Source of the DNA: Parcubacteria group bacterium | GTDB lineage: Bacteria > Patescibacteriota > Minisyncoccia > UBA6257 | DNA length: 64,000 nt | Assembly: GCA_012798235.1 (NCBI GenBank) | Contig: JAAZNP010000004.1 | Span: 2,171 to 66,170, forward strand | Direction: 5' to 3' | Shown here: positions 1-64,000 of the stretch, piece after piece | Numbering within the stretch: position 1 is the stretch's first letter | How the letters are laid out: each line of letters begins with the position of its first letter | Made by a program: the position numbers and the translations under genes | The notes under the pieces: generated by a model | Databases searched by the model: none | Told to the model about the DNA's origin: nothing | What the model saw: the letters and a program-made list of their open reading frames with translations, nothing else

Positions 1-470
1 AATTGGGTTTTGACACGCACGATTTGCTTGGCGGCAATTTCTATTTCTGTGGCTTGGCCTTCAGCCCCACCCATTACTTGGTGCAGCAAGATTTCTGAAT
101 TAGGCAAGGCAAATCTTTTGCCCTTTTTGCCAGCGGCTAAAAGCACTGCTGCTCCCGAGGCAGCCATGCCCATGCAAAAAGTAGCCACATCTGGTTTTAC
201 GTATTGCATGGTATCATAAATAGCTAACGTAGCAGTAACTGAGCCACCAGGTGAATTGATATACAAAAGTATGTCTTTTTTAGGATCCTCGTGTTCTAAA
301 AAGAGCAATTGGGCAATAATGGTATTGGCTAAGGCATCATCAATTGGTCCGCCTAAAAAGACGATCCTTTCCTTTAAAAGCCGGGAATAGATATCATAAA
401 CCCTTTCGCCAATATTGGATTTTTCAATAACTGTAGGCACTAAAACCATATTGTTATGTTCTGTATCCAT
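1..470 (-). CDS. clpP: ATP-dependent Clp protease proteolytic subunit ClpP. The C-terminal part is cut by the window edge; the start codon is at 470.
   Basis: Reverse-strand translation reads [45 protein letters not shown]...[10 protein letters not shown]...MGMAASGAA, matching the ClpP family including the catalytic Ser region. The listed + ORF 10..219 is its antisense. Confidence 0.85.
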
Positions 471-548
471 ATTGTAGCTGAAATTAAGTTTTAATTATTT
501 ATATAATAAATCTTATTTTTCAATAAGTCAATCTTTTATTTTCTGTTT

Positions 549-558
549 TTTTATTGGT
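549..558 (+). promoter_or_regulatory. TG-extended -10 element (tggtataat) upstream of the GT2 gene
   Basis: The sequence ttattggtataatatgaag lies ~20 nt upstream of the ATG at 578, in an AT-rich divergent intergenic region between clpP and the GT2 gene. Confidence 0.4.
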
Positions 559-577
559 ATAATATGAAGAATGTTTT

Positions 578-1264
578 ATGCCAAAGTTTTCTTTAATTAT
601 CCCTACCTATAATCGTCCCAAGATTCTAATAGATAATTTAAAAAAACTTCGTTTTGATTTTCCTGAAGCAGAAATTATTGTTGTTGATGACGGAAGTCAA
701 ACAGAAATTTTACCAGAGATAAAAAAAGAATTTGGTGGCGCAATTATTTATATTAAAAATGAAAAAAACTTAGGCAAGGGCGCGAGTTTAAGAAAGGGGT
801 TTTTAATGGCTCAAGGTGATTATTTAATTTTTACTGATGACGATTTGCCTTATGGTACCCCTATTATTAAATTAATTTTAGAGCAGTTAAATGAGGGGCA
901 CTCTATTGTTATTGGCCAACGTGATTTTTTTAGCGACTCTTTTTTTAAAAAATTAGGACGTTTAACTTTTAATGCGATATTCAAACCGCTTTTAGGCATC
1001 AAAATTAAAGACACGCAAGCAGGGATTAAAGGGTTTAAAGTCGATGTTGGTAAAAAGCTTTTTCAATTAAGTTTTACTAATCGTTTTGCCATTGATTTAG
1101 AAATTCTGTATTTAGCGCAGAAATTTAATATTCCTATTTCTACTATTTTTGTACAAACCCCTCAACAACAGTTGACTACTTTTTCCTGGTTAGACACTTT
1201 GAATATCGCCCTTGATGTTTTTAAAATAATATTTCACCATTATGAAAAAAACGCTTTTCATTGA
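578..1264 (+). CDS. Family 2 glycosyltransferase (polyprenol-phosphate sugar synthase-like)
   Basis: The N-terminus LIIPTYNRPKIL...EIIVVDDGS...FTDDDL carries the GT-A DxD motifs typical of GT2 (DPM1/GtrB-like). Confidence 0.8.
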   Translation: MPKFSLIIPTYNRPKILIDNLKKLRFDFPEAEIIVVDDGSQTEILPEIKKEFGGAIIYIKNEKNLGKGASLRKGFLMAQGDYLIFTDDDLPYGTPIIKLILEQLNEGHSIVIGQRDFFSDSFFKKLGRLTFNAIFKPLLGIKIKDTQAGIKGFKVDVGKKLFQLSFTNRFAIDLEILYLAQKFNIPISTIFVQTPQQQLTTFSWLDTLNIALDVFKIIFHHYEKNAFH

Positions 1265-3356
1265 GATTATTGTTACTTTAATTATTTTTGCCTTAATTTA
1301 TGGTTTTTTAGGTCAGCATATTCCTTGGCAATATGTTTTAAAAAATACTATTATTTCTGGTGGCGATACTGGTTCGCATAATTATGTTGCTTGGTATAGT
1401 CATGAAATTTTCCCAAAACTAAAATGGTGGTCACCCGATTGGTATGCTGGTTTCCCGTTTTTGTATTTTTATCCCCCTTTTCTTTATTATCTGACTGATA
1501 TTTTGAGCGCGCTTATTCCATTTAATATCGCTTTTAAATTAATTACTTTATTAGGCACTTTTTTGTTACCCTTGGCTATTTATTTATTTTTAAAATTATT
1601 AAAATTCGAGTTTCCTATTCCTGCAATTGGTTCTCTTTTTAGCCTTGGCTTGCTGTTTTTAGAAAAATTCTCTATCTACGGCGCTAATTTGCCTAGCACT
1701 TTAGCTGGCGAATTTTCTTATGCTTTTTGTTTTGCTTTATTTTTTATTTTTTTTGGTTTTCTGTATCGAGATTTAAAGAATAATAAAGTTTCAGGTATTC
1801 CTATTTTATTTTTAGCTTTAATGGCTATTAGCCATCCTTTTGCAGTTATTGTTAGTGTTTTAGTAGCCGTGCTTCTTTTAATTTCATCTCTAATAACACG
1901 AAAATTTAAAAGTATTTTCTCGAAAATACTCATTACTTATGGTTTGGGGTTTGGTTTAAGTGCTTTTTGGTCTTTGCCCTTTTTATTTCTTTTAGGTTAT
2001 ACCTCAAAAATGACCTGGACTAAAGTAATTAATTTTAAGGAGATGTTTCCTCCGACTTTATATCCCTTATTAATTATTGCAATTATTGGTTTAATCTATG
2101 GTTTTTGGAAAAGAAAAAAGGAAATCCTTTATGTGCTATTAATCATTATTGCCAGCACTATCCCTTATTTTCTACTTAATCATTCGAGTATTTGGAATAC
2201 TCGCTTTTTACCTTTTGTTATTATCGGCTATATTATTTTGGCTGCGATGGGATTAGGCTTTTTTATTAACGATTTTAGTAATCTTGTTTTTCGTTTCAAA
2301 AATTCAGAAAAAAAATTAATTTTTAATTATTTGTTAAGGTCATTAATCACGATTGCCTTTGCCAGTATTTTTATTTTTGTTTATTTACCAAAAACTATTA
2401 CCTACATTGATTTTTGGATGGAATGGAATTATAAAGGGTTTGAATCAAAAAATGAATGGTCAAAATTAGTGGCATTAAGCGATTATCTTAAAGCGCTGCC
2501 TTATGGACGCGTGATGTGGGAGTACCGTGGCGATTATGATAAATTTGGCACTCCCCGGGTGCTAGAAAATTTGCCTATTTGGACAGGAAAGCCAACTTTT
2601 GAAGGGTTATTAATTGAATCATCAATTTCTGGTTATTTTCATTTTATTAATCAAGCAGAAACCACTAAAACGCCAACAGCAGCAATTGCGGGGATGAAAT
2701 ATCCTTCTTTTAATTTTGAAAATGGCGTCAAACACATGCAATTATTCGGAGCTAATTATTTTGTTGCTTATACTCAAGATATTAAAAATTTAGCTGATAA
2801 ATATTTAATCCATCTTCGAGATGTAAATGATTTTTCTATTTATGAAGTTCCTCATTCGGAATTGGTGACTGTTGTTCCAGATATTAATTTAATAAAAAAA
2901 CAAAAAGGATGGCTGGATCAATCCATTGAGTGGTATAAGGCAATGGATTTTTCTAACTTTTTAGTTTTCTATCAAAATAATAAGGAGAAAAACGAAATTG
3001 ATAATACATTAAAACCCAGCTTATTAGTAAAGCAGCCAATTATGATAAAAGAAATAAAAAAAGATTCTCTAACATTTACTACCGAGAATCTTTATCAACC
3101 GCATTTGGTGAAAATAACTTATTTCCCTGGTTGGAAAGCTACGGGTGCTAAAGGGCCTTATTTGATCAGTCCTTCTTTTATGATGGTGATTCCAACGCAG
3201 CAAGAAGTTACTTTAAAATTTGGCTATAATTGCTGGGATAAAATAGGAATGGGATTATCAATTATTAGCGCGATTACTGTTGTTTTTCTAATAATTCGAA
3301 AACCTTCTCGTTTCTTATCAATCCCGAAGCGAAAATTTTTAACTCCTCAAGATTGA
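1242..3356 (+). CDS. Large polytopic membrane protein, putative GT-C type glycosyltransferase (mannosyl/oligosaccharyl-transferase-like)
   Basis: 704 aa. At least 12 predicted TM helices are followed by a ~300-aa soluble C-terminal domain. It overlaps the GT2 stop by 23 nt, consistent with translational coupling. A polyprenol-P-sugar synthase plus GT-C pairing is inferred. Confidence 0.5.
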   Translation: MKKTLFIEIIVTLIIFALIYGFLGQHIPWQYVLKNTIISGGDTGSHNYVAWYSHEIFPKLKWWSPDWYAGFPFLYFYPPFLYYLTDILSALIPFNIAFKLITLLGTFLLPLAIYLFLKLLKFEFPIPAIGSLFSLGLLFLEKFSIYGANLPSTLAGEFSYAFCFALFFIFFGFLYRDLKNNKVSGIPILFLALMAISHPFAVIVSVLVAVLLLISSLITRKFKSIFSKILITYGLGFGLSAFWSLPFLFLLGYTSKMTWTKVINFKEMFPPTLYPLLIIAIIGLIYGFWKRKKEILYVLLIIIASTIPYFLLNHSSIWNTRFLPFVIIGYIILAAMGLGFFINDFSNLVFRFKNSEKKLIFNYLLRSLITIAFASIFIFVYLPKTITYIDFWMEWNYKGFESKNEWSKLVALSDYLKALPYGRVMWEYRGDYDKFGTPRVLENLPIWTGKPTFEGLLIESSISGYFHFINQAETTKTPTAAIAGMKYPSFNFENGVKHMQLFGANYFVAYTQDIKNLADKYLIHLRDVNDFSIYEVPHSELVTVVPDINLIKKQKGWLDQSIEWYKAMDFSNFLVFYQNNKEKNEIDNTLKPSLLVKQPIMIKEIKKDSLTFTTENLYQPHLVKITYFPGWKATGAKGPYLISPSFMMVIPTQQEVTLKFGYNCWDKIGMGLSIISAITVVFLIIRKPSRFLSIPKRKFLTPQD

Positions 3357-4302
3357 TTTTATTTTTGAGCTCAGGGTCAGGTAATTGATTTAAAATTTCG
3401 TTGATTTTTTTCTCGATTTCTTCTTCGGTAATTTCTATTTTTTCTTGTTCGGCAATTTCTTTTAAAACAAGAGCCATTTTAACTCTTTTTTCAGCCAGAG
3501 GGAGAAAATCTTTTAATAGCTCCTCTTCTGTTTTTTTAATTTGCTTTAAATATTCTTCAAAAGGAAGCTGCATTTCAGCCAAGCGAATTTTAAGTTCCTC
3601 CATCATTTTTGATTTTTCAGCCTCAATTAAAATATCCGGTATTTCTTCTTTGATTTGTTTTATGATTTCTTCCATAACCTCGAGGCGCCAGCGTTCTTTT
3701 TCTTTTTCTTGTTTTTCGATGGTTAATCCTTCTTTAATATTTTTCTTTAATTCTTCAAGCGTTTGGAAATTACCTAAAGATTGAGCAAAAACATCGTCTA
3801 AGGGAGGAACTATTTTAGTATTAGTTTTAGGGTCAGTAGAAGCGCGAGTTTTTTGAAGCCAAGTTAAAGCCTCAGTTACTTCTTCATCAGTTACCGTTAT
3901 AGGTTGGCGGCTCGTTTGTTTTCCTTGAGCAACTTGGCGATAATCGGTTAAGGTCAAATGGGGCATCACGGAAATTTCTAGTTTTAATTCCACTAAAGAA
4001 TTAGGTATTAATTTAGTAATCGAGATTAAGGGTTGACCCAAAGGTTCAATGTTATTATCGCTAATAATTTGGGAATAAAATTTTTCTAAAGCAAAGAGGG
4101 ACAGCTTTTCATAAAGTTCTATTGGCGAAACATTGCTTTCAACTAAATCTAAAGGAGCCTTGCCCTGACGAAATCCTTTTAAAGTTAAATTTTGACCCAG
4201 TTCTTCAAGGGCTTTATTTTTAAAAGGCAAAAGCTCATTGTTATCAAATGTAACAATAATTTCTACCTTAGATTTTGCTAAAGATTTAATCTTGCTCTTC
4301 AT
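3274..4302 (-). CDS. tig: Trigger factor (short form)
   Basis: The N-terminal ribosome-binding domain with the FRQGKAP motif is present, and it sits upstream of nusA. Its 3' end overlaps the convergent GT-C gene by ~83 nt. Confidence 0.75.
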   Translation of the reverse strand: MKSKIKSLAKSKVEIIVTFDNNELLPFKNKALEELGQNLTLKGFRQGKAPLDLVESNVSPIELYEKLSLFALEKFYSQIISDNNIEPLGQPLISITKLIPNSLVELKLEISVMPHLTLTDYRQVAQGKQTSRQPITVTDEEVTEALTWLQKTRASTDPKTNTKIVPPLDDVFAQSLGNFQTLEELKKNIKEGLTIEKQEKEKERWRLEVMEEIIKQIKEEIPDILIEAEKSKMMEELKIRLAEMQLPFEEYLKQIKKTEEELLKDFLPLAEKRVKMALVLKEIAEQEKIEITEEEIEKKINEILNQLPDPELKNKINLEELKIFASGLIRNEKVFELLEKQQ

Positions 4303-5488
4303 TAATATTATCTAAATTGTTTGAACCTTCTTGCTTTTCATTAGCTTCGGCTTCAGCGGTGCCACCTTCAATTATTTCTTCAGGGGCAATAGCAGAACGG
4401 ACATCAATTTTCCAACCAGTTAATTTAGCAGCCAAGCGAACATTCTGACCATTTTTGCCAATAGCTAAAGAAATTTGTTCTGGAGGTACGAAGACTCTTA
4501 CTTCTCTTCTTTCGGGAATGACCTCAGTTTCTTTTACTTGTGCCGGACCAAGAGCGTCAGCGACATATTTGGCTGGTTCTTCAGAAAAAGGAATAATATC
4601 AATACGTTCGCCATTTAATTCATCAATAATAGTGGCTACACGAGTTCCTTTTTGCCCCACACAAGAACCAACAGGATCAATATTTTCTTCATTAGAACTT
4701 ACAGCAATTTTTGTGCGATTACCTGGTTCCCGGCTAATAGATTTTATTTCTACAACACCTTCAGCGATTTCTGGGACTTCGGTTTCAAAAAGTTTGGAAA
4801 CAAATTTTGGATGAGCTCGGGATAAAATAATTACTGGGCCGTGCCCTTTATCTTCTAAGCGCAAAACATAAAACTTTTTTCTTTCCCCAATTTTATAATG
4901 TTCTCCAGGAATGCCTTCATTAGGAAACAAAACACCAAAAGTTTTTCCCAAATCAACATAGATTACTTTTTTCTCAATTCTTTGAATCGTACCACTAACC
5001 ACTTTTTCTTCTTTATCTTTAAATTCTGAAATGATGGTTTCTTTTTCTAATTCGTGTAATTTTTGCAAAATTACTTGTTTGGCTGTTTGAGCGGCAATAC
5101 GGCTAAAATCCTCCTTTACTTCTAAGGGATAAATTATTTCTTCACCGGGTTTAATTTTGGAATTGATCTTGAGAGCTTCTTCTAATAAAATATGTTTTTC
5201 CGGATTGAATTTTATTTTTTTGTTTTCGTTATTTTCAGCAATCTCTTCTGCCTCTTCCTCGGGATTTAAAATTTCTGATGGGTCAACTACAATTTTAACT
5301 TGCCAGAATTTTGTTTCTCCGGTTTCGGGATTAATTTTTGCTTTAACAATTTGCGCCTTTTTACCGTATTCTTTTTTATAAGCAGCAGCTAAAGCAGCTT
5401 CTACTGCTTCTAAAATTTTTTCTTCTGGTAATCCTCGGTCTTCAGATATCTGACGGATTAAAGGATTTAATAATTTTAAATCAATCAT
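4286..5488 (-). CDS. nusA: Transcription termination/antitermination factor NusA
   Basis: The N-terminal domain is followed by S1 and KH-like regions. Motifs include MIDLKLLNPLIRQISEDRGLPEE and LIIGKNGQN-like KH (LAIGKNGQNVRLAAKLTGWKIDV). Confidence 0.9.
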   Translation of the reverse strand: MIDLKLLNPLIRQISEDRGLPEEKILEAVEAALAAAYKKEYGKKAQIVKAKINPETGETKFWQVKIVVDPSEILNPEEEAEEIAENNENKKIKFNPEKHILLEEALKINSKIKPGEEIIYPLEVKEDFSRIAAQTAKQVILQKLHELEKETIISEFKDKEEKVVSGTIQRIEKKVIYVDLGKTFGVLFPNEGIPGEHYKIGERKKFYVLRLEDKGHGPVIILSRAHPKFVSKLFETEVPEIAEGVVEIKSISREPGNRTKIAVSSNEENIDPVGSCVGQKGTRVATIIDELNGERIDIIPFSEEPAKYVADALGPAQVKETEVIPERREVRVFVPPEQISLAIGKNGQNVRLAAKLTGWKIDVRSAIAPEEIIEGGTAEAEANEKQEGSNNLDNINEEQD

Positions 5489-5559
5489 ATTTTTTAAATA
5501 AAGATCGCGGACGCGATCTTTCTAATTGTTTATTATAGCAAATGTGCTTTAAAAGTCAA

Positions 5560-5688
5560 CCCCCTCACTTGGAAAAGATTTGCTATCGCAAAATTAGCTA
5601 TAGAGAAACCATTATATTAGAAGATAAAATTTTCTTTTAAAACTCATTTGATTTTATGAAATAAAATTTATCTTTTCCAAGTGAGGGG
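5560..5688. repeat. TIR-repeat element copy A (~129 bp; perfect 19-bp terminal inverted repeats CCCCTCACTTGGAAAAGAT / ATCTTTTCCAAGTGAGGGG). It is inverted relative to copies B and C.
   Basis: The arms at 5561-5579 and 5670-5688 are exact reverse complements. The internal AT-rich ~90 nt is homologous (as its reverse complement) to copies at 14116-14250 and 38603-38738, including the GCGATAGC/GCTATCGC mini-hairpin motif. Confidence 0.8.
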
Positions 5689-5768
5689 TCAAATTGTGGT
5701 ATTATTTATAGAGAAGATTCGAATATGATAATTATATCATAATAACATTATTTTGTCAATGAAGGATA

Positions 5769-6146
5769 ATGAATCATTTAAGATTAGGTAGTTGGGGAGA
5801 AGAAATCGGCATTAAGTATCTTCAAGCTCATAACTACCAAATTATTTCTCGAAATTATCGAAAAAAGTGGGGCGAAATTGATATTGTTGCCTTTGATGGA
5901 CAAAGTAAAGAAACAGTTTTCTTAGAAGTAAAAACAATAAATAGATTAAACACAGCAAGTTTATTACCAGAAGAAGAATTAACACCAGAAAAGATGCTAA
6001 AACTCAAAAGAGTAATCTTAAGTTTTTTAAGCCAGTATCATTTGGAAGATAAACCGTGGCGTTTTGATTTTCTAGCCATAGAAATACAAAATAATGCTTT
6101 AGAACCAGATCTCCGCCATTATAAGGATGTTTATTTAGAATTTTAA
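5769..6146 (+). CDS. yraN: UPF0102/YraN family endonuclease-like protein
   Basis: 125 aa. The sequence GEEIGIKYLQAHNYQIISRNYRKKWGEIDIVAFDG...FLEVKT is typical of the YraN family. Confidence 0.8.
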   Translation: MNHLRLGSWGEEIGIKYLQAHNYQIISRNYRKKWGEIDIVAFDGQSKETVFLEVKTINRLNTASLLPEEELTPEKMLKLKRVILSFLSQYHLEDKPWRFDFLAIEIQNNALEPDLRHYKDVYLEF

Positions 6147-6154
6147 GTGATTTG

Positions 6155-6320
6155 TTTCACACCAAACATTGTGTGAAACAAAGTGTGAAACATTTTTATA
6201 GAATTGCACTAAAAAATCGCTTAACCATGCGAAAACCAGGCTTTCAAAGCTTAGTTTGCTCATGGTTAAGCGAAAAAATGACTTTTTTCTCTTGTAAAAT
6301 GTTTCACGTGAAACATTTTA
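6155..6320. promoter_or_regulatory. Convergent-gene intergenic region with three hairpins. Two of them share a TGTTTCAC/GTGAAACA core, one being the perfect 24-bp palindrome aaaatgtttcacGTGAAACATTTT. They probably act as bidirectional terminators, possibly with an added protein-binding site.
   Basis: The first hairpin is tttgtttcacac..gtgtgaaacaaa. The second is a 12-bp stem, cgcttaaccatg...catggttaagcg. The third is aaaatgtttcacgtgaaacatttt. The listed ORF 6152..6334 is rejected as coding. Confidence 0.5.
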
Positions 6321-7439
6321 AGTTAAAATTCTAGGAAGCCAAGGGTTAATTCGAGTGACGATTTCGTAATTTATAGTGTTAGCCCAAGAAGCTAAATCAT
6401 TAGCACTGATTATTTGATTTTTGCTTTTACCGATTAAAATTACTTTATCACCAACTTTAGCATTAGGTACTTTAGTAATATCCACCATTGATAAATTCAT
6501 ACAGATTCTACCTCGAATCGGGCATTTTTTGCCCTTGATAATTACCTGAGCTCGATTAGAAAAGAGTCGATCATAACCATCCCAATAACCAACCGGAATA
6601 ATTGCTAAATTAGTTTTCTTTTTAGTAGTATATGTACCGCCATAACCAATTTTTGTTTTTGGCGGCAAATCTTTTATTTGAAGAATTGTCGTATACCAAA
6701 ATAGAGCTGGTTTTAAATTAATTCTTTGGGCAATTTTTTCATTATCATATAAACCATACAGACCAATTCCTAATCTGATGCCATTTAGAAGGGACTCTTT
6801 ATAAAGAACACTGCTAGCAGTGCAAGCAAAATGCTTTAAGGGGATATGAATTTTCTGACTTTCAAGTTGTTTTATCAGGTTTTTAAATTTTTTTAATTGA
6901 TAATAGGTATATTGGGGATTATCCTCACTAGAAGCAAAATGGCTCCAAATACCTTCTAAAATAAGATTTTGATAAGGTTTTAATTTTTCAATAAACGATA
7001 GGGTATCTTGGGGCATAATTCCGGTTCGAGAAGCGCCAGTGTCAATTTCTAAATGTATCTTGACAGTTTTATTTAAATGTTTCGCAATATCATTAAGAAT
7101 TTGTGCTTGTTGAAGATCGTAAAGAGCAAAAATAACTTTATTTTTGATAGCTTTTTTTAATAAGTTCCTATCTAATTCGTAAAAACTTAAGACAAAAATT
7201 GGTTTTTTAATTTTAAAATCAATAAGTTTTAAAGCTTCTTCTAAGCTCACGACGCAAATACGATCAACGTCCTTGTTTTTGTCACAAATTTGAGCCACTT
7301 CGAAAAAACCATGGCCATAGGCATTAGATTTAATTACCGACATAAGCAATTTATCAGGACCAATTAATTTCCGAAATTGGCTGATATTGTAATTAATGGC
7401 TGACTTATTAATTTCTAACCAAGTTAATGGTTTGTTCAT
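6318..7439 (-). CDS. alr: Alanine racemase
   Basis: The PLP-binding motif VIKSNAYGHG is present near the N-terminus. 373 aa, with the typical two-domain length. Confidence 0.9.
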   Translation of the reverse strand: MNKPLTWLEINKSAINYNISQFRKLIGPDKLLMSVIKSNAYGHGFFEVAQICDKNKDVDRICVVSLEEALKLIDFKIKKPIFVLSFYELDRNLLKKAIKNKVIFALYDLQQAQILNDIAKHLNKTVKIHLEIDTGASRTGIMPQDTLSFIEKLKPYQNLILEGIWSHFASSEDNPQYTYYQLKKFKNLIKQLESQKIHIPLKHFACTASSVLYKESLLNGIRLGIGLYGLYDNEKIAQRINLKPALFWYTTILQIKDLPPKTKIGYGGTYTTKKKTNLAIIPVGYWDGYDRLFSNRAQVIIKGKKCPIRGRICMNLSMVDITKVPNAKVGDKVILIGKSKNQIISANDLASWANTINYEIVTRINPWLPRILT

Positions 7440-7466
7440 AGATTAAATTTATAAATATAAAGGGAG

Positions 7467-7537
7467 TGGACTCAGCGAGAATCGAACTCGCATCTCCGCA
7501 ATGCGAATGCGGTGTATTACCATTATACTATGAGCCC
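7467..7537 (-). tRNA. tRNA-Ala (anticodon CGC), no encoded CCA
   Basis: Hand-folded cloverleaf. The acceptor is GGGCTCA/TGAGTCC with G3:U70. The anticodon loop is TTCGCAT and the T-loop is TTCGATT. Confidence 0.7.
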
Positions 7538-7583
7538 ATGTTTTATAAGAAGTATAATTGATTTTATTCTTTTCTTCAATCTC

Positions 7584-7611
7584 TTGACTTTTATTTTTAT
7601 AAGAGTATAAT
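7584..7611 (+). promoter_or_regulatory. Sigma70-like promoter for the arsR redox operon (TTGACT -35 at 7584-7589; TATAAT -10 at 7606-7611)
   Basis: ttgact-N16-tataat. It lies ~35 nt upstream of the arsR start at 7646. Confidence 0.65.
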
Positions 7612-7614
7612 CTA

Positions 7615-7638
7615 ATATATCAATGTAAATTGATATAT
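7615..7638. promoter_or_regulatory. Perfect 24-bp palindrome ATATATCAATgtaaATTGATATAT, candidate ArsR/SmtB operator
   Basis: 10-4-10 inverted repeat immediately downstream of the -10 and 8 nt before the arsR ATG. ArsR-family repressors classically bind 12-2-12-type imperfect inverted repeats overlapping their own promoters. Confidence 0.6.
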
Positions 7639-7645
7639 TATTTCA

Positions 7646-7942
7646 ATGAAAAAACACAAAAACTTACTATCTTTAAATGAACATCAACTTTTAGATTTTT
7701 TGAAAATCATTAGCGATGAGGAGCGTTTTAAAATTATTCATTTGCTTCGTCAAAAATCTTATTGCGTTTGCGAACTAAGCCAGTTATTAGATTTACCTCA
7801 GAATTTAATTTCTTATCATTTAAAAGTTTTAAAAGATTTTGGAATAATAAATTTAAAGAAAAATGGTCGCAAGAATTTCTATTCCATAAATATTAAAATT
7901 CTTTCTTCTCTTTGCCACATTTTAAACAAAAATTTAACCTAA
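7646..7942 (+). CDS. ArsR/SmtB family metalloregulatory transcriptional repressor
   Basis: Winged HTH, LRQKSYCVCELSQLLDLPQNLISYHLKVLKDFGII, with the CVC metal/redox-sensing motif in helix 3. Confidence 0.85.
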   Translation: MKKHKNLLSLNEHQLLDFLKIISDEERFKIIHLLRQKSYCVCELSQLLDLPQNLISYHLKVLKDFGIINLKKNGRKNFYSINIKILSSLCHILNKNLT

Positions 7943-7950
7943 TTAAAACT

Positions 7951-8205
7951 ATGACGATCAAAATTTTGGGTTCTGGTTGCCCTAACTGCCAGTTATTAGA
8001 GGCACAAACTAAAAAAGCCGTGGAGGAATTAGGATTAAAAGATATTCCAATCGAGCATGTTTATGATATTGATAAAATCATTGAAATGGGTATTGCTTTT
8101 ACTCCAGCTTTAGTAATTAATGATGAAATAAAACTCATGGGTAAGATTCCTTCCGTAGAAGAGTTAAAAGCATTAATTCAAGAATCATTAAAAAATAACA
8201 AATAA
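7951..8205 (+). CDS. Thioredoxin-fold redox-active disulfide protein (small Trx-like, CPNC)
   Basis: MTIKILGSGCPNCQ... ~85 aa. The family is commonly found next to ArsR and COG0701 permeases. The start is assigned to the internal ATG at 7951 rather than the listed 7912. Confidence 0.75.
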   Translation: MTIKILGSGCPNCQLLEAQTKKAVEELGLKDIPIEHVYDIDKIIEMGIAFTPALVINDEIKLMGKIPSVEELKALIQESLKNNK

Positions 8206-8217
8206 AAACTGAAAAAT

Positions 8218-9261
8218 ATGAGAAGATTAACCTTCGGTATTATTTTAATTGTATTAATTTTAGGAATTTTAGTGAGTTATGAGTGGTATGGCGCTTTTAA
8301 AAAATCCCATTTAATTGAGATGGGCATTTATTCTAAAGAACCGTTTCCTATCACCTCAGGCACTCCTTGGTATTTAATTCCCTTTTATACTTTATTATCT
8401 TATTTACAAAAAGCCTGGTTTTGTTTAGGTATGGCTTTTTTAATTGCTGGCGCCGTACAAACTTTTATTCCCAAAGAATTAATCATTAAACATTTAGGCA
8501 AAAGAAGCGCTAAAGCTTATTTAATGGCTGCTTTCGGCGGACCCTTACTTTCAGTTTGCTCTTGCTCGATTATTCCTTTATTTGCTGCCATTAAAAAAAG
8601 AGGCGCTGGTTTAGGACCAGCTATTACTTTTCTTTTAGCCACCCCAGCGATTAATCCAGCAGCGATTATTTTAACTTTTAGTCTATTAAACTGGAAATTT
8701 GTGGCAGGAAGAATTATTCTAGCTTTATCAGCTGCAATTATTACTGGTTTAATTTTAGAAAAAATTTGGGGCCAAGAAGACAATGCCCAATTATCTTCTT
8801 TGAATGTTGAATACCAACATATTCCTTTGAATTTAAAGAAAGATCTAATAGATTGGCTTAAAAATGTTTGGGATTTTATTAAAAAAATTCTTCCTTTAGT
8901 TCTTTTGGGTATTTTTATTATTGGAATAATAAAGATCTTTTTGACCACTGAAGTTATTGGCAAATATTTAGGACCAGGATTATGGCAAACTGCTTTAGCT
9001 TCTATTTTAGGGGTAGTGATGTATACCCCAACCTTAGTAGAGATTCCTTTTATTAGAGAACTATTAGGTTTAGGCATGGGCACTGGTCCAGCTTTAGCCT
9101 TTCTTCTAACTGGTCCAGCTTTAAGCTTGCCTTCCATGCTTGGCATTTCTAAAGTTATTGGCTGGAAAAAGGTTTTAAATTATGCTTTGATGATGTGGAT
9201 TTTAGGTATTATTGGTGGTTTGATTTTTAATTATTTTGTTCCTGTGATACACTTATTATAA
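8218..9261 (+). CDS. COG0701/ArsP-like permease (two-Cys CSCS motif)
   Basis: 347 aa polytopic membrane protein carrying the SVCSCSIIPL motif characteristic of the YraQ/ArsP permease family. Confidence 0.75.
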   Translation: MRRLTFGIILIVLILGILVSYEWYGAFKKSHLIEMGIYSKEPFPITSGTPWYLIPFYTLLSYLQKAWFCLGMAFLIAGAVQTFIPKELIIKHLGKRSAKAYLMAAFGGPLLSVCSCSIIPLFAAIKKRGAGLGPAITFLLATPAINPAAIILTFSLLNWKFVAGRIILALSAAIITGLILEKIWGQEDNAQLSSLNVEYQHIPLNLKKDLIDWLKNVWDFIKKILPLVLLGIFIIGIIKIFLTTEVIGKYLGPGLWQTALASILGVVMYTPTLVEIPFIRELLGLGMGTGPALAFLLTGPALSLPSMLGISKVIGWKKVLNYALMMWILGIIGGLIFNYFVPVIHLL

Positions 9262-9265
9262 ATAC

Positions 9266-9517
9266 ATGAATAATAATTTAATTAAAATTTATTCTTCGCC
9301 AGATTGTCCTTATTGCTATACCGTAAAAGATTATCTTAATCAAAAAGGGATTAATTTTGAAGAAATTGATTTATATGAAGAGCCAGAGAAAAGAAAAGAA
9401 ATGGAAGAAATTTCTCATCAAAAGAACATTCCAGTTTTAGTCATTAATAATGAAGTAGTTGTGGGTTGGAATAAAGAAAAAATTGATGAACTTTTAAAGA
9501 AATATGGATTTATATGA
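9266..9517 (+). CDS. Glutaredoxin/NrdH-like protein (CPYC)
   Basis: The sequence YSSPDCPYCYTVKDYL is present. 83 aa. Confidence 0.8.
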   Translation: MNNNLIKIYSSPDCPYCYTVKDYLNQKGINFEEIDLYEEPEKRKEMEEISHQKNIPVLVINNEVVVGWNKEKIDELLKKYGFI

Positions 9518-10424
9518 TCTAATTATTATTGGCGCTGGACCAGCAGGAATTACTGCTGGTATTTATGCTGCGCGCAAAAAGATTAAAACTCTTTTAATTA
9601 CCAAAGATTTTACTGGCCAAGTTGGTTTATCTTGGAAAATAGAAAATTATCCTGGTTTTAAACAAATTAGTGGTCTAAAGTTAATGGAAAATTTGAAAAA
9701 TCATTTAAAAGAATACGAAATTGAAATCAAAAATTTTGAAGAAGTAAAACAAATTGTAAAAGATAATAATTACTTTCAAACTATTACTAATGAAAATAAA
9801 TATTTAGCAAGAACATTAATTATTGCCACTGGTGCTTTACCTAAAAAATTAGCGATAAAAAACGAAAAAAAATTTCTTGGCCACGGCTTATCTTATTGTT
9901 TAACTTGCGATGAAAAAGCTTTTGAAGGAAAAATTGTGGCAGTGATTGGCGGTGGTAATGCTGGCGCCGAAGCTGCTCTAGAATTACAAAAATTTTGTCC
10001 CAAAATTTATCTTTTAGAATATTTAGAAAATTTAACTGGTGATGAAATTTTGAAAGAAGAAGTGTTAAATAGTCCCTCGATTACAGTTATTACTAATGCT
10101 CAAGTATTAAGTTTTGAGGGTGAGAAAGAATTAGAAAAAATTATTTTTAAAGACAGAAAAACAAATAAAGAAAAAGAAATTTTAATTAATGGCTGCTTTG
10201 TTGAAATTGGAACAAAATCAAATACCGAATTTTTAGAAGGGTTAGTAGAATTAAATGAGAAAAAAGAAATCATCGTTGATCCTAAAACAATGGTAACCTC
10301 AGTAAAAGGAATTTTTGCTGCTGGCGATGTTGGTAATTTTAATCAAAAACAAATTATTCTTGCCTGTGGTCAGGGCGCTTTAGCAGCTTTATCAGCTTAT
10401 CAATATTTAAAAACATTAAAATAG
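9504..10424 (+). CDS. trxB: Thioredoxin-disulfide reductase
   Basis: The FAD motif GAGPAG, the redox-active CLTCD (CxxC) and the NADPH-binding motif GGGNAG are all present. It overlaps grx by 14 nt. Confidence 0.85.
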   Translation: MDLYDLIIIGAGPAGITAGIYAARKKIKTLLITKDFTGQVGLSWKIENYPGFKQISGLKLMENLKNHLKEYEIEIKNFEEVKQIVKDNNYFQTITNENKYLARTLIIATGALPKKLAIKNEKKFLGHGLSYCLTCDEKAFEGKIVAVIGGGNAGAEAALELQKFCPKIYLLEYLENLTGDEILKEEVLNSPSITVITNAQVLSFEGEKELEKIIFKDRKTNKEKEILINGCFVEIGTKSNTEFLEGLVELNEKKEIIVDPKTMVTSVKGIFAAGDVGNFNQKQIILACGQGALAALSAYQYLKTLK

Positions 10425-10428
10425 AAGT

Positions 10429-12024
10429 ATGATTAATAAAAACAAAATTTTGGGCTTATTTTTAGTAATTACTTTAATTCTTTCGTTTTTCTCTTTTTAT
10501 TCATCTAGTAGAGCTCAAGAAAAAGAAGTTAATTTGTATTTTTTCTGGGGTCAAGGTTGTCCTCATTGTGCTCACGAGAAGCCATTTCTTGAATCATTAA
10601 AATCAAAATATCCTCAGTTAAAAATTTATGATTTTGAAGTTTGGTATAACCAGAAAAACAGAGATTTATTAATTGAGGTAGGAAAAAAACTAAAAATAGA
10701 TATTAGTGGCGTTCCTTTAACAATTATAAATGATCAGCCGATTATCGGTTATTATGATGATACTACCACCGGCAAACAAATCGAAGATTTAATAATTAAA
10801 TGTCTAAATAGCTCTTGTAAGGATTCGGTTAGAGAAATTGTTTTTAAAAATTTAACCACCACTACTAAAAAAGAAACTCCTTCAACCACTACTACCACTA
10901 CTATCTCTCAAAAAGAAATTAAAGCCTACCTTTTTTGGGCCGAAGGTTGTCCCTTATGCTCTGCTGAAAAGACTTTTTTAAATCAACTTAAAGAAGAATA
11001 TTCGAATTTAAATATTACCTATTTGAATGTTTCTAAAAATAACAATAATGATATTTTAAAACAAACAGTTGAAGAACTGAATATTGAAAATCCCAGTTTG
11101 CCATTATTAATAATCGGAGAAAAAACAATAATTGGGTGGCGCGATCAAGATACATCCGGCAAAGCAATACGCGATGCCATTAATTGTTATTTAGAAAATG
11201 AATGTCCTGACTTAGTTGGTCAAGTTTTAACTCGCTTTAATACTTTTGGTCAATTTACCAAAGATAAACCTTTGCCAGAAAAAATCAAAATTCCTTTAAT
11301 TGGAGACATAGAAACTAAAAATCTTTCCTTGCCGGCTTTAGCAATTATTATTGGTGGACTTGATGGTTTTAATCCTTGTGCGATGTGGGTGCTGATTTTC
11401 TTAATTACCTTACTTTTGAAAATGCAAGATCGCAAAAGAATGTGGATTTTAGGCTCTACTTTTATCGCTACCTCATCTGCTGTTTATTTTCTTTTTATGA
11501 ATGCTTGGCTTAATTTAATCCTCTGTTTAGGATTTATTTTTTGGATTAGGTTAGTGGTTGGGATCGTAGCTTTAGGTAGCGGTGTTTATAATTTGAGAGA
11601 TTATTTCACTAATCAGGAAGCTGCTTGTAAAGTAACTGATGCGAAACAAAAGAAAACGACCATGGATAAAATGAAAGATATTGTCCATCGCCGATCTTTC
11701 TTATTAGCTTTAATTGGTATTATTCTTTTAGCTGCTTCTATAAATTTAATCGAATTAATTTGTTCTGCTGGTTTTCCGGTGATTTTCACCCAATTATTGG
11801 CCTTGAGTAATTTAGCTAAATGGCAATATTATCTTTATATGCTTTTATACATTTTTGTCTTTATGCTTGATGATTTGATTGTTTTTATTGGCGCGATGAT
11901 TACTTTAAGAGTTACGGGTATTACTAATAAATATTCTCGCTTGTCTCATTTAATTGGTGGCATTTTGATGCTTTTAATTGGTTTGCTTTTGATCTTTAAG
12001 CCAGAATTATTGATGTTTGGCTAA
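10429..12024 (+). CDS. DsbD/CcdA-like thiol:disulfide interchange membrane protein with two N-terminal extracytoplasmic thioredoxin-like domains (CPHC, CPLC)
   Basis: A signal/TM segment is followed by two Trx-like modules separated by a Thr-rich linker. Downstream is a CcdA-like TM domain (GGLDGFNPCAMWVL). Confidence 0.75.
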   Translation: MINKNKILGLFLVITLILSFFSFYSSSRAQEKEVNLYFFWGQGCPHCAHEKPFLESLKSKYPQLKIYDFEVWYNQKNRDLLIEVGKKLKIDISGVPLTIINDQPIIGYYDDTTTGKQIEDLIIKCLNSSCKDSVREIVFKNLTTTTKKETPSTTTTTTISQKEIKAYLFWAEGCPLCSAEKTFLNQLKEEYSNLNITYLNVSKNNNNDILKQTVEELNIENPSLPLLIIGEKTIIGWRDQDTSGKAIRDAINCYLENECPDLVGQVLTRFNTFGQFTKDKPLPEKIKIPLIGDIETKNLSLPALAIIIGGLDGFNPCAMWVLIFLITLLLKMQDRKRMWILGSTFIATSSAVYFLFMNAWLNLILCLGFIFWIRLVVGIVALGSGVYNLRDYFTNQEAACKVTDAKQKKTTMDKMKDIVHRRSFLLALIGIILLAASINLIELICSAGFPVIFTQLLALSNLAKWQYYLYMLLYIFVFMLDDLIVFIGAMITLRVTGITNKYSRLSHLIGGILMLLIGLLLIFKPELLMFG

Positions 12025-12046
12025 GTCCCACTAATTGTTTTTTAAT

Positions 12047-12077
12047 TTAAAACCGCGGTAAAAAACCGCAGTTTTAA
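12047..12077 (+). terminator. Rho-independent terminator hairpin after the DsbD-like gene
   Basis: aaaaccgcggtaaaaaaccgcagtttt stem-loop with a trailing T-run. Confidence 0.55.
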
Positions 12078-12171
12078 ATTAAAAAACTTGAAAATAAAAA
12101 TAAGAGGAGTATTATGAATATATATTCATAAAGGTCGGAAAGATTAAAATAAATAATTTAAAATTACTACT

Positions 12172-12387
12172 ATGCCAAGATTTGATGGAACCGGCCCTAT
12201 GGGTTTAGGGCCAAGAACTGGTCGTGGCTTAGGTCCTTGTGGAAGAGGTTATGGTTATCGTCGCTTTGCTTCTCCTAAAAATGAAGCTGCTGCTTTAGAA
12301 GATGAGATTCACACATTAGAAGAAGAATTAAAAGCTTTAAAAGAAGAGAAAGCAGCTTTAGACAAGGAACTAAAGGACCAAAAATAA
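12172..12387 (+). CDS. Small DUF5320-like protein (Gly/Pro-rich N-terminus with a single Cys, followed by a coiled coil)
   Basis: MPRFDGTGPMGLGPRTGRGLGPCGRGYG... followed by a heptad-rich EELKALKEEK tail. A 5-codon uORF (MNIYS) preceded by an AAGAGGAG RBS lies upstream at ~12104-12121. Confidence 0.6.
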   Translation: MPRFDGTGPMGLGPRTGRGLGPCGRGYGYRRFASPKNEAAALEDEIHTLEEELKALKEEKAALDKELKDQK

Positions 12388-12394
12388 AAATTAA

Positions 12395-12424
12395 AAGATC
12401 TCTTTTCAACAAAGAGGTCTTTTA
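12395..12424 (+). terminator. Rho-independent terminator
   Basis: aaaagatctctttTCAACaaagaggtctttt hairpin plus T-run. Confidence 0.55.
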
Positions 12425-12453
12425 ATATAATAATAAATTAATACATACAATAT

Positions 12454-12741
12454 ATGCCGAGACCAAGAATGCATCGTAGGATAAGGTGTCGCCTAAATGC
12501 TTTTTATTTTAAACCTCAGGGAATACCAATGAGGTATTTAGATGTGATAGAATTAACCCTAGAAGAAGCCGAGGCTTTAAGATTAAAAAATCTTTTAGAT
12601 TTAGAGCAGAAAGAAGCCGCTAAAAAAATGAAAGTCTCGCAACCTACCTTTTAAAGGGATTTAACTTCGGCTTATAAAAAAATAGCAGAGGCTTTAATTA
12701 CTGGTAAGGCTATTAAAATTGTTTGCGATGATAATAAATAA
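12454..12741 (+). CDS. DUF134 (UPF0251) DNA-binding protein, interrupted by an in-frame TAA at 12652-12654. The N-terminal 66 codons and a further 28 in-frame codons follow the family consensus.
   Basis: MPRPRMHRRIRCRLNAFYFKPQGIPMRYLDVIELTLEEAEALRLKNLLDLEQKEAAKKMKVSQPTF-TAA-RDLTSAYKKIAEALITGKAIKIV... The family consensus continues ...PTFxRILKSARKKIAxALVxGKAI across exactly this point. Confidence 0.6.
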
Positions 12742-12756
12742 TTAATCACTCAATTT

Positions 12757-13977
12757 ATGGACAATCAAAACGAAATGTTAAAAACTGCTCAGGAATTAAT
12801 TGAAAAAACTGGGCGAAAATTAAATCTTTTTCAAGAGGAAATTGATTTTCTTATTCAGCCGGATAGAGTAATTGAAATTAAGGTGCCGGTAAAAATGGAT
12901 AACGGCGTAATAAAAACTTTTGTTGGCTATCGTTCTCAGCATAATAATGTTTTAGGCCCTTATAAAGGAGGTATTAGATTCCATCAAAATGTTTCACGGG
13001 AGGAAGTGATCGCTCTCTCTACTTTAATGACTTTAAAATGTGCCGCTAATAGTTTACCTTTAGGAGGAGGAAAAGGCGGAGTAATTGTTAATCCAAAAGA
13101 ATTATCCGAAGAAGAATTAGAAAGATTATCAAGAGCTTATGCTAAAGCGATTGCTCCTTTTATTGGAGAAGACGTTGACGTGCCAGCACCTGATGTTAAT
13201 ACTGATGGTAGAATTATGATGTGGATGTTAGATGAATATGAAAAAACAATTGGTAAAAAATCACCCGCTACTTTTACTGGTAAACCAGTTGAATTTGGTG
13301 GTAGTTTAGGCAGAACTGAGGCTACTGGTAGAGGTGGAGTTATTGTCATGGGAAATTTATTAAAAGCTTTAAATAAAGATTATAAAACTATTGCCATTCA
13401 AGGATTAGGGAATGTTGGTTCTTATTTTGCAAAAATAGCATTTGAAAAAGGCTTTAAGATAGTGGCTTTATCTGATTCAAAGGGTGGAATTTATAATGAA
13501 AATGGCTTAAATCCTGATGAGGTAATAAAAATTAAAGAAGAAACTGGTAAAGTTAGTGATTACTCTGATGGTAAAGTTATTACTAACGAAGAATTATTAG
13601 AATTGCCGGTTGATATTTTAGTGCCAGCTGCTTTAGAAAATGTAATTACTAAGGATAATGCTTCAAATATCAAAGCCAAACTTATTATTGAAATGGCTAA
13701 TGGTCCAATTACCGAAGAGACTTATCCAATTTTGGAAGAAAAAGGAATTATTTCTGCGCCTGATATTTTAGCCAATGGCGGTGGCGTAATTGTTTCTTAT
13801 TTTGAATGGTTGCAAAATAGAAAGAATGAAAAATGGACAGAAGAAGAAGTTAATCAGAAATTAGAAGAACAATTAAAAACTGCCTTAAAGGAAATTTTAG
13901 ATATTAGCCAAGAATATAAAGTAAACTTAAAAGAAGCAGCTTTTATTTCTGCTTTAAAGAAAATTACCAAAAAATAA
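12757..13977 (+). CDS. gdhA: Glutamate dehydrogenase (Glu/Leu/Phe/Val dehydrogenase family)
   Basis: GPYKGGIRFH is present, along with the catalytic Lys region GGGKGG and a C-terminal Rossmann GLGNVG. Confidence 0.85.
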   Translation: MDNQNEMLKTAQELIEKTGRKLNLFQEEIDFLIQPDRVIEIKVPVKMDNGVIKTFVGYRSQHNNVLGPYKGGIRFHQNVSREEVIALSTLMTLKCAANSLPLGGGKGGVIVNPKELSEEELERLSRAYAKAIAPFIGEDVDVPAPDVNTDGRIMMWMLDEYEKTIGKKSPATFTGKPVEFGGSLGRTEATGRGGVIVMGNLLKALNKDYKTIAIQGLGNVGSYFAKIAFEKGFKIVALSDSKGGIYNENGLNPDEVIKIKEETGKVSDYSDGKVITNEELLELPVDILVPAALENVITKDNASNIKAKLIIEMANGPITEETYPILEEKGIISAPDILANGGGVIVSYFEWLQNRKNEKWTEEEVNQKLEEQLKTALKEILDISQEYKVNLKEAAFISALKKITKK

Positions 13978-14002
13978 AAACAAATAAAAAATTATTGAAA
14001 CA

Positions 14003-14028
14003 AAAACCCAGCCCTAAGGCTGGGTTTT
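14003..14028. terminator. Hairpin terminator (bidirectional) between gdh and tRNA-Pro
   Basis: aaaacccagccctaaggctgggtttt. Confidence 0.6.
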
Positions 14029-14036
14029 AAATTCAG

Positions 14037-14109
14037 TCGGGCTGGTGGGACTTGAACCCACGGCCTTCTGCTCCCAAAGCAGACGCGCTAGCCACTGCGC
14101 CACAGCCCG
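14037..14109 (-). tRNA. tRNA-Pro (anticodon TGG)
   Basis: Hand-folded. The acceptor is CGGGCTG/CAGCCCG, the anticodon loop TTTGGGA and the T-loop TTCAAGT. Confidence 0.7.
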
Positions 14110-14115
14110 GTGGTG

Positions 14116-14250
14116 CCCCCTCACTTGGAAAAGATAAATTTATTCTATAAATATAAATAGTTTTTTCTATTAGGGAACAATGGACAGATTATCTTATATA
14201 AATCACTTAATAGAAGTTTGGCGATAGCCAATCTTTTCCAAGTGAGGGGG
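14116..14250. repeat. TIR-repeat element copy B (135 bp), located between tRNA-Pro and tRNA-Arg. Its right end abuts the tRNA-Arg 3' end.
   Basis: The terminal 19-20 bp CCCCCTCACTTGGAAAAGAT / ATCTTTTCCAAGTGAGGGGG are perfect inverted repeats. The interior is ~75% identical to copy C. Confidence 0.8.
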
Positions 14251-14323
14251 TCCCCTCACGAGGAGTCGAACCTCGATTTCAGGCTTAGAAGGCCCGCGCT
14301 CTATCCATTGAGCTATGAGGGGA
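14251..14323 (-). tRNA. tRNA-Arg (anticodon TCT)
   Basis: The acceptor is CCCCTCA/TGAGGGG and the anticodon loop CTTCTAA. Confidence 0.7.
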
Positions 14324-14394
14324 TTTGAAAAATTATAGCAGAAAACATCTTGAAAGAAAAGATTAAATAGCATATAATAAAACTGCCTTAATTT

Positions 14395-15690
14395 ATGGCT
14401 AAATCATATAAAATTATTGGCGGCAAGAAGTTAAAAGGAGAAATTTCTCTCGCTGGGGCTAAAAATGCAGCGACCAAGATTATGATTGCTTCTCTTTTGG
14501 CTGATTCGAAGTCAGTTTTAGAGAATATTCCTCAAATTGGAGATGTAGAAGTCACTTTAGATATCATTAAATCATTAGGAGCGACTTTCAAATGGTTAGA
14601 TCAGAATACTTTGGAAATTGATCCCACTACTTTAAAAAACTATATTGTTCCTTTAGAAGATAGCGGTAAAAACCGAGTACCTATTTTATTTTTTGGTCCC
14701 TTGCTTCATAAATTTGGGCAAGCCGAAGTACCTGTTTTAGGTGGTTGTAAAATTGGCTCACGGCCAGTAAATTTTCACATTGATGCATATACTAAATTAG
14801 GGGCAGAAATTGAATATCATGATCATAATTACACAGTTTCTACCAAAGGTTTACAAGGAGCAACTATTACATTAGATTATCCCAGTGTAGGAACAACAGA
14901 AAATATTTTATTAGGTGCTTGTTTAGCCAAAGGAACTACTGTCATTCAAAATGCAGCCATTGAACCAGAAATTGAAGATTTAGTGAGATATTTACAAGCC
15001 ATGGGTGCTATTATTTACCAAGATGTTAATCGTACTTGGGTAGTAGAAGGAGTACAGAAATTACACGGTGCTCATTACCGTATTATGAATGATCGTAATG
15101 AAGCTGTTTCTTTTGCTTGTTTAGCTCTGGCTAATCGGGGAGATGTTTTAATTAAAGGAGCTGAACAAAAATATTTAGTTACTTTTTTAAATTGGGTGCA
15201 GAAAATTGGAGGGCATTTTGAAGTTTTGGATGAAGGAATAAGATTTTTCGACAGCAATAGATTCCAGGGAGTAGCTTTGGAAACAGATGTGCATCCTGGT
15301 TTTATGACTGATTGGCAGCAACCATTTACGATTGTTTTAACTCAAGCTGAAGGAGTTTCTATTATTCACGAAACTGTTTATGAGAATCGCTTTGGCTATA
15401 CTGACGCCTTGAATAAAATGGGAGCTAAGATTTATTTGTTTAAAGAATGTTTAGGTAGTAAGCCTTGTCGCTTTAGCCATAAAGATTTTCTACATAGTGC
15501 GATTATTGTTGGCCCCACGCCCTTAAAAGGAGCGAAAATAGAAGTACCTGATTTAAGAGCAGGATTTTCTTACCTTATTGCTGCTTTAATTGCCGAAGGC
15601 AAATCAGAATTAACTGGTATTGAAATTATTGAAAGAGGATACGAGAATTTAAAACAAAGATTAATTAATTTAGGCGCAGATATTCAATAA
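14395..15690 (+). CDS. murA: UDP-N-acetylglucosamine 1-carboxyvinyltransferase
   Basis: MAKSYKIIGGKKLKGEISLAGAKNAATKIMIASLLA... 431 aa with the EPSP-synthase fold. Confidence 0.9.
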   Translation: MAKSYKIIGGKKLKGEISLAGAKNAATKIMIASLLADSKSVLENIPQIGDVEVTLDIIKSLGATFKWLDQNTLEIDPTTLKNYIVPLEDSGKNRVPILFFGPLLHKFGQAEVPVLGGCKIGSRPVNFHIDAYTKLGAEIEYHDHNYTVSTKGLQGATITLDYPSVGTTENILLGACLAKGTTVIQNAAIEPEIEDLVRYLQAMGAIIYQDVNRTWVVEGVQKLHGAHYRIMNDRNEAVSFACLALANRGDVLIKGAEQKYLVTFLNWVQKIGGHFEVLDEGIRFFDSNRFQGVALETDVHPGFMTDWQQPFTIVLTQAEGVSIIHETVYENRFGYTDALNKMGAKIYLFKECLGSKPCRFSHKDFLHSAIIVGPTPLKGAKIEVPDLRAGFSYLIAALIAEGKSELTGIEIIERGYENLKQRLINLGADIQ

Positions 15691-15722
15691 TTTAAAATTA
15701 AAAATTAAAAATTTATTCTGAT

Positions 15723-15795
15723 GGTGGCTATGGTGTAATGGTTAGCACGGCAGTCTGTGGAACTGTCAGTGAGGGTTCGAATCCCTCTAGTCACC
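15723..15795 (+). tRNA. tRNA-His (anticodon GTG) with G-1
   Basis: The anticodon loop is CTGTGGA, and an extra 5' G pairs with the discriminator C. Confidence 0.65.
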
Positions 15796-15800
15796 CTATC

Positions 15801-15835
15801 AAAAAATGCCCGGAGATGATCTCCGGGCATTTTTT
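15801..15835. terminator. Bidirectional rho-independent terminator
   Basis: aaaaaaTGCCCGGAGATgaTCTCCGGGCAtttttt. Confidence 0.8.
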
Positions 15836-15851
15836 ATTTTTCAAGAATTTT

Positions 15852-18078
15852 TTATCTTTTCATGCGATGACGTAAATATTCTAAGCGATATTCTCTGATT
15901 TTATTTTCTAAGCGGGCTAAAGCTAAACGGCCCTGAGGATTGAATTTTAAGTAATACCAAAGTAAGAAAGCTAAACCAATACTTAAGATAAGAGAAATGA
16001 TTAAGGAATCCTCAGCACCAGTAGCCACAGTAGCCGCGCCAGCTACTAAACCGTAAGTAATAGTAGCGCTATCACTAACTGTAGTTATATTAGAAGCAGT
16101 TGCTTGAGCAGTATTAGTATAGGTTAAATAGGTACCGGGGTTATTACTTATAGCTTGGAAAGTAATAGTTTTAGAAGCACCGCGGTTAATAGTACCTAAA
16201 GATAATCCAGTAGTGGTAATAGTATCAGCTTGAACTACACCATCAATTTTAGTAGTTCCAGCTCGATAACTAAAAACTGAAGGCAAGGGATCAGTTATAA
16301 CTACATTATAAAGATCATTAGCGCTACCAGCAGTAATTGTTAAGTAAAATTCAATAACATCGCCTTGAGCTACTCTAATATTTTTAGAATAGGAACGATC
16401 ACCAAAAGAAAGATTTCTGCCTAATTTAGTAAAACTCATGGAAGTTGTTGGTGCAGCTACATAAATAGTAACTGTTTGACTAACCTGGCCGCTATTACCA
16501 TAACAAGTTAAAGTATAGGTGGTTTGGGTATTAGGAGTAGTATTCTCATAACCAGTAATTGATTTCGTACCACTCCAACCATTAGAAGCCACACAATAAT
16601 TAGTATTATTAGAAGTCCAACGAAGATAAGTGCTTTCTCCTTGAGTTAAAGAATATTTATCAGCCCAGAAAGATAAAGTAGGAGTAACTGATTGGAGGCT
16701 AACATTGAAAGTCTCAGTATCACTGGTTGTATTATTGGAACAAGTTAAAGTAAAAGTGGAAGGATTTTGCAAATTGTAAATTGTTCTAGAACCATAAGTA
16801 GCTTGGCTACCAGTCCAGTAAGAATTACTGGGATTAGTAGAAGCAGTACAATAATTACAATTTGTAGTATTCCAAGTTAGAATAATATTATCGCCATTAG
16901 TAATACTATAATCATTGGAAATAAAATTAGTAATCACGCATTGGCTTGGAGTCACACAATTGTTTTGACAACTGGTTAATGAGGTATATTCTCCATTAGA
17001 AGCAACTACACATTGATAATTAGAGTTACAAGTATAGCGAGTAATAGGTGGTTGGCAAGCACTAGTACATTCGCTATAGGTGCCATAAGTACCATTAGTA
17101 GCTTGTGAACAAGTCCAGGTATTAGTATTGCAGTTGTATCTAACTGGAGCCACACAATTGTTTTGACAACTGGTTAATGAGGTATATTCTCCATTAGAAG
17201 CAACTACACATTGATAATTAGAGTTACAAGTATAGCGAGTAATAGGTGGTTGCACTGTTACAGTTAAATTTTTTGTATCAGAATTATTAGTACCACTACA
17301 AGTTAAAGAAAAGTAAGTAGTATTGGTTAAATTGTAAATTGTTTTAGAGCCATAAGTAGCTTGACTGCCATTCCAATAGGAATTACTAGGAGAAGCTGAA
17401 GCACTGCAATAATTACAATCGGAAGTATTCCAATTCAAGGTAGTAGAATCTCCGGAATTAACATTAGTATTACTAGCAGAGAAATTAGTAATTACGCATT
17501 GGCTTGGAGATGGAATAGTAAAAGCGCGAGTATTAGATACACCTACCGTAGGAGTAGAATAAGCATCAACTCGCGTATTGGATTTAGCATAAACCCAGAT
17601 TTTGCAGTACTGATAATTAGCTACTGAGGCAGGAATTGACCATTGGATTGATTGCGCATTGGTTTGTTTATTTAATGGAATATTATTAGCAATAATATAA
17701 TCATCATTATATAAACTAGTAGTATCACCGCAACCATATTTAACTAAAAAATAATCAAGAGGAGGGTTAAAAGAGGTAATGTAATAATTCCATTGAATAG
17801 TAATGGTTTTATTAGGAGTAATATAATTGCCTTCGATCGGTAAATAGCGGACGCTTTCGCTGGTATCATTATCATTAAACCCATTAACATTGATATTATT
17901 AATAAATACTCCACAATTATTGTAATTATTGGGACTTTTGGCAGGACAGGCACTAGGAATATTACCATAATCAGCAATGGTTAAAGCACGAGCAGGAAGG
18001 GTATTGACGAAAGAAAAGCCAGCCACAAAGATAATGGCTAAAACGCTTAATTGAAGAGATTTTTTCATATTTTTGTTC
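15852..18078 (-). CDS. Large secreted Cys-rich surface protein with internal repeats and a C-terminal TM anchor. The start is set at MNKNMKK, followed by a signal peptide.
   Basis: ~740 aa, Thr/Asn/Ser/Cys-rich. The 34-aa unit PPITRYTCNSNYQCVVASNGEYTSLTSCQNNCV is repeated identically. Two further repeats, CVITNF...WNT..CNYC.AS.NPSNSYW.GSQATYGS.TIYNL, are present. The C-terminus has a hydrophobic segment plus a basic tail. Confidence 0.6.
16953..17252. repeat. Perfect 102-bp intragenic direct repeat (copies at 16953-17054 and 17151-17252, spaced 198 bp apart and in frame)
   Basis: Identical nucleotide blocks cacacaattgttttgacaactggttaatgagg...gtaataggtggttg are read directly from the sequence. 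Confidence 0.85.
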
Positions 18079-18275
18079 ATATTTTTATTTTTGTAGAACA
18101 AAGTAATTATAGCATAATTATAATAAAATGTCAATACTAGTAGCATCTTTCTACCAGATTTTGATCTTGCTTTAACTTTATCACAAAAATGGTATCTTGT
18201 CAAATATTTTAAAATATGCTATAATATAGGAAGATTATGGAAAAAGTAAGGAATTAAGTATATTATTAAATAAGT

Positions 18276-19289
18276 ATGAAAATAAAGACTTTTATCAAAA
18301 ATTTATTATGGCCCAGTAAAGAAAATAATTTCCAGCCTCGAATTTTAAATGATCGAGCGATTACTCTATTTATTTTACTATTTTTATTATCAAAAGTTTT
18401 CTTTAGTTTTGAATTGATTTTGATTCAACAATCAAAGTTATTTGCCGAATTAAATGCTCAAAAAATTATTGCTTTAACTAACGAGGTAAGACAACAATAT
18501 GGTTTAACTCCTCTAAAGGAGAATACTTTATTAGATTTGGCAGCTCAGCAAAAAGCGCAGGATATGACTATTAATAATTATTTTGCTCACTTTAGCCCCA
18601 CTGGCGTTTCGCCCTGGTACTGGTTTCAGAAAGCGGGTTATAATTATTATTATGCCGGAGAGAATTTAGCCATGAATTTTTTGGATAGCGAAGAAGTAGT
18701 GAGAGCTTGGCTTAATTCACCCAGCCATCGAGATAATATTTTAAACCAGCATTATCAAGAAATCGGAATTGCTATTTTACCAGCTAATGCTAATAGCCAA
18801 GGAATAGCTAATAAACCCATTGTTGTTCAATTATTTGGTAGTCCTCAAGTAGCAAAAGCTGCAACTCCTGCTATCCCGTCAGTGCCTACTACCAAACAAG
18901 CAACAACTACTAGTAAACCAGCGTCTAAAAATCAAGAAATCTTAGGTGAAGAAGAAAAAGCTACTACTTCTACTACTATTATCACCATAACTACTATTCC
19001 TCCGACTACTATTCCTCCGGCTACTATTCCTCCGACTACTTTAGAAACTCCCATTGCAGCTAATTTAGGCTCTGATACTCGTACTAAAATTAATACCACG
19101 AATGTGATTATTGCCTTGAGTTTGATTGCTATGGGCTCAATTGTTATTTTGGGCATTATAAAACAGCAACGAGCTATTCCCTTTGGCTATTCGGAAATTG
19201 TTTTAAGGAGCGCTATTGTTATTTTTATTGGTGCTGCTTTTTGGATTTTTCATTTAGAGAAATTCATTGGGCAATTAATGATTTCGTAA
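18276..19289 (+). CDS. CAP/SCP (PR-1-like) domain secreted protein with a (TTIPP)n linker and a C-terminal TM anchor
   Basis: YFAHFSPTG...AGENLAMNF...WLNSPSHRDNIL..YQEIGIA matches CAP-domain motifs. A TTIPPTTIPPATIPPTT repeat is also present. Confidence 0.7.
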   Translation: MKIKTFIKNLLWPSKENNFQPRILNDRAITLFILLFLLSKVFFSFELILIQQSKLFAELNAQKIIALTNEVRQQYGLTPLKENTLLDLAAQQKAQDMTINNYFAHFSPTGVSPWYWFQKAGYNYYYAGENLAMNFLDSEEVVRAWLNSPSHRDNILNQHYQEIGIAILPANANSQGIANKPIVVQLFGSPQVAKAATPAIPSVPTTKQATTTSKPASKNQEILGEEEKATTSTTIITITTIPPTTIPPATIPPTTLETPIAANLGSDTRTKINTTNVIIALSLIAMGSIVILGIIKQQRAIPFGYSEIVLRSAIVIFIGAAFWIFHLEKFIGQLMIS

Positions 19290-19298
19290 TATCTTTTC

Positions 19299-20021
19299 AT
19301 GATTTCAAGAAAACTTTTCTGGCGTGATCTAAAGTTATTTTTGAGAATTTTTTTAATTCTTTTTGCTGTGATTTTTTTTATTTTTGATGGCACGGCTTTT
19401 GGGGCTATTGCAACTTATAAAATTAGTCATTTTTTTAATTTAGCTAAAACCAAAATTTTCGAGCCTCCTAATTTAAACATTTTTTCAGAAAGTGCCACCA
19501 CAACACTTTCTCAAGGCAGCCCCAATACTACTACTACTAAAACCACTACTTCTTTACCCACCCCTCCTTCAGAATTACAAAATACCAATTTAATTGTTTT
19601 GCCAAAATTCAATATTAAGGCACCCATCTGGGTTGTTAATACTATTGATTTAAAATTAATTTATAAAAAATTAAAAGAAGGGGTTGTTTTATATCCGGGT
19701 ACGGCCATTCCAGGTCAAGGATATTCCATTATTATTGGCCATTCTTCGCAATATCCCTGGCAGCCCGGTCGTTATAAATCAGTTTTTTCTTTGCTATCAC
19801 AATTAGAAGCTGGTGATAAGATTTATATTTATTGGGATCAAAAACCATTAGTTTTTGAGGTTCAAGAAACAAAAATTTTCTTACCCTTTCCTAAAGGTAA
19901 CGAAACTACGGAGACAGTTTTCCCTCCTGAAGAGCAGCCGATTTTAATTTTACAAAGTTGCTGGCCTGTAGGCGTAGCTTATAAAAGAGTAGCTGTGAAG
20001 ACTGTATTAATTAACCAGTAA
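19299..20021 (+). CDS. Sortase family transpeptidase
   Basis: N-terminal TM. The conserved His (IIIGHSS), the TLxTC-like active-site Cys (ILILQSCWP) and a downstream Arg are all present. Confidence 0.7.
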   Translation: MISRKLFWRDLKLFLRIFLILFAVIFFIFDGTAFGAIATYKISHFFNLAKTKIFEPPNLNIFSESATTTLSQGSPNTTTTKTTTSLPTPPSELQNTNLIVLPKFNIKAPIWVVNTIDLKLIYKKLKEGVVLYPGTAIPGQGYSIIIGHSSQYPWQPGRYKSVFSLLSQLEAGDKIYIYWDQKPLVFEVQETKIFLPFPKGNETTETVFPPEEQPILILQSCWPVGVAYKRVAVKTVLINQ

Positions 20022-20041
20022 ATCCCGCGCCTTTGAATTAC

Positions 20042-20092
20042 CTCTCTTGTATTAATATCAAAGGTGCGGGATAAAAGGCTTGAGAGAAAAAT
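20042..20092. terminator. Long imperfect hairpin (15-bp stem) downstream of the sortase
   Basis: atcccgcgcctttga...tcaaaggtgcgggat. Confidence 0.4.
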
Positions 20093-20140
20093 ATCTTGAG
20101 ATAATCTCATTTTTCTGCTATATTACAGTTAGTTTTTATT

Positions 20141-20214
20141 GGCGTCATCGTCTAGCCTGGTTAGGACACGGGGCCTTCAATCCCGTAACATGGTTTCAAA
20201 TCCCATTGACGCCA
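20141..20214 (+). tRNA. tRNA-Glu (anticodon TTC). Position 33 reads C, which is unusual.
   Basis: The acceptor is GGCGTCA/TGACGCC and the anticodon arm CGGGG-CCTTCAA-TCCCG, aligned by eye to canonical tRNA-Glu. Confidence 0.6.
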
Positions 20215-20218
20215 CCTT

Positions 20219-20279
20219 TCGCTTGGAAAGCACTGGACTTTACCTAAAAAGATGAAATCTTGTGCTTTCCAAGTGAGGG
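20219..20279. repeat. Miniature member (~61 bp) of the TIR-repeat family, immediately 3' of tRNA-Glu
   Basis: cgCTTGGAAAGCAC...GTGCTTTCCAAGTGAGGG. It has a 12-bp perfect inverted repeat, and its terminus CTTTCCAAGTGAGGG matches the family end motif. Confidence 0.6.
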
Positions 20280-20293
20280 AACTACTATTTATT

Positions 20294-21394
20294 ATGATAA
20301 TTTTGGGAATTGAAACATCGTGTGATGAAACTTCAATTGCGATATTAGAGGCCAAAAAAGAAAAGGCCTATTTTTTTATTAAACCAATAGCGAGCGTTGT
20401 ATCTAGCCAAATCAAAATTCATGCCCCTTATGGTGGCGTCGTGCCTATGTTAGCTTCAAGAGAGCATACTAAAAATTTGCCTTTAGTTTTTCGCAAAGTT
20501 GTTCAAGATTCTTTTGATGTTAAAAAAATTAAACAAAAAATAGATTTAATTGCCGTTACGAGCGGCCCTGGTTTAATGCCTGCTTTATTGACCGGAGTTA
20601 ATTTTGCTAAAACTTTAGCCTGGAGTTGGCGCAAACCAATTATTGGAGTGAATCATTTAGAGGGTCATTTATTGAGTGTTTTCTTGCCAGAAAAAAATAA
20701 AATTTCTTTATTGCCTTTTCAAGAACTTCAGAAAATTTTTCCAGCAATAGCCCTAATTGTTTCTGGAGGGCACACTCAATTAATTTATGTTAAAAACATT
20801 GGTCATTATCAGATAATTGGCGAAACCCTTGATGACGCTGCTGGCGAATGCTTTGATAAAGGAGCAAGAATTTTAGGCCTGGGATATCCTGGTGGACCAG
20901 CGATTGCCAAAGAGGCAGAAAAATACAGAATACAGAATACAGAATACAGAATACAAAAACTTCCTCGCCCCATGATTGATTCCAAAAATTACGATTTTTC
21001 CTTTTCCGGCTTAAAAACAGCACTGTTATATGCTTGGCAAAAAACAAATAAAAAAGAAAGAAAAAGATTAATGTCCCAATTTGCCTTTGAATTAGAAGAA
21101 TCTATTACTGATGTTTTAGTTCATAAGACTTTACAAGCAGCTAATGACTTTAAAGTGAAATCTATTATTCTTGGCGGTGGCGTGACTGCTAATCAGAAAT
21201 TAAGATTAAAGATGCAAGAAACAATCGCACAACAAAAAAATCCTTTTAATTTTTATTTTCCTTTGCTACAATATACAACAGATAATGCGATGATGATTTG
21301 TTTGGAAGCATTTTTCAATATCAGCAATAAAAAATTAAACTATAAAAATTTAAACTGGGAAAAAATTAATGCTGATGCCAATTGGCGTTTGTGA
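20294..21394 (+). CDS. tsaD: tRNA N6-adenosine threonylcarbamoyltransferase TsaD
   Basis: MIILGIETSCDETSIAIL... and FSFSGLKTA are present. The start is assigned to the internal ATG. Confidence 0.85.
   Translation: MIILGIETSCDETSIAILEAKKEKAYFFIKPIASVVSSQIKIHAPYGGVVPMLASREHTKNLPLVFRKVVQDSFDVKKIKQKIDLIAVTSGPGLMPALLTGVNFAKTLAWSWRKPIIGVNHLEGHLLSVFLPEKNKISLLPFQELQKIFPAIALIVSGGHTQLIYVKNIGHYQIIGETLDDAAGECFDKGARILGLGYPGGPAIAKEAEKYRIQNTEYRIQKLPRPMIDSKNYDFSFSGLKTALLYAWQKTNKKERKRLMSQFAFELEESITDVLVHKTLQAANDFKVKSIILGGGVTANQKLRLKMQETIAQQKNPFNFYFPLLQYTTDNAMMICLEAFFNISNKKLNYKNLNWEKINADANWRL
20924..20958 (+). repeat. Heptanucleotide microsatellite (ATACAGA)x4 plus one degenerate unit inside tsaD, encoding YRIQNTEYRIQ
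   Basis: aaatacagaatacagaatacagaatacagaatacaaaa. Confidence 0.85.
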
Positions 21395-21395
21395 T

Positions 21396-23582
21396 ATGAG
21401 AAAAAATCTATCTAAAACTTACGAACACCAAAAAACAGAAAAGAAAATTTATCACCTTTGGGAAAAATCTGGTTTTTTTAATCCGGATAAACTTCAAACC
21501 AAAGGGCCTCCTTTTACTATTATTATGCCGCCGCCTAATGCGAATGATCCTTTACATATTGGACATGCTGTTTTTGTGACTTTGGAAGATTTATTAATAA
21601 GATATCATCGCATGAAAGGAGATAAAGCTTTATGGTTACCGGGTACCGATCATGCGGGTTTTGAAACACAGGTAGTGTTTGAAAAAAAATTAGCTCAAGA
21701 AGGGAAAAGTCGCTTTTCTTTTACTCGAGATGAATTTTATCGTTTGGTTTGGGAATATACTCAGAAAAATAAAAAAATCGTTAAGGAACAATTAAAAAAA
21801 TTAGGCGCTTCTTGTGACTGGTCGCGAGAAAAATTTACCTTAGATAAGAAAATTATTAAAGTAGTTTATGAAACTTTTGCCTCTTTATGGAAGGATGGTT
21901 TATTATATCGCGGCCAAAGAATTGTTAATTATTGCCCTAAACATCAAACCGCTTTTTCAGAATTAGAAGTAAAATATCAAGAAGAAAAAGCGAAATTATA
22001 TTATGTCCAATATTGTTTTCGGAATAATCCCCAGAAATCTATTACTGTAGCTACGACGAGGCCGGAGACTATTCCTGGCGATGTGGCTATTGCAGTTAAC
22101 CCCCAAGATGAAAGATACAAATCTCTTATTGGCGAATTAGTAATAGAGCCTATTACTAAAAGAGAAATACCAATTATTGCTGATCCGCGAGTAGAAATAG
22201 ATTTTGGCACCGGCGCCTTAAAAATTACTCCGGCCCATGATGCTACTGATTTTGAAATTGGGAAAGACCATAATTTAGAAATTCGCCAAACATTAAACTT
22301 CGACGGCCGATTTAATAAATTATCCGGACCCTTAAATGGTTTAAAAGTAAATGAGGCTCGTCTTCAATCTATCGAGATTTTAAAAAATAATAAAGCCCTT
22401 ATAAAAGAAGAAGATTATACTCATGAAGTTGGTCATTGTTATAAATGCGGCACTATTATTGAACCGATGATCATGGACCAATGGTTTATTGATGTGAATA
22501 AAAAATTTGGTAAACGCAACAAATCTTTAAAAGAATTAGCTATTGAAGCGATTAAAACTAAAAAGATTAAAATTATTCCTAGTAATTTTGAAAAAGTATT
22601 TTATTACTGGATGGAAAATTTAAAGGATTGGAATATTTCGCGACAAATTTATTGGGGAATTAGGATCCCTGTTTGGTATTGCCAGGAACAGAAAAATGAA
22701 ATTTGTAAAAGTAAAAAGGGCATTATTGTGGCAACCAAAAGAACTCCTTTAAAATGTCCTTATTGCGGCAGCACTAAACTTATGCAGGACCCTGATGTTT
22801 TAGATACCTGGTTTTCTTCAGGACAGTGGCCTTTTGCTACTTTAATGGCGAATAAAACGACTGATTTAAAAAATTATTATCCCACAAGCGTGATGGAAAC
22901 TGGTTGGGATATTCTTTTCTTTTGGGTAGCGCGGATGATTATGTTAGGTCTTTATCGTTTGCAGCAAGTACCTTTTAAGATTGTGTATTTGCATGGTTTA
23001 GTACGTGATAAAGATAGGCAAAAAATGTCTAAATCAAAAGGCAATGCTATTGATCCCTTGGCAGTCACTGATCTTTATGGGGCTGACGCTTTGAGAATGG
23101 CTTTAGTTATTGGTAATAGCCCTGGACAAGATATTATTATTTCTGAAGAAAAAATAAGAGGTTATCGCAATTTTAGTAATAAAATTTGGAATGCTAGTCG
23201 TTTTGTTTTAATGAGTTTAGAAGGATTTAATGGCAAAAAACCAAAATTAACTTCTTCTGATAAAAAACTTTTAGATGATTTTGAAAAAATTAAGGAAAAA
23301 ATTACTCGCTATTTAGATAATTATCGTTTTTCTTTAGCCGGAGAGACGCTTTACCATTATTTTTGGCACACTTTTGCTGATAAAATTATTGAAGAAATGA
23401 AAATAAGAATCAGGGAAAAGAACAATGAAAAGGCAGCGCAATATATTTTATTAACGATTTTATCCGATTGTTTAAAAATGCTTCATCCTTTTATGCCCTT
23501 TATTACTGAAGCAATTTGGCAACAATTTAATAAATATCACTCTAAGAAGGAAAAACTTTTAATGATTAGTTTATGGCCATAG
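21396..23582 (+). CDS. valS: Valyl-tRNA synthetase (short form lacking the C-terminal coiled coil)
   Basis: HIGH (PLHIGHA), KMSKS (KMSKSKGN) and the ValRS-specific WLPGTDHAGFETQ are present. The start is set at MRKNLSKTYE. Confidence 0.85.
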   Translation: MRKNLSKTYEHQKTEKKIYHLWEKSGFFNPDKLQTKGPPFTIIMPPPNANDPLHIGHAVFVTLEDLLIRYHRMKGDKALWLPGTDHAGFETQVVFEKKLAQEGKSRFSFTRDEFYRLVWEYTQKNKKIVKEQLKKLGASCDWSREKFTLDKKIIKVVYETFASLWKDGLLYRGQRIVNYCPKHQTAFSELEVKYQEEKAKLYYVQYCFRNNPQKSITVATTRPETIPGDVAIAVNPQDERYKSLIGELVIEPITKREIPIIADPRVEIDFGTGALKITPAHDATDFEIGKDHNLEIRQTLNFDGRFNKLSGPLNGLKVNEARLQSIEILKNNKALIKEEDYTHEVGHCYKCGTIIEPMIMDQWFIDVNKKFGKRNKSLKELAIEAIKTKKIKIIPSNFEKVFYYWMENLKDWNISRQIYWGIRIPVWYCQEQKNEICKSKKGIIVATKRTPLKCPYCGSTKLMQDPDVLDTWFSSGQWPFATLMANKTTDLKNYYPTSVMETGWDILFFWVARMIMLGLYRLQQVPFKIVYLHGLVRDKDRQKMSKSKGNAIDPLAVTDLYGADALRMALVIGNSPGQDIIISEEKIRGYRNFSNKIWNASRFVLMSLEGFNGKKPKLTSSDKKLLDDFEKIKEKITRYLDNYRFSLAGETLYHYFWHTFADKIIEEMKIRIREKNNEKAAQYILLTILSDCLKMLHPFMPFITEAIWQQFNKYHSKKEKLLMISLWP

Positions 23583-24286
23583 TTTTTACTATTAGCAGTA
23601 TTTTAGGTGTCGTGCCTATTGCTTTATGGTTGATGTTTTTCTTATGGCAAGATATTAAAAAGCCCGAACCATTAAAATGGCTTTTGATTTTATTTGGTGT
23701 CGGTATTTTAATTACTCCGCTTGTTTGGTATGGCGAAGGATTATTAATGAAAGTTTTAAAAATTGATTTGAATACCAACCTTTCATTATCAAGCGTTATT
23801 ACTGTGTATAGTGGCATTGCTATTATTGAAGAATTAACTAAATTTTTTAGCGCCTCCTTGGTTTTAAAGAAAAACAAGTATTTCGATGAAGCGATTGATG
23901 TAATGATTTATTTAATTATCCTAGCTTTGGGTTTTGGTTTGGTAGAAAATATTTTAGCTGCCAGTCAAGAAATCAATGAAGGCAATTTACTATTATCAGT
24001 ACTACAAACAATGAGTTTAAGATTCGTAGGAGCTAATTTGCTACACGCCCTTTCCAGCGGAATAATTGGTTATTTCTGGGCCCTAAAATTAATGCTCAAA
24101 AAAAATTATTTTCTCTACGAAGGATTAATTTTAGGCATTCTCTTGCACGCTGTCTTTAATATTGCTATTATTAAATTTGGCGGCCCAGCCGTATTTTTCG
24201 TTAGTTTGGGATTATTTTTAACAGCAATTTTTCTTCTTTGGGCATTCGATTCCTTAAAGACAATTAAAAAACCAATAAAATATTAA
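23573..24286 (+). CDS. PrsW-family intramembrane metalloprotease-like protein
   Basis: Polytopic protein carrying the PrsW motifs EELTKF (EExxK), LLHALSSG (FxxxH-like) and LHAVFN (HxxxN). Confidence 0.55.
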   Translation: MAIVFTISSILGVVPIALWLMFFLWQDIKKPEPLKWLLILFGVGILITPLVWYGEGLLMKVLKIDLNTNLSLSSVITVYSGIAIIEELTKFFSASLVLKKNKYFDEAIDVMIYLIILALGFGLVENILAASQEINEGNLLLSVLQTMSLRFVGANLLHALSSGIIGYFWALKLMLKKNYFLYEGLILGILLHAVFNIAIIKFGGPAVFFVSLGLFLTAIFLLWAFDSLKTIKKPIKY

Positions 24287-24291
24287 ATTAT

Positions 24292-24684
24292 ATGGCAGAA
24301 AAAAAGAAATCTTTAAAAATTAATAATAATGCTTCTTGGCCCTCCTCAGTTGAAGAAGGGGAATTAGCTATTGATTTATACGAAACTAAAGATAGTTTAG
24401 TGCTCCAAGCAGTTATTGGCGGAATGAAAGCTGATGACTTAGATATTTCTATCACTAATGATATGATTACTATTCGGGGCGAAAGGCAAAGAGAAGAAAG
24501 TGGTCAGATTGATAAATTTTATTACGACGAATGTTTTTGGGGAGCTTTTTCTCGCTCTTTAGTTTTACCGCAAGAAGTAGATGCTGATAAAGCCAAAGCC
24601 ACCATTAAAAACGGCCTCCTCACAATAGTTTTGCCTAAATTAGAAAAGACCAAAAAGAAAACTCTGCAAATTGAAGAAAAATAA
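24292..24684 (+). CDS. Hsp20/alpha-crystallin family small heat-shock protein
   Basis: The ACD domain GLLTIVLPK is present. 130 aa. Confidence 0.8.
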   Translation: MAEKKKSLKINNNASWPSSVEEGELAIDLYETKDSLVLQAVIGGMKADDLDISITNDMITIRGERQREESGQIDKFYYDECFWGAFSRSLVLPQEVDADKAKATIKNGLLTIVLPKLEKTKKKTLQIEEK

Positions 24685-24691
24685 GAGAGGG

Positions 24692-24773
24692 GCCGATGTG
24701 GTGAAATTGGTAAACACGCGAGGTTTAGGACCTCGTGCCGCAAGGCTTGAAGGTTCGAGTCCTTCCATCGGCA
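24692..24773 (+). tRNA. tRNA-Leu (anticodon TAG), long variable arm
   Basis: The acceptor is GCCGATG/CATCGGC, the anticodon loop TTTAGGA and the variable arm GCCGCAAGGC. Confidence 0.7.
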
Positions 24774-24802
24774 CGTTAACTTTGACAGTATAGATTATAA
24801 TA

Positions 24803-24834
24803 AAAAACTCTCTCTTAAATAAGAGAGAGTTTTA
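24803..24834. terminator. Bidirectional rho-independent terminator
   Basis: aaaaaactctctcttaaataagagagagtttta. Confidence 0.75.
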
Positions 24835-24851
24835 AGTTAGAGAAAGTATTT

Positions 24852-25205
24852 TTAGAAGAATTTGCATTGCGCCCCCTTACCAAATAAGACACAGATCAAG
24901 TACACCAATCCTCGAGCTAATAAAGCAATGCCAACGCCAATTAAAGCATAAATGAGCATATTTAATGCACTCTTTACTTTTTCTTCATTGCCAGCAGAAG
25001 TTACATAAGTAAAACCAGCAGCAATCAGCATAATTACAGCAATTAAAAGCACGATACCAAAAAACCAATTGGTAATAGTTTTAATAACACCATTTGTTCC
25101 CCAAGGATCGATTTCAATCCAAGGCGCTTCCGGCGGTTGGGCTAAGGCTAATAGTGCTCCAGAAAGAAGCGTAATTAATGAAATAGTTAAAATTAGTTTT
25201 TTCAT
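24852..25205 (-). CDS. Pilin-like two-helix protein, paralog 1 (TrbC/VirB2-like core; short C-terminal tail)
   Basis: A signal peptide precedes the conserved core WFFGIVLLIAVIMLIAAGFTYVTSAGNEEKVKSA..LIYALIGVGIALLARG, shared with the three upstream paralogs. Confidence 0.55.
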   Translation of the reverse strand: MKKLILTISLITLLSGALLALAQPPEAPWIEIDPWGTNGVIKTITNWFFGIVLLIAVIMLIAAGFTYVTSAGNEEKVKSALNMLIYALIGVGIALLARGLVYLICVLFGKGAQCKFF

Positions 25206-25296
25206 AATGATAATTTTATTTTAAGCTATCGACCTTATTGACTCTTTATTAATTATATAGATTTAATCAGTAAAAAGTCAAATTATTTTAGTTATT

Positions 25297-25857
25297 TTAA
25301 ACAAAATTAAAATATTTAGTTCCGCCACCTCCACCAGCGCCGCAGCATAATTCTCTACAAGTTATAGATAAAGAATCGCACCAATCTTCTAAAGACGGAG
25401 AACCGCTAGTGCAATCGCAAATTTTACTCAAATTAGGTATATTTTCTTGTGCTTGCTCGACAATGACATCGACGATATTTTGATTTGCTTCATTATAATT
25501 ATAAGAAGAGGTGCTGGTAGTTTTTCCTTGAAGAAAATTTTGAACAAACGTCGGGATACCTCGAGCTAATAAAGCGATAGCCACACCAATTAAAGCAAAA
25601 ATAATAGTTTTGGAAGCAATTCTAATTTTATCTTCATTTCCACCGGCAGTAATATAAGTAAAACCAGCATAAATAAGCATAATGACAGCTATAGTCAAAG
25701 CAATGCCAAAAAACCAATTTAAGGCATTTTCTAAAATAGTCCAAATACTAATATTACTCGTATCGGGAATTTTAGGCATAGTTGCTGGAGGCGCTGCCCA
25801 AGTCACAGGAAAAGAAATAAAGAGAAAAATAAAGATCAAGAAAATAATTTGTTTCAT
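25297..25857 (-). CDS. Pilin-like two-helix protein, paralog 2, with a Cys/Gly-rich C-terminal tail
   Basis: Same core (WFFGIALTIAVIMLIYAGFTYITAGGNEDKIR). The tail reads CDCTSGSPSLEDWCDSLSITCRELCCGAGGGGG. Confidence 0.55.
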   Translation of the reverse strand: MKQIIFLIFIFLFISFPVTWAAPPATMPKIPDTSNISIWTILENALNWFFGIALTIAVIMLIYAGFTYITAGGNEDKIRIASKTIIFALIGVAIALLARGIPTFVQNFLQGKTTSTSSYNYNEANQNIVDVIVEQAQENIPNLSKICDCTSGSPSLEDWCDSLSITCRELCCGAGGGGGTKYFNFV

Positions 25858-25875
25858 AATATTAACATTAATAAT

Positions 25876-26355
25876 TTATGGGGAAATACATTGACCTCCG
25901 CAGCAAACTAAACCATTATCACATGGGCCAAGAATTTGGTCAGAGCACTCCGATTCACTACAACAATTGCCACCGCTATTAGCGCATGTCTCAGAATTAC
26001 TGGTATTCTTATTAATTCCTAAAAATTCTTTGATTAAAGCCGGGACTGCTCGGGCAATTAAAACAATGGCAAAACCAATAATTGCCCAAATCAATACCTT
26101 TTGCGCGGTTTTCACTTTTTCTTCATTGCCGCCAGCAGTAATATACAAAAATCCAGCATAAACAATAATAATAGGAGTGACAACAATAGCGACTCCAATT
26201 AAGAAATTAGTAATTTTTTCAATTAAGGTATAAATATCAGACGTTTCGCCTAAAGGATTAGGGATGGTTATTTCAGTGGTTTTATCTTCAGCAAAAGTTA
26301 TTGCAGTTAAACTAATGAGAAATATTAAAACCAAGATAAATATTTTTTGTTTCAT
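25876..26355 (-). CDS. Pilin-like two-helix protein, paralog 3, with a Cys-rich tail
   Basis: Core IIVYAGFLYITAGGNEEKVKTA. The tail reads CANSGGNCCSESECSDQILGPCDNGLVCCGGQC. Confidence 0.55.
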   Translation of the reverse strand: MKQKIFILVLIFLISLTAITFAEDKTTEITIPNPLGETSDIYTLIEKITNFLIGVAIVVTPIIIVYAGFLYITAGGNEEKVKTAQKVLIWAIIGFAIVLIARAVPALIKEFLGINKNTSNSETCANSGGNCCSESECSDQILGPCDNGLVCCGGQCISP

Positions 26356-26405
26356 AGATTTTTATTTTATTATTAGGCTCAATATTAAAAATTTATTATA
26401 CTAAG

Positions 26406-27302
26406 TTATTTACATGCATTTGGGTCGCTAGGATCGCATTCATTGGGGCAAGGTGGACATAAATGGTTATTACCCGTGGCACAGTAAGTTTCGAATTGTT
26501 TGGTGTTACAGTTTTTAACCGTTCTACACACAGTATAATTTTCACAATAAACCATGAGTTGTCCGCCTTCACACGGTCCGCCCTGGTTTGGGGGTTCTGG
26601 ATTTTTAGGTTCTGCTATAATCTTTGAAGGATCTGCTGGAACACAGCAAATAGTACCCTCGGGGCAATGTGTAATATTGGGATCAGTTAGAACCACTGTG
26701 GCAGCATCACAATTAGGATTCCAATTTAACCAACCTTCCATTTTTTCTACACAAGCATAACCCGTCATATCACCGCACCAATTTTCTGAAGAACCACCAT
26801 TGTAGTTACCTCCACCATTATAGTTACCACCACCATTATAGTTACCACCATCAATATTGTTACCACCATTACTATAACTTATCTTTTTTTCTTCACATTT
26901 TAATTGCCACCAAGTGCCAGTATAATCAGAACCACCAATCTGAGCCACTAGCCAAAAAACAGTATTTACAATTAACCACGAGCAAAGAATAATCGCTAAG
27001 CCAATTAAGGCACTAGCCAAACCTTTTTGACCAGCTTGAATATTAGCTTCATTGCCGCCAGAAAAAATCCAACGAAAGCCACCAACAATAGCAAAGATCA
27101 CGACAATCGTAAAAGCCAGAGTTAAGGCATAATGCAAAACATTTTCAAATAAAACTAATAAATCACAGGTAGTACAGGGATCTTCATCAGGGCCACCACA
27201 AGATACTAATCCTTTCGCCCCAGTTGTGAACGGAAGCAAGAAAATGAACAAGAAAAAAATTACAATTAATTTTTTCATTGATTTTTTGTTTGTTGATACC
27301 AA
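26406..27302 (-). CDS. Pilin-like two-helix protein, paralog 4, with a long (GGNYN)n and Cys-rich tail
   Basis: Divergent core VVIFAIVGGFRWIFSGGNEANIQAG. The tail has an NGGGNYNGGGNYNGG repeat and ~20 Cys. It overlaps the upstream gene by 28 nt. Confidence 0.5.
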   Translation of the reverse strand: MVSTNKKSMKKLIVIFFLFIFLLPFTTGAKGLVSCGGPDEDPCTTCDLLVLFENVLHYALTLAFTIVVIFAIVGGFRWIFSGGNEANIQAGQKGLASALIGLAIILCSWLIVNTVFWLVAQIGGSDYTGTWWQLKCEEKKISYSNGGNNIDGGNYNGGGNYNGGGNYNGGSSENWCGDMTGYACVEKMEGWLNWNPNCDAATVVLTDPNITHCPEGTICCVPADPSKIIAEPKNPEPPNQGGPCEGGQLMVYCENYTVCRTVKNCNTKQFETYCATGNNHLCPPCPNECDPSDPNACK

Positions 27303-28582
27303 TTTAATTCAATACTTTTGGCTGCATTAATAGCAGCTTCTTTGGCTTTTATATTACCAAGAATTACATCATTCACCATTTTACTAAAAATATTATCAAT
27401 TTGATGATTATCAAATTGATACCAACTGCGGCTGGTTAAAATTTGACTAGCAAAAATACCAACTTGGGGATCGTTCATGGCTTGAGTGACTAGATCTAAT
27501 CTAGCAGGAGGATTTTTGGTTTGAGCAAAATAATATTGAGCAATCCCTTTACTGGCTAAAAATTTAAGAAATTGCCAAGCTTGCTGTTGATGAGAAGAAC
27601 GATTAAAGATAACGGCATTCATTGTTTTACCAAAATTTACTTGAGGAATTTCTCCGGAAATAAAAGGGAAAACAGTGACACCATATCTTAAATCAGGAGC
27701 GTAAGATTTAATTATTTGCCTTGCTTGACTATAACCAATCATCATTACTGTTTTTCCTTGAGAAAAAGCAATAATAGAGTTAGGAAAACTATTGCCCCAG
27801 GTGTAATAAGGAGATTTTATTTGAGCAAATTGGGAGTATTCATTTAAGGCTTCTTCGCCATAGAGTACAGAAGTAGTAGGTATTGGCTCATCAAAAAGCA
27901 CTTCCTTCTCATTTTTATTAACCATTTTACATCCCAATTGCATCATAATTTCTGATAAAATATCATTACCCCACGTGATGTTATCGTAGGTTCCTAAAGC
28001 AATAGCCGCTCGCGTTATTTGGCCCGTGGCATTAGTTTTTCTGAGTTTGGGAACTAATTTTAAAATTTCATACCAATTATCAGGTGGCAAAGGAATTTTA
28101 TAATAATCAAAAATATCCTTATTGTAATATAAAGCTAAAGTGTCAATGGATAAAGGAATACCTAAGAGGGAATTATTATCAATTAATTCATTTTGAACAA
28201 TTTGAGGATAAGTTTCTTGGATTGAACGCAGATTATAATCTTTATCTTTAGTTAAATCTAAAGCTGCTATTTTATCCTGGTAACGCGGTAACCAAGAACC
28301 AGGAATAATAAAGATATCCGGACCTTGGTTTTTAGCAAAAGCTGCTAATAATTCATTTTCATAACTGCCGGCTTCTTTTTGCGTGTATTTAATTTGGATG
28401 TTTTTATATTGTTGTCGATAAGAATTGATAATGCTATCGAAAACTTGGGGGCTATCATTAACGCCCCAAATTTCTAAAGTAATTACTTGGCGCGATGGCC
28501 TTTTAAGAATAGTGCTTAAAATGAAGAAAAGAATAATGAAGCCTAAAACCGAAAAGAGAATTATTTTTTGACGTGAAGACAT
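27275..28582 (-). CDS. Extracellular solute-binding protein family 1-like lipoprotein or TM-anchored protein. It is an orphan: no ABC permease is adjacent.
   Basis: An N-terminal TM is followed by a SBP_bac_1-like fold, recognised by eye (MalE-type periplasmic binding protein features). Confidence 0.5.
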   Translation of the reverse strand: MSSRQKIILFSVLGFIILFFILSTILKRPSRQVITLEIWGVNDSPQVFDSIINSYRQQYKNIQIKYTQKEAGSYENELLAAFAKNQGPDIFIIPGSWLPRYQDKIAALDLTKDKDYNLRSIQETYPQIVQNELIDNNSLLGIPLSIDTLALYYNKDIFDYYKIPLPPDNWYEILKLVPKLRKTNATGQITRAAIALGTYDNITWGNDILSEIMMQLGCKMVNKNEKEVLFDEPIPTTSVLYGEEALNEYSQFAQIKSPYYTWGNSFPNSIIAFSQGKTVMMIGYSQARQIIKSYAPDLRYGVTVFPFISGEIPQVNFGKTMNAVIFNRSSHQQQAWQFLKFLASKGIAQYYFAQTKNPPARLDLVTQAMNDPQVGIFASQILTSRSWYQFDNHQIDNIFSKMVNDVILGNIKAKEAAINAAKSIELNWYQQTKNQ

Positions 28583-28586
28583 ATTT

Positions 28587-29126
28587 TTAATTTTTTATTA
28601 GTTTCATTAAAAAGCCATAATGAGTAATTCCTAAAGCTAGCTCTCGTTCTACTGTAAAACCATATTTTTCTAACAACTCCAAAGCATCTTGTTTATTAAG
28701 TGGGAAAAGAAAATTTCTATTAGGTAATTTTTCTGGCTCCCATTCAATCAAAACCAATAACCCTTCTGGTTTTAAAATTCTTTTTGCTTCAGCAATAATT
28801 ATTTCTTTTTTGTCAATTTCAAAAAGGATATTAGCAATAAAAACTAAATCACAAGAATTATCAGGCAAACCGCTACCTTCCTCTTGCTCTAAATTAGCCC
28901 ATTTAGTTTCAATAATATTATTTAAACCCTCAAGTTTAGCTCGAAAAGATAATGCTTCTAACGAAGGTTTCCAGATATCTAAAGCAATAATTTTCCCTGA
29001 AGGTTTTAATCTTTTTGCCATTTCCAAAGAAAAATATCCATTGCCGCAACCAAAATCAGCAATAACCATGCCTTCTTTGAGAGGTAATAAATTCGTAATA
29101 TCTGGAGGATTAAGAAAGGGCGCCAT
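28587..29126 (-). CDS. Class I SAM-dependent methyltransferase
   Basis: Motif I is VIADFGCGNGYFS, with an acidic residue after beta2 (ALDI). Confidence 0.75.
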   Translation of the reverse strand: MAPFLNPPDITNLLPLKEGMVIADFGCGNGYFSLEMAKRLKPSGKIIALDIWKPSLEALSFRAKLEGLNNIIETKWANLEQEEGSGLPDNSCDLVFIANILFEIDKKEIIIAEAKRILKPEGLLVLIEWEPEKLPNRNFLFPLNKQDALELLEKYGFTVERELALGITHYGFLMKLIKN

Positions 29127-29150
29127 AATTAAATATATTATAGCAATTTA

Positions 29151-31613
29151 TTAAATTAAAGAAAAACCGGCAATTTTATCATCATCAGTTAATTTCATAA
29201 TTCGCACTCCTTGAGTGGTACGTCTCAAAATAGGAACACTCTTTAACTGCGCTTTAATGATTTGTGCTTTTTGGGAAATCGCAATAAGGGTTTCTTCATT
29301 TTGAGTTAAAGCAGCTTTAATAATAAGTCCAGTTTTGTTGGTAATTTTAGCAGTTTTAATGCCACTGCCCCCTCTTTTTTGTTGACGATACTCATTCAGT
29401 TTTGTTCTTTTGCCAAATCCTTTTTCGCTCATCACTAAAACTTGAGGATTAACTTTAATAATTTCTGGGGTGATATTAATTAAACTAACTACGCGATCAT
29501 TGTTTTTTAATTTAATCCCCTTAACGCCACTGGCTGTACGACCCAAGGCTCTAATTTCTTTTTCCGAAAAACGGATAGCTTGTCCTTGTTCAGAAATCAA
29601 AAGAATTTCATCATTACCCGTCGAAAAAGTTGCGCCAATGACATTATCATTATTAGTCAGTTTGATAGCCACAATGCCACCCTTGCGAATGTTGTCATAT
29701 TCTTTCAGGGCTGTTTTTTTAATTAATCCTTGCTGGGTAGCTAAAATTAAAAAACGATAATTAGTTTCTTTGAGATGAGGTGGCAAATTAAGTAAAACAA
29801 TTACTTTTTCCTGCTCTCTCAAATTCAAATAATTTTGAATCAATTTACCCCTACTAGTGCGTGATCCTTCAGCAATTTCAAAAGCCGGAATTTGGAAAAG
29901 ATACCCTTTATTGGTAAAGAACAGAATTTTATCACGATTGTCAGCAGCTAAAAGATGGCTAATAGCATCTTCCTCGTTTTTCGTTTCATAGCCAATAACT
30001 CCCTTGCCGCCTCTTTTCTGGGCCTTAAGCGTTTCCGGAGACATTCTTTTAATATAGCCAGTTTGTGAGAGGGTAATGAGGATATCTTTGGCGGGAATAA
30101 GTTCTTCATCTTTGATTTCACCAGGCAAATAGGGTTCAATTTTAGTTTTACGTTCATCACCGTATTTCTCTTTTAAATAATTAATCTCATCTTTAATTAT
30201 TTTTAAAATTCTTTTTGGTTGCTTGAGAATTATTTCGTATTCGCTAGCTAATTTTTGTTTTTCTTTAAGTTCGTCTTCGACTTTTTGTTTCTCTAATTTT
30301 GCCAAATTTGATAATTTCATTTCTAGAATGGCATTAGCTTGGATTTCACTAAATTTATATTTGGCCATTAATTTTTGCTGGGCGTTATCTCGATTTTCCG
30401 AAGATTTAATCAATTTAATAATTTCATCAATATGATTTAGGGCTTGAGCTAATCCTTCAAGAATATGGATTCTCTCTTTAGCCTTTTTGAGTAAATATTC
30501 GGTGCGTCTTTTGATAACTTCTTTACGATGTTCTAAATATTCTTCCAGGATATTTTTTAAGGATAAAACTTTAGGCTGTAATCCATTTTCGACTAAAGCT
30601 AGAATATTCACATGAAAAGCCTTTTCCATCTCAGTATATTTAAAGAGCAGGTTTAGAATACGATTCGGTAGAGCATTTTGATGGAGATCAATAGCAATAC
30701 GTAATCCTTCTTTATCAGATTCATCCCTTAAATCTTTAATCCCTTCAATTTTATTTTCTTCTACCAAGGCAGCAATTTTAGTAATTAAATCAGCTTTATT
30801 CACTTGATAGGGAATTTCAGTAACAATAATTTTTTTATGCTTATTGTCATCAATGATTTCTGTTTTAGCGCGACAAATAATAGAACCTTTGCCTGTCGCA
30901 TAAGCTTCTAAAATACTTTCTTTGCCGTAAATAATACCACCCGTAGGGAAATCAGGCCCCTTAATAAAGTTCATTAGTTCTTCAGTGGAGGCATCTGGTT
31001 TATCAATTAAAAAATTAATGGCATTAGCAATTTCAGTTAAATTATGGGGTGGAATATTAGTGGCCATACCCACGGCAATACCCATGGCGCCATTTAAAAT
31101 CAATTGTGGCAATTTTGCTGGTAAATATTTTGGTTCTTGTCTGGTACCATCATAGTTAGGCATAAAATCAACAGTTTCTTTGTCTAAATCCTCAAGCATT
31201 TCTTGAGCAATATTAGTTAAACGACATTCAGTATAACGCATGGCACCCGGAGGGTCGCCATCGATAGAACCAAAATTACCTTGACCTTGAATCAAGGGAT
31301 ATCTTAAAGAAAAATCCTGAGCCATTCTGACTAAGGCATCATAAACAGCAATATCGCCATGGGGATGGAATTTACCCAACGTTTCTCCGACAACCGTCGC
31401 TGATTTTCTCGTTTTACTATTAGCCGTTAAACCTAATTCGTTCATGGCATAGAGGATTCTTCTTTGCACTGGTTTTAAACCATCGCGAGCATCAGGCAAA
31501 GCGCGAGCAATAATCACGGACATTGCATAATCTAAATAAGATTCCCGTAATTCTTCGGTAATTTCTCGAGGCTCAATATTTTTTTTGAATTCTTCCTTAT
31601 TAATCTCAGGCAT
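29151..31613 (-). CDS. gyrA: DNA gyrase subunit A
   Basis: [22 protein letters not shown] with the active-site Tyr region, and a C-terminal beta-pinwheel. 820 aa. Confidence 0.85.
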
Positions 31614-31620
31614 AAAATTA

Positions 31621-32262
31621 TTAGATGCTCGGTTTAAGAATAATTAATTTAGTTTCTTGAGGAAGTTGAGTTTTACGAATTACTAATTTGTCTAATTTTT
31701 CTGCTTTTTTACCAAAAGCTTTAAGAAACTTATCAAGGGGATCTAGTTTTAATTTTATATTATTTAAACGATAATGCATGGGGATAACAATTTTAGGCTC
31801 AATTTGATTAATAATACCGACAGCTTCCTCAGCATCGATGGTATAAATTCCTCCTACAGGAATAAGTAAGATGTCAATGTCAGATAATTTCTCTAAAGTT
31901 TCTTCTTTAAGCATTTTCTCTCCCAAATCACCTAAATGGCAAACAGTTAAATCTTCGGATTGTATTTTATAAATAGTATTAAACCCGCGATCGTGGCCAG
32001 AACGATTATCATGATAGCTAGGCAAACCATCAATAATAATTTCTTCTTTTTCAATTTCTCCCGGACCTTCTAACACAAAAGGTTCGCCTAAAATAGCACT
32101 TTTATTATTATGGTCTTCGTGTTCGTGGGTAATTAATAAAATATCTGCTTTAAAACGACTCGGTTTAATGCCGAGCATTTTTTCGGAAAAGGGATCCAGG
32201 GCAATAATTTTTCCTTTAGTTTCAATTTTAAAATAGGAGTGTCCTAGCCATTGAATAATCAT
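31621..32262 (-). CDS. UPF0173-family metallo-beta-lactamase-fold hydrolase
   Basis: [14 protein letters not shown]...THEHEDH. Confidence 0.75.
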
Positions 32263-32271
32263 ATAACTATT

Positions 32272-33072
32272 TTAACACATTTTTCTGAATAATTGGATAG
32301 CCAAAACAGTAATCAAGATATCGAAAGAAATAAGTATTCCCAAAGAAGTAATAAAGTTATTAGTAGTTAATTGACTGATAATTGTTGGTTTTAATGTTTG
32401 AGAAAGAACAACCCAGCGTAAACTATTAATGCCGTAAGTTAAAGGGTTGTACTTAGATAAATTAACCATCCATGCTGGTGAATTATTAATAGGAAAGAAA
32501 GCGCCAGAAAGAAATACCATCGGCGCGATAATTAACTGCAAGATGAAAGAGAAACTTTCTGTTCTTTTCATACGAGCTGTTAAGCAAATGCCTAAAGAAG
32601 CCATACCATAAGCAATAAGAAAGATTATCGCTAGTCCACCGAGAAATAATTTGAGAGAAAAATTAATGCCTAAATAAGGCGCAGCAAGCAAAAGAAGAAA
32701 ACCCTCAATTAGGCCAGTAGTTGCTGCGCCTAATATTTTACCCAAAGCAATATGAGAGCGAGGCACTGGCGAAACGAGAATTTCTTTTAAAAAACCAAAT
32801 TCCCGGTCCCAAACAATAGACATCGTAGAGCTAAGGGCCATGGTGGTAACACTTAAACCCAAAATGCCAGGGAAGAAAAATTCGGCAAAATCATACGGTA
32901 GGGTTACTAAAGGGAAGATAGTTTTTAATCCTGTGCCAAAGAAGATTAAAAATAATATCGGCAAAAAAATAGAAGAGAAAAATTTAATTCGATTGCGAAC
33001 ATACATGAGAATTTCTCGATACCAAAGAATAAAAATTCCTGAAAGTTTATTGAGATTTGGTTTTTTTATCAT
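32272..33072 (-). CDS. ABC-2 type transporter permease
   Basis: Six TM helices. The start is uncertain: the listed ORF extends to 33159 but overlaps the ATPase gene, so the ATG at 33072 is preferred. Confidence 0.6.
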   Translation of the reverse strand: MIKKPNLNKLSGIFILWYREILMYVRNRIKFFSSIFLPILFLIFFGTGLKTIFPLVTLPYDFAEFFFPGILGLSVTTMALSSTMSIVWDREFGFLKEILVSPVPRSHIALGKILGAATTGLIEGFLLLLAAPYLGINFSLKLFLGGLAIIFLIAYGMASLGICLTARMKRTESFSFILQLIIAPMVFLSGAFFPINNSPAWMVNLSKYNPLTYGINSLRWVVLSQTLKPTIISQLTTNNFITSLGILISFDILITVLAIQLFRKMC

Positions 33073-34087
33073 GATTATGAGAAGGATTAAATAAAGTAAA
33101 AAGACTAGATAAATCAAAAAGAGGTGATTCGGTTTCGATATGACCATTGTCATTTTCACGGATTTGTCTACCGGTTAATTCTAAAAAGACATCTTCTAAA
33201 GTTGGCCTTCTTAATTCCATAGAAATTATTTTAGCATTTAAATTTTCCACTAATACAGGTAAAAATTCATTACCTTTATCAATTTCTATTTTTAATTCTT
33301 TACCTATCTTTTTAATATTATATTGAGGAAATTTTTGATGGAATTCTTCTTCGGCTGAATCATTATCCTCGGTTTTAATAGTAATAATGTCGCCTCCAAC
33401 CATTTTTTTAAGATTTTCTGGAGTATCAGAAGCAATGATTTTTCCGTGGTCAATAATGGCCACTCGATCGCAACTTTCAGCTTCATTTAAATATTGAGTA
33501 GTTAAGAAAATAGTAATATCTTTTTTCTTACGGATATTAAAAATATAATCCCATACTTTTTTTCTGGTTTGCGGATCCAAACCAATGGTTGGCTCGTCTA
33601 AAAATAAAATTTTCGGTTGAGCAATTAAAGAACGAGCAATTTCTAATCTTCTTTTCATGCCTCCTGAAAAATCATGCACTTTGTGTTTACGCCAATCCCA
33701 TAATTCACATATTTTTAAAACTTCAATTTTCCTTTGAGTGAAATCTTTTCGTGAAATTCCATAAAGCATAGCATGAAGATAAAGATTTTCTTCGGCAGTT
33801 AAATGGTCATCCAGGGTAACATCTTGAAAAACTAAACCAATAAAGCTGCGAACTTTATCGGGATGAGCGACAACATTATAGTTGTTAATATAAACCACAC
33901 CGGAACTAGGTTGATTTAAAGTGCACAAAATATTGATCGTAGTTGTTTTACCGGCACCATTAGGGCCCAAAAAACCAAAAATTTCTCCTCGCTTTACAGT
34001 AAAGGATATGCCATCAACTGCTTTGATGGCTCCGTATTTTTTTCTTAAATTTTCTACTTGAATAATTTCTTCTATTTCTCCATTCAT
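33047..34087 (-). CDS. ABC transporter ATP-binding protein
   Basis: Walker A (GPNGAGKTTT), signature (LSGGMKRRLEIA) and Walker B (ILFLDEPT) are present. Confidence 0.85.
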   Translation of the reverse strand: MNGEIEEIIQVENLRKKYGAIKAVDGISFTVKRGEIFGFLGPNGAGKTTTINILCTLNQPSSGVVYINNYNVVAHPDKVRSFIGLVFQDVTLDDHLTAEENLYLHAMLYGISRKDFTQRKIEVLKICELWDWRKHKVHDFSGGMKRRLEIARSLIAQPKILFLDEPTIGLDPQTRKKVWDYIFNIRKKKDITIFLTTQYLNEAESCDRVAIIDHGKIIASDTPENLKKMVGGDIITIKTEDNDSAEEEFHQKFPQYNIKKIGKELKIEIDKGNEFLPVLVENLNAKIISMELRRPTLEDVFLELTGRQIRENDNGHIETESPLFDLSSLFTLFNPSHNHDKKTKSQ

Positions 34088-34098
34088 AAAATTGAAGA

Positions 34099-35088
34099 TT
34101 AACGAAATCCCATTTTGCGCTTAACTTCCAGTAATGTTTTTTGAACAATGCCCAGCGCATATCTCTCTCCATTTTCTATGATTTCTTTAATAAGTTGAGG
34201 GTGCTTTTGATAATAAGCTCTTTTTGCTTGTATTGGTTTTAAATAATTATAAATATACTGCGCCAATTCATTTTTCAGTGGTTGGTATTTAATGCCAGTA
34301 GTTAAGTATTGTTTTTCGTATTGCTCTCTTTTTAATTTACCCATAAAAAGTTCCACTAAAGTTAAGAGAGCGTTAATTCCTCCTTGTTGCGGTACTTTAT
34401 TGCCATGACCAAGATCAGTGGGGACCTTGGCTAATTTCTTTTTTATGGTATCTAAATCGTCAATTAAGCTAATATAACTATTTTCATTGGTTTTTGACAT
34501 TTTACCTTCTCCGGTTAGAGAAGGAACATAAGAGCCACTAGTTAAGAAAGCCTGAGGCTCGGGAAAAGTTTTGCCAAAATAATTATTAAACATTCGGGCT
34601 ACTTCTCGAGTTAATTCTAAATGAGGTAATTGGTCTTTTCCCACTGGTACTAATTCAGCCTTATAGATTAGAATATCAGCTGCCATGAGAATGGGGTAGT
34701 ATAAAAGACCCAAGTTAATATATTTTGGTTGTTCTAATTTTTTTTCTTTATAAGTAGGTAGTTGTTCTAAACGAGAGACAGGATAAATAGTCGATAGATA
34801 ATAAGCCAATTCTAAATGTTGCGGCAGATGCGATTGAATAATTAAGTGGGATTTTTTAGGGTCGAGGCCACAGGCTAAATAATCCAACACTAAATCAGTT
34901 ACTTCTTTAGGGTAAGTTTTAGGATTGTAGGGTGAAGTAACTCCGTGAAGATCAACAATGGCATAAATGCAATCAAGATTTTTTTCATCTTGCAATTTTA
35001 GATAGCCTTTGATGGCACCAAAATAGTTTCCTAAATGCAAATGACCAGTTGGTCTAGTGCCAGAGAAAACGCGACGTTTTTTAATCAT
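34099..35088 (-). CDS. trpS: Tryptophanyl-tRNA synthetase
   Basis: The class Ic HIGH-like motif is TGHLHLGN, with KMSKT. 329 aa. Confidence 0.8.
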   Translation of the reverse strand: MIKKRRVFSGTRPTGHLHLGNYFGAIKGYLKLQDEKNLDCIYAIVDLHGVTSPYNPKTYPKEVTDLVLDYLACGLDPKKSHLIIQSHLPQHLELAYYLSTIYPVSRLEQLPTYKEKKLEQPKYINLGLLYYPILMAADILIYKAELVPVGKDQLPHLELTREVARMFNNYFGKTFPEPQAFLTSGSYVPSLTGEGKMSKTNENSYISLIDDLDTIKKKLAKVPTDLGHGNKVPQQGGINALLTLVELFMGKLKREQYEKQYLTTGIKYQPLKNELAQYIYNYLKPIQAKRAYYQKHPQLIKEIIENGERYALGIVQKTLLEVKRKMGFR

Positions 35089-35105
35089 AATGATATTGAG
35101 TTAAG

Positions 35106-35176
35106 AGCGGGCGATGGGAATCGAACCCACGCCTTGACCTTGGAAGGGTCACATACTGCCGCTATACTACGCCCGC
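35106..35176 (-). tRNA. tRNA-Gly (anticodon TCC)
   Basis: The acceptor is GCGGGCG/CGCCCGC and the anticodon loop CTTCCAA. The D-arm is atypical. Confidence 0.6.
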
Positions 35177-35255
35177 TTTAATCTAACAAAAAAAGATCAT
35201 TTCATGATCTTTTTTCTATTTTACCTCTTTTTAGGGAAAAAAGCAAAACGATATT

Positions 35256-36977
35256 TTAAATTTCTTTTAAAGGAGTAATTCCTAAAATTTCCATGCCCTG
35301 TTTTAAGATGGTTGCTGCTGTTTTTAAGAAAACAATTTGAGCAGCGCGGCGATTAATATTTAATTCTTTCAAAACTGGTACTTCCTCATAATAATTATTA
35401 AGCAAATCAGCTAAAGATAATAAATAATTAGCTAATAAATGAGGAGCGTAATCATGCGCACTTTTTTGAACAATGTCTTTGAATTCCAATAAGTTTTGGA
35501 TGATATTTTTTTCTAACTCTTTATTCAATAATTCTATTTTTGGCTTCTGAATAATCTTAGCCCGACTAATGATCTTATTAATGCGAGCATATGTATATTG
35601 CAAATAAACACTTGAATTACCTTTGAAACTGAGCATTTGTTGCCAATCAAAGATAATATTTTGGGTGCGAAAACTTTTTAAATCATTAAATTTTAGAGCT
35701 CCCAAAGCGATAATTTGAGCTAATTGTTTTTGTTTTTTTAACGGCCACTGGGGATGTTTGTCTCGGATAATGGCTAAAGAATTTTTTAGCCCTGTATCAA
35801 TCACTTCTTTGAGGGTGATTAATTCTCCTTCCCGGGTAGAGAATTTTTTATTATGAGCATCTAAAATTAAACCGAATTTAATATGCTCTAATTGAGTTAG
35901 AGGATCGAGGTTTAATATTTGGGCAGCGCTAAACAGTTGTTTGAAATATAATGATTGCTCATTACCAACGACATAAAGAATTTTTTCTGGATGGTACTTT
36001 TTAATACGATAGATTAAATTCGCTAAATCGCGAGTAAAATATAAGGAAGCTTTATCTGTTTTTTGAATTAAAGCAGGAGGTAAATTAAATTCATCTAAAG
36101 GCAAAATTAAAGCGCCTTGACTTTCTTGAATCAATTTTTTCTTTTTTAACTCTTCGATTAAAGGTAATAAATCTGGTTCAAAATCAGATTCTCCTTTTAG
36201 AATATCAAATTTTATTCCTAATAAATTATAAATTTTTAGAAATTCTTTCAGAGACTCTTTTTTAAACCAAAGCCATAATCGTTTGTTTGTTTTGTCTCCT
36301 GCTTCTAATTTTTTAAATTCCTCTTGAGCTAATTTTTCCAATTCCGGCTTTTGCTTTAATTCTTGGTGGAATTTTTGATAAAGCTTTAAAAGATTATCGA
36401 TGGGATTTTTCTGAATTTCTTGTTGTTTACCCCACAATTTATAAGCCACAATTAACTTGCCAAATTGGGTGCCCCAATCACCTAAATAGTTCCAGCGAAT
36501 AACATGATAACCAAGGGTTTCATATAGTTTTGCTAATGTTTCTCCGATAATAGTGGAACGTAAATGGCCAATATGCATGGGCTTGGCAATATTGGGTGAA
36601 GAATATTCCACAATAATTGGTCGAGGGTGAAAAGTTTTTAAAGAAGAAACTATATTTTTTAACACTAATATTTCTTGTGGAAAAGCATTTTTTTGAAGAA
36701 AAAAATTCAGATAACCAGGAGAGGCAATTTCTATTTTCTCTACAAACTGATATTTATCTTTTGTGATTTTAGTTAATAATAGTTGGGCAATATTCATTGG
36801 CGAGTCTTTTGCTATTTTGCTCAAGATTAAAGGTAGGGTAGAACTATAATCGCCAAAATTTTTATGAGGGGAAATTGTTATTGGGATATCAAAATCTTTG
36901 GGGATTGCCCAGTGTTTCTCTTGAGTTGCTTCTTTTAAAGCATTTTTTATTAAATTTTCTAATTGTTCTTTAATCAT
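35256..36977 (-). CDS. argS: Arginyl-tRNA synthetase
   Basis: PNIAKPMHIGHLRSTIIG (HIGH) is present, with a C-terminal DALR anticodon-binding domain. Confidence 0.85.
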   Translation of the reverse strand: MIKEQLENLIKNALKEATQEKHWAIPKDFDIPITISPHKNFGDYSSTLPLILSKIAKDSPMNIAQLLLTKITKDKYQFVEKIEIASPGYLNFFLQKNAFPQEILVLKNIVSSLKTFHPRPIIVEYSSPNIAKPMHIGHLRSTIIGETLAKLYETLGYHVIRWNYLGDWGTQFGKLIVAYKLWGKQQEIQKNPIDNLLKLYQKFHQELKQKPELEKLAQEEFKKLEAGDKTNKRLWLWFKKESLKEFLKIYNLLGIKFDILKGESDFEPDLLPLIEELKKKKLIQESQGALILPLDEFNLPPALIQKTDKASLYFTRDLANLIYRIKKYHPEKILYVVGNEQSLYFKQLFSAAQILNLDPLTQLEHIKFGLILDAHNKKFSTREGELITLKEVIDTGLKNSLAIIRDKHPQWPLKKQKQLAQIIALGALKFNDLKSFRTQNIIFDWQQMLSFKGNSSVYLQYTYARINKIISRAKIIQKPKIELLNKELEKNIIQNLLEFKDIVQKSAHDYAPHLLANYLLSLADLLNNYYEEVPVLKELNINRRAAQIVFLKTAATILKQGMEILGITPLKEI

Positions 36978-36987
36978 GTAAGAAAGG

Positions 36988-37059
36988 TCGGGCCGGTGGG
37001 ATTTGAACCCACGACTTCATCGTCCCGAACGATGCGCGCTACCACTGCGCTACGGCCCG
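36988..37059 (-). tRNA. tRNA-Pro (anticodon CGG)
   Basis: The acceptor is CGGGCCG/CGGCCCG and the anticodon loop TTCGGGA. Confidence 0.65.
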
Positions 37060-37060
37060 T

Positions 37061-38587
37061 TTATACTTTGTATTTTCTTTTTATTTTATTTTCTTCATTA
37101 GCCAGTAAATTTTGATATTTAATTTTAGCTTTTTTGTCCATTTGCTGGAGTTCTTTCTCTGATAAATGGTTTAATTCCTGCGTTCTTTTCTTCAAATAAT
37201 CTTTTTTATTTTTTTGAGGGTCATCCAGAACTTCTTCTAAAAGAATATTTAAAAGAAATCCTATTTTCGGTCCTGGTTTTAATTTGGTTATTTTCATTAT
37301 ATCATTGCCATTAATTTTTAACATTTTTAATGACGGCTCCTTTCCTTCTAATTGTTTAATGATTTTTTCTACTTTGAACAAAAAATGACGCAAGCGAAAG
37401 GGTAAAGCTTTAGGGCAGCCAGAACCAATGCGATCTGCTTCTCGTAATTGAGCCAATTCTTGAATATTTTGGCTACCAACTTTCACTAACAATCTTCTAA
37501 TCGCAGCATCAGTAGTAATTTCTGGGTCATAAACAAAACCATGATAGCGCACCAAAAGAGTGATTTTGTTTATTTTTTCCGTAGGAAATTTTAAACGGGT
37601 CAAAATTTGACGCGTCATTTGGGTGCTAACAATTTCATGATTATAAAAAGTAGCATTGGTGCCTTCGCCTTCTTTAGTTTTAGGTTTACCTAAATCATGA
37701 AATAAGCTAGCTAATCTTACTTCTAAACTATAATTTTTTTGACTAGCATATTCTAAAGAACGCCACAAGTGTTCGAAAACAGTATAAAGATGATGTTTGT
37801 TTTGAGTAACGCCAATAGTTTTTTCTAATTCCGGAATAAATTGCGAAAGCAAATTTGTTTGTTGTAATAAAAGAATTCCTTGGCTTGCTCGAGGGGTTTC
37901 AATAATTTTTGTAAATTCGTCTCGAATTCTTTCTTGGGCAATAAATTTTAAAAGAGGGGCATTTTTTTGAATAGCTTTAAAAGTCTCTGTTGCGATTTGA
38001 AAATTTAATTCGCAAGCAAAACGAATGGCTCTCATTAAACGCAAAGCGTCTTCTTGAAAACGTTCTTGAGGATTACCCACTGCTCTAATAAATTTCTCTT
38101 TTAAATCCTCTTGCCCGTTAAAAGGATCAATAATTCTTGGAATTATGAATTTAGAATCATGAATTATGGAAGTATTTTTTTCTTTGACTTTTGATTCCTG
38201 ATTCCTAATTCCTACTTCCATTGCCATGGCATTGATAGTAAAATCTCGGCGCGACAAATCTTCTTCTAATGTTTGAGCAAATTTAATAGTATCCGGATGG
38301 CGTTTATCAGTATATTTTCCTTCTTGACGAAAAGTTGTAATTTCTATGGTTTTTAATGCTGATAATTTTGAATTAGTTTTCACCAAAACAGTAGCGAATT
38401 CATTTTCATAAACACTTTCAGGAAACATTTTTTGAATTTCTTCTGGCCTGGCATTTGTAGTAATATCCCAATCCTTAGGTTGTTTTTTTAATAATAAATC
38501 TCTGACGCAACCACCAACTAAATAAGCCTCAAAATTAGCTTTTTGAAGCTTATCAATAATTTCTAAAATCTCTTTGGGAATTTTCAT
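37061..38587 (-). CDS. cca: CCA-adding tRNA nucleotidyltransferase with an HD domain
   Basis: The class II NTase motif is GGCVRD. The HD motif HDLGKP lies in the C-terminal half. Confidence 0.8.
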   Translation of the reverse strand: MKIPKEILEIIDKLQKANFEAYLVGGCVRDLLLKKQPKDWDITTNARPEEIQKMFPESVYENEFATVLVKTNSKLSALKTIEITTFRQEGKYTDKRHPDTIKFAQTLEEDLSRRDFTINAMAMEVGIRNQESKVKEKNTSIIHDSKFIIPRIIDPFNGQEDLKEKFIRAVGNPQERFQEDALRLMRAIRFACELNFQIATETFKAIQKNAPLLKFIAQERIRDEFTKIIETPRASQGILLLQQTNLLSQFIPELEKTIGVTQNKHHLYTVFEHLWRSLEYASQKNYSLEVRLASLFHDLGKPKTKEGEGTNATFYNHEIVSTQMTRQILTRLKFPTEKINKITLLVRYHGFVYDPEITTDAAIRRLLVKVGSQNIQELAQLREADRIGSGCPKALPFRLRHFLFKVEKIIKQLEGKEPSLKMLKINGNDIMKITKLKPGPKIGFLLNILLEEVLDDPQKNKKDYLKKRTQELNHLSEKELQQMDKKAKIKYQNLLANEENKIKRKYKV

Positions 38588-38602
38588 TTTTGTTTTTTGT
38601 AC

Positions 38603-38738
38603 CCCCCCCTCACTTGAAAAAGATAAATTTATTTCATAAATAATAAATATTTTTTCTACTGAGGAATAATAAACAGATTACCTTATTAAATTACTCAATA
38701 GAATCTTGGCGATAGCCAATCTTTTTCAAGTGAGGGGG
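38603..38738. repeat. TIR-repeat element copy C (136 bp), abutting the tRNA-Lys 3' end. TIR variant CACTTGAAAAAGAT.
   Basis: CCCCTCACTTGAAAAAGAT ... ATCTTTTTCAAGTGAGGGGG perfect inverted repeat. The interior is homologous to copy B. Confidence 0.8.
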
Positions 38739-38810
38739 TGCCTCCGGCGCGATTCGAACGCGCAACCAATGGCTTAAGAGGCCACTGCTCTGCCAGTTGA
38801 GCTACGGAGG
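38739..38810 (-). tRNA. tRNA-Lys (anticodon CTT)
   Basis: The acceptor is GCCTCCG/CGGAGGC and the anticodon loop CTCTTAA. Confidence 0.65.
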
Positions 38811-38829
38811 CATTAATTTTAATTTTTAA

Positions 38830-38903
38830 GTGCCCTCGGCAGGACTCGAACCTGCAACCTTGTGGTTCGAAGCCACACACTCTATCCAATTGAGCTACGA
38901 GGG
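38830..38903 (-). tRNA. tRNA-Arg (anticodon TCG)
   Basis: The acceptor is GCCCTCG/CGAGGGC and the anticodon loop CTTCGAA. Confidence 0.6.
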
Positions 38904-39017
38904 CTTTAATATTATCTTTTATCTTACCGCAATTTTTTATGCTTGACAACAGATTATTCTCTTGACTGGATAATTGTAATTAAAGTATAATATAAATGTA
39001 CTTTAATTAATAAATTT

Positions 39018-41129
39018 ATGAATAAAAACTCACTTTTGCTTTTCCCTGCTTTAATGGTGGGTAGTGTCCTTTTACTTGTTACTGCTTTCTCTTTTTTAAC
39101 AGCAAACCCTTCAACATTAACAGCTTCGATAAATCCACCACCTTCTCCATCTTGTCCTTTTGAAGAAGGATTTACTCCAGCTAATGTTTCTTTAACTTCG
39201 CCCTTAAATTTAAGACAAGAAGCCCTTTTATTAAAGGCTTTTTTAGTTAGAGTAGAAAATTGTCCTGATAGTTATTCTTTAAATACTTGTTTAGGTCTTT
39301 TCCAGGAATATTGCGTGGAGCAAGGTAAATGTTCTAACCATTATTCTTTTGAGAAACCCGCTGTTATTACTTCTGAGATTAAAACATTACTATGCTCCGA
39401 ATGGACTAAACGCTACATTCTGCTTTACCAAAGTTCTAATTGGTCCTATTTACAAAATCTATTCGCCTCTAAAAATACCACAGTTTCTGATTGGTTAAAA
39501 ACTAATTACTCTCAATATGTAAGTTGGAAACAAAGCGTTACTTCTGGAGGTACAACTAGCACTGGAACTGGCACTGGAACTGGCACTGGAACTGGCACTG
39601 GAGGTGGTACTGGCACTGGAGGTGGTACTAGCACTGGAACTGGAGGCGGAGGTACCAGTGGAGGTAGCTCTGGTGGTACTATAACTACCTTTACTCCAGA
39701 GTCTTGTGCTGCTTATGGTCAAGCTATGGGAGTAGGAAATAGTTATTCTTGTCAGTTTGCAGAAAATTGTGGCAGCACTGAAGTTGCTGGCCCTTGCCCT
39801 ATTGGAGGAAAGATGTATTTTTGTTGTCTTACCCACCCTACTAAATGTTCGGATTTTGCCAAACAAGGTTATGCTTGTATTGCGCCTTATTCAGGAATTC
39901 GCGAAAATTGTCAACCTGGTACTCAATTACCAGGGGCGATGTGCAATGCAGAATATCAAGTGGTTTGCTGTAAACCTAAAACAGCAACTAAATGTGTGGC
40001 AGTTACTACTCTTAGTGGATACTGTGGAGGACAACCAAGATATAATAGGGATTGGAAATGTGAGCCAGCGGCACCAGGAGAAAATGATGATGGCTGTGAT
40101 GTAGATCTTATTAACCCTTGTCGAGTGAAATATGGTACTTATTCGGGAATTTGCGATCTCAATTATTGTGTACCTTCTTCTGAATGTAAGGGTTTAATTA
40201 ATAATTTATATGGTTGTCCTGATAGTACGAATGTCTGCTGTAATTATAAAACAGAAGAAATACCAGTAAATCAACTTAATATGTGCGATCATACTTGTGT
40301 TAAACCTTATCCCAATTCTCAATATCCAAATGATATTTGTGGTCCCAACTATTATCAAGTACTTGATAAGAAATGTAGTATAAGTGGTTATATTTGTTGC
40401 GCTCCTAAAAGTACAAATGCTGCTTGCGGTAATGGAATTTTAGAATCAGGCGAAGGATGTGATGATGGTAATACTATTAGTGGCGATGGATGCTCTGGTA
40501 CTTGCCAAATTGAAAATGTTACTCCTGTTTGTGGCAATGGAATTTTAGAGCAAGGCGAAGAATGTGATGATAATAATACTATTAGTGGTGATGGTTGTTC
40601 CTCTTCTTGCAAAAAAGAAAATAAGAGTTCTGCTATTTGCGGAAATGGAAAAGTAGAAGCAGGTGAAGATTGCGACGGTTCAGTTAATAAAACTTGTGCC
40701 GATTACGGATTCAATAGCGGTACGGTTAAGTGCACTAGTTGTAAATACGATATTTCAAATTGTCACAATACGCAGACTACCTGTTGGTATTTAGCATGTG
40801 CAAATGGTATCTGCGTAAGCAAAGAAACTACGGATTGCCCCCATGCTGATGAAGGTGGTTGTACCGGATTAGGTAGTTTATGTGGCCAAGATTATTGTAT
40901 TCAGCATGCTTCTCAAGGTTATGGTTGTAGTAATAATTGCCAACCAGATAGTGAAATCAATGCTATTGGGTGCGAACCACCGCTAAAGTGTTGTAAACCT
41001 GTGGCTTCATGTACCCCTAATTGCGACGATAAAGAATGCGGCGATGATGGTTGTGGTGGTTCTTGTGGTAGTTGTCCCCGCAGTACTCCTAATTGTATAA
41101 ACGGAAGATGCTCAGCGGCTTTTCAATAA
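39018..41129 (+). CDS. Large secreted cysteine-rich protein with a (TG)n low-complexity linker and three Myxococcus-type cysteine-rich repeats
   Basis: A signal peptide is present. The TGTGTGTGTGTGGGTGTGGG linker is encoded by the (ACTGGAACTGGC)n DNA repeat at 39561-39603. Three CGNGxxExGExCDDGNTISGDGCSxxC units span 40425-40650. About 90 Cys in total. Confidence 0.65.
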   Translation: MNKNSLLLFPALMVGSVLLLVTAFSFLTANPSTLTASINPPPSPSCPFEEGFTPANVSLTSPLNLRQEALLLKAFLVRVENCPDSYSLNTCLGLFQEYCVEQGKCSNHYSFEKPAVITSEIKTLLCSEWTKRYILLYQSSNWSYLQNLFASKNTTVSDWLKTNYSQYVSWKQSVTSGGTTSTGTGTGTGTGTGTGGGTGTGGGTSTGTGGGGTSGGSSGGTITTFTPESCAAYGQAMGVGNSYSCQFAENCGSTEVAGPCPIGGKMYFCCLTHPTKCSDFAKQGYACIAPYSGIRENCQPGTQLPGAMCNAEYQVVCCKPKTATKCVAVTTLSGYCGGQPRYNRDWKCEPAAPGENDDGCDVDLINPCRVKYGTYSGICDLNYCVPSSECKGLINNLYGCPDSTNVCCNYKTEEIPVNQLNMCDHTCVKPYPNSQYPNDICGPNYYQVLDKKCSISGYICCAPKSTNAACGNGILESGEGCDDGNTISGDGCSGTCQIENVTPVCGNGILEQGEECDDNNTISGDGCSSSCKKENKSSAICGNGKVEAGEDCDGSVNKTCADYGFNSGTVKCTSCKYDISNCHNTQTTCWYLACANGICVSKETTDCPHADEGGCTGLGSLCGQDYCIQHASQGYGCSNNCQPDSEINAIGCEPPLKCCKPVASCTPNCDDKECGDDGCGGSCGSCPRSTPNCINGRCSAAFQ

Positions 41130-41150
41130 AATTTTAATTAAATAAATACT

Positions 41151-41549
41151 ATGAAAAAAATTATTATTTTTCTCATTCTCTTCGTAATTTTAATAATTGG
41201 AGGAAGTGCTATTTATTGGTACATTAATAATCAAGCTAAATCAACTAAAATAAGCGGAACTTGTGGCGTAGATAAGCCAATAACATATTGCAGTGGCGAG
41301 AAAGTTTGTTATGGTTATTGTAATGATTGTGAATGCCGCGGTATTCAATGTATTAATGATAGTAATTGTCAGAAATTATATAAAGAAACATTCTCAGAAG
41401 GGATAAGGAATAGTCTTAAAGAATGCGGTAATAAAGAAGTAGTAACCTATTGTAGTAATAACAAACTCTGCAGTGCAGTTTGTAATATTTGCGGTTGTCA
41501 ATCAGTGACTTGTTATTCTGATTCTAATTGTGCTAGTAAACCTTTCTAA
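41151..41549 (+). CDS. Small secreted Cys-rich protein with an internal duplication
   Basis: Signal/TM anchor. YCSGEKVCYGYCNDCECRGIQCINDSNCQK is duplicated as YCSNNKLCSAVCNICGCQSVTCYSDSNCASK. Confidence 0.55.
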   Translation: MKKIIIFLILFVILIIGGSAIYWYINNQAKSTKISGTCGVDKPITYCSGEKVCYGYCNDCECRGIQCINDSNCQKLYKETFSEGIRNSLKECGNKEVVTYCSNNKLCSAVCNICGCQSVTCYSDSNCASKPF

Positions 41550-41580
41550 ATTAATATTTTTGAATACAATATTTTATTTT

Positions 41581-41604
41581 AAAACCGCTCTCATGGGCGG
41601 TTTT
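41581..41604 (+). terminator. Rho-independent terminator
   Basis: aaaaccgctctcatgggcggtttt. Confidence 0.6.
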
Positions 41605-41715
41605 AAAGTTGCGTTTTAGTGATTTTTGGTATAAAATATTTAAGCTTTATATACAAAAGTATTTTGTAATTTTTATAATTTTATATTATAAGTTTTTGTT
41701 CCTAAGTTGTATTAA

Positions 41716-41797
41716 GGAGGGGTGGCAGAATGGCAATGCGCCAGTCTTGAAAACTGGTGCCCGTAAGGGCTTGCAGGTTCGAATCCTGTCCCCTCCG
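41716..41797 (+). tRNA. tRNA-Ser (anticodon TGA), long variable arm
   Basis: The acceptor is GGAGGGG/CCCCTCC and the anticodon loop CTTGAAA. Confidence 0.65.
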
Positions 41798-41825
41798 CCT
41801 GTATTAGAATTTAGAATCTGGAATT

Positions 41826-43310
41826 ATGGAACAGGATATTCAACAAAAGAAAAATAATTTGATTTCTCGACCACCCATTGTGGTGGTTTTAGGTCATGTG
41901 GATCATGGAAAAACCAGCCTTTTGGATTATATTAGAAAAACCAAAGTGGCTGAAAAAGAAACTGGAGGAATCACTCAGCATATTGGCGCTTATGAAATAG
42001 AAGTCAAGGGTAAAAGAATCACTTTTCTTGATACACCTGGCCATGAGGCTTTTAGTAAGATTCGTTCTCGGGGAGCCAAAGTAGCTGATATTGCCTTATT
42101 AATTATTGCGGCTGATGAAGGTATCAAGCCTCAAACCAAAGAATCATTAGAATGTATTAAACAAGCCCAGATTCCTTTTATTGTTGTTTTAACAAAGATA
42201 GATAAAGAAGGAGCTAATCCTGATAAAGTAAAGAAAGATCTTACTGAATTAGGAGTGTATTTAGAAGGATGGGGTGGCGATATTTCTGTGGTTCAGGTTT
42301 CAGCAAGAACCGGCGAAGGAATTGACGATCTTTTAGATTTAATTTTATTAACTAGCGAAATAGAGGAATTAACTGGCAACCCTCAATTACCTGCCTCAGG
42401 AACGGTAATTGAATCGCATTTAGATAATCGCCGCGGCATCACTGCTACTTTAATTATTACTAACGGTACTTTAAAACTTCAAGATAAAATTATAGCTGGC
42501 CAAGCAAAAGGCAAGGTAAAAATTTTAGAAGATTTTCAAGGCCAACCCATAGAGCAAGCTACTTTTTCTTCTCCGGTAAGAGTTATTGGTTTTGAAGAGA
42601 TGCCACCAATTGGAGAAAAATTTATGGTTTATAGTGACGAAACAGAAATTGATAGCACAGAAAAGATTCAAACAATAATCAAAAAAGAATTAGGTGATTT
42701 AAATTCTTTAATTACTATTCCTACTATTATAAAAACCGATACTTTAAGTTCTTCAGAAGCCCTCGAGCCAATTCTTGATCAATTAGGCCAAGAACAATCC
42801 TGGAAATTTAGAATTTTAATTAATGATGTTGGTGATTTGTCAGAAAGTGATTTAAAAATTGTTCCCAAAGAACCTACTTTAATTATTACTTTTCGTGTGA
42901 AGCAAAAAGCAGAAATAGCTAACATCTTTCTCAGCAATCCCTATTTGAATTTAGTTAGTGGTGATATTATCTACGAACTCAAAGATAAAATCATTGCAAC
43001 GGTGAAAGATCAATTTATTAATAAGCCAACCGAAGAAATTATTGGAAGATTAGAAGTTTTAGCAATTTTCAATCCAATAAAAGGTAAACAATTAATCGGT
43101 GGTAGAGTGATTGAAGGGAGAGTGCAAAATAAGGTTCGATTGCGTATTTTTAGAAAAGACCAATTAATTGGAGAGGGGAAGATTATTAATCTTCAGAAAA
43201 ATCGTAGGGATGTTGATAGCGTGGAATTAAATGAAGAATGCGGCCTGCTGATTGATAGTAACATTAAAATTTCTCAGGGTGATTATCTTGAGTTTTTTCA
43301 AAAAATCTAA
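41826..43310 (+). CDS. infB: Translation initiation factor IF-2 (short form)
   Basis: G domain with [12 protein letters not shown] and DTPGHEAF, plus the C-terminal beta-barrel domains. Confidence 0.85.
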
Positions 43311-43331
43311 TACAATTAATTCAATAATTTA

Positions 43332-43404
43332 GGCTCGGTGGCGAAGTAGCTAACGCTGCGGTCTGCAAAACCGTTATTCGTGGGTGCAAATCCCACCCGG
43401 GCCT
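43332..43404 (+). tRNA. tRNA-Cys (anticodon GCA)
   Basis: The acceptor is GGCTCGG/CCGGGCC and the anticodon loop CTGCAAA. Confidence 0.65.
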
Positions 43405-43449
43405 CTTGAAAAATTCGAAAATTTTAGTAAGATATTTCTGTTATTGTTT

Positions 43450-43536
43450 GCCCAGGTGGCGGAATCGGTATACGCAAAGGACTTAAAATCCTTGGCTCTT
43501 CGGGGCTTGTGGGTTCGAGTCCCACCCTGGGCACCA
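43450..43536 (+). tRNA. tRNA-Leu (anticodon TAA) with encoded CCA
   Basis: The acceptor is GCCCAGG/CCTGGGC, the anticodon loop CTTAAAA and the variable arm GCTCTTCGGGGCT. The 3' end reads ACCA. Confidence 0.7.
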
Positions 43537-43563
43537 AAATTATTAATAAAATTTGATAAAATT

Positions 43564-44847
43564 ATGAAACCCATAGTTAATTTTATAAAACAACATAAAA
43601 CTTCTTTATTAATAAGCGTTTGTGTTTCTTTGCTAACCATTTTGTTTTGTGTATTAATAGCAGGAGGCATTTTCTTGTTTAATAAAAATTTAATTGTTAA
43701 AGTTGCTGACTTTGTAATTAATAATTCTTCCATTAAGTTTAATGCTTCTTCTCAAAAACCATCTTATGAAATTTTGCCTGAAGAAGCGCGAATTGTTAAT
43801 ATCGTAGAAAAAACAAACCCGGCAGTCGTGTCCATTATTATTAGTAAAAATGTCCCTATTATTGAAAAATATTATCAGCAATTTAATCCTTTTGGAGATG
43901 ATTTTTGGAGTCAATTTTTTGGAAATGAATTTAATTTTGAAATTCCGCAATATCGTCAAAAAGGCACAGAGAAAAAAGAAATTGGTGGCGGTTCTGGTTT
44001 TTTGATTTCTGCTGATGGTTTGATTATTACCAATAAGCATGTAGTTAACGACAAGGATGCTGAATATACAGTTTTAACTAATGATGGTAAAAAATATGAT
44101 GCTCAGATAATTGCTAAAGATTCCTTTCTCGATATCGCTATTTTAAAAATAAAGGGCAATAATTTTACTTATTTAGATTTGGGCGACTCTGATGAACTAA
44201 AATTAGGGCAAACAGTAATTGCGATTGGCAATGCCTTAGGTGAATTTAGAAATTCCGTGTCTGTAGGAGTTATTTCTGGTCTTTCTCGGACGATTACTGC
44301 TAGCGATTCTCAAGGTAAAGTGGAATCTCTAGAAAAAGTTATTCAAACTGATGCTGCTATTAATCCGGGTAATTCGGGCGGACCATTATTAGATTTAAAT
44401 GGGGATGTTGTTGGGGTGAATGTTGCTATGGAAACAGCAGCAGAGAATATTGCTTTTGCTTTACCTATCAATATGGTTAAACCAATTATTGAATCCGTAA
44501 AAACTTATGGCGAAATTATTAGGCCTTATTTAGGGATTCGTTATTTAGCTATTGATGAAAATGTTAAGACAAAAAATAATTTATCAGTGAATTATGGCGT
44601 TTTAGTAGTAAGGGGCAACTCTCCTGATGAATTGGCAGTTATTCCTGGCTCTCCTGCTGATAAAGCTGGAATTCAAGAAAATGATATTATTTTAGAGATT
44701 GATGGCATTAAATTAACGACTGATAAATCATTAGCCAGTATTATTAATCAAAAAAAGGTAGGGGAGATAGTTAAATTAAAAATTCTGCATAAGGGGCAAG
44801 AAAAAACAATAGAAGTAAAGCTAGAAAAAGCCCCGTCAAATCTATAA
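43564..44847 (+). CDS. HtrA/DegP-family serine protease with a PDZ domain
   Basis: An N-terminal TM is followed by the trypsin-like domain with the His region TNKHVV, an Asp, and GNSGGPL, then a PDZ domain. The start is set at MKPIVNF. Confidence 0.8.
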   Translation: MKPIVNFIKQHKTSLLISVCVSLLTILFCVLIAGGIFLFNKNLIVKVADFVINNSSIKFNASSQKPSYEILPEEARIVNIVEKTNPAVVSIIISKNVPIIEKYYQQFNPFGDDFWSQFFGNEFNFEIPQYRQKGTEKKEIGGGSGFLISADGLIITNKHVVNDKDAEYTVLTNDGKKYDAQIIAKDSFLDIAILKIKGNNFTYLDLGDSDELKLGQTVIAIGNALGEFRNSVSVGVISGLSRTITASDSQGKVESLEKVIQTDAAINPGNSGGPLLDLNGDVVGVNVAMETAAENIAFALPINMVKPIIESVKTYGEIIRPYLGIRYLAIDENVKTKNNLSVNYGVLVVRGNSPDELAVIPGSPADKAGIQENDIILEIDGIKLTTDKSLASIINQKKVGEIVKLKILHKGQEKTIEVKLEKAPSNL

Positions 44848-44862
44848 TGATCTAATATAATA

Positions 44863-44890
44863 AAAAATCCCGCTTTAGCGGGATTTTTAA
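44863..44890. terminator. Bidirectional rho-independent terminator
   Basis: aaaaaatcccgctttagcgggattttta. Confidence 0.8.
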
Positions 44891-44900
44891 TTTGTTTAAT

Positions 44901-45437
44901 TTATTCTAAAATTTCCATTACTGTTTCTATTACTCCAAAACTTTGAGCTAATTCTCTCGTAGGCATCCAAATATCAACGTGGTCTGAGGAGAATCTTTGA
45001 TGCATTCTGTCTTCAACAATAAAAATTTTATCACCATATAGTTCTGGAAATCTAATTCTGGTGCCAAAAGCCAAAAAATTAGAAGCAACAATGCCGTCTT
45101 TGACTGTTTTTCCAGAAGCAGTAATAAAAGGCGTATCATCTGTTTGGTCAGGAGTCGAAGAATAGGCAGTAACAGTAACTTTTTTGGTCCAAACATTAGT
45201 TACTGGTGGATTATGCCCTACCAGAAAATCCTGGCTTAAAGAATAAGGAGAATTTTCTTCGGGATTAAAGGCAATATTGCTATTGCCATTAATTGTAGCG
45301 AGAGAACCTTCTACCAAGATACGAGAGAACTGGCTAAAAAAGGCACCTCCTATAATAATGGCTAAAAGGCTAATTTTGATGACGTAATTAAGCCAAAAAA
45401 TTGACAATGATGGTTTAATTCTTAGTATTTTATTCAT
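44901..45437 (-). CDS. 3D-domain (MltA/YuiC-like) cell-wall protein
   Basis: An N-terminal TM is followed by the C-terminal 3D domain, with conserved Asp residues. Confidence 0.65.
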   Translation of the reverse strand: MNKILRIKPSLSIFWLNYVIKISLLAIIIGGAFFSQFSRILVEGSLATINGNSNIAFNPEENSPYSLSQDFLVGHNPPVTNVWTKKVTVTAYSSTPDQTDDTPFITASGKTVKDGIVASNFLAFGTRIRFPELYGDKIFIVEDRMHQRFSSDHVDIWMPTRELAQSFGVIETVMEILE

Positions 45438-45840
45438 AATTTAAGATATTTGATCAGGCTAACAAAAAACTCCCTATTTGGGAGTTGTACTGCCTATTTT
45501 AGCATATTCATATTTTTTGTCAACCCCCACACCAAACAAGTTTAAAAATTATGACCTCAGGAAAGCATTACTTAGAATATTAAAGAATTAACTTATTTCT
45601 AGTAAGATTGAGCTTTTAAGGTTAAAATTCATAATTTTTCAAACAAGACGCCCAGAATTATCAAAAGGAATATTCTCTTCTCATTAAAGCTTTTGCTTTA
45701 TTAATTAATAAATCTTTTAGTTCCAGGGCGTCTTGAAACTTGTTCTGGCGTGGGGGTCAAGGGAAAAATGGTTTTTAAGAAAGATAACGATTTTCTTAGT
45801 TGCAAATTTAGCTTTTTTTAGTTAAACTGTTTTAATCTCA

Positions 45841-45929
45841 GGAGGGTTGGCTGAGCGGTCCAAAGCAACGGTTTGCTAAACCGTGACCGCCTAAAAAGCG
45901 GTCCGTGGGTTCGAATCCCACACCCTCCG
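45841..45929 (+). tRNA. tRNA-Ser (anticodon GCT), long variable arm
   Basis: The acceptor is GGAGGGT/ACCCTCC and the anticodon loop TTGCTAA. Confidence 0.65.
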
Positions 45930-46117
45930 CTATCCTTCGCTGTTCCACAGCTACGGAATAGCAAGCTAGCCTTCGCTAGAGTTTTATTAAGTAAGGTATT
46001 CCGAAGCCGTAAGACGAAGGATGTCCTCCGCAATGACCTCAGTTTAGGTGATTAAACAGACTGAGGTTTTCTATTGCGTCAAAGAATTAATTATGATAAA
46101 ATAAAGAAGATAAAATT

Positions 46118-46378
46118 ATGCTTAAATCATCGACCAAAGAAAAAATAATTAAAAAATTTGCGACCAAGAAATCGGACACTGGCTCGCCAGAAGTTCAGAT
46201 CGCTTTATTAACTAAAGAAATTGAAGAATTGGTAAAGCATTTAAAAAAACACCCTAAAGATTTTCATTCTCGTCGCGGTTTATTAGGTATGGTTTCTAAA
46301 AGAAGAAGGATATTGGCTTATCTAAAAGAAAAATCAATTCGCCGTTATAATAAAATTCAAAAAACTCTCAAATTGTAA
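46118..46378 (+). CDS. rpsO: 30S ribosomal protein S15
   Basis: [11 protein letters not shown]...[16 protein letters not shown]. Confidence 0.9.
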
Positions 46379-46381
46379 TTT

Positions 46382-46933
46382 ATGGTAATAAGACATAAAA
46401 ACCAACGCGTAATTGTTTTAATCGATGTTCAAAATCTATATCATTCGGCTAAAAATCTTTACGGCGCCCGGGTTAATTTCAAAAATTTACTTTTAGAAGC
46501 AGTTAGCGGAAGAAATTTAATTAGAGCAATTGGCTATGTGGCCAAAGCTGATGAGCCTGGTGAGGCTTCTTTTTTTGACGCTTTGGAAAAAGCTGGTATT
46601 GAGACGAGGATTAAGGATTTGCAGGTTTATCCTGATGGTACCAAAAAAGGAGATTGGGATGTTGGTTTAGCTATTGATGCCATAAGATTAAGTTCTAAAG
46701 TAGATGTGGTTGTTTTAATTAGTGGTGATGGCGATTTTATTCCTTTAGTTGAATATTTAAGAGCTCAAGGCAATCAAGTAGAAATTATTGGCTTCGGAAG
46801 AACTACTTCCACCTTTTTAAAAGAAATAGCTGATGACTTTATTGATTTAGATTCGAAGCCAGATTATTTTTTGTTAAAAGGTGGCAACCGTAATTTAGTA
46901 AGTAAATTGCCCAAAATTATTAAAATAAAGTAA
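46382..46933 (+). CDS. NYN-domain (LabA/DUF88-like) putative RNase
   Basis: The PIN-like fold has acidic residues D15, D114 and D116 (IDVQN...ISGDGDF). Confidence 0.65.
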   Translation: MVIRHKNQRVIVLIDVQNLYHSAKNLYGARVNFKNLLLEAVSGRNLIRAIGYVAKADEPGEASFFDALEKAGIETRIKDLQVYPDGTKKGDWDVGLAIDAIRLSSKVDVVVLISGDGDFIPLVEYLRAQGNQVEIIGFGRTTSTFLKEIADDFIDLDSKPDYFLLKGGNRNLVSKLPKIIKIK

Positions 46934-46936
46934 GTT

Positions 46937-49054
46937 ATGCAAAAAAAGACTTTTCAATTATTGGTTAATAACAAACCGATTGAATTAGAATTTTCTAATT
47001 TAGCTGAATTAGCCAATGGTTCTGTGTTAGCTAAACTTAAAGAGACGGTTGTTTTGACTAACGTGGTAATGGGTAATTCTGACCGTCCTGATTTAGATTT
47101 TTTCCCCTTATTAGTTGATTACGAAGAGAAATATTATGCTGCTGGTAAAATATATGGCAGTCGTTTTGTGCGCCGCGAATCACGACCATCAGAAATAGCT
47201 ATTCTTTTAGCTAGATTAATTGATCGTACCATTAGGCCTTTATTCTCGCCTTTAATGCGCCGCGATGTTCAGGTAGTAACAACTTGTTTATCAATTGATG
47301 AAGAAAATGACCCTGATATTTTAAGCATTATTGCCACTTCAATGGCTTTAGGAGCCTCAGATATTCCTTGGCAAGGGCCTGTCTCAGCAGTGAGAATTGG
47401 TTGGTCAAAAGAAAAAGGTTTTTTGATTAATCCTACTTATGCCGAGCGCACAGATCTAGCTTTAGATATAATTGTTTCTGGCCCTGATGATCAAATTAAT
47501 ATGTTAGAAGGCGGCGCCCAGGAAGTACCTGAGGATATTGTTAATCAAGCTTTAGTAATTGCTCAAAAAGAAATTACTTCCTTAAACGACCAACAGAGAA
47601 AAATCATTCAAGAAATTGGCAAACCCAAGATTAATATTTTATTAAAAACCATTAATGAACAATTGCGGCAGGACGTTAAAACATATTTATCAGATAAATT
47701 AGAGCCAATTGTTTTTTCTCAAGATAAAAAAGAAAAAGACATTAATTTGGCCTTATTGAAACAAAATTTAACCGATTATTTAAAAGAAAAAAATTATTCT
47801 GAAGAACAATTAACCGATGTAGAGTATTTATTTAATGATGAAATTGATCAATTGGTTCACCAAAATGTTTTAAAATATGATAAGAGACCAGACGGAAGAA
47901 AGTTAAATGAAATTCGACCCTTGGAAGCAATGATTGATATTCTGCCTCGGACGCATGGCTCAGCCTTGTTTATGCGAGGCATTACCCATGCTTTATCAGT
48001 GGTAACATTGGGTTCTCCCGCGGATGTTTTAACCTTACAAGGAATGGAATTTTCTGGTGAAAAAAGATTTATGCATCATTATAATTTTCCTGGCTATTCT
48101 TCAGGTGAAGTTGCTCCTTTAAGAGGCCCAGGAAGAAGAGAAATTGGTCACGGCGCTTTAGGTGAAAAAGCTTTATTACCGATGATTCCCTCTAAAGAAG
48201 AATTTCCTTACACTATTAGAGTAGTTTCAGAAATTGTTTCTTCTAATGGCTCCACTTCCATGGCCGCTACTTGTGCTTCTTCTTTGGCATTAATGGCTGC
48301 TGGAGTGCCGATAAAAGAACATGTTGCTGGTATTGCGATGGGTTTAATGAGTGATGAACAAGGAAATTACAAAATTCTCACTGATATTCAAGGGCCCGAG
48401 GATCATTATGGAGATATGGATTTAAAAGTGGCTGGTACTAAAAATGGCATTACTGCTTTGCAAATGGATTTAAAAATCAAAGGCGTTACTCCGCAATTAT
48501 TAAAAGAAGAATTAGAGCAAGCCAAAGAAGCGCGCTTCAAGATTTTAGAAGTTATGAATAAAGTAATTGCCAAACCGCGTCAAGAATTATCGCCTTTCGC
48601 TCCCCGAATCTTTACTATTAAAATTAAACCCGAAAGAATTGGCGAATTAATTGGCCCGGGCGGCAAAGTTATTCAAGCAATCACTCAACAAACTGGAGCT
48701 AATATTGATATTGAAGAAGATGGTACAGTTTTTATTACCGCTGATAATAAAGAAATAGCAGAATTAACCATCAAAGAAATTCATAATGTTTTAAAAGATT
48801 TTAACGAAGGAGATATTATTACTGGGAAAATTACTCAGATTAAAGATTTTGGTGCTTTTGTTGATTTGGGGCATCGTAAAGAAGGCTTACTTCATATTTC
48901 TGAATTAGCGCCTTACCGAGTGAATAAAGTTGAAGATATTGTTCACCCCGGAGAAGAGGTTACTGTTAAAATTAAAAAAGTTGAATCTAACGGTAAAATT
49001 TCTCTTTCGCTTAAAGATGTGAAATCTTATAAAAAAGACAAAAAAAGAAATTAA
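46937..49054 (+). CDS. pnp: Polyribonucleotide nucleotidyltransferase
   Basis: Two RNase PH domains (FMRGITHAL) followed by KH and S1. 705 aa. Confidence 0.9.
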   Translation: MQKKTFQLLVNNKPIELEFSNLAELANGSVLAKLKETVVLTNVVMGNSDRPDLDFFPLLVDYEEKYYAAGKIYGSRFVRRESRPSEIAILLARLIDRTIRPLFSPLMRRDVQVVTTCLSIDEENDPDILSIIATSMALGASDIPWQGPVSAVRIGWSKEKGFLINPTYAERTDLALDIIVSGPDDQINMLEGGAQEVPEDIVNQALVIAQKEITSLNDQQRKIIQEIGKPKINILLKTINEQLRQDVKTYLSDKLEPIVFSQDKKEKDINLALLKQNLTDYLKEKNYSEEQLTDVEYLFNDEIDQLVHQNVLKYDKRPDGRKLNEIRPLEAMIDILPRTHGSALFMRGITHALSVVTLGSPADVLTLQGMEFSGEKRFMHHYNFPGYSSGEVAPLRGPGRREIGHGALGEKALLPMIPSKEEFPYTIRVVSEIVSSNGSTSMAATCASSLALMAAGVPIKEHVAGIAMGLMSDEQGNYKILTDIQGPEDHYGDMDLKVAGTKNGITALQMDLKIKGVTPQLLKEELEQAKEARFKILEVMNKVIAKPRQELSPFAPRIFTIKIKPERIGELIGPGGKVIQAITQQTGANIDIEEDGTVFITADNKEIAELTIKEIHNVLKDFNEGDIITGKITQIKDFGAFVDLGHRKEGLLHISELAPYRVNKVEDIVHPGEEVTVKIKKVESNGKISLSLKDVKSYKKDKKRN

Positions 49055-49114
49055 TATTTTTCTTGACATTTAAATTATGGTATAATTAATAAAAGAATAA
49101 TAAATTTTAAAAAT

Positions 49115-50215
49115 ATGCCAGAAAATTATTTTGCTCCTAATCAATCACCAACTCCTAGTCAATCCGAACCGACTCCTGTTCCCAGTGAGCCAGAACCGAA
49201 ATTTAGTCCTCCTTCTCCTAATATTTTTATTAGAACTTCAGAATCAGATTTAGAAAAAATGAAAAGTGGCGGAGGAGAAGTTCCGCCATGGCAAGCACCA
49301 CCAACGCCACCACCAGCAGAACCACAGCCACCAGTTAATGAATATCCCTCTTTTGCTTCTAATCCTCCTCAAGAAGAGACGCTTTCTAATGAGCCAGCGT
49401 TTAATCCTAATATTTCAGCCACTGAATTCACTAATTTTCCTGCTCCTCAAGTGCCCAAAAAAAACAATAAGCTTATTCCCATCATTATTATTATTGGAAT
49501 TATTATTGCCGGAGCTGTGTTAGGTTATTTTGTCTTATGGCCGAAGCTTTTCGCTTCTAAAACAACCACGACTACAACTACTACCGTAGCGGAAACACCA
49601 ACTACCACAGTGACTACTTTGCCTCCGAGTCCCTTTCCTCAGATAAGCGGACCTTATCAAAAAACATTAGTTGATTTGAAACTTAGTGGCAATTTGGTTT
49701 TATCGACCTTAAAAGAAGCTGCTACTAAAGAAATGGCTCCTAGCCAAACTTTTAGTATTTTAATTCCTAAATATCAATCTTATAGTTTATCCAGTGAAGA
49801 AGTGGTTCTCTCCCTTATTCCTAATATGCCTGAAAGTTTGAAGCCCTATCTGTTAGGAAGGAAATTTTTAACTTATGTTTATTATGGGGATGTTAATCCA
49901 TCTTTAGGTTTAATTATTGACGTTGGTGCCAATACAATCACAGACATAAAAGCTATTTTTGCCAACTGGGAAAAGGGAAAAATTCTAACCGATCTTAGCA
50001 ATTTTTGGTTAATTAAAGTACCTAAAACTACTAATAAAACATTTAAAGATACTACTACTAATGGAGCAGAAATTCGTTACTTCCCATATTCAGGAAAGGA
50101 AGCAGCAATTAGCTATGGTTTTTATAATGATTATTTGATTATTAGTTCTTCTTTAGAATCAATAAATAGTGCTGTTACTCATTTACAGGGGGCAACAGAA
50201 CCGATCTACCCTTAG
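49115..50215 (+). CDS. Hypothetical single-pass membrane protein: Pro-rich N-terminus, TM, Thr-rich linker and a C-terminal globular domain
   Basis: Composition only; no family recognised. Confidence 0.35.
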   Translation: MPENYFAPNQSPTPSQSEPTPVPSEPEPKFSPPSPNIFIRTSESDLEKMKSGGGEVPPWQAPPTPPPAEPQPPVNEYPSFASNPPQEETLSNEPAFNPNISATEFTNFPAPQVPKKNNKLIPIIIIIGIIIAGAVLGYFVLWPKLFASKTTTTTTTTVAETPTTTVTTLPPSPFPQISGPYQKTLVDLKLSGNLVLSTLKEAATKEMAPSQTFSILIPKYQSYSLSSEEVVLSLIPNMPESLKPYLLGRKFLTYVYYGDVNPSLGLIIDVGANTITDIKAIFANWEKGKILTDLSNFWLIKVPKTTNKTFKDTTTNGAEIRYFPYSGKEAAISYGFYNDYLIISSSLESINSAVTHLQGATEPIYP

Positions 50216-50313
50216 TTTTTTACAGATACTTAAAATAGGAGAAGCAATCCGTTTCTATCAATTGGTGGTCACGGATTGCTTTTTTTTATTATTTGAGATA
50301 AAATAAAAACACT

Positions 50314-52122
50314 ATGAATAAAATGTGGCGTCAATTAGCTTCAATTATTTTGATTCTTGTTGTTTTTTCGCTAGTGTTTAATTTTCTCGAAAAAGCATTA
50401 GTAGAAAAAAAAGAAATTAGTTTGTCCGAAGCAATTCAGTTAATCAGAGATAAAGAGGTGAGTAAAATTACCGTAGCCGCTGATAAGGTAGAGCTTGCAT
50501 CTGATAATAACCAGATTTATTTCGCTAAAATAGAAACCAATAGTTCTTTTATTGAAACTTTAAAAAATTTTGGTTTTTCTCCTGAAGAAATTCAAGCTTT
50601 GAATATTAAAATTCTCGAACAAAGCGGCTGGTCTTACTGGTTAGGAATTTTATTACCTTTTATTCTGCCAGTTATTCTGTTAGGCGTTTTGTTTTATTAT
50701 TCTTTTCGTCGCACTAACCAAAGCGCGATGCAAATTTTTTCTTTTTCTCGTTCGAATATTAAATTATTTTCTCCGGATAAAGATAGAATTACCTTCAAAG
50801 ATGTTGCCGGATTAAAAGAGGCCAAGGAAGAATTACAGGAAATAGTAGAATTTTTAAAAAATCCTAAAAAATTCCAAGAATTAGGAGCGCGTATTCCGAG
50901 AGGGGTATTATTAATGGGTGCTCCCGGTTCGGGTAAAACTCTTTTGGCGCGAGCGGTTGCTGGTGAAGCCAATGTCCCCTTTTTCCATATTTCTGGTTCG
51001 GAGTTTGTAGAAATGTTTGTTGGTGTTGGGGCGGGTCGTGTCAGGGATGCCTTTAATACTGTCAAAAAAGCAGCCCCGGCTATTTTATTTATTGATGAAA
51101 TAGATGCCATTGGCCGAGAAAGAGGCGCTGGTATTGGTGGTGGCCAAGACGAAAGAGAGCAAACCTTAAATCAAATTTTAGTAGAAATGGATGGTTTTGA
51201 CCGCGATACAAGAGTTATTGTGATGGCAGCCACTAATCGTCCTGATATTTTAGATTTTGCTTTACTTCGCCCTGGTAGATTTGATCGCCGTGTTGTTTTA
51301 GATTTACCTGATATTAATGGCCGAGAAGAAATATTAAAAATTCATACCCGAGATAAAATTTTAGGCCCTGATGTTAATCTGAGAGATATTGCTGAAAGAA
51401 CGCCGGGTTTTTCTGGCGCTGATTTAGCTAATTTAGTAAACGAAGCGGCTATTTTAGCTGCTCGAAAAAATAAGAAAGCTATTGAACAGCAGGATATGCT
51501 GTCATCAATTGAAAAAGTAATGCTGGGTCCTGAAAGAAAAAGTCGTGTCTTTACTGATAAAGAAAAGAAAATAACTGCTTATCATGAAGCAGGACACGCT
51601 TTAGTGTCATTATTTTTACCAGGAGCCAGTGAATTAAAAAAAGTTTCTATTATTTCTCGTGGCCAAGCAGCTGGTTATACTATGAAAATGCCGACGGAGG
51701 AAAGGTATTTAAAAACTCGTTCTGAATTTTTGGCTGATATTGCTGCTTTATTAGCTGGCTACATAACGGAAAGTTTAGTTTTTCATGATATTTCCACGGG
51801 CGCGGCTAATGATTTAGAAACAGCTACTGATTTAGCTCGCTCCCTCGTAACTAAATATGGCATGAGCGAAAAATTAGGGCCGCGAAGTTTTGGTAAAACC
51901 GAAGAAATGATTTTCTTAGGGAAAGAAATTTCTACGGAAAAAGATTATTCTGAAGAAACAGCTACTCTGATTGATAAAGAAATTAATAAAATTATTCAAG
52001 ATTGTTATAAAAAAGCCAAACAAATTTTAGAGGAAAATAGAAAAAAATTAGATAAATTAGCACAAGCATTAATTGAAAAAGAAACATTAGAGAGAATGGA
52101 AATAGAGCAATTGATAAAATAA
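50314..52122 (+). CDS. ftsH: ATP-dependent zinc metalloprotease FtsH
   Basis: Two TM helices are followed by the AAA module, with Walker A GAPGSGKT and the SRH region. The Zn motif HEAGHAL is present. Confidence 0.9.
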
Positions 52123-52128
52123 ATAAGG

Positions 52129-52200
52129 GGGCGTGTAGCTCAGTGGTAGAGCGATTGTCTTATAAACAATAGGTCCCAGGTTCGATCCCTGGCACGCCCA
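52129..52200 (+). tRNA. tRNA-Ile (anticodon TAT)
   Basis: The acceptor is GGGCGTG/CACGCCC and the anticodon arm ATTGT-CTTATAA-ACAAT. Confidence 0.55.
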
Positions 52201-52212
52201 CGTCCTAACTAG

Positions 52213-52289
52213 GGGCGTATAGCTCAGTTGGTTAGAGCGCGTCGTTGACATCGACGAGGTCTCCCGTTCAAATCGGGATACGCCCACCA
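52213..52289 (+). tRNA. tRNA-Val (anticodon GAC) with encoded CCA
   Basis: The acceptor is GGGCGTA/TACGCCC and the anticodon loop TTGACAT. The 3' end reads ACCA. Confidence 0.7.
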
Positions 52290-52298
52290 CTATTTATT

Positions 52299-53240
52299 AT
52301 GGCTGCTATTAATTTTGTTGTTTCTCCGGAAAAATCCCATCAGAGGTTAGATAAATATTTAGTTTCTCAAATTCATAATTATTCTCGGGCATCAATCGTC
52401 AAAGCCATTAACCAGGGCACTATTTTAGTTAATGGATTAAAAAAGAAACCCAGTTATTTGTTGAAAGAAAATGATTTAATTACTGGTGCTTTATTAAAGG
52501 ACAAAGAGATTCATAATTTAATTTCTTTAGATTTGGTTCCTGCTCCAGAAATTTTGTACGAAACTAATGATTTTTTAGTTATTAATAAACCTGCTGGAAT
52601 TAATACTCACCCGACGATAAAAAGTATTCAGCAGCCCTCAATTGCTTCTTGGCTATTATGGAAATACCCTCAAGTTAAAAATGTTGGCGAAGATCTTTTA
52701 CGACCAGGCATAGTTCATCGTTTAGATAAAGATACTTCTGGAGTTTTAATTCTCGCTAAAAATCAAGAATCTTTTCTGTATTTCAAAAATTTATTTTTAA
52801 ATAGAGAAATCAAAAAATTGTATTTGGTTTTAGTAAAGGGAGTAGTACCTCAGGAGCAGGGAGAAATCACATTTTCTTTAACTAGGTCAAAAACATTTAG
52901 CAAGCGGAAAATTGTATTAAATTTTTATCAAGATAATTACGCGAAGCCAGCCTTAACTTTTTTCAAAGTTAAAAAAAGATACCATAAATTTACTTTATTA
53001 GAAGTAATTCCTCAAACCGGAAGAACCCATCAAATTAGGGTTCATTTAGCGAGTATTGGTTTTCCTGTGGCCGGAGATAAATTGTACGGTGTTTCTAAAA
53101 AAAATAATGATATTTTCCCACGGCAAATGCTTCATGCCTATAAAATTATTTTTCCCTCTCCTTCTCGCCAATTATTATCAATTATTGCTCCTCTACCTAA
53201 TGATTTTAAGAAGATCTTAAACTTAATTGCTAAAAATTAA
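52299..53240 (+). CDS. rluD: RluA-family 23S rRNA pseudouridine synthase (RluD-like) with an N-terminal S4 domain
   Basis: HRLDKDTSGVLILAKN contains the catalytic Asp motif. The start is set at MAAINF. Confidence 0.8.
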   Translation: MAAINFVVSPEKSHQRLDKYLVSQIHNYSRASIVKAINQGTILVNGLKKKPSYLLKENDLITGALLKDKEIHNLISLDLVPAPEILYETNDFLVINKPAGINTHPTIKSIQQPSIASWLLWKYPQVKNVGEDLLRPGIVHRLDKDTSGVLILAKNQESFLYFKNLFLNREIKKLYLVLVKGVVPQEQGEITFSLTRSKTFSKRKIVLNFYQDNYAKPALTFFKVKKRYHKFTLLEVIPQTGRTHQIRVHLASIGFPVAGDKLYGVSKKNNDIFPRQMLHAYKIIFPSPSRQLLSIIAPLPNDFKKILNLIAKN

Positions 53241-53281
53241 TTTTTGTGATAAATTAATAAAGATTTAATAGATTTTAATTT

Positions 53282-53638
53282 ATGACTAAAATTAACGTTT
53301 CTGATATTAAACCAGGCATGCATCTCCGCGTGTTTCAAAAGATAAAAGAAGGCGATAAAGAAAGAACTCAGCAAATAGAAGGTATTGTCTTATCACGTAA
53401 ACATGGCCAAGAACCAGGAGCTACTTTTACTTTAAGAAAAGTAATTGATGGGGTTGGCGTAGAGTGGATTATACCAATTCATTTACCCTCTCTTCAAAAA
53501 ATAGAACTGATTAAAGCAGCTCGCGTGAGAAGAGCTAAATTATATTATTTACGTAATAAATCAGCTAAACAGGTTCGTAAAAAATTAAAAATATTGGCTA
53601 AAGAATTGGCGCCAGAAGAAAAAGAAACTACTTCTTAA
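53282..53638 (+). CDS. rplS: 50S ribosomal protein L19
   Basis: IKPGMHLRVF...EGIVLSRKHGQEPGATFTLRKV. Confidence 0.9.
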   Translation: MTKINVSDIKPGMHLRVFQKIKEGDKERTQQIEGIVLSRKHGQEPGATFTLRKVIDGVGVEWIIPIHLPSLQKIELIKAARVRRAKLYYLRNKSAKQVRKKLKILAKELAPEEKETTS

Positions 53639-53722
53639 GGCGCGGGTGGCGGAACCGGCAGACGCGCATCTTTGAGGTGGATGTGGGAGTAATCCCGTGG
53701 AGGTTCAAATCCTCTCCCGCGC
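53639..53722 (+). tRNA. tRNA-Leu (anticodon GAG), starting one nt after the rplS stop
   Basis: The acceptor is GCGCGGG/CCCGCGC, the anticodon loop TTGAGGT and the variable arm TGGGAGTAATCCCGT. Confidence 0.65.
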
Positions 53723-53731
53723 ACTCCTGAA

Positions 53732-54766
53732 TTGTTTATTAATTTTATGGGTTTCTTTTTAAACGAATACCAACAAACAATCAAGGCTGTAGCTAAAGCA
53801 TTATCAGCGGTCATCGCTGTTTTGATTTTAAAAAGACCAGACCAAATAGAAGGAAAATTAGACCAAGCGATTATTGCTCAGCTGCCACGTAATCAGGATG
53901 GTCTCATCCGTTTTGGCAACTGCTCAGGATTTTTTGTTTCGTCTGATGGCTATGTTTTAACTAATCGTCATGTCGTAGAAGATCAAGCCGCTTCTTATGA
54001 AGTTGTGTGGCAACATCACCATTATCCTTGTGATATTTTAGTGCGTGATGAGTTGACTGACATTGCTATTTTAAAAATAAAACCAGAAAAAAACAAAAAG
54101 TTTCCTTATTTAAAATTAGGTGATTCTAGCAAATTAAAATTAGGCCAAACAGTGATTGCGATTGGTAATGCCTTATCAGAGTTTGAGAATACCGTATCCC
54201 GAGGAATTATTTCTGGTCTATCGCGTTACGTTCAAACAGATTTGGAAAACATTAATCGCGAATTCTCAGGATTAATACAGACGGATGCCGCTATCAATCC
54301 TGGTAATTCCGGTGGACCCTTAATTGATCTTGGCGCTCGAGTTATTGGAATTAATACGGCCGTAGTTTTAGGAGTGGAAAATATTAGTTTTGCTATTCCC
54401 ATTAATCAGGCAAAAATAATATTAAACGAGATCAAAAAATACGGTAAATTTATTAGACCAAATTTAGGGATTCGCTATCTTTTAATTGACCAAGAAGTAC
54501 AAAAAGAACATCATTTGCCTTTTAATTATGGCGCTTTTATTATTCACGAATCTCTGCCGGGGCAGAAAGGCATTTTGCCTAATGGCTGCGCTGATAAAGC
54601 CGGATTAAAAGAAGGTGATATTATTTTAGAAATTAATGGTAAAAAAATAGAAAAAACCTATAATTTAGCTGATGCTTTAAAAGAACATCAGGTTGGAGAT
54701 AAAGTAAAAATAACCTATTGGCATCAGGGCGCTATTAAGCAAGTAGATATTGTGCTCGAACGTTAA
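53732..54766 (+). CDS. HtrA-family serine protease paralog with a PDZ domain
   Basis: TNRHVV and GNSGGPLIDL are present. It is ~80% nt-identical to htrA (43564..44847) over the conserved LKLGQTVIAIGNAL block. Confidence 0.75.
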   Translation: MFINFMGFFLNEYQQTIKAVAKALSAVIAVLILKRPDQIEGKLDQAIIAQLPRNQDGLIRFGNCSGFFVSSDGYVLTNRHVVEDQAASYEVVWQHHHYPCDILVRDELTDIAILKIKPEKNKKFPYLKLGDSSKLKLGQTVIAIGNALSEFENTVSRGIISGLSRYVQTDLENINREFSGLIQTDAAINPGNSGGPLIDLGARVIGINTAVVLGVENISFAIPINQAKIILNEIKKYGKFIRPNLGIRYLLIDQEVQKEHHLPFNYGAFIIHESLPGQKGILPNGCADKAGLKEGDIILEINGKKIEKTYNLADALKEHQVGDKVKITYWHQGAIKQVDIVLER

Positions 54767-56931
54767 AGGCGGTGCGCTTGCATAACAAAATCTTTGAAAG
54801 AGGCCAAAAATAAAGGCCATTTTTTAAAAGTGGTATCAATAGTTAGGATATTTAAAGCCGCTTCTCGGGCTTGAGTAATCATTTCTTTGCTAAGAAGAGA
54901 ATGCATGAGGAGGTCAGGAACTCCTGATTGTTTTGTTCCTAAAAATTCACCCGGCCCTCTTAAAGAAAGATCAATTTCTGCTAATTTAAATCCATCGTTA
55001 TACTTAGCTACAGCTTCTAAACGAGAAGAGATTGTTTTGGATGATGATTCAGTAAAAAGGAAGCAATAGGATTGATAATGAGAACGGCCGACACGGCCGC
55101 GGAATTGATGCAATTGAGCTAAGCCAAAATGTTCTGCTCCCTCAATAATCATGACCGTGGCATTAGGAATATCGACACCAACTTCAACAACAGAAGTAGA
55201 AACAAGAATATTAATTTTATTATCATAAAATTGTTGCATAATGTTTTCTTTTTCTTCGGTTTTCATTTTACCGTGGAGCATTCCGACTTTTAAGTCAGGA
55301 AATATTTCTTCGCTTAATTTCTTATATTCTTTTTTTACGGCTTTCACTTCATAATTTAGTTTTTCTGCCAAAGAAACTAAATTAGGAGCATTAATATCCA
55401 AAGGAGATAAATTGGTTTCTTCGATTCTGGGGCAAATGACAAAGGCTTGCCTACCTTTTAAAATTTCTTGGCGAATGAATTCGTAGACCTTATTTTTATT
55501 TTTTGGTGTTACTATTTGAGTAATAATTTTTTTTCTACCCTCAGGAAGAGTATCTAAAATAGAAAGTTCCATATCGCCATAAAAAACCAAAGCTAAGGTA
55601 CGGGGAATAGGAGTAGCAGTAAGGGACAAGAGATGGGGAATTTCTTTAGTACGACTATTAGGAGAAAGTAATTTTTTTCTTTGCTCAATGCCAAAGCGAT
55701 GTTGTTCGTCAACAATTACTAAACCCAATTTATTAAAATGAATATTTTTTTGAATTAAAGCATGCGTGCCAATAACAATAATCGGCAAATCAGAATTAAT
55801 GATTTTATTTAATGATCTTTTAGAAATTTTTCCCTCCAGCCCATCATCATAAATTTTAGCGCCAGTAGAAGTAAGTAGAGCAATTCTTGTTTTATAATTT
55901 CGAAGAAACTGTTTGAATTTATTAAAATGCTGCTGAGCTAAGATTTCTGTTGGCGCCATAACCGCTACTTGATACTTGGATTTTATGGTTAGAAGTGAAG
56001 CGCCAATAGCCACGATAGTTTTGCCAGAACCTACTTCACCAATAAGCAAACGATTCATGGGTCGCTGATTTAAGTTTTTTGCTATCTCCCAAAGGCTTTT
56101 CTTTTGAGGTTCAGTGAGATTAAAAGGCAAAGACGCAACAAATGATTTTAATAAATCAATATCTAATTGTATTTTAGGAAAAGGAAGGAGATCTAATTTC
56201 TCTTTAATTTTTAAAAGATATAATTGAGAGAATAATAATGATTCAAAAATAAAACGATTTTTGGCTTGCTGAGCATACTCTATTTTTTCAGGAAAATGAA
56301 TTTGATTTAAAGCTTGTCGAAGAGGCATTAATTTATAGCGCTCAATAATAAAAGAAGGTAAATACTCTCCTAGTTCTAAATTATTTTTGAGCAAGGGTTT
56401 GATGAGATAACGAAAAGTGCGCGAGCTTAAACCTTGGGTCTCGGGGTAAATGGGAACCAAACGGCCAGTATGTTTTAAATCCTTAAAGAAATCTTCTTCC
56501 AATTTTTGGTGGGAAATAATTTCATAAGAAGGATTGGATAGAATCAATCTTTTGCCTTGAGCTTTTACTTTACCTGATAAGGATAAGGTCGTGCCCGGAG
56601 GTATTGTTTTAATAATATATAATTGGTTGAACCAAATAATATTAATAGTTCCAGTATCATCGTCAGCTTTAGCATTAATAATAGCCATTCTTTTTCGAAA
56701 ACTACGATAAAGATTAATTTTTTGAATAGTGGCAATTATGGAACAAACTTCATTAGGTTGCAAGTCTTTGATTTTTTTAATTTGAGAGAAATCTTCGTAA
56801 CGAAAAGGAAAATGCCATAATAAATCTTTGATTGTTTTGATACCTAATTTATTTAGATATTTTAAATAACGCGGTCCTACACCGCGTACTTTAAAAACAG
56901 GATCAGAAAATTTGAGAGAGAGATTCATCAT
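54763..56931 (-). CDS. recG: ATP-dependent DNA helicase RecG
   Basis: The N-terminal wedge/OB is followed by the SF2 helicase, with GEVGSGKT, DEQHRFG and the TATPIPRT motifs. 722 aa. Confidence 0.85.
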   Translation of the reverse strand: MMNLSLKFSDPVFKVRGVGPRYLKYLNKLGIKTIKDLLWHFPFRYEDFSQIKKIKDLQPNEVCSIIATIQKINLYRSFRKRMAIINAKADDDTGTINIIWFNQLYIIKTIPPGTTLSLSGKVKAQGKRLILSNPSYEIISHQKLEEDFFKDLKHTGRLVPIYPETQGLSSRTFRYLIKPLLKNNLELGEYLPSFIIERYKLMPLRQALNQIHFPEKIEYAQQAKNRFIFESLLFSQLYLLKIKEKLDLLPFPKIQLDIDLLKSFVASLPFNLTEPQKKSLWEIAKNLNQRPMNRLLIGEVGSGKTIVAIGASLLTIKSKYQVAVMAPTEILAQQHFNKFKQFLRNYKTRIALLTSTGAKIYDDGLEGKISKRSLNKIINSDLPIIVIGTHALIQKNIHFNKLGLVIVDEQHRFGIEQRKKLLSPNSRTKEIPHLLSLTATPIPRTLALVFYGDMELSILDTLPEGRKKIITQIVTPKNKNKVYEFIRQEILKGRQAFVICPRIEETNLSPLDINAPNLVSLAEKLNYEVKAVKKEYKKLSEEIFPDLKVGMLHGKMKTEEKENIMQQFYDNKINILVSTSVVEVGVDIPNATVMIIEGAEHFGLAQLHQFRGRVGRSHYQSYCFLFTESSSKTISSRLEAVAKYNDGFKLAEIDLSLRGPGEFLGTKQSGVPDLLMHSLLSKEMITQAREAALNILTIDTTFKKWPLFLASFKDFVMQAHRL

Positions 56932-56980
56932 AACAAAGAAGAAGGTAACCCTATTAAAAGTTTCACTCTCGCACTAATAG

Positions 56981-57052
56981 TCCCCCCACGAGGAGTCGAA
57001 CCTCGATCACAGGCTCCGCAAGCCCGTATTCTATCCATTAAACTATAGGGGG
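56981..57052 (-). tRNA. tRNA-Arg (anticodon GCG, hand-derived), a paralog of tRNA-Arg-TCT
   Basis: The acceptor is CCCCCTA/TGGGGGG and the anticodon arm CGGGC-TTGCGGA-GCCTG. Confidence 0.55.
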
Positions 57053-57190
57053 TGCATTGGTGTAGAGGCAAGTGTTTAGACAGTCTCTAGTAGGCTGCGC
57101 TTTGCCCCTTGAACTATGAGGGCTTTCTTTTGAATTATACTAAATTTTACCCAGAAATCAAAAAAATGTATACTAAAGATACATTATTTT

Positions 57191-57910
57191 ATGACTCATT
57201 ATTCTACCAAAGCTTTTATTTTACACAAACAAATTTCTGAAGAAAAAGATAACATTTATCATTTTTTCACTCAGGATTTTGGTAAAGTAAAATTGTTTGC
57301 TAAAAGTACGCGTGATATTTTAGCGAAATTAGCCGGCCATTTAGAACCACCAACTTTAGTAGACATTACTTTTTCTTCAGGCGAAAGACCGCGTCTTCTT
57401 TCTGCCTTAGAAGATAATTCTTATTTTAATATCAAAAATAATGGTTTAGCTTTAAATACTGCCTTAAAAATTAGTGAATTAGTGGATGATTTAACAATAA
57501 TTTATCAGCCTGATGACAATCTTTTTCAACTAATTTTTCAAGTTTTTTATTTTCTTGATAATAATCTTGGCAAATCGTCTAAAATAATTGATTTTAGTTG
57601 GTTGTATTTTGAAGCTCATCTTTTAAGGATATTAGGCTACGAGCCATTTTTAGAGGGCTGCGTTGTGTGTGGTATTAAAGATACTCATTATTTTAGTTTT
57701 AGGGAAAGAGGATTGGTTTGTTTAAAACATAAGCATGCTGACGATATGCCCCTAACAAATAATCAAAAAAAATATCTGCGAGCTTTGTTTCGACTTCCTT
57801 TACATAAATTTACCTCTCTTCCTTTAATCAGTCAGATTCTAGAAGAAAAAAAGTTTTTAGAAGAGGTTTTAGGCAAATTTACTTTAAAAGTTAAATCTGA
57901 TATAATGTAA
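57191..57910 (+). CDS. recO: DNA repair protein RecO
   Basis: An N-terminal OB fold is followed by a C-terminal Zn-binding C-x2-C...C-x-x-H region (CVVCG...CLKH). Confidence 0.75.
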   Translation: MTHYSTKAFILHKQISEEKDNIYHFFTQDFGKVKLFAKSTRDILAKLAGHLEPPTLVDITFSSGERPRLLSALEDNSYFNIKNNGLALNTALKISELVDDLTIIYQPDDNLFQLIFQVFYFLDNNLGKSSKIIDFSWLYFEAHLLRILGYEPFLEGCVVCGIKDTHYFSFRERGLVCLKHKHADDMPLTNNQKKYLRALFRLPLHKFTSLPLISQILEEKKFLEEVLGKFTLKVKSDIM

Positions 57911-57931
57911 TCAATTAATTAATTTTTATTT

Positions 57932-59671
57932 ATGCGGATAAAACACATTTTTCATAGTTTTTGGGGGGGATTAATTATCGGCATTATTATTTTAGTAATT
58001 GGTTTTTTTGTTTGGAGCTTAATTAATAGGGGTGGAGTGAATTTTTCTATTTTAGGGCCAGATAATATTGCTTCTGGCAATATAAGTAATTTTACATTTA
58101 AATACGTAAATAATTCACGGGTGGCTCTTGAGGATTGTTCATTAGATATTACTTTGCCCGAAGGAGTTGTGTTTACCGAGAATCCTCTAAAAAAGACAAT
58201 GAGCATTTATTTGGGTGAAGTTTTAGCACAAACATCAGGAGAAAAAACTCTGAGTTTAATGATTACTGGCGAACCTCAAACTGCTAAAATTATCGAGGCT
58301 ACTTTTAATTATCGGCCCAAAGGCATTAGCTCTTCTTTTGCTAAAAAAGATAGTAAAACTGTTTTATTGACTGGTTCCATTTTTAATTTAAATATTAATC
58401 TTCCTCAAAAAGTATTTATTGGTCAAGATTTTCCTCTTGAAATAAATTGGTCTAATTTGACTAATCAATCATTTGCTAATGCGGAATTAAGAGCTGAGTG
58501 GCCAAGTGGCTTTTCTTTAATTAGTGCTAATCCCGATGTTACTAAAGAGCAGGGTACTAATAATACTTGGCTCATTGGTAATATTGTTCCTACTGGTCAA
58601 GGAGCTATCAAAGTGCAAAGTTCTTTAAGCGGACAAGATGGCGAAACCAAGAGAATAGCTCTTACTTTAGGCATTAATCAAAACGGTTCTTTTTTGCCTT
58701 TAGTGTCTGCCCAAGGTTTTGTAACTTTATTATCTAATCCTTTGAAATTATCAGTTTTTGTTAATGGTGATACAGATTTTAACGCTGATTTAGGTGATAA
58801 ATTGGATTTTACAGTGAATTATGAAAATAATTATTCTGCCAGTCTTAGGGATTTAGTGCTAACAGTTCAATTCAAAGGTGATGCTTTTGATTTTTCAACT
58901 TTAAAAGCGCCAAATGCTGTTTTCTCTTCACGTTTACAAACTCTAACTTGGACGGGTAGTAGAGTGAGCAGTCTTTATGTTTTAAATCCCGGTGCTAAAG
59001 GAACATTGAATTTTTCTGTAAAATTAAAATCTGATTGGCCGATGCAAAGTTTAGCTCAAAAAAATATTGTTTTGGAAATTGATAGCAACATCAAAAGTTC
59101 TAGTGTCCCCGAAGAATTAGGATATCAGGCCTTACCTCAAGCCTCTACTATTAATACTGTTAAATTAAATTCTTTCTGCCTTTTGGATATTGGTAGTTAT
59201 TTTAGAGATCCACCGGCTTTAATTGTGAATACAGGCAAATTACCATTAAAAGTGGATCAACCAATTGATTTCACTATTCATTGGAAAATAGTTAATACCT
59301 ATAATGCTATTAATAATGTAACTGTTGAGACAACCTTGCCTTTATGGGCAGAATGGACCAATCAAGTAGCTGGTAATTATGGGTCCAGCGCTCCTTTATA
59401 CGATGCTCATACGAGAAAAATTAGCTGGACAATTCCTGTGGTACCAGCAGGTTCGGGTACTTTAATTACGCCCTACGAAGCAGTTTTTCAAATAAAAGTT
59501 ACTCCTTTATCTTCGCAAATTAATCAAAGCATTGAATTAACTAATGAAACCACTTTTACTGCTACTGATTCCTTTACTTTAAAAAATATTAATCTTGTTT
59601 ATCCTAAAGTATTATCTGATAAATTAACAGATACGACTGTTATACCTAATGAGGGCATTGTTAGGCCGTAA
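57932..59671 (+). CDS. Large TM-anchored extracellular protein (beta-rich, DUF11-like repeat character)
   Basis: An N-terminal TM is followed by ~550 aa rich in Asn/Thr/Ser. No catalytic motifs are seen. Confidence 0.35.
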   Translation: MRIKHIFHSFWGGLIIGIIILVIGFFVWSLINRGGVNFSILGPDNIASGNISNFTFKYVNNSRVALEDCSLDITLPEGVVFTENPLKKTMSIYLGEVLAQTSGEKTLSLMITGEPQTAKIIEATFNYRPKGISSSFAKKDSKTVLLTGSIFNLNINLPQKVFIGQDFPLEINWSNLTNQSFANAELRAEWPSGFSLISANPDVTKEQGTNNTWLIGNIVPTGQGAIKVQSSLSGQDGETKRIALTLGINQNGSFLPLVSAQGFVTLLSNPLKLSVFVNGDTDFNADLGDKLDFTVNYENNYSASLRDLVLTVQFKGDAFDFSTLKAPNAVFSSRLQTLTWTGSRVSSLYVLNPGAKGTLNFSVKLKSDWPMQSLAQKNIVLEIDSNIKSSSVPEELGYQALPQASTINTVKLNSFCLLDIGSYFRDPPALIVNTGKLPLKVDQPIDFTIHWKIVNTYNAINNVTVETTLPLWAEWTNQVAGNYGSSAPLYDAHTRKISWTIPVVPAGSGTLITPYEAVFQIKVTPLSSQINQSIELTNETTFTATDSFTLKNINLVYPKVLSDKLTDTTVIPNEGIVRP

Positions 59672-59702
59672 TAAATAAATTTTTAATTTTTAATTTATTA
59701 TC

Positions 59703-61064
59703 GTGGAAAATATAATTGATAAAATAGTTTCTTTATGCAAACGTCGCGGTTTTATTTTTCCTGACTCCGAAATTTATGGCGGTTTAGCTAATACTTGGGA
59801 TTTCGGTCCTCTCGGAGTGGAATTGAAGAACAATATTAAGAAATTATGGTGGCAAAATATAGTAATTCAGCGCGACGATATAGCAGGATTAGATTCTAGC
59901 ATTATTATTAATCCTAAAGTTTGGGAAGCTTCTGGTCATGTCAGCGGTTTTGCTGACCCCTTGGTAGAATGCAAGTCTTGCCATACTCGTTTTAAGTTTG
60001 ATGATTTAATGAAAGGAAAATATGGCGAAGTTTCGATGAAAGATGGCTATCCCCATTGCCCTTTATGTGGTGGTGAACTTACTGAGGAGAAAAAATTTAA
60101 TTTAATGTTTAAGACTTTTTTGGGCCCAGTAGAAGATAAAGGACATTTAGCTTATTTAAGGCCAGAAACTGCTCAAGGAATATTTATTAATTTTAAGCAA
60201 ATTCTAAATGCTAGCCGTCAAAAGATTCCTTTTGGTATTGCCCAAATAGGGAAATCTTTTCGTAATGAAATTACTCCCGGGAATTTTATTTTTCGTACTC
60301 GGGAATTCGAACAGATGGAATTAGAGTATTTTGTAAAGCCTTCTGAAAGTAAAAAATGGTATCGTTATTGGCAAGAAGAGCGCTTAAATTGGTATTTCAA
60401 TTTAGGAATTAAAAAAGAACACTTGCGTTTAAGGGAGCATAGTAAAGAAGAATTGGCTCACTATGCTCTTAGTTGCGCTGATATTGAATACCAATTTCCG
60501 TTTTTAAATGATGAGGGTTGGGGAGAATTAGAAGGGATTGCCAATCGTGGCGATTATGATTTAAAGAATCATCAGGAGCATTCGGGAAAGGATTTGAGTT
60601 ATTTTGATGAAGAAACTAAAGAAAGCTATTTACCTTATGTTATTGAACCTTCAGCTGGCGTTGAAAGATCTTTATTAGCTTTTCTTTTAGATGCTTATCA
60701 CGAGGAGAAAGATAAAAATAATGAGACGCGAGTTGTTTTGAAATTACATCCGCAATTAGCTCCTATTAAAGTAGCTGTTTTCCCATTATTAAAAAATAAT
60801 CCAGAATTGGTTAATTTAGCCCAAAAGATTTATCAAGATTTAAAATTATCGCTTAATGTTTTAGTTGATTATGACGAAGTGGGTTCTATTGGTCGTCGTT
60901 ATCGTCGCCAAGATGAAGTGGGCACGCCATGGTGTTTAACTATCGACCACCAGAGTTTAGAAGATAAAACGGTAACGATTAGAGACCGCGACACTATGCA
61001 ACAAGAGAGAATAAAAATCGAAGAAATAGAAAATTTTCTCAGAAAAAAATTAACTAATGTTTAA
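59703..61064 (+). CDS. glyQS: Glycyl-tRNA synthetase (alpha2 dimeric type)
   Basis: Class II motifs FRNEITPG and the RTREFEQME region are present, with a C-terminal anticodon-binding domain. Confidence 0.85.
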   Translation: MENIIDKIVSLCKRRGFIFPDSEIYGGLANTWDFGPLGVELKNNIKKLWWQNIVIQRDDIAGLDSSIIINPKVWEASGHVSGFADPLVECKSCHTRFKFDDLMKGKYGEVSMKDGYPHCPLCGGELTEEKKFNLMFKTFLGPVEDKGHLAYLRPETAQGIFINFKQILNASRQKIPFGIAQIGKSFRNEITPGNFIFRTREFEQMELEYFVKPSESKKWYRYWQEERLNWYFNLGIKKEHLRLREHSKEELAHYALSCADIEYQFPFLNDEGWGELEGIANRGDYDLKNHQEHSGKDLSYFDEETKESYLPYVIEPSAGVERSLLAFLLDAYHEEKDKNNETRVVLKLHPQLAPIKVAVFPLLKNNPELVNLAQKIYQDLKLSLNVLVDYDEVGSIGRRYRRQDEVGTPWCLTIDHQSLEDKTVTIRDRDTMQQERIKIEEIENFLRKKLTNV

Positions 61065-61075
61065 TTATTGAAACG

Positions 61076-62347
61076 GTGTATAAATTCCAAGTTAAAAATT
61101 TTCCTAATGGCTTGCGTCTTTTAATGGTTCCTTCAAAAGAATCATTATCTTTTCAAATTACTACTTTAGTTAATACAGGAGCTGATTTTGAAACAAAAAA
61201 TCTTAATGGGATTTCTCATTTTTTGGAACACATGTGTTTTAAAGGGACCAAGAAGCGACCAACTAATTTAGATATTGCTAAAGAATTAGATAGAGTGGGT
61301 GGTATTTATAATGCTTTTACTGGCCGCGAATATACAGGATATTTTGTGCGCGTAGCCAAGGAGTATCAGCAATTAGCTATTGATATCGTTTCTGATATTT
61401 ATTTGAATTCTCAATTTCCTGAAGCAGAAATTGAAAAAGAGCGAGGAGTAATTATTGAAGAGATTAATATGTATCACGATGACCCTAAAAGTTATATTGA
61501 TGAGCTTTGGATAAAATTACTTTATGGAAATCAGCCAGCTGGTTGGTCTATTGCTGGGACGAAGACCAATATTCATCAAATTTCCAGAAGAGATTTTTTG
61601 ACTTATCACCAACAACAATATCGTAGTCAATCAACATTAATAATTGTTAGTGGTAATTTTAAAACTAGAGAAGTGACAAATTTAATTCAACAAGCATTTG
61701 TTTCCATCCCCCGAGGCAAAGCAAAAAATAAAATTAAAGCTAAAGAAAAACAAAAACAACCGCAATTAATTTTTGAAAAAAGAAATATTGACCAAACGCA
61801 TATTATTTTAGGGGTGAGGGGGATAAATATTTTTGATCAGAGACGTTATGCTTTAAATGTTTTTGATTCTATTTTGAGTGGCGGGATGTCATCGCGATTA
61901 TTTCAATTGGTGCGAGGAAAATTAGGAGCTGCTTATTATATTGATAGCGGCATTGAAGCCAAAACTGACACTGGCTATTGGGCTGTTATTAGTGGTTTAG
62001 ACAGCAAACGAGTAGAACTAATTTTGAAGGAAATTCTGGCAGAGTGGCAAAGTTTTAAAAAAATACCCGTTTCTTCTCAAGAAATGACAAAAGCTAAGGA
62101 ATTTATGATGGGCCAAATGGCTTTAGCTTTTGAAGATGTCCATAAAATTGCTTCTTTTTATGGAACCCAATTATTACTGAAAAAGAAAATAGAAAATTAC
62201 CAAGAATATTTAAGGAAAATCAAACAAGTAACTTCTCGCGATGTTCAAAAATTAGCCAATGATTTATTAAAACCTGAATGTCTTAATTTAGCTATGGTCG
62301 GGCCTCACTCTACAGCAAAACAATTTAAAAAAATATTACATATTTAA
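61076..62347 (+). CDS. M16-family (pitrilysin-like) zinc peptidase
   Basis: The inverted zincin motif is HFLEHMCFKGT (HxxEH). Confidence 0.8.
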   Translation: MYKFQVKNFPNGLRLLMVPSKESLSFQITTLVNTGADFETKNLNGISHFLEHMCFKGTKKRPTNLDIAKELDRVGGIYNAFTGREYTGYFVRVAKEYQQLAIDIVSDIYLNSQFPEAEIEKERGVIIEEINMYHDDPKSYIDELWIKLLYGNQPAGWSIAGTKTNIHQISRRDFLTYHQQQYRSQSTLIIVSGNFKTREVTNLIQQAFVSIPRGKAKNKIKAKEKQKQPQLIFEKRNIDQTHIILGVRGINIFDQRRYALNVFDSILSGGMSSRLFQLVRGKLGAAYYIDSGIEAKTDTGYWAVISGLDSKRVELILKEILAEWQSFKKIPVSSQEMTKAKEFMMGQMALAFEDVHKIASFYGTQLLLKKKIENYQEYLRKIKQVTSRDVQKLANDLLKPECLNLAMVGPHSTAKQFKKILHI

Positions 62348-62348
62348 T

Positions 62349-63350
62349 ATGATGGATATTTCTTGGCAAAGTATTTGGCGTTTTTTTCTGGTGTTAATTT
62401 TAATTTTGACTATTTGGTTTTTCCGCCAGATTATTTTGTTTGTGTTAGTAGCTTTTATTATTGCTTCTTTATTAGAGATACCCATTAATGCTCTCGACAA
62501 GAAAATTAAACATCGCTGGCTTTCCAGTTTTATTATTTATTTGATTACTTTATTATTGATTGGTTTTTTAATATATGCGAGCATTCCTTCGCTTTTGGAA
62601 ATAATACAATCATTTCGACAGAATTTTAATGTAGATATTAACTCGAGCGCTTTTTTGGATTTATTAGAAAAATGGAATTTATTAGATTTGGGCTTAAATA
62701 ATCAACTACTTAATGTTTTCCTGAAATCATATAGCTTTCTGATAAAAATTACTGGAGGCGCTTTTTCTATTCTTTTTGTTTTCCTTTTATCATTTTTCTT
62801 GAATACGGAAACTCAGGGTATTGAAAAGGGGCTTCGGTTGATTGTGCCTAAAGGTTACGAAGATTATGTGGTGAGCCTTTGGGAAAAAGGCCGCCAAAAA
62901 GTTAGTAGTTGGTTTTATAGCCAATTAATTTTAAGTTTTTTTGTCGTGCTTTGTTTATTTATTGTTTTAAATATTTTGGGAATTCCTCATGTTTGGTTTT
63001 TAATAATTCTTGCTGGATTATTAGATTTCATCCCTTATATTGGGCCAGTAATTGCGGGTATGGTGATTACTTTTTTTGGTTTAAGTCAGGGTTTAATGCC
63101 AGGACTATTAGTATTGTTATTCTTTGTTATTATCCAATTTTTAGAAAATATTATCGCGCCGCCTATCAGGGCGCGAACGATGCAAATGAATCCCTTAATG
63201 ATTATCTTGGCTATTTTATTAGGGGGAAAATTAATGGGCGCTGTTGGTGCGATTATTGCCTTGCCTATTACCGCAATTTTAATCGAGCTGTTCCGCGATA
63301 TTAAAAGCGGCAAAATTCATAATTACTTACCCCAGAAAAAACTTCTGTAA
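62349..63350 (+). CDS. AI-2E/UPF0118 family membrane transporter
   Basis: ~8 TM helices, with a length and topology typical of PerM/YdiK. Confidence 0.55.
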   Translation: MMDISWQSIWRFFLVLILILTIWFFRQIILFVLVAFIIASLLEIPINALDKKIKHRWLSSFIIYLITLLLIGFLIYASIPSLLEIIQSFRQNFNVDINSSAFLDLLEKWNLLDLGLNNQLLNVFLKSYSFLIKITGGAFSILFVFLLSFFLNTETQGIEKGLRLIVPKGYEDYVVSLWEKGRQKVSSWFYSQLILSFFVVLCLFIVLNILGIPHVWFLIILAGLLDFIPYIGPVIAGMVITFFGLSQGLMPGLLVLLFFVIIQFLENIIAPPIRARTMQMNPLMIILAILLGGKLMGAVGAIIALPITAILIELFRDIKSGKIHNYLPQKKLL

Positions 63351-63356
63351 TAAATC

Positions 63357-64000
63357 ATGACAAAATATTACCTTACTACTGCTATTGATTATGTGAATGC
63401 CTCTCCGCATGCTGGTCATGCCTTAGAAAAAATTTTGGCTGATGTTTTGGCGCGTTACAAACGGTTTTCTGGAGAAGAAGTATATTTTTTAACTGGTACT
63501 GATGAGAATAGTTTAAAAAACGTGCAATCAGCAGAGAAAGAGGGAATTCCAGTAGCCACGCTGGTAGAACGTAATGCTCAGAAATTTATTTCCTTAGCAA
63601 AAGCCTTGAATTTGAGTAATGATGATTTTATTAGAACAACAGAAAAACGCCATCTTTTAGGAGTGTCAAAGTTATGGCAGGCTTGTGAAAAAGATATTTA
63701 TAAAAAAACCTACGAAGGTTTGTATTGTGTTGGCTGTGAAGAGTTTTACAAAGAAAGTGAATTAATTAATGGTTTATGTCCCGAACATAAAACTAAGCCA
63801 GAATTAGTTAAAGAAGAAAATTATTTCTTTCGACTTTCCCAATATCAAAAACAATTAAAAGATTTAATTAGTTCCGATAAAATAAAAATCATACCTGAAA
63901 GCCGGAAAAATGAAGTCCTGAGTTTTATTAATAGCGGCTTAGAAGATATTTGTATTTCTCGCTCTAGCGAACGCGCTCATTATTGGGGTATTGATGCACC
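63357..64000 (+). CDS. metG: Methionyl-tRNA synthetase, N-terminal part (continues beyond the window)
   Basis: MTKYYLTTAIDYVNASPHAGHALEKILADV (HIGH-type motif) is present. Four Cys (CVGCEEF...C) form the zinc knuckle. Confidence 0.8.
   Translation, partial: MTKYYLTTAIDYVNASPHAGHALEKILADVLARYKRFSGEEVYFLTGTDENSLKNVQSAEKEGIPVATLVERNAQKFISLAKALNLSNDDFIRTTEKRHLLGVSKLWQACEKDIYKKTYEGLYCVGCEEFYKESELINGLCPEHKTKPELVKEENYFFRLSQYQKQLKDLISSDKIKIIPESRKNEVLSFINSGLEDICISRSSERAHYWGIDA

What the first reader, a model, noticed from the sequence alone, without database searches (positions are those of the whole stretch)
15852..20021. Sortase-associated surface-display locus containing a perfect 102-bp intragenic duplication
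A divergent gene pair sits next to a sortase: a large Cys-rich, Asn/Thr/Ser-rich secreted protein (minus strand, C-terminal TM anchor) and a CAP/PR-1-domain protein (TTIPP repeats plus a C-terminal TM).

Neither substrate candidate has a canonical LPxTG, so the sorting signal, if any, is non-canonical.

Inside the large gene, two 102-bp blocks (16953-17054 and 17151-17252) are nucleotide-identical and in frame, duplicating a 34-aa Cys-containing module. This points to very recent duplication or gene conversion, and is a potential hotspot for repeat-number variation.
Basis: seen in the sequence. Interest (0 to 1): 0.55.

Follow-up and report, generated by a model that had tools for sequence, protein, structure and literature searches.

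The report
Recombining adhesin gene beside a sortase
A tiny uncultured (Parcubacteria) bacterium carries a gene for a long, bead-on-a-string surface protein in which one 34-amino-acid bead was very recently copied letter-for-letter onto another; the gene sits next to an enzyme (sortase) that probably fastens the protein to the cell wall through an unusual, undescribed address tag. This is a real and tidy example of a known kind of thing, not a new principle.

Summary
Window 16953-17054 and 17151-17252 are 100% identical (102 nt, 34 codons, in frame); the match extends to 108 nt with one mismatch. Three independent Logan assemblies break exactly k-1 = 30 nt inside the repeat, so it is not an assembly artefact.

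The gene (15852-18068, minus strand; NMB92054.1) encodes a 738-aa Parcubacteria surface protein: signal peptide, N-terminal beta-sandwich domain, three ~85-aa beta-rich domains, a 4-Cys mini-domain array A-B-A, a CLIPPER/DUF11 domain and a C-terminal tail.

The two identical blocks are the A modules, separated by a divergent B module. This rules out a simple tandem duplication and favours gene conversion or unequal exchange. Homologs carry 0-11 modules and often hold near-identical pairs.

The tail has an invariant core V-x-G-A-x-T-[VI]-x-T-G-[PA], then a TM helix and a basic segment. It is rare (31 cluster representatives in 1.84 billion proteins), always follows CLIPPER, and matches no curated sorting-signal model. 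It is probably the signal for the adjacent sortase, which has an intact catalytic triad but fits no class. This link is unproven.

The CAP protein is not a substrate. It is the sortase's frequent operon partner.

Verdict: new variant of a known kind; moderate interest.

The parts
15801..15835 (.). Perfect 16-bp-stem hairpin with T-runs on both sides. Likely a bidirectional intrinsic terminator shared by murA/tRNA-His (plus strand) and the surface-protein gene (minus strand).
   Evidence: I8: 17-nt arms, 100% complementary; terminator-like, 16 pairs, 7 GC.
15852..18068 (-). Surface-protein gene, 738 aa plus stop. Identical to NMB92054.1, 'DUF11 domain-containing protein [Parcubacteria group bacterium]'. 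An alternative in-frame ATG lies at 18080.
   Evidence: (P0001, 100% identity).
17985..18068 (-). Sec-type signal peptide MKKSLQLSVLAIIFVAGFSFVNTLPARA (K-K, hydrophobic core, A-x-A).
   Evidence: Sequence inspection; hydrophobic segment 3-21. The conserved domain starts at ALTIAD in homologs.
17499..17984 (-). N-terminal ~160-aa beta-sandwich domain (candidate binding/tip domain). Invariant GVSNTR, YCK-W and G-C motifs. No Pfam family.
17253..17504 (-). Beta-rich domain 1 (~85 aa, 4 Cys; presumed Ig/PKD-like, fold not tested). Paralogous to domain 2.
   Evidence: D1: 212 nt, 75% identity to 16740-16951.
17151..17252 (-). Cys module A, copy 1 (34 aa, C-x5-C-x13-C-x3-C). One arm of the perfect 102-bp repeat. 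This is the module absent from the closest ortholog.
17055..17150 (-). Cys module B (32 aa, C-x6-C type). Divergent, single copy, lying between the two identical A modules.
16953..17054 (-). Cys module A, copy 2. The other arm of the perfect 102-bp repeat.
16689..16952 (-). Beta-rich domain 2 (~88 aa).
   Evidence: (D1).
16428..16688 (-). Beta-rich domain 3 (~87 aa).
16065..16427 (-). CLIPPER (DUF11, PF01345) CnaA-like stalk domain. Candidate isopeptide residues K548, E573 or D593, and N652 are >=95% conserved in 96 relatives.
   Evidence: 35 bits vs cutoff 24.6; TIGR01451; PMC12617251.
16017..16031 (-). Candidate sortase recognition pentapeptide T680-V-A-T-G684, inside the family-invariant V-x-G-A-x-T-[VI]-x-T-G-[PA].
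   Evidence: Cleavage is inferred, not shown.
15951..16007 (-). C-terminal transmembrane helix SLIISLILSIGLAFLLWYY (conserved Ser residues and WYY).
15855..15950 (-). Conserved 32-aa basic cytoplasmic segment LKFNPQGRLALARLENKIREYRLEYLRHRMKR. Much longer than a classical sorting-signal tail.
18106..18134 (-). Consensus sigma-70-type promoter (TTGACA-17-TATAAT, 12/12, extended -10 TG) for the surface-protein gene.
   Evidence: Also one arm of inverted repeat I3.
18197..18225 (+). Near-consensus promoter (TTGTCA-17-TATAAT, 11/12, TG) for the CAP-sortase operon, back-to-back with the promoter above.
   Evidence: I3.
18276..19289 (+). CAP/SCP-domain membrane protein (337 aa; NMB92055.1). N-terminal TM (23-41), extracytoplasmic CAP domain (66-175), Thr/Pro linker with TTIPP repeats (nt 18970-19030), and a conserved C-terminal two-TM hairpin (272-290, 300-318). 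Not a sortase substrate candidate.
   Evidence: D4.
19299..20021 (+). Sortase (240 aa; NMB92056.1 is annotated with a shorter start). N-terminal TM 6-24, Thr-rich linker, catalytic domain with H148, C221 and R230. Starts 9 nt after the CAP stop codon, so probably co-transcribed.
15724..15796 (+). tRNA-His (GTG). Left boundary of the three-gene module.
20141..20216 (+). tRNA-Glu (TTC). Right boundary of the three-gene module. The Logan contigs L001 and L038 end inside it.

Best explanation
The locus encodes a fibrillar-adhesin-like surface protein of a Parcubacteria/Paceibacteria bacterium, together with the machinery that probably displays it.

SHOWN:
- The 738-aa protein is a chain of small extracellular domains: signal peptide, N-terminal beta-sandwich, three ~85-aa beta-rich domains, an array of 33-aa four-cysteine mini-domains in the order A-B-A, one CLIPPER/DUF11 domain, and a C-terminal tail made of a conserved motif, a TM helix and a basic segment.
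- The two A modules are identical at all 102 nucleotides, while the B module between them is unrelated at DNA level.
- The closest ortholog has B-A only.
- Relatives carry 0-11 modules and often contain near-identical module pairs.

INFERRED (origin of the repeat): The identity was produced very recently by intragenic homologous recombination between A-type modules. The most likely route is gene conversion within a pre-existing A-B-A array. The alternative is insertion of a copied A module by unequal exchange. The same process continually changes the length and sequence of the stalk in this family. The two 102-bp arms are now a substrate for a 198-bp in-frame deletion or for further expansion.

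INFERRED (display): After Sec export, the tail holds the protein in the membrane. The adjacent N-terminally anchored sortase (intact His-Cys-Arg) recognises T-[VI]-x-T-G-[PA], cleaves after Thr, and transfers the protein to a peptidoglycan precursor. The genome encodes MurA, alanine racemase and other wall functions.

SPECULATIVE: The CAP-domain membrane protein encoded immediately upstream of the sortase acts with it, for example by binding peptidoglycan or positioning the enzyme, rather than being cargo.
For: Repeat is real and recent:
- 102 of 102 identical, sharp boundaries, P about 10^-10.8 for codon identity by chance.
- three Logan contigs break k-1 nt inside the repeat.

Not a simple tandem duplication:
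- spacing is 198 nt but identity covers only 108 nt, and B is single-copy.
- ortholog L002 is Ig1-B-A-Ig2.
- relatives P0007 and P0008 have A-B-A with the two A modules only 60% identical.

Recurrent homogenisation and copy-number change in the family:
- 0-10 modules among the 45-60 best homologs tabulated; many intra-protein pairs are 96-100% identical.
- exact 91- and 73-nt repeats in L005, and 62- and 60-nt repeats in L003.
- up to 11 modules.

Architecture.

The tail behaves like a sorting signal:
- invariant V-G-A-T-T-G positions followed by a TM and a basic segment.
- only 31 cluster representatives among 1.84 billion proteins, always at the extreme C-terminus.
- always after CLIPPER, with varied passengers (PKD, fn3, Big_7, MopE). 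In the most distant members only the motif and TM persist.

Sortase is functional: invariant H148, C221, R230; PF04203 above cutoff.

Tail gene, CAP and sortase stay together in three different contexts:
- Window type.
- L010, with unrelated flanking genes.
- L007/L035, rearranged.

CAP-sortase operon: about 17 of 27 loci; 9-nt gap; conserved membrane hairpin.

CAP domain and peptidoglycan, by analogy only: the NCBIfam DalA model aligns to the CAP domain, and DalA binds peptidoglycan and is proposed to scaffold transpeptidases (PMC10470522).

CLIPPER domains form the stalks of fibrillar adhesins: PMC12617251.
Against: - No cleavage or wall attachment is shown.
- The motif is not LPxTG, and no curated sorting-signal model matches the tail even at E <= 10.
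- The motif's Gly is 54 residues from the C-terminus, outside the 17-45 range used to screen sortase substrates in PMC4155245.
- The long, conserved cytoplasmic segment is atypical for a signal that is discarded after cleavage.
- The closest-looking published motif, NVQTG, was not cleaved by its proposed sortase in vitro.
- The sortase sits in a housekeeping block conserved in about 24 of 27 loci, so much of the adjacency is inherited synteny.
- Six sortase loci with long flanks have no tail gene within 10 kb. One tail+CAP locus has no adjacent sortase (L009).
- Gene conversion and insertion of a copied module cannot be told apart from one genome.
- The Logan runs may come from the same site or study as the MAG.
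- The role proposed for the CAP protein has no direct evidence.
Confidence: 0.6

Rival explanations
1. A single, simple, very recent tandem duplication of one 34-aa module (replication slippage) created the repeat.
For: Perfect identity of 102 nt, in frame. The ortholog L002 has exactly one module fewer (33 aa).
Against: A tandem duplication of length L gives copies spaced L apart. Here the spacing is 198 nt but the identity covers only 102-108 nt. The 96-nt B module between the copies has no second copy, and offset-198 identity outside the block is at background. Relatives already have A-B-A arrays with diverged A modules.
Confidence: 0.07
2. The surface protein is a permanently membrane-anchored type I protein. 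The conserved tail is a TM anchor plus a cytoplasmic interaction segment and is never cut. The sortase next door is there only through inherited gene order and acts on other substrates.
For: - The 32-aa cytoplasmic segment and the TM are strongly conserved, which is odd for a discarded peptide.
- No curated sorting model matches.
- The motif lies 54 residues from the C-terminus.
- The sortase sits in a conserved housekeeping block.
- There are sortase loci without a tail gene and a tail locus without a sortase.
Against: - The most invariant part of the tail is the extracytoplasmic G-A-x-T-[VI]-x-T-G-[PA], not the TM. In the most distant members it survives while the cytoplasmic part changes.
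- It ends in T-G, the scissile pair of most sortase signals.
- The trio persists in L010 with unrelated flanks.
- No other protein in the 64-kb window has a sorting-signal-like C-terminus.
Confidence: 0.27
3. The sortase is a pilus-type (class C-like) polymerase that joins copies of the CLIPPER protein head-to-tail into a covalent fibre, rather than anchoring monomers to the wall.
For: The best solved-structure matches are class C pilus sortases (E = 2.5e-5). NCBIfam class C and D models are the top weak hits. CnaA-like, isopeptide-type domains are typical of pilins (PMC12617251). There appears to be one dedicated substrate family.
Against: All class scores are far below cutoff (34-36 bits vs 140-165). 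There is no C-terminal TM on the sortase. Only one sortase and one substrate gene are present, with no minor pilins. No pilin-motif lysine was identified or tested.
Confidence: 0.08
4. The duplication is an assembly artefact (mis-join or chimeric contig).
For: Repeats inside MAG contigs are a classic source of error. No read data could be examined here.
Against: Three separate Logan assemblies, one carrying 2 SNPs, stop exactly k-1 nt into the repeat. That requires two distinct upstream contexts for the same 31-mer in the reads. Assemblers tend to collapse repeats, not create them. The reading frame is intact, and the A-B-A layout is common in relatives.
Confidence: 0.03

Closest known systems
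Sortase / LPXTG cell-wall sorting system of Gram-positive bacteria (classes A-F)
   Same: - Sortase-fold enzyme with His-Cys-Arg and an N-terminal membrane anchor.
- Substrate candidate with a signal peptide and a C-terminal tripartite tail: a short motif ending in T-G, a hydrophobic helix and a basic end.
- Enzyme and substrate genes are adjacent.
   Different: - The motif is T-[VI]-x-T-G-[PA] within a longer invariant V-x-G-A-x-T..TG, not LPxTG, LAxTG or NPQTN.
- It is not recognised by any curated model.
- The basic segment is 32 aa and conserved.
- The sortase scores 24-36 bits against class models with cutoffs of 140-166.
- It is paired with a CAP-domain membrane protein.
Dedicated one-enzyme/one-substrate sortase systems (e.g. 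class GN 'marine' sortase, TIGR03784)
   Same: The signal is rare (31 cluster representatives in 1.84 billion proteins) and confined to one substrate family that always ends in CLIPPER plus tail. This suggests a dedicated pair rather than a housekeeping sortase with many cargos.
   Different: The score against TIGR03784 is negligible (11.3 bits vs 158). The motif, phylum and substrate domains all differ. The analogy rests on my own knowledge of that family and was not tested.
Fibrillar adhesins with CLIPPER (DUF11) stalk domains (PMC12617251)
   Same: Signal peptide, a terminal non-repeat domain, a stalk of small repeated domains, a CLIPPER domain and a C-terminal sorting/anchor element. Lys, Asp/Glu and Asn positions that could form an isopeptide bond are conserved.
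   Different: There is only one CLIPPER domain. The variable part of the stalk is built from an uncurated 33-aa four-Cys mini-domain rather than from CLIPPER repeats. The isopeptide bond was not verified, and there is no sequence match to 9IFR.
Repeat-number-variable surface proteins evolving by intragenic recombination (concerted evolution of adhesin repeats)
   Same: In-frame, nucleotide-identical modules in a surface protein. Module number differs among relatives. Within-gene modules are more alike than orthologous ones.
   Different: The array alternates two module types (A and B), so the identical copies are not adjacent. Only two identical copies are present. Variation within a single population has not been shown.
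Kunitz/BPTI-type disulfide mini-domains
   Same: The predicted module shape is a beta-hairpin followed by a short helix, pinned by cysteines. All 35 weak Foldseek hits were Kunitz/BPTI chains.
   Different: No hit is significant (best E = 0.65). The module has 33 aa and 4 Cys, against ~58 aa and 6 Cys. There is no Pfam match. This is a resemblance of shape only.
Bacterial CAP/SCP proteins YkwD and DalA
   Same: The CAP domain matches PF00188. It aligns to the YkwD and DalA models over ~105 residues. DalA binds peptidoglycan and is proposed to scaffold transpeptidases (PMC10470522).
   Different: Scores are below both family cutoffs (113 vs 171; 65.9 vs 200). The protein here is a three-TM membrane protein with a conserved C-terminal hairpin, not a lipoprotein. 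No functional data exist for it.

Membership tests
Sortase family (PF04203) | Sortase domain above Pfam gathering score | tested here: met
   57.2 bits vs cutoff 26.6, residues 100-236.
Sortase family (PF04203) | Catalytic His, Cys (TLxTC-like) and Arg present | tested here: met
   H148 (IIGHSSQYPW), C221 (LILQSCWP) and R230 (KRVAVK) are invariant in 24 homologs.
Sortase classes A-F and GN (NCBIfam models) | Score at or above the curated class cutoff | tested here: not met
   Scores vs cutoffs: SrtD 36.3 vs 140; class D 35.5 vs 165; class C 34.2 vs 160; class E 25.3 vs 160; class F 23.7 vs 166; class GN 11.3 vs 158. The best PDB relative is a class C sortase at only E = 2.5e-5.
LPXTG-type cell-wall sorting signal | LPXTG, or a described variant pentapeptide | tested here: not met
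   The motif is TVATG (family consensus T-[VI]-x-T-G-[PA]). No hit to any curated sorting-signal model at E <= 10.
LPXTG-type cell-wall sorting signal | Hydrophobic segment followed by a basic C-terminus, plus an N-terminal signal peptide | tested here: met
   TM at 684-702, then a 32-aa segment rich in K and R. Signal peptide at 1-28.
LPXTG-type cell-wall sorting signal | Motif 17-45 residues from the C-terminus (screening rule used in PMC4155245) | tested here: not met
   G684 is 54 residues from the end of the 738-aa protein.
LPXTG-type cell-wall sorting signal | Cleavage between Thr and Gly and transfer to peptidoglycan | not testable with these tools
   Needs a peptide-cleavage assay or proteomics.
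CLIPPER / DUF11 (PF01345) | Domain above the gathering score | tested here: met
   35 bits vs 24.6. TIGR01451: 24.6 vs 24.
CLIPPER / DUF11 (PF01345) | Intramolecular Lys-Asn isopeptide bond with catalytic Asp/Glu | tested here: inconclusive
   K548, E573, D593 and N652 are >=95% conserved in 96 relatives. However, there is no alignable match to the solved CLIPPER structure 9IFR, and this domain was not modelled.
CAP / SCP / PR-1 superfamily (PF00188) | CAP domain above the gathering score | tested here: met
   64.8 bits vs 21.1, residues 66-175.
YkwD subfamily / DalA equivalog | Score at or above the curated cutoff | tested here: not met
   YkwD 113.1 vs 171; DalA 65.9 vs 200.
Simple tandem duplication | Copy spacing equals copy length, with the whole unit duplicated | tested here: not met
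   Spacing is 198 nt and identity covers 102-108 nt. The B module is not duplicated.
Kunitz/BPTI domain | Significant fold or sequence match; six-Cys pattern | tested here: not met
   Best Foldseek E = 0.65. No Pfam hit. Four Cys per 33-aa module.
Fibrillar adhesin (architecture class) | Signal peptide, stalk of repeated small domains, anchor | tested here: met
   Adhesive function itself is not testable here.

The most novel reading that the evidence does not exclude
Paceibacteria possess a dedicated three-part surface-display system that has not been described. Its parts would be:
- a sortase belonging to none of the curated classes;
- an obligate CAP-domain membrane partner, with a conserved two-TM hairpin, that binds peptidoglycan or presents the substrate;
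- a single family of CLIPPER-terminated adhesins carrying a new sorting signal, G-A-x-T-[VI]-x-T-G-[PA] plus a conserved TM and cytoplasmic segment.

The adhesin stalk, built from a new four-Cys mini-domain, would be remodelled continually by intragenic recombination, changing its reach or surface identity in the contact between these tiny episymbionts and their hosts.
Probability: 0.25. Interest if true: 0.62.

Novelty: new variant of a known kind. Interest (0 to 1): 0.42.

Why it matters
Patescibacteria/CPR cells are thought to live attached to other microbes, yet how they build and vary their surface is poorly known. The literature I could search notes only that sortases are common in CPR (PMC6744442). 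It says nothing about their signals or partners.

This locus offers three things:
- A concrete, testable candidate signal, T-[VI]-x-T-G-[PA], for a CPR sortase.
- A recurrent CAP-sortase gene pair that hints at an accessory factor for sortase action.
- A clean natural example of stalk remodelling by recombination between mini-domains.

If the motif is confirmed, it would extend the known specificity range of sortases, which also matters for sortase-mediated ligation. It would also improve the prediction of surface proteomes in CPR genomes.

The duplication on its own is an ordinary feature of repeat-bearing surface proteins.

Tried and rejected
1. Module-profile homolog search. It returned only 5 hits and omitted the 100+ module-bearing proteins already in hand. 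I treat it as uninformative about the module's distribution.
2. Sequence search of the CLIPPER region against PDB. No real hit, so the isopeptide triad could not be mapped onto 9IFR.
3. NVQTG of C. difficile CbpA as a precedent for a [VI]-x-T-G signal. Rejected: SrtB did not cleave it in vitro (PMC4155245).
4. Kunitz/BPTI identity for the Cys module. All hits were non-significant.
6. Relaxed HMM and regex search for tail-like C-termini in sortase loci lacking an obvious substrate. None found.
7. Other tail-bearing proteins in the 64-kb window. None found.
8. Literature on sorting signals of CPR or Parcubacteria sortases. Only general statements.
9. The DalA paper. It never mentions a CAP domain, so the link is only NCBIfam's domain-level match and is used as an analogy.
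10. Reading A-B-A as the product of unequal crossover. Simple single-crossover products would duplicate B or create hybrids, so this is not favoured.
11. Scanning JGI metagenome contigs for a 198-bp deletion allele. Considered but not run: the protein's 90% cluster has a single member from NCBI, so a null result would mean nothing.

Full report
OBSERVATION

An independent repeat search found the same pair, extended to 108 nt with one mismatch (16947-17054 vs 17145-17252), at a spacing of 198 nt (family D2). The longest exact block is exactly 102 nt, and identity at offset 198 drops to 0.3-0.5 on either side. Both 102 and 198 are multiples of three. On the minus strand both blocks read QPPITRYTCNSNYQCVVASNGEYTSLTSCQNNCV.

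Selection on the protein cannot explain this identity. With the local codon usage, 34 identical codons given identical residues has a probability of about 10^-10.8. Against the closest ortholog (81% nt identity), only 67% of same-residue degenerate codons agree.

IS IT AN ASSEMBLY ARTEFACT?

The window matches an NCBI MAG contig of 67,724 bp. Its proteins are NMB92054.1, NMB92055.1 and NMB92056.1, from 'Parcubacteria group bacterium'.

Three Logan assemblies of separate runs (SRR30978041, SRR30978038, SRR30978039) contain contigs that are 100%, 99.93% and 100% identical to the window. All three stop at window 17223, which is 30 nt inside the copy at 17151-17252. Their first 30 nt also match 17025-17054. 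For a k=31 unitig this is the expected break: the first 31-mer lying wholly inside a repeat has two different predecessors. Both contexts, Ig1-end followed by A and B-end followed by A, therefore exist in the reads.

I could not inspect reads or coverage. Whether those runs are independent of the MAG's sample is unknown.

THE GENE AND ITS PRODUCT

The minus-strand ORF is best started at 18068. That gives the 738-aa protein identical to P0001/NMB92054.1. Another in-frame ATG lies four codons upstream.

The anatomy, with coordinates checked, is:
- signal peptide, residues 1-28;
- an N-terminal domain of ~160 aa;
- beta-rich domain 1;
- Cys module A, Cys module B, Cys module A;
- beta-rich domains 2 and 3;
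- a CLIPPER/DUF11 domain (PF01345, 35 bits vs 24.6; TIGR01451);
- a 72-aa tail.

The mature protein has 26 Cys and is 38% Asn+Thr+Ser.

No Pfam family covers the module, the N-terminal domain or the beta-rich domains. CLIPPER is a CnaA-like stalk domain of fibrillar adhesins, often stabilised by a Lys-Asn isopeptide bond (PMC12617251). In 96 relatives of this domain, K548, E573, D593 and N652 are at least 95% conserved. That is compatible with such a bond, but I could not verify it.

WHAT THE REPEAT IS

The identical blocks are the two A-type modules (C-x5-C...). Between them lies a B-type module (C-x6-C...) that has no second copy. A fresh tandem duplication would give copies spaced by their own length, so this geometry excludes the simplest model.

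The closest ortholog (P0002/L002: 77% aa identity, same neighbouring genes) reads Ig1-B-A-Ig2. It lacks exactly the first A module. Other close relatives (P0007, P0008) have A-B-A, but their two A modules are only 60% identical.

Across the 45-60 best homologs tabulated, module number ranges from 0 to 10, and reaches 11 in P0255. A and B modules mostly alternate. Many proteins hold module pairs that are 96-100% identical. At DNA level, L005 has exact inter-module repeats of 91 and 73 nt, and L003 of 62 and 60 nt. The window's A modules resemble each other (100%) far more than any module elsewhere (<= 84%).

I therefore read the 102-bp identity as a recent product of intragenic homologous recombination. 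The most economical version is gene conversion between the two A modules of an existing A-B-A array, with L002 having lost its first A. Insertion of a copied A module is the alternative. One genome cannot separate the two.

Whichever it was, the event is much younger than the split from L002. The array is a family-wide site of expansion, contraction and homogenisation. The two arms are now a ready substrate for a 198-bp in-frame deletion.

THE TAIL AND THE SORTASE

All close and many distant homologs end with the same tail. Its invariant positions are V, G, A, T, T, G in V-x-G-A-x-T-[VI]-x-T-G-[PA]. Then come an acidic/polar turn, a TM helix with conserved Ser and WYY, and a conserved basic segment. 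In this protein the motif is T680-V-A-T-G684, the TM helix is 684-702, and the basic segment is 32 aa.

A profile of the tail was searched exhaustively against 1.84 billion cluster representatives. It found only 31 proteins, each with the match at the extreme C-terminus. The 10 new hits scanned against Pfam either have a CLIPPER domain immediately before the tail or, for P0243, no Pfam hit at all. Their N-terminal parts vary (PKD, fn3, Big_7, MopE, multiple CLIPPER). In the most distant ones only L-G-A-x-T-[VI]-x-T-G-P and the TM persist.

That is how a sorting motif would be expected to behave. However, no curated model recognises the tail (LPXTG anchor or any other), whether in the whole protein or in the isolated tail at E <= 10.

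The adjacent sortase has:
- a Pfam sortase domain (57.2 bits vs 26.6);
- an N-terminal TM helix;
- invariant His148, Cys221 and Arg230.

It reaches no NCBIfam class cutoff; the best score is 36 bits against 140. It is only distantly related to solved class C sortases (E = 2.5e-5).

HOW STRONG IS THE GENOMIC LINK?

Of 27 sortase loci from GTDB species genomes, about 24 share the block sortase-TsaD-ValRS-PrsW-HSP20, so much of the gene order is inherited. A CAP gene lies immediately upstream of the sortase in about 17 of them.

A tail-bearing gene lies divergently upstream of CAP in L011, L017, L019 and L021, and in the homolog-seeded loci L002-L006. It is absent within 10 kb in L016, L026, L028, L029, L032 and L036.

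The trio survives in two further contexts:
- L010, where all flanking genes differ;
- L007/L035, where the CAP-sortase pair sits a few kb from the tail gene in a rearranged neighbourhood.

L009 keeps the tail gene and CAP but has no adjacent sortase. No other ORF in the 64-kb window has a sorting-signal-like C-terminus.

Taken together, this is moderate support, not proof, that the tail is this sortase's signal.

Points against:
- the motif's Gly is 54 residues from the C-terminus, and the cytoplasmic segment is long and conserved;
- the only similar published motif, NVQTG, failed to be cleaved in vitro (PMC4155245).

The main rival is that the tail is an uncleaved anchor.

THE CAP PROTEIN

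The CAP protein is a genuine CAP-domain protein (PF00188, 64.8 bits). It has an N-terminal TM, a Thr/Pro linker with three TTIPP units (15-nt repeats at 18970-19030), and two C-terminal TM helices. The sequence of that hairpin is conserved across loci: SE[LI]VLR[SG] ... FHLE..IG.LMI[SY]. It has no x-T-G motif before a terminal TM, so it is not a sortase substrate candidate.

Its stop codon lies 9 nt before the sortase start. The NCBIfam models for YkwD and DalA align to its CAP domain below their cutoffs. DalA binds peptidoglycan and is proposed to scaffold transpeptidases (PMC10470522). By analogy only, the CAP protein may help the sortase at the wall.

REGULATORY ANATOMY

The 207-bp divergent intergenic region holds two back-to-back promoter-like sites. 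One is 12/12 to consensus for the surface-protein gene (18134-18106). The other is 11/12 for the CAP-sortase pair (18197-18225). Both have an extended -10 TG.

A 16-bp-stem hairpin with T-runs on both sides (15801-15835) lies between tRNA-His and the stop codon of the surface-protein gene. tRNA-Glu follows the sortase.

COMPARISON, NOVELTY AND SCORE

- The enzyme is a member of the sortase family but of no curated class.
- The substrate works like an LPXTG protein but fails the motif, position and model tests, so I do not file it as an LPXTG protein.
- The protein as a whole fits the fibrillar-adhesin architecture, with a CLIPPER domain.
- The repeat is an ordinary phenomenon for such proteins. 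It is unusual only in being non-adjacent, because the array alternates two module types.

The papers I could search say that sortases are frequent in CPR (PMC6744442; PMC5220378). They describe neither the signals nor a CAP partner.

I rate this a new variant of a known kind, with interest 0.42.

Noticed in passing
window 24852-27302 (minus strand): Four consecutive small genes all match T4SS_pilin/TrbC-VirB2 pilin families. The same cluster lies near the locus in relatives L003 and L005.
   Followed up: no
window 52129-52201: ARAGORN called a tRNA-Ile with anticodon TAT, an uncommon way to read AUA in bacteria.
   Followed up: no
window 9504-12024: A thioredoxin-reductase-like gene is followed by a 531-aa protein with thioredoxin/redoxin-fold hits. 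This could be extracytoplasmic disulfide machinery relevant to the 26-Cys surface protein. CPR disulfide systems linked to sortase pathways are discussed in PMC6744442.
   Followed up: no
window 39018-41129: A second large (703-aa) protein with a Cys-rich DUF4215 repeat. It lacks the sorting-signal-like tail.
   Followed up: no
proteins P0111, P0112, P0115, P0116, P0118-P0120 (distant DUF11 homologs): These end in a different conserved C-terminal anchor..GAGF[LWF]P..[LI]FGWLLL.. plus a basic/Thr-rich end. It may be another uncurated sorting signal.
   Followed up: no
L007 (8001-10628), L034, L035: ORFs are fragmented under table 11, and the L007 gene 'does not translate to the query'. This suggests a lineage with a reassigned stop codon. 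The tail gene and the CAP-sortase pair are still within ~5 kb there.
   Followed up: partly
L011-L036 and window 19299-24684: The block sortase-TsaD-ValRS-PrsW-HSP20 is conserved in about 24 of 27 sortase loci. This unusually stable gene order weakens adjacency arguments.
   Followed up: yes
L004 4879-5142 vs L003; L003 10191-10646; L002 8183-8446: Homing-endonuclease-type genes (GIY-YIG, LAGLIDADG) sit beside the locus. L003 and L004 are otherwise identical, but only L004 has a called GIY-YIG gene between TsaD and the sortase.
   Followed up: no
window 19299-19340: NCBI annotates the sortase as 226 aa (NMB92056.1). Residues K12, L13 and F14, upstream of that start, are conserved in homologs. 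This favours the 240-aa start at 19299.
   Followed up: partly
window 16965-16992 and 17163-17190 (plus strand): Each A module carries the same antisense promoter-like site, TTGACA-16-TATTCT (10/12). It is probably a by-product of the Cys-Gln codons, duplicated along with the module.
   Followed up: no
L029 8331-8681, L036 8332-8682, L033 9002-9397: In sortase loci that lack the tail gene, a small Cys-rich ORF ending ..GGNTLYFTYW or ..GGGEVVFSYW lies just upstream of the CAP gene or the sortase.
   Followed up: no
window 19090-19286 (CAP residues ~272-337): The CAP protein's C-terminal two-TM hairpin is conserved across many loci, with polar residues inside the membrane segments (SE[LI]VLR[SG], FHLE..IG.LMI[SY]). 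No curated family matches it.
   Followed up: partly

Follow-up and report, generated by a model that had tools for sequence, protein, structure and literature searches.

Judged by gene order, the genes for a subfamily of solute-binding proteins (SBPs) and for VirB2-like pilins are tightly coupled across Patescibacteria. In the stretch of DNA analysed here (64 kb from a Parcubacteria group bacterium, hereafter the window), such an SBP leads an array of four pilin genes, and we think it probable that a surface-anchored, oligosaccharide-type SBP translationally coupled to four VirB2-like type IV secretion system (T4SS) pilins works as one module in the manner outlined below. The best explanation of the data includes that the module is chromosomal and vertically inherited in Patescibacteria. 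No earlier description of SBP coupling to pilin arrays was found in the literature and it seems to be new; the module's position within a gyrA–methyltransferase block common across the phylum also seems to be undescribed. The features of the locus, in window coordinates, are as follows.

24804..24833, minus strand: terminator-like hairpin at the end of the array, with a 13-bp stem and then a T-run, TTTTTTATTA
24852..25205, minus strand: pilin 4 (117 aa), a minimal pilin; PF18895 44.5 bits, TrbC 27.2 bits
25252..25281, minus strand: promoter-like site between pilins 3 and 4, which are 91 nt apart; 11/12 consensus matches
25297..25857, minus strand: pilin 3 (186 aa); its linker is rich in Ser/Thr/Asn and its 6-Cys tail ends in a Gly run; PF18895 43.8 bits
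25876..26355, minus strand: pilin 2 (159 aa), with a 48-aa tail holding 8 Cys; PF18895 37.1 bits
26406..27278, minus strand: pilin 1 (290 aa), of the SBP-proximal subtype; PF18895 28.9 bits
26793..26868, no strand assigned: 18-nt tandem repeat, 4.2 copies (Tandem Repeats Finder), coding for the (GGNYN)n linker of pilin 1
27275..28582, minus strand: SBP, MalE-type (family 1), membrane-anchored, the conserved lead gene of the array
28587..29126, minus strand: methyltransferase, a small cytoplasmic class-I SAM enzyme (Pfam Methyltransf_31/11/25)
29151..31613, minus strand: gyrA, upstream, grouping with ORFs called PF00521/PF03989 in syntenic loci

The SBP and its four paralogous followers were found as five minus-strand ORFs where the first-pass annotation had placed them. 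The 28-nt overlap that it reported between SBP and pilin 1 comes from choosing the longest ORF (TTG at 27302); the start is most likely the ATG at 27278, which overlaps the SBP stop codon as ATGA, and the equivalent start is used by gene calls in relatives. Its proposal of a five-gene operon stood as regards co-transcription of the SBP and pilins, their junction being conserved across the phylum, but not as regards the boundaries, since 4 nt separate the methyltransferase from the SBP and 24 nt separate gyrA from the methyltransferase, all on the same strand. The transcription unit is thus probably longer than five genes, with gyrA and the methyltransferase likely included. The promoter-like site before pilin 4 is weak evidence because such sites are no more frequent in the region than in shuffled sequence. 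Much of the surrounding block (gyrA, methyltransferase and an MBL-fold protein) is also conserved among SBP loci: in 39 of 82 loci gyrA shares the strand of the SBP and is located ~3 kb upstream of it, and methyltransferase homologs occur in 49 of 82, mostly directly 5' of the SBP or within split arrays.

Of 83 loci of this SBP subfamily, drawn from many classes, 79 have a pilin gene within 500 nt downstream; the median gap is ~8 nt, and 4-nt overlaps are common. All untruncated SBP relatives scoring above 200 bits in a metagenome scan have downstream pilins, compared with none of ~50 control loci with generic SBPs (below 140 bits) in the same scan. The junction is kept despite differing flanks, which run from an NTP-transferase to YebC/RuvC at two loci (L004 and L169) and from gyrA to HSP20 here. 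An HMM for ABC permeases, whose seed proteins were confirmed by Pfam, found no permease at 116 SBP-family loci (1.59 Mb) and found one at 15 of 53 control loci; the only ABC transporter genes in the window are an ABC-2 exporter pair.

The SBP itself matches SBP_bac_1 (PF01547, E 7e-33; Pfam), and its AlphaFold model (pLDDT 94), which begins with a helix at residues 3–25, resembles the oligosaccharide SBPs 5ci5, 4qsd and 5ysd with Foldseek TM-scores of 0.7–0.8; a PDB profile search matched 4qrz (E 7e-37). Approximately 50 of 80 SBP orthologs have a lipoprotein-like N-terminus with [GAS]-C; the rest carry a transmembrane anchor or lack an early Cys. Across 54 orthologs, numerous W, Y, D, N and R positions do not vary. 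In an hhalign comparison with MalE, D147 (aligned to E111) is the only one to map onto a known contact residue, and the only invariant position among the contact residues checked.

For the four paralogs, the earlier reading as T4SS pilins of the TrbC/VirB2 type was borne out by HMM searches. All four exceed the 26.6-bit cut-off of PF18895 (28.9, 37.1, 43.8 and 44.5 bits; Pfam), the VirB2-like ‘T4SS_pilin’ family of Patescibacteria. TrbC/VirB2 proper (PF04956) was matched below its cut-off by pilin 4 (27.2 versus 27.9 bits) and pilin 3 (21.5 bits) and not at all by pilins 1 and 2 in the Pfam scan; the NCBIfam model ‘pilin-like conjugal transfer protein’ falls just under its cut-off, and a single source, NCBI, labels a homolog of pilin 1 ‘pilin’. 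Chance does not account for the array: every one of the four neighbouring ORFs exceeds a curated HMM threshold, and syntenic relatives have the array as well. In each pilin, a signal peptide and a two-helix core precede a C-terminal tail unrelated to the others; the leader and core, also described in the first-pass annotation, are seen in the sequences, and the pilin 1 model is a helical hairpin. The leaders, as read by eye and with no dedicated predictor, have K-rich N-termini and A-x-A-like cleavage sites, and core identity among the four adjacent genes is 27–54%. The domain behind the homology signal is short and hydrophobic, searching the PDB by sequence matched no pilin, and the fold evidence for pilin identity is non-specific. 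Assignment to an unrelated family, such as the holins, had been raised as a check: a phage holin was not supported, with no PHROGs match at E up to 0.01 for any paralog, and no other Pfam family reached threshold. Type IV pilins (T4P, PilA-like), which carry a class III signal peptide (G|F/M-T-L-x-E) and one hydrophobic helix at the N-terminus, were likewise not supported, the paralogs having ordinary Sec-type leaders, two hydrophobic helices and no T4P Pfam match. PF18895 pilins rank with the most strongly expressed secreted proteins of cultured Paceibacteria (PMC10936435).

The tails of pilins 1–4 are 180, 48, 78 and 10 aa long with 16, 8, 6 and 1 Cys, respectively, and do not align to one another. 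They are mutually unrelated and Cys-rich as first claimed, and span 10–180 aa with at most 16 Cys in a tail; the whole of pilin 1 has 20. The Gly and Gly-Asn repeats were found again, as the repeat-coded (GGNYN)n stretch and the Gly run that ends pilin 3. Pilin 1 comprises, from its N-terminus, a signal peptide, a 3-Cys segment (LVSCGG..PC..C), the helical hairpin, a disordered linker of Gly/Asn and a folded, two-module tail with 16 Cys; its AlphaFold model has helices at residues 2–18, 37–71 and 77–114, a loop at 72–76, pLDDT below 50 for residues 119–163 and pLDDT 73–88 for the tail (164–290). First pilins carry the N-terminal Cys motif in 84% of cases, other pilins in 16%. At the pilin 2 position, the tail is kept in two orthologs (L085 and L005, 71–73% identity), missing in a third (L003) and replaced by a different tail on the same core type in a fourth (L087). 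Pilin 3 has 15 homologs with a nearly invariant core and a divergent tail with 2 invariant Cys, and pilin 4 ends in a conserved C-x-F-F common to the last pilin of arrays in relatives.

Long tails are a minority feature of the family: only 32 of 315 pilins (10%) have tails of at least 40 aa, with a median of 6 Cys, and ~90% of array pilins have tails shorter than 40 aa (median 8 aa). The number of Cys is even in 79% of the Cys-containing tails of at least 40 aa, and at the extremes extensions reach 446 aa or, at locus L030, are N-terminal. Among 27 pilin 1 homologs, core and tail identity are uncorrelated (Spearman 0.09 and 0.17), tail modules combine differently, and tail identity follows neither SBP identity nor core identity; the pilin 1 tail has only 3 relatives in 1.84 billion representative proteins, all of them pilin 1 orthologs or fragments thereof. 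The Cys-rich tails are mosaic, fast-changing and decoupled from the cores, a feature that also seems to be undescribed. The earlier picture of conserved cores with diversifying tails thus holds between paralogs and between species; the one independent assembly of the same strain (L001) is 100% identical, repeat included, so no strain-level hypervariation was seen.

As the first-pass annotation had also noted, assembly partners are missing from the window. Its large ORFs, scanned with Pfam, include no VirB4, VirB6, coupling protein or prepilin peptidase. In 80 species, the ±10 kb around the module gave no VirB4 candidate among recurrent ORF clusters and Walker-A-bearing large ORFs, the subset of ORFs covered. 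VirB4 is encoded in 2,417 of 3,035 Patescibacteria assemblies (~80%). With no VirB4 near the module, it is family homology and the literature that tie it to a T4SS; linkage to virB4 is typical of PF18895 pilins and not defining, because it holds for ~58% of published cases (such pilins lie near virB4 in 1,135 of 1,948 assemblies; PMC12102498).

In the mechanism that we favour, Sec would insert each pilin so that its short GGNE-K loop lies in the cytoplasm and its two ends lie outside the cell, and a VirB4-type T4SS encoded elsewhere in the genome would extract and polymerise the pilins into a pilus or short conduit at the site of host contact. Solved conjugative pili have outward-facing termini, so the C-terminal extensions would sit on the outer surface, where they may fold into disulfide-bonded knobs carried by flexible Gly/Asn or Ser/Thr linkers, several paralogs providing several surfaces. 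The SBP may have been recruited from ABC importers as a dedicated pilin partner, and at the base of the structure would most likely recognise a host-envelope glycan or capture a sugar-containing molecule from the host. The locus may serve as a filament or in adhesin display.

Three other readings were weighed against this mechanism. It is unlikely, in our judgement, that the module is independent of any T4SS and that its two-helix ‘pilins’ form, as partners of the SBP in the membrane, an unconventional SBP-dependent channel or receptor that serves uptake or signalling. The strict SBP linkage without an ABC permease in 1.59 Mb of family loci, the lack of a VirB4 candidate within ±10 kb in 80 species, the location in a housekeeping block adjoining gyrA and the non-specific pilin fold evidence are all consistent with such a channel, but PF18895 and TrbC homology argue against it, as do the arrays of S. 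epibionticum, which belong to the same family, lie within the T4SS cluster and are essential there (PMC10633639, PMC12857230), and the frequent proximity of such pilins to virB4 (1,135 of 1,948 assemblies; PMC12102498); large disulfide-rich ectodomains would also be unexpected on channel subunits.

We regard it as unlikely that the pilin core never polymerises and is a two-helix anchor displaying variable Cys-rich adhesins or lectins beside a glycan-binding SBP. Folded tail domains on disordered linkers (in the pilin 1 model), the mosaic and lineage-specific character of the tails and the very large extensions of some members (up to 446 aa; N-terminal in L030) would suit display; however, ~90% of array pilins have short tails and therefore nothing to display, and an anchor role would require far less conservation than the core and its loop show. 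Coincidental synteny, in which the SBP is an ordinary sugar-importer component with its permease and ATPase elsewhere and the gene order is merely inherited, is very improbable, even though the SBP has the fold and Pfam family of ordinary oligosaccharide SBPs and its wider neighbourhood (gyrA, methyltransferase, MBL-fold protein) is largely conserved too. The SBP–pilin junction survives where all other neighbours differ, the SBP stop and pilin start overlap or lie a few nucleotides apart across classes, and generic SBPs never have downstream pilins, with permeases near 15 of 53 of them.

Beyond the T4SS-linked mechanism preferred here, a phylum-wide generalisation is possible but doubtful: an importer-type, oligosaccharide-binding SBP permanently recruited as lead gene of VirB2-like pilin arrays, a T4SS-derived surface conduit whose SBP recognises or captures host-derived glycans, Cys-rich tails that tune host specificity, and methyltransferase and glycosyltransferases that modify the pilins. 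If true, such an ‘SBP-coupled pilus’ would be the first genomic hint that the essential T4SS of Patescibacteria acts in uptake or host recognition and not in export. The link between SBP and pilins may help to explain how tiny symbiotic Patescibacteria exploit their hosts.

The array itself is of a known type, tandem divergent VirB2-like arrays in Patescibacteria having been published in 2023 and 2025 (PMC10633639, PMC12102498), with 2–11 genes and paralog identities of 25% on average and 54% at most (PMC12102498). One such array is essential in cultured S. epibionticum (PMC10633639), whose PF18895-family arrays lie inside a T4SS cluster (PMC10633639, PMC12857230); polymerisation into a pilus by the T4SS lacks direct demonstration even for published arrays (PMC12857230). 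The locus shares with the S. epibionticum ML1 T4SS locus and the 441 surveyed arrays (Quiñonero-Coronel et al. 2025) its PF18895 membership, tandem arrangement, paralog identity of up to 54%, chromosomal location, monoderm episymbiont host and lack of a relaxase. It differs from published Patescibacteria arrays in being SBP-led, away from virB4 and within the gyrA–methyltransferase block, and in that three of its four pilins have long Cys-rich C-terminal extensions; no mention of an SBP or of Cys-rich tails was found in published work on these arrays.

RP4 TrbC, Agrobacterium VirB2 and F TraA resemble the pilins in their signal peptide, two hydrophobic helices, short polar basic loop and borderline PF04956 similarity, whereas the present host is monoderm, no T4SS genes adjoin the array and there is no evidence that the pilins are cyclised or trimmed at the C-terminus. 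We know of no long disulfide-rich C-terminal domains in TrbC, VirB2 or TraA pilins. Tandem amplification and divergence of pilin genes are shared with the T4SSs of Bartonella and Anaplasma, where divergence of tandem virB2 paralogs is read as varying a host-facing surface (PMC12102498); those arrays lie within the virB operon without an SBP and vary in the mature pilin, in contrast to the added tail modules here. The SBP shares its Pfam family and two-lobe fold with MalE-type SBPs (Atu4361, 4qsd; a sophoro-oligosaccharide SBP, 5ysd) and its membrane or lipid anchoring with SBPs of Gram-positive bacteria, but differs from importer SBPs in having no permease or ATPase genes nearby (116 loci) and a pilin gene as its invariant, often translationally coupled neighbour. 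PrgZ/TraC of enterococcal conjugative plasmids are pheromone-binding SBPs of the OppA peptide family (family 5) that feed the host Opp permease. They are similar in that an SBP fold is encoded with Gram-positive-type conjugation or T4SS genes and serves recognition and not dedicated transport; the SBP described here differs in belonging to the sugar-type family 1 and in adjoining pilins.

All five minus-strand ORFs that the first-pass annotation had described, a solute-binding-like gene followed by four paralogs, were confirmed in the window, where they occupy the following setting.

gyrA, minus strand: ends 24 nt upstream of the methyltransferase gene
28587-29126, minus strand: small class-I SAM methyltransferase, 4 nt upstream of the SBP gene
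27275-28582, minus strand: solute-binding protein (SBP), 435 aa
26406-27278, minus strand: pilin 1
25876-26355, minus strand: pilin 2
25297-25857, minus strand: pilin 3
24852-25205, minus strand: pilin 4
24804-24833: terminator-like hairpin closing the pilin array

The 28-nt overlap originally assigned to the SBP and pilin 1 arises only from choosing the longest ORF. The very probable start codon of pilin 1 is the ATG at 27278, which forms an ATGA overlap with the SBP stop codon, and gene calls in relatives adopt the equivalent start. The proposed five-gene operon holds in that the genes are adjacent and co-oriented, but because the methyltransferase and gyrA follow so closely upstream on the same strand, the transcription unit probably comprises more than five genes. 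The window (~33% G+C, with cumulative GC skew climbing steadily along its whole length) otherwise encodes housekeeping functions, including ValRS, ArgRS, TrpRS, GyrA, PNPase, FtsH, RecG, NusA and IF-2, among which 18 tRNA genes are scattered within 64 kb. It also carries a surface-protein cluster at 15852-20021, kept in the syntenic relative L087 and consisting of a 783-aa DUF11/CLIPPER-repeat protein, a CAP (cysteine-rich secretory) domain protein and a sortase; a second DUF11 protein at 57932-59671; and a putative surface protein of 703 aa with a DUF4215 Cys-rich repeat at 39018-41129 (plus strand). At 9504-12024 a thioredoxin reductase precedes a 531-aa protein in which thioredoxin, redoxin and glutaredoxin-like segments are combined, which might bear on how the window's many Cys-rich secreted proteins fold oxidatively.

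All four paralogs belong to the Pfam family PF18895, 'T4SS_pilin', scoring 28.9, 37.1, 43.8 and 44.5 bits (pilins 1-4) against a curated threshold of 26.6 bits; the shortest also scored slightly under threshold for TrbC/VirB2 (PF04956), and the NCBIfam 'pilin-like conjugal transfer protein' model likewise fell slightly under its cut-off. The initial TrbC/VirB2-type assignment was thus right, since PF18895/PF04956 VirB2-like pilins are widespread in Patescibacteria and occur there in tandem arrays (PMC12102498). A holin, bacteriocin-immunity or phage origin was rejected, with no PHROGs match and no other Pfam family at threshold, as was a type IV (PilA-like) identity, with which leader and topology do not fit; no sequence relatives of the cores were found in the PDB. 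A leader and a two-helix core (27-54% identity) are common to the paralogs; the tails that follow do not align with one another, in keeping with the first description. In the AlphaFold model of pilin 1, a signal helix precedes a helical hairpin (residues 37-71 and 77-114, pLDDT ~80); the Gly/Asn linker (119-163) is disordered, and residues 164-290 fold into a β-rich Cys domain (pLDDT 73-88). The pilin adjoining the SBP is a distinct subtype, with one Cys right after helix 2 and three Cys in the N-terminal outside segment (LVPCGG..PC..C), the latter found in 84% of first pilins versus 16% of the remainder. At the other end of arrays in the window's clade, the last and shortest pilin ends in C-x-F-F (24852-25205, minus strand, in the window; also L087, L096, L098, L100 and L106), with variants GAQCKFF, GGQCNFF, GGCKFF, ETCKFF and TDCSFF. 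One protein (P0019, 305 aa) looks like a fused array: it strings together three successive pilin cores, with a GGNE-like loop in each.

The lead gene encodes a protein of the SBP_bac_1 and SBP_bac_8 families (E 7e-33), to which an NCBI protein from a 'Parcubacteria group bacterium' MAG is 100% identical. Its AlphaFold model (pLDDT 94) combines an N-terminal transmembrane helix with a fold of two lobes, for which ABC-importer oligosaccharide-binding proteins gave TM-scores of 0.7-0.8; these include 5ci5, Atu4361 bound to sucrose or maltotriose, a sophoro-oligosaccharide SBP and MalE proteins. In roughly 50 of 80 orthologs a lipoprotein-like [GAS]-C N-terminus replaces the transmembrane anchor, and either type fixes the protein to the outside of the membrane. 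Orthologs share many invariant aromatic and acidic residues; in a profile alignment with MalE, the only known sugar contact met is E111, by D147.

Coupling of this SBP to pilins spans the phylum. A profile scan of one genome per species recovered 240 relatives, of which the best 80, from many Patescibacteria classes, were kept; the closest representatives were Minisyncoccia and Paceibacterota MAGs. With a pilin-core HMM seeded from the window and two relatives, a same-strand pilin gene was found within 500 nt downstream of the SBP in 79 of 83 loci, two of the four exceptions being interrupted by contig ends. Arrays hold 1-9 pilins, and the SBP-pilin junction (median gap ~8 nt, 4-nt overlaps frequent) recurs in a form that supports the suggested co-transcription. 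In a separate metagenome scan, all untruncated SBP relatives above 200 bits had downstream pilins and none of ~50 generic control SBPs (21-27% identity) did. Searching from the pilin side, we again found an SBP preceding distant array members (L169 and L170). An HMM for importer permeases, with seed proteins verified as BPD_transp_1 by Pfam, detected none in 116 loci with this SBP subfamily (1.59 Mb) versus 15 of 53 control loci. By contrast, a lone 333-aa PF18895 pilin (L171 6232-14552 and L172) has no SBP and adjoins a Peptidase_M23 protein; nearby lie a YadA-head protein and what resembles an integrated inovirus-like element (Zot, RepSA/REP).

Machinery for pilus assembly, if used, would have to be encoded elsewhere. 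Pfam searches of large ORFs agreed with the first reading that the window has no T4SS partners: VirB4, VirB6, a coupling protein and a prepilin peptidase were all absent, and only housekeeping genes were found. Across 80 species, the recurrent ORF clusters and the large ORFs carrying a Walker A motif within ±10 kb of the module included no VirB4; this screen returned only AAA, PilB-type T2SSE and RecG proteins. Recurrent neighbours at 82 loci were instead the methyltransferase (49), gyrA (39) and an MBL-fold protein (30), with HSP20 and PrsW downstream. The methyltransferase, which might modify the pilins, sits immediately upstream of the SBP or within split arrays (also L081 12458-13009 and L169 5609-6319), in which the SBP and 1-2 pilins are separated by a gap from 4-6 further pilins. 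No T4SS genes were found in these gaps, whose contents are the methyltransferase, a RodZ-like HTH protein, and glycosyltransferases of GT2 and PMT_2-like type, the membrane glycosyltransferases being encoded on the opposite strand in the following intervals.

L066 13498-17107: GT2 and PMT_2-like membrane glycosyltransferases
L081 13440-16395: the same types
L169 6326-8672: the same types

These glycosyltransferases hint that the pilins may be O-glycosylated on their Ser/Thr/Asn-rich linkers.

The four tails measure 180, 48, 78 and 10 aa and contain 16, 8, 6 and 1 Cys. In pilin 1 the Gly/Asn stretch corresponds to 4.2 copies of an 18-nt repeat (26793-26868). Such tails are uncommon: among 315 pilins the median is 8 aa and only 32 reach at least 40 aa, these having a median of 6 Cys, an even Cys number in 79% of those with any, and an abundance of Gly, Ser, Thr, Asn and Pro. 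Syntenic relatives differ in both pilin number and tails (lengths in aa: window 290/159/186/117, L003 294/111/193/117, L087 172/158/116, L005 159/158/186/122), and in L087 a type-2 core bears a type-3-like tail. Among 27 pilin-1 homologs, core identity was uncorrelated with identity of either tail module (Spearman 0.09 and 0.17), and module A occurs in two variants paired with several variants of module B; tails are 37-38% identical at 72-76% SBP identity and 49-57% at 58-64%. Tail evolution is therefore modular and mosaic, which bears out the earlier idea of a conserved core with diversifying tails between species; across strains, the one independent assembly was 100% identical. For dN/dS the synonymous sites would be saturated, since the orthologs share only 55-76% protein identity. 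No Pfam domain matches the pilin-1 tail, and a library of 1.84 billion representative proteins yielded just three relatives, each a pilin-1 ortholog or a fragment of one. The first pilin of L030 (10445-11656) instead has an N-terminal Cys-rich extension of roughly 300 aa and none at the C terminus, so either extracellular end can take extensions.

In VirB2/TraA pilins the termini lie outside and the loop faces the lumen or cytoplasm. By analogy, the pilins here would insert with both ends extracellular and be polymerised by a T4SS encoded elsewhere, their C-terminal extensions borne on the outer surface as disulfide-bonded knobs, while the SBP would act as a dedicated recognition or capture component at the cell surface; taken jointly, we consider this the probable arrangement. 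The lack of a nearby VirB4 would also fit a T4SS-independent system of SBP and small membrane proteins, which the PF18895 membership of all four paralogs makes rather unlikely in our judgement. Non-polymerising display anchors would account for membrane hairpins bearing exposed tails, although most pilins have very short ones, and we regard this reading as doubtful. Mere inherited synteny would leave the locus an ordinary member of a published class; conserved gene order around gyrA could suggest it, but in a distant relative with a complete 1.03-Mb genome the flanking genes are quite unlike these and an SBP is still followed by six pilins, and we hold this explanation to be highly improbable. 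The coupling of an import-type binding protein to pilin arrays in many classes is suggestive of host glycans being recognised or taken up, and host range is a trait for which the mosaic Cys-rich tails are candidate determinants.

The tandem array itself belongs to a class already published: 383 assemblies were reported to carry 441 arrays, each a tandem series of 2-11 divergent pilin genes (identity 25% on average and 54% at most), with VirB4 in 2,417 of 3,035 assemblies and pilins near virB4 in 1,135 of 1,948 (PMC12102498). PF18895 pilins of cultured Paceibacteria belong to the secreted proteins with the highest expression (PMC10936435), and in Southlakia epibionticum a six-pilin array within the T4SS locus is essential, T4SS and array being required for the epibiotic life of the sole genetically tractable Patescibacterium (PMC10633639, PMC12857230). 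We found no mention of an SBP-pilin link in the literature searched. The SBP, soluble, confidently predicted and fit for ligand screening, is a concrete experimental handle and a tractable clue to the role of this essential T4SS/pilus. The window's array is of the same kind as the published tandem PF18895 arrays and is set apart from them by its phylum-wide SBP coupling, its separation from virB4, its gyrA-methyltransferase setting and its mosaic Cys-rich tails.

Follow-up and report, generated by a model that had tools for sequence, protein, structure and literature searches.

How ultra-small CPR bacteria recognise and hold their hosts is, to our knowledge, largely unknown, and exported proteins that evolve fast are the obvious candidates for such recognition. 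In a stretch of 64,000 nucleotides from a tiny, uncultured Parcubacteria group bacterium (contig JAAZNP010000004.1, the whole of which is called the window here), an earlier note pointed to two adjacent genes for secreted, cysteine-rich proteins. We ask what these two proteins, denoted A and B below, are made of and what they may do. On the whole, the description stands in that the proteins are adjacent, rich in Cys that probably form disulfides, and predicted to be exported, but B is likelier to be anchored in the membrane than secreted. Our preferred reading, to which we give a probability of about 0.55, is that the pair is a bicistronic surface-protein operon encoding a wall-tethered stalk, a linker, a variable head and a membrane partner, and that it probably serves adhesion.

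An intact operon between tRNA genes

The features that define the locus are listed below.

38736..38904, minus strand: tRNA-Lys(ctt) and tRNA-Arg(tcg), which bound the locus upstream and are conserved there
38962..38991, plus strand: promoter-like site TTGACT-18-TATAAT, an 11/12 match located 27 nt upstream of the ATG of A
39018..41129, plus strand: ORF A, intact, a modular, putatively exported Cys-rich protein of 703 aa with 69 Cys
41151..41549, plus strand: ORF B, 132 aa, with a predicted N-terminal TM helix and two 8-Cys units (aa 38-73 and 92-127)
41576..41609, plus strand: terminator-like hairpin with a 15-bp stem and then a T-rich tail, closing the operon
41716..41799, plus strand: tRNA-Ser(tga), the conserved downstream boundary of the locus
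41826-43310: IF-2 gene, after tRNA-Ser(tga)

A and B are real, intact genes and form one operon. Both ORFs run uninterrupted on the plus strand with a gap of 21 nt between them, and the promoter-like site in front of them is no more than a match to the consensus, with 16 sites of this sort observed against 11.4 expected in shuffles. The product of B is identical to a Parcubacteria protein in NCBI. Both genes evolve under purifying selection, with dN/dS of 0.12-0.26 for B and 0.3-0.6 for A. The frameshifts that the earlier note named as the mark of a decaying pseudogene are not seen, both ORFs being intact, and pseudogene status of the window copy was rejected on this ground together with dN/dS well below 1.

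In related metagenomic Parcubacteria, the order tRNA-Lys/Arg, A, B, tRNA-Ser and IF-2 is kept. The A-B pair and the tRNA/IF-2 synteny are found in L002, L003, L004, L005 and L014, and the same tRNA-Lys/tRNA-Arg are present upstream in the first three of them. The neighbours of the locus encode ArgRS, a CCA/poly(A)-polymerase-family enzyme, IF-2 and HtrA, and no integrase or mobile-element gene lies next to it. A compositional signature of lateral transfer had been suggested as a further check, and none appears, GC3 being 0.207 in A and 0.195 in B against about 0.19-0.31 in neighbouring genes; the total GC of A (0.39) is above that of its neighbours because of the amino-acid composition of A. 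Recent lateral transfer of the pair was therefore discarded, as its GC3 is like that of the neighbours, the synteny is conserved and the neighbours are housekeeping genes.

The Cys content of the two proteins is 9.8% (A) and 12.1% (B), against 0-2% in most neighbours; for A this corresponds to 69 residues and not to the roughly 90 first counted. The claim that the window is rich in Cys-rich extracellular proteins holds for composition, and the window also encodes four T4SS_pilin-family proteins with Cys-rich tails, a sortase and a CAP-domain protein. It does not extend to common ancestry of parts, because local hmmsearch found no module of A or B in any other ORF of the window, including the T4SS-pilin tails and a DUF11 protein. 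Also present are a thioredoxin/redoxin fusion protein and a gene resembling thioredoxin reductase. The DsbD/Trx machinery had been called neighbouring, whereas the Trx/redoxin gene is found at 10429-12024, about 27 kb off, and is not adjacent.

Anatomy of the two proteins

Within ORF A, the following parts are distinguished.

39018..39125, plus strand: signal peptide or anchor (aa 1-36), with Lys3, then a hydrophobic core (aa 6-26) and then LTA|S (aa 34-37)
39141..39542, plus strand: N-terminal helical domain (aa 42-175) with 6 Cys and a predicted peptidoglycan-binding-like fold
39543..39680, plus strand: flexible linker rich in Gly/Thr (aa 176-221), which the model shows as disordered (pLDDT 25-30)
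39554..39643, plus strand: tandem DNA array of 12-nt (also 6-nt) period that encodes the linker in frame, from TRF
39693..40415, plus strand: orphan Cys-rich body with modules M1-M4 (aa 226-466), from profile search
40419..40769, plus strand: Myxococcus-type Cys-rich acidic repeats (TIGR02232/DUF4215; aa 468-584), two full units and a half unit with a distinct C-terminal cap
40770..41126, plus strand: C-terminal Cys-rich modules, namely X (aa 585-626), M5 (aa 623-663) and the terminal module (aa 662-703)

Each protein has one hydrophobic segment, at its N-terminus, with a mean Kyte-Doolittle hydropathy of 2.46 in A and 2.95 in B. The LTAS motif after the hydrophobic core of A is kept in the related proteins P0001, P0003, P0004 and P0005, and judging from this sequence the signal is probably cleaved at the conserved site. 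A has neither the LPxTG-like motif nor the C-terminal hydrophobic segment by which sortase anchoring is recognised, and the sortase gene is ~19 kb away. The N-domain that follows is modelled with pLDDT 72-88 and predicted to have a peptidoglycan-binding-like fold; the domain has no Pfam match to PG_binding_1 (PF01471) at E<=10, and its profile has no match in the PDB. It is common to paralogs and orthologs with unrelated C-terminal bodies, being fused to such bodies in P0004, P0005 and L008. An independent hint comes from P0002, which has the same Cys-rich body as A with a different N-terminus; this N-terminus gives a full-length but sub-threshold match to PG_binding_1 (E 0.005, 17.4 bits against a cut-off of 23) and finds SleB (6tci_A, E 0.38) as its best PDB sequence match; hhalign relates this N-terminus to the N-domain of A with a probability of 0.4%.

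The linker was described earlier as a low-complexity segment encoded by a tandem repeat in the DNA, and this is confirmed by the 12-nt array. TRF gives a period of 12, 7.5 copies, 78% matches and a score of 110, and the perfect core of the array is (ACTGGAACTGGC)x3.5 at 39561-39602. A near-identical Logan contig, L001, begins at a repeat-unit boundary of the array (39573), the ortholog in L002 has a different 12-nt array in the same place, and orthologs of A carry other low-complexity sequence at the linker position (G/S/T-rich, poly-T or SPSPSP).

In the Cys-rich body, M1, M2 and M4 have 6 Cys each and end in CC, and M3 has 11. M2 is homologous to M5 (hhalign 96%), while M1, M3 and M4 show no significant similarity to other modules by hhalign and have only the terminal CC in common; a series of five homologous CC modules was thus ruled out, with only M2 and M5 demonstrably homologous. 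A profile search of 1.84 billion representative proteins with the central body matched P0002 and P0003 only, and a scan of genome contigs with it found no locus.

The Myxococcus-type repeats, of which three tandem units had been reported, are genuine, but they amount to two full units and a half. The proposed search with TIGR02232 gives 77.1 bits against a cut-off of 20.8 (E 6.2e-22) over three stretches, and Pfam DUF4215 (PF13948) gives 31.7 bits against a cut-off of 27. The complete units lie at aa 468-502 and 504-535 (hhalign 98.9%), and the third, at aa 539-554, is matched over columns 1-16 of 35 and diverges thereafter. In the DNA, the repeats coincide with a tandem duplication of 105 nt (40420-40622, 80% matches). 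DUF4215 is a family of unknown function, and is the only part of A or B with any functional annotation from experiment or homology. As for the supposed rarity of the repeat outside delta-proteobacteria, the named DUF4215 matches are indeed mostly from Myxococcota, yet one is a Gracilibacteria (CPR) protein, and Peregrinibacteria are to be added (PMC4736985). The EGF-like models suggested in parallel find nothing, neither A nor B having a Pfam match to an EGF-family domain at E<=1. At the C-terminus of A, the terminal module has the pattern CxPxCx4CGDDGCGGSCGSCx7CxxGxC and also stands alone in L005 as a small TM-anchored gene. The model of A is weak in its Cys-rich parts, with pLDDT below 50 for aa 465-629 and 664-703; Foldseek of this model against the PDB gives no match at E<1, and PDB sequence searches with A and with B return engineered linkers or noise only.

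B is internally duplicated, as had been noticed, and consists of two copies of a strictly spaced 8-Cys unit (C-8-C-5-C-3-C-2-C-1-C-4-C-5-C), with all 16 Cys invariant among orthologs. The family comprises 9 clusters among 5.8 billion proteins. The AF2 model of B, for which database orthologs were used, has a mean pLDDT of 62.7 and predicts three beta-strands per 8-Cys unit. Since the orthologs have no conserved cleavage motif at the hydrophobic segment (core about aa 4-24), and since the model has a confident helix at about aa 2-30, we consider it more probable that B is a bitopic protein of the membrane than that it is secreted as a peptide.

Module turnover and known systems

Orthologs of A (P0001-P0003) are at 46-55% identity, and their module content varies. 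The DUF4215-type repeats are absent from P0001, showing that they are an accessory module in A. One-unit paralogs of B adjoin A-type genes in L008-L011. In two relatives that retain B, the gene for A is broken or lost, by a nonsense codon in L004 and by a large deletion in L012, so that B is not strictly dependent on A. A selenocysteine reading of the in-frame TGA in the ortholog from L004 was rejected, as no hairpin was found downstream (z -0.46), and the simplest account of the codon is a nonsense mutation or an error of sequencing.

Among known systems, the closest in kind are the Cys-rich extracellular proteins of CPR Peregrinibacteria/'Peribacteria', which resemble Myxococcus repeat proteins (Anantharaman et al. 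2016, PMC4736985). A and B agree with them in the CPR genome, the predicted export signal, the very high Cys content and the Myxococcus-repeat similarity; strain-level variation is a further likeness, and attachment is the role proposed. Those proteins average about 1,655 aa and lie in a 14-gene cluster, whereas A has 703 aa, a distinct N-terminal helical domain, a tandem-repeat-encoded linker, orphan modules and a dedicated small membrane-anchored partner gene. For Parcubacteria, our literature search on surface Cys-rich proteins found nothing specific. The units of A resemble other TIGR02232/DUF4215 proteins in being tandem, extracellular and well above both cut-offs, but they make up only about 17% of A, and typical DUF4215 members combine many repeats with PA14, PPC or proprotein-convertase-type domains, unlike A. 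The order of a putative wall-binding module, a linker and a functional module recalls Gram-positive PG_binding_1 wall proteins such as SleB, SleC, phage endolysins and L,D-transpeptidases. The N-domain of A differs from theirs in having no detectable sequence similarity, 6 conserved Cys and two extra helices, and the module attached to it is a Cys-rich array instead of an enzyme.

Probable role of the pair

The adhesion reading builds on the observed gene integrity, selection, operon signals, domain anatomy, pair conservation and module turnover. A would be exported by the Sec pathway through its N-terminal signal sequence, and its N-domain (aa 42-175) would tether it non-covalently to the cell wall, which is taken to be present because the window encodes alanine racemase, a MurA/EPSP-synthase-family enzyme and a sortase. 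The Gly/Thr linker would act as a spacer through the wall, and slippage in the in-frame 12-nt array behind it could alter its length. The distal two thirds of A, with ~10 small disulfide-locked modules including the 2.5 Myxococcus-type repeats, would form the exposed, fast-evolving head. B would be bitopic with its N-terminus inside, displaying two rigid 8-Cys mini-domains outside, and may serve, for example, as a membrane-proximal docking or co-receptor partner of A. The conserved adjacency of A-type and B-type genes suggests that the two act together. By analogy with what has been proposed for the Cys-rich extracellular proteins of other CPR bacteria, the pair most probably serves to adhere to a surface or to recognise one, for instance that of a host cell or a matrix; in addition, the adhesive trails of diatoms contain a DUF4215-repeat protein (bioRxiv 10.1101/2023.03.06.531300).

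A purely structural role is conceivable though unlikely, with A and B as envelope or matrix components (a wall scaffold or S-layer accessory) rigidified by disulfides and having no specific partner on another cell. The architecture would then be identical, with a spacer joining a wall-binding-like domain to rigid modules; other envelope proteins abound in the window, and high Cys content may simply give rigidity (PMC4736985). However, structural proteins of the envelope are usually conserved, whereas here close relatives differ in their head modules, and truncation or deletion of the head occurs, a pattern that fits interaction or variable surface proteins better.

We also regard as rather improbable that the modules are inhibitor- or toxin-like effectors and not adhesins, whether protease inhibitors of pacifastin, WAP or Kazal style or defensin-like antimicrobials. 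On this view, B would act as an inhibitor with two heads tethered to the membrane, and A would be a polyvalent array, either displayed on the wall or released from it. The pacifastin signature is C1-x9-12-C2-N-x-C3-x-C4-x2-3-G-x3-6-C5-x4-C6, and we take the C-N-x-C-x-C present in each unit of B to resemble its core C2-N-x-C3-x-C4; the 6 Cys ending in CC of M1, M2, M4 and M5 are presumably reminiscent of beta-defensin spacing. An HtrA-type protease gene lies 1.8 kb downstream of the pair. Pacifastin-like domains detectable by structure only, with six Cys and a four-residue C5-C6 loop, were reported in 2026 from Myxobacteria and CPR MAGs (PMC13388995), the same pair of taxa as here, and the units of B are like them in being small (about 35 aa), disulfide-rich and predicted to have three beta-strands. 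However, a regular expression for the strict Cys pattern matches neither A nor B, and beyond the CNxCxC core the units of B depart from it, with 8 Cys instead of 6 and with C4-C5 and C5-C6 loops of the wrong length. Pfam gives no match to an inhibitor or defensin family at E<=1, PDB sequences give none, and the source genome is absent from the accessions of PMC13388995. A pacifastin-like identity of B was rejected on the unmatched signature and the want of HMM or structure support, and the conserved TM anchor together with the wall-binding-like domain favours display over release.

Far less credible is a decaying or selfish insertion, that is, a cassette that arrived between the tRNA genes by horizontal transfer and has no function at present. 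It would account for the tRNA genes on both flanks, for the mostly myxococcal affinity of the named DUF4215 relatives and for the damaged orthologs of A in L004 and L012. Against it stand the intact window ORFs with dN/dS well below 1, the invariance of all 16 Cys in B, a GC3 equal to that of the neighbours and the lack of an integrase or mobile-element gene next to the locus; moreover, several diverged genomes keep the order tRNA-A-B-tRNA-IF-2. Metal binding or redox chemistry by the Cys (as an extracellular metallothionein-like protein or thiol buffer) can hardly be upheld: the very high Cys content and the odd number of 69 in A, which leaves at least one unpaired thiol, agree with it, but both proteins are predicted to be exported and have only 2 CxxC motifs each, and the Cys are even in number in every module save M3 and strictly spaced in discrete modules of 35-50 aa with conserved Gly, Pro and aromatics, as is typical of disulfide-stabilised mini-domains.

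The pair is of the protein kind expected for this group of bacteria, and otherwise A and B are ordinary hypothetical surface proteins whose function we infer. As a compact example of a conserved stalk and membrane partner with a module-shuffling disulfide-rich head, the locus can easily be compared across strains owing to its fixed chromosomal position. It also brings two undescribed small protein families, the 8-Cys unit of B and the Cys-rich body of A with its N-domain family, which could enter domain databases. A bolder and doubtful extension of the adhesion reading is that the tRNA-flanked locus serves a Parcubacteria clade as a dedicated system for variable surface recognition, in which the stalk and B stay constant and the head is assembled from interchangeable modules. 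Strains would differ by the exchange, duplication, loss or silencing of head modules, the reach of the head would be adjusted through the repeat-encoded linker, and B would represent a previously undescribed disulfide-rich fold. If true, such a system would be a bacterial analogue of variant Cys-rich surface proteins, setting the host cell to which the episymbiont can attach.

A conserved gene pair between tRNA genes

The adjacent genes A and B, which encode two cysteine-rich proteins, are real genes and a conserved pair. Both ORFs are intact in the window, so that the decaying pseudogene considered by the earlier note is not what is found, and several signals mark them as a putative single operon, namely a sigma-70-like site, a 21-nt intergenic distance and a 3' hairpin.

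38736-38904, - strand: tRNA-Lys and tRNA-Arg, flanking the operon
38962-38991: sigma-70-like site TTGACT-18-TATAAT, preceding A
39018-41129, + strand: A, intact ORF, 703 aa
41151-41549, + strand: B, intact ORF, 132 aa
41576-41609: 15-bp hairpin with T-rich tail, after B
41716-41799: tRNA-Ser, flanking the operon on the other side

The surrounding genes are housekeeping ones (ArgRS, a CCA/poly(A)-polymerase-family enzyme, IF-2 and an HtrA-type protease). The order tRNA-Lys/Arg, A, B, tRNA-Ser, IF-2, tRNA-Cys, tRNA-Leu is found in full or in part in five related metagenomic contigs (L002, L003, L004, L012 and L014). The Lys, Arg, Ser, Cys and Leu tRNAs hold their position around this locus in related contigs; the window (1-64000, 64 kb) has 18 tRNA genes. 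Window GC is about 33%, and the GC3 of A (0.207) and B (0.195) equals that of their neighbours, the higher total GC of A being due to its Gly/Cys/Thr-rich composition; a comparison of GC3 thus gives no compositional sign of recent lateral transfer, for which the earlier note had advised a check.

An independent Logan assembly (SRR30978041, contig L001) carries the same locus with 1 mismatch in 2192 nt over window 39573-41764, the mismatch lying at 41144 within the A-B spacer. An NCBI protein from a 'Parcubacteria group bacterium' MAG, annotated hypothetical, matches B at 100% identity. The exact sequence of A is missing from a collection of 5.8 billion proteins (best match 52% identical) while B of the same MAG is present, and A may have gone uncalled or been dropped as a protein in public annotation.

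Architecture and proposed attachment of A and B

Protein A is composed of an export signal, a helical domain, a linker and a series of Cys modules:

aa 1-36: export signal, the sole hydrophobic segment
aa 42-175: N-terminal helical domain (N-domain), six conserved Cys
aa 176-221: linker, TSGGTTSTGTGTGTGTGTGTGGGTGTGGG..., disordered in the AlphaFold model
39554-39643: linker DNA array, period 12, 7.5 copies, 78% matches
39561-39602: perfect core of the array, (ACTGGAACTGGC)x3.5
aa 226-466: Cys-rich body, modules M1-M4
aa 326-408 (39993-40247): M3, 11 Cys
aa 468-584: DUF4215 units, two complete and a partial third
aa 585-703: module X, module M5 and a terminal CGDDGCGGSCGSC-type module

The earlier observation on this protein is largely correct, with certain figures too high. 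The linker is indeed encoded by a tandem DNA repeat, and the Myxococcus-type repeat is confirmed by TIGR02232, whose score of 77.1 bits exceeds the cut-off of 20.8, and by DUF4215 (31.7 bits, cut-off 27). Of the three tandem units proposed, two are complete, with a 105-nt DNA duplication (40420-40622) underlying them, while the third keeps only the first 16 columns before a different cap. A check against EGF-like models, also suggested, gave no match to an EGF-type Pfam family (E<=1), and the count of Cys is 69 (9.8%) rather than about 90. M1, M2 and M4 have six Cys each with CC at the end; the 11 Cys of M3, a number found in all orthologs, make the total odd, so that at least one thiol is free or in an intermolecular disulfide. 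In profile-profile comparison M2 and M5 are homologous (96%) and the DUF4215 units match each other, with no significant mutual likeness among the other modules.

The LTAS motif after the hydrophobic segment, kept in four database relatives (P0001, P0003, P0004 and P0005), fits a signal-peptidase site at which A would be cleaved. A search for LPxTG found none in A, which is thus no obvious sortase substrate. The N-domain is the sole part of A with a confident AlphaFold model (pLDDT 72-88, five helices). The candidate fold likenesses named for it are a phage endolysin chain 'Peptidoglycan-binding domain 1', SleC, L,D-transpeptidases, a Streptomyces Zn DD-peptidase and a 'putative peptidoglycan-binding/hydrolysing protein'; sequence methods detected no peptidoglycan-binding relationship of the domain, and Foldseek was also without result. 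A separate hint of wall binding comes from P0002, an ortholog with the Cys-rich body of A and a different N-terminus, which has a full-length, sub-threshold PG_binding_1 match (E 0.005) and as best PDB sequence match the SleB chain 6tci_A (E 0.38). A cell wall is expected, since the window encodes alanine racemase, a MurA/EPSP-synthase-family enzyme and a sortase. Tethering of A to the wall by the N-domain would be the best-supported reading, short of established.

Protein B has 16 Cys (12.1%). Its confident AlphaFold helix (residues 2-30), together with the lack of a conserved cleavage-type motif in the hydrophobic segment among orthologs, speaks for a bitopic membrane protein whose C-terminal part lies outside. 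This part consists of two copies of the unit C-8-C-5-C-3-C-2-C-1-C-4-C-5-C, whose spacing is exact in nearly all relatives; 16 of 16 Cys are invariant among orthologs at about 52% identity, and dN/dS is 0.12-0.26.

Distribution and turnover of modules

Among 5.8 billion proteins searched, A has only five close relatives; the remaining matches cover DUF4215 units only, the few with organism names being mainly from Myxococcota, with one Gracilibacteria protein. A profile of the body (aa 222-469) finds, among 1.84 billion representatives, only members of the same small family. The profile of B yields nine clusters, four two-unit (128-135 aa) and five one-unit (85-87 aa), all with the N-terminal anchor.

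While the gene order is kept, A itself varies strongly. Among the relatives, P0001 has other Cys modules in place of the DUF4215 units, P0002 is without M5, and P0004 and P0005 have the N-domain fused to Cys-poor bodies that may, judging by weak matches to Pfam, have Ig/Fn3-like folds. Contig L008 (248-4409) carries two A-type paralogs (897 and 383 aa) on both sides of an 87-aa one-unit B gene, with a common N-domain and Thr-rich linker and different bodies; the N-domain therefore marks a small paralogous surface-protein family. The L005 locus (1486-1746 and 2144-2401) has one two-unit and one one-unit B-type gene, and a small gene made of a TM anchor, a frameshift and a stand-alone CVPDCNGKVCGDDGCGGSCGTCPRGTPNC module, the type at the C-terminus of A. 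In L012 (62-349) the A-type gene is a remnant, the signal peptide MNKNSLLLFPALMVG... plus a C-terminal tail, beside an intact one-unit B gene, tRNA-Ser and IF-2, showing that A can be lost with B kept. The ortholog in the JGI contig L004 has an in-frame TGA (2617-2619) at a Cys codon of its relatives in module M4, followed by 206 open codons in the same frame and by no hairpin (z -0.46). The simplest explanation is a sequencing error or a nonsense mutation of recent date.

At the linker position the orthologs have differing low-complexity sequences. That of L002 (783-819) comes from another 12-nt array, unit GTGGAGGAACAG x3.1, which points to separate expansions of repeats at this one site. 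The beginning of contig L001 falls exactly on a unit boundary inside the array, which fits assembly trouble there and is no demonstration of length variation.

Cysteine-rich surroundings and a possible role

Other exported Cys-rich proteins and thiol-redox genes are indeed present in the window, as the earlier note said:

9504-10424: thioredoxin-reductase-like gene, before the fusion gene
10429-12024: thioredoxin/redoxin fusion, 531 aa, two thioredoxin/redoxin-like regions, 12 Cys
19299-20021: sortase
24852-27302, - strand: four consecutive T4SS_pilin-family genes (Pfam), 117, 186, 159 and 298 aa
in the window: CAP-domain protein
in the window: DUF11 protein, 27 Cys

Of the pilin genes, the 117-aa one has 2 Cys, while the three upstream ones have tails rich in Cys (6, 8 and 20). 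The redox genes, however, are not neighbours of A-B but lie about 27 kb away, and no DsbD-family match was seen for the machinery named. The fusion is probably an exported thiol-disulfide oxidoreductase serving Cys-rich surface proteins; no modules common to A or B and these other proteins were found.

As proposed here, A-B would combine a stalk and a small membrane partner that both stay constant, a flexible spacer, and a head that is variable and made rigid by disulfides; such a combination is to be expected of a displayed interaction protein. For the pair as a whole we consider display for interaction or adhesion slightly better than an even bet (about 0.55), while signal cleavage, wall binding, A-B cooperation and adhesion are all inferred steps. 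Adhesive trails of diatoms include a DUF4215-repeat protein (bioRxiv 10.1101/2023.03.06.531300). A purely structural role in the envelope is possible, but hard to square with a head that turns over in this way. Metal binding by the many Cys is unlikely given spacing conserved module by module, and for the window copy the intact genes, the selection on them, their composition and the conserved synteny contradict decay or selfish insertion. The general kind, extracellular Cys-rich modular proteins of CPR, is already known; within it, and with function inferred, the pair comprises two small, undescribed families and shows shuffling of modules at the level of the locus.
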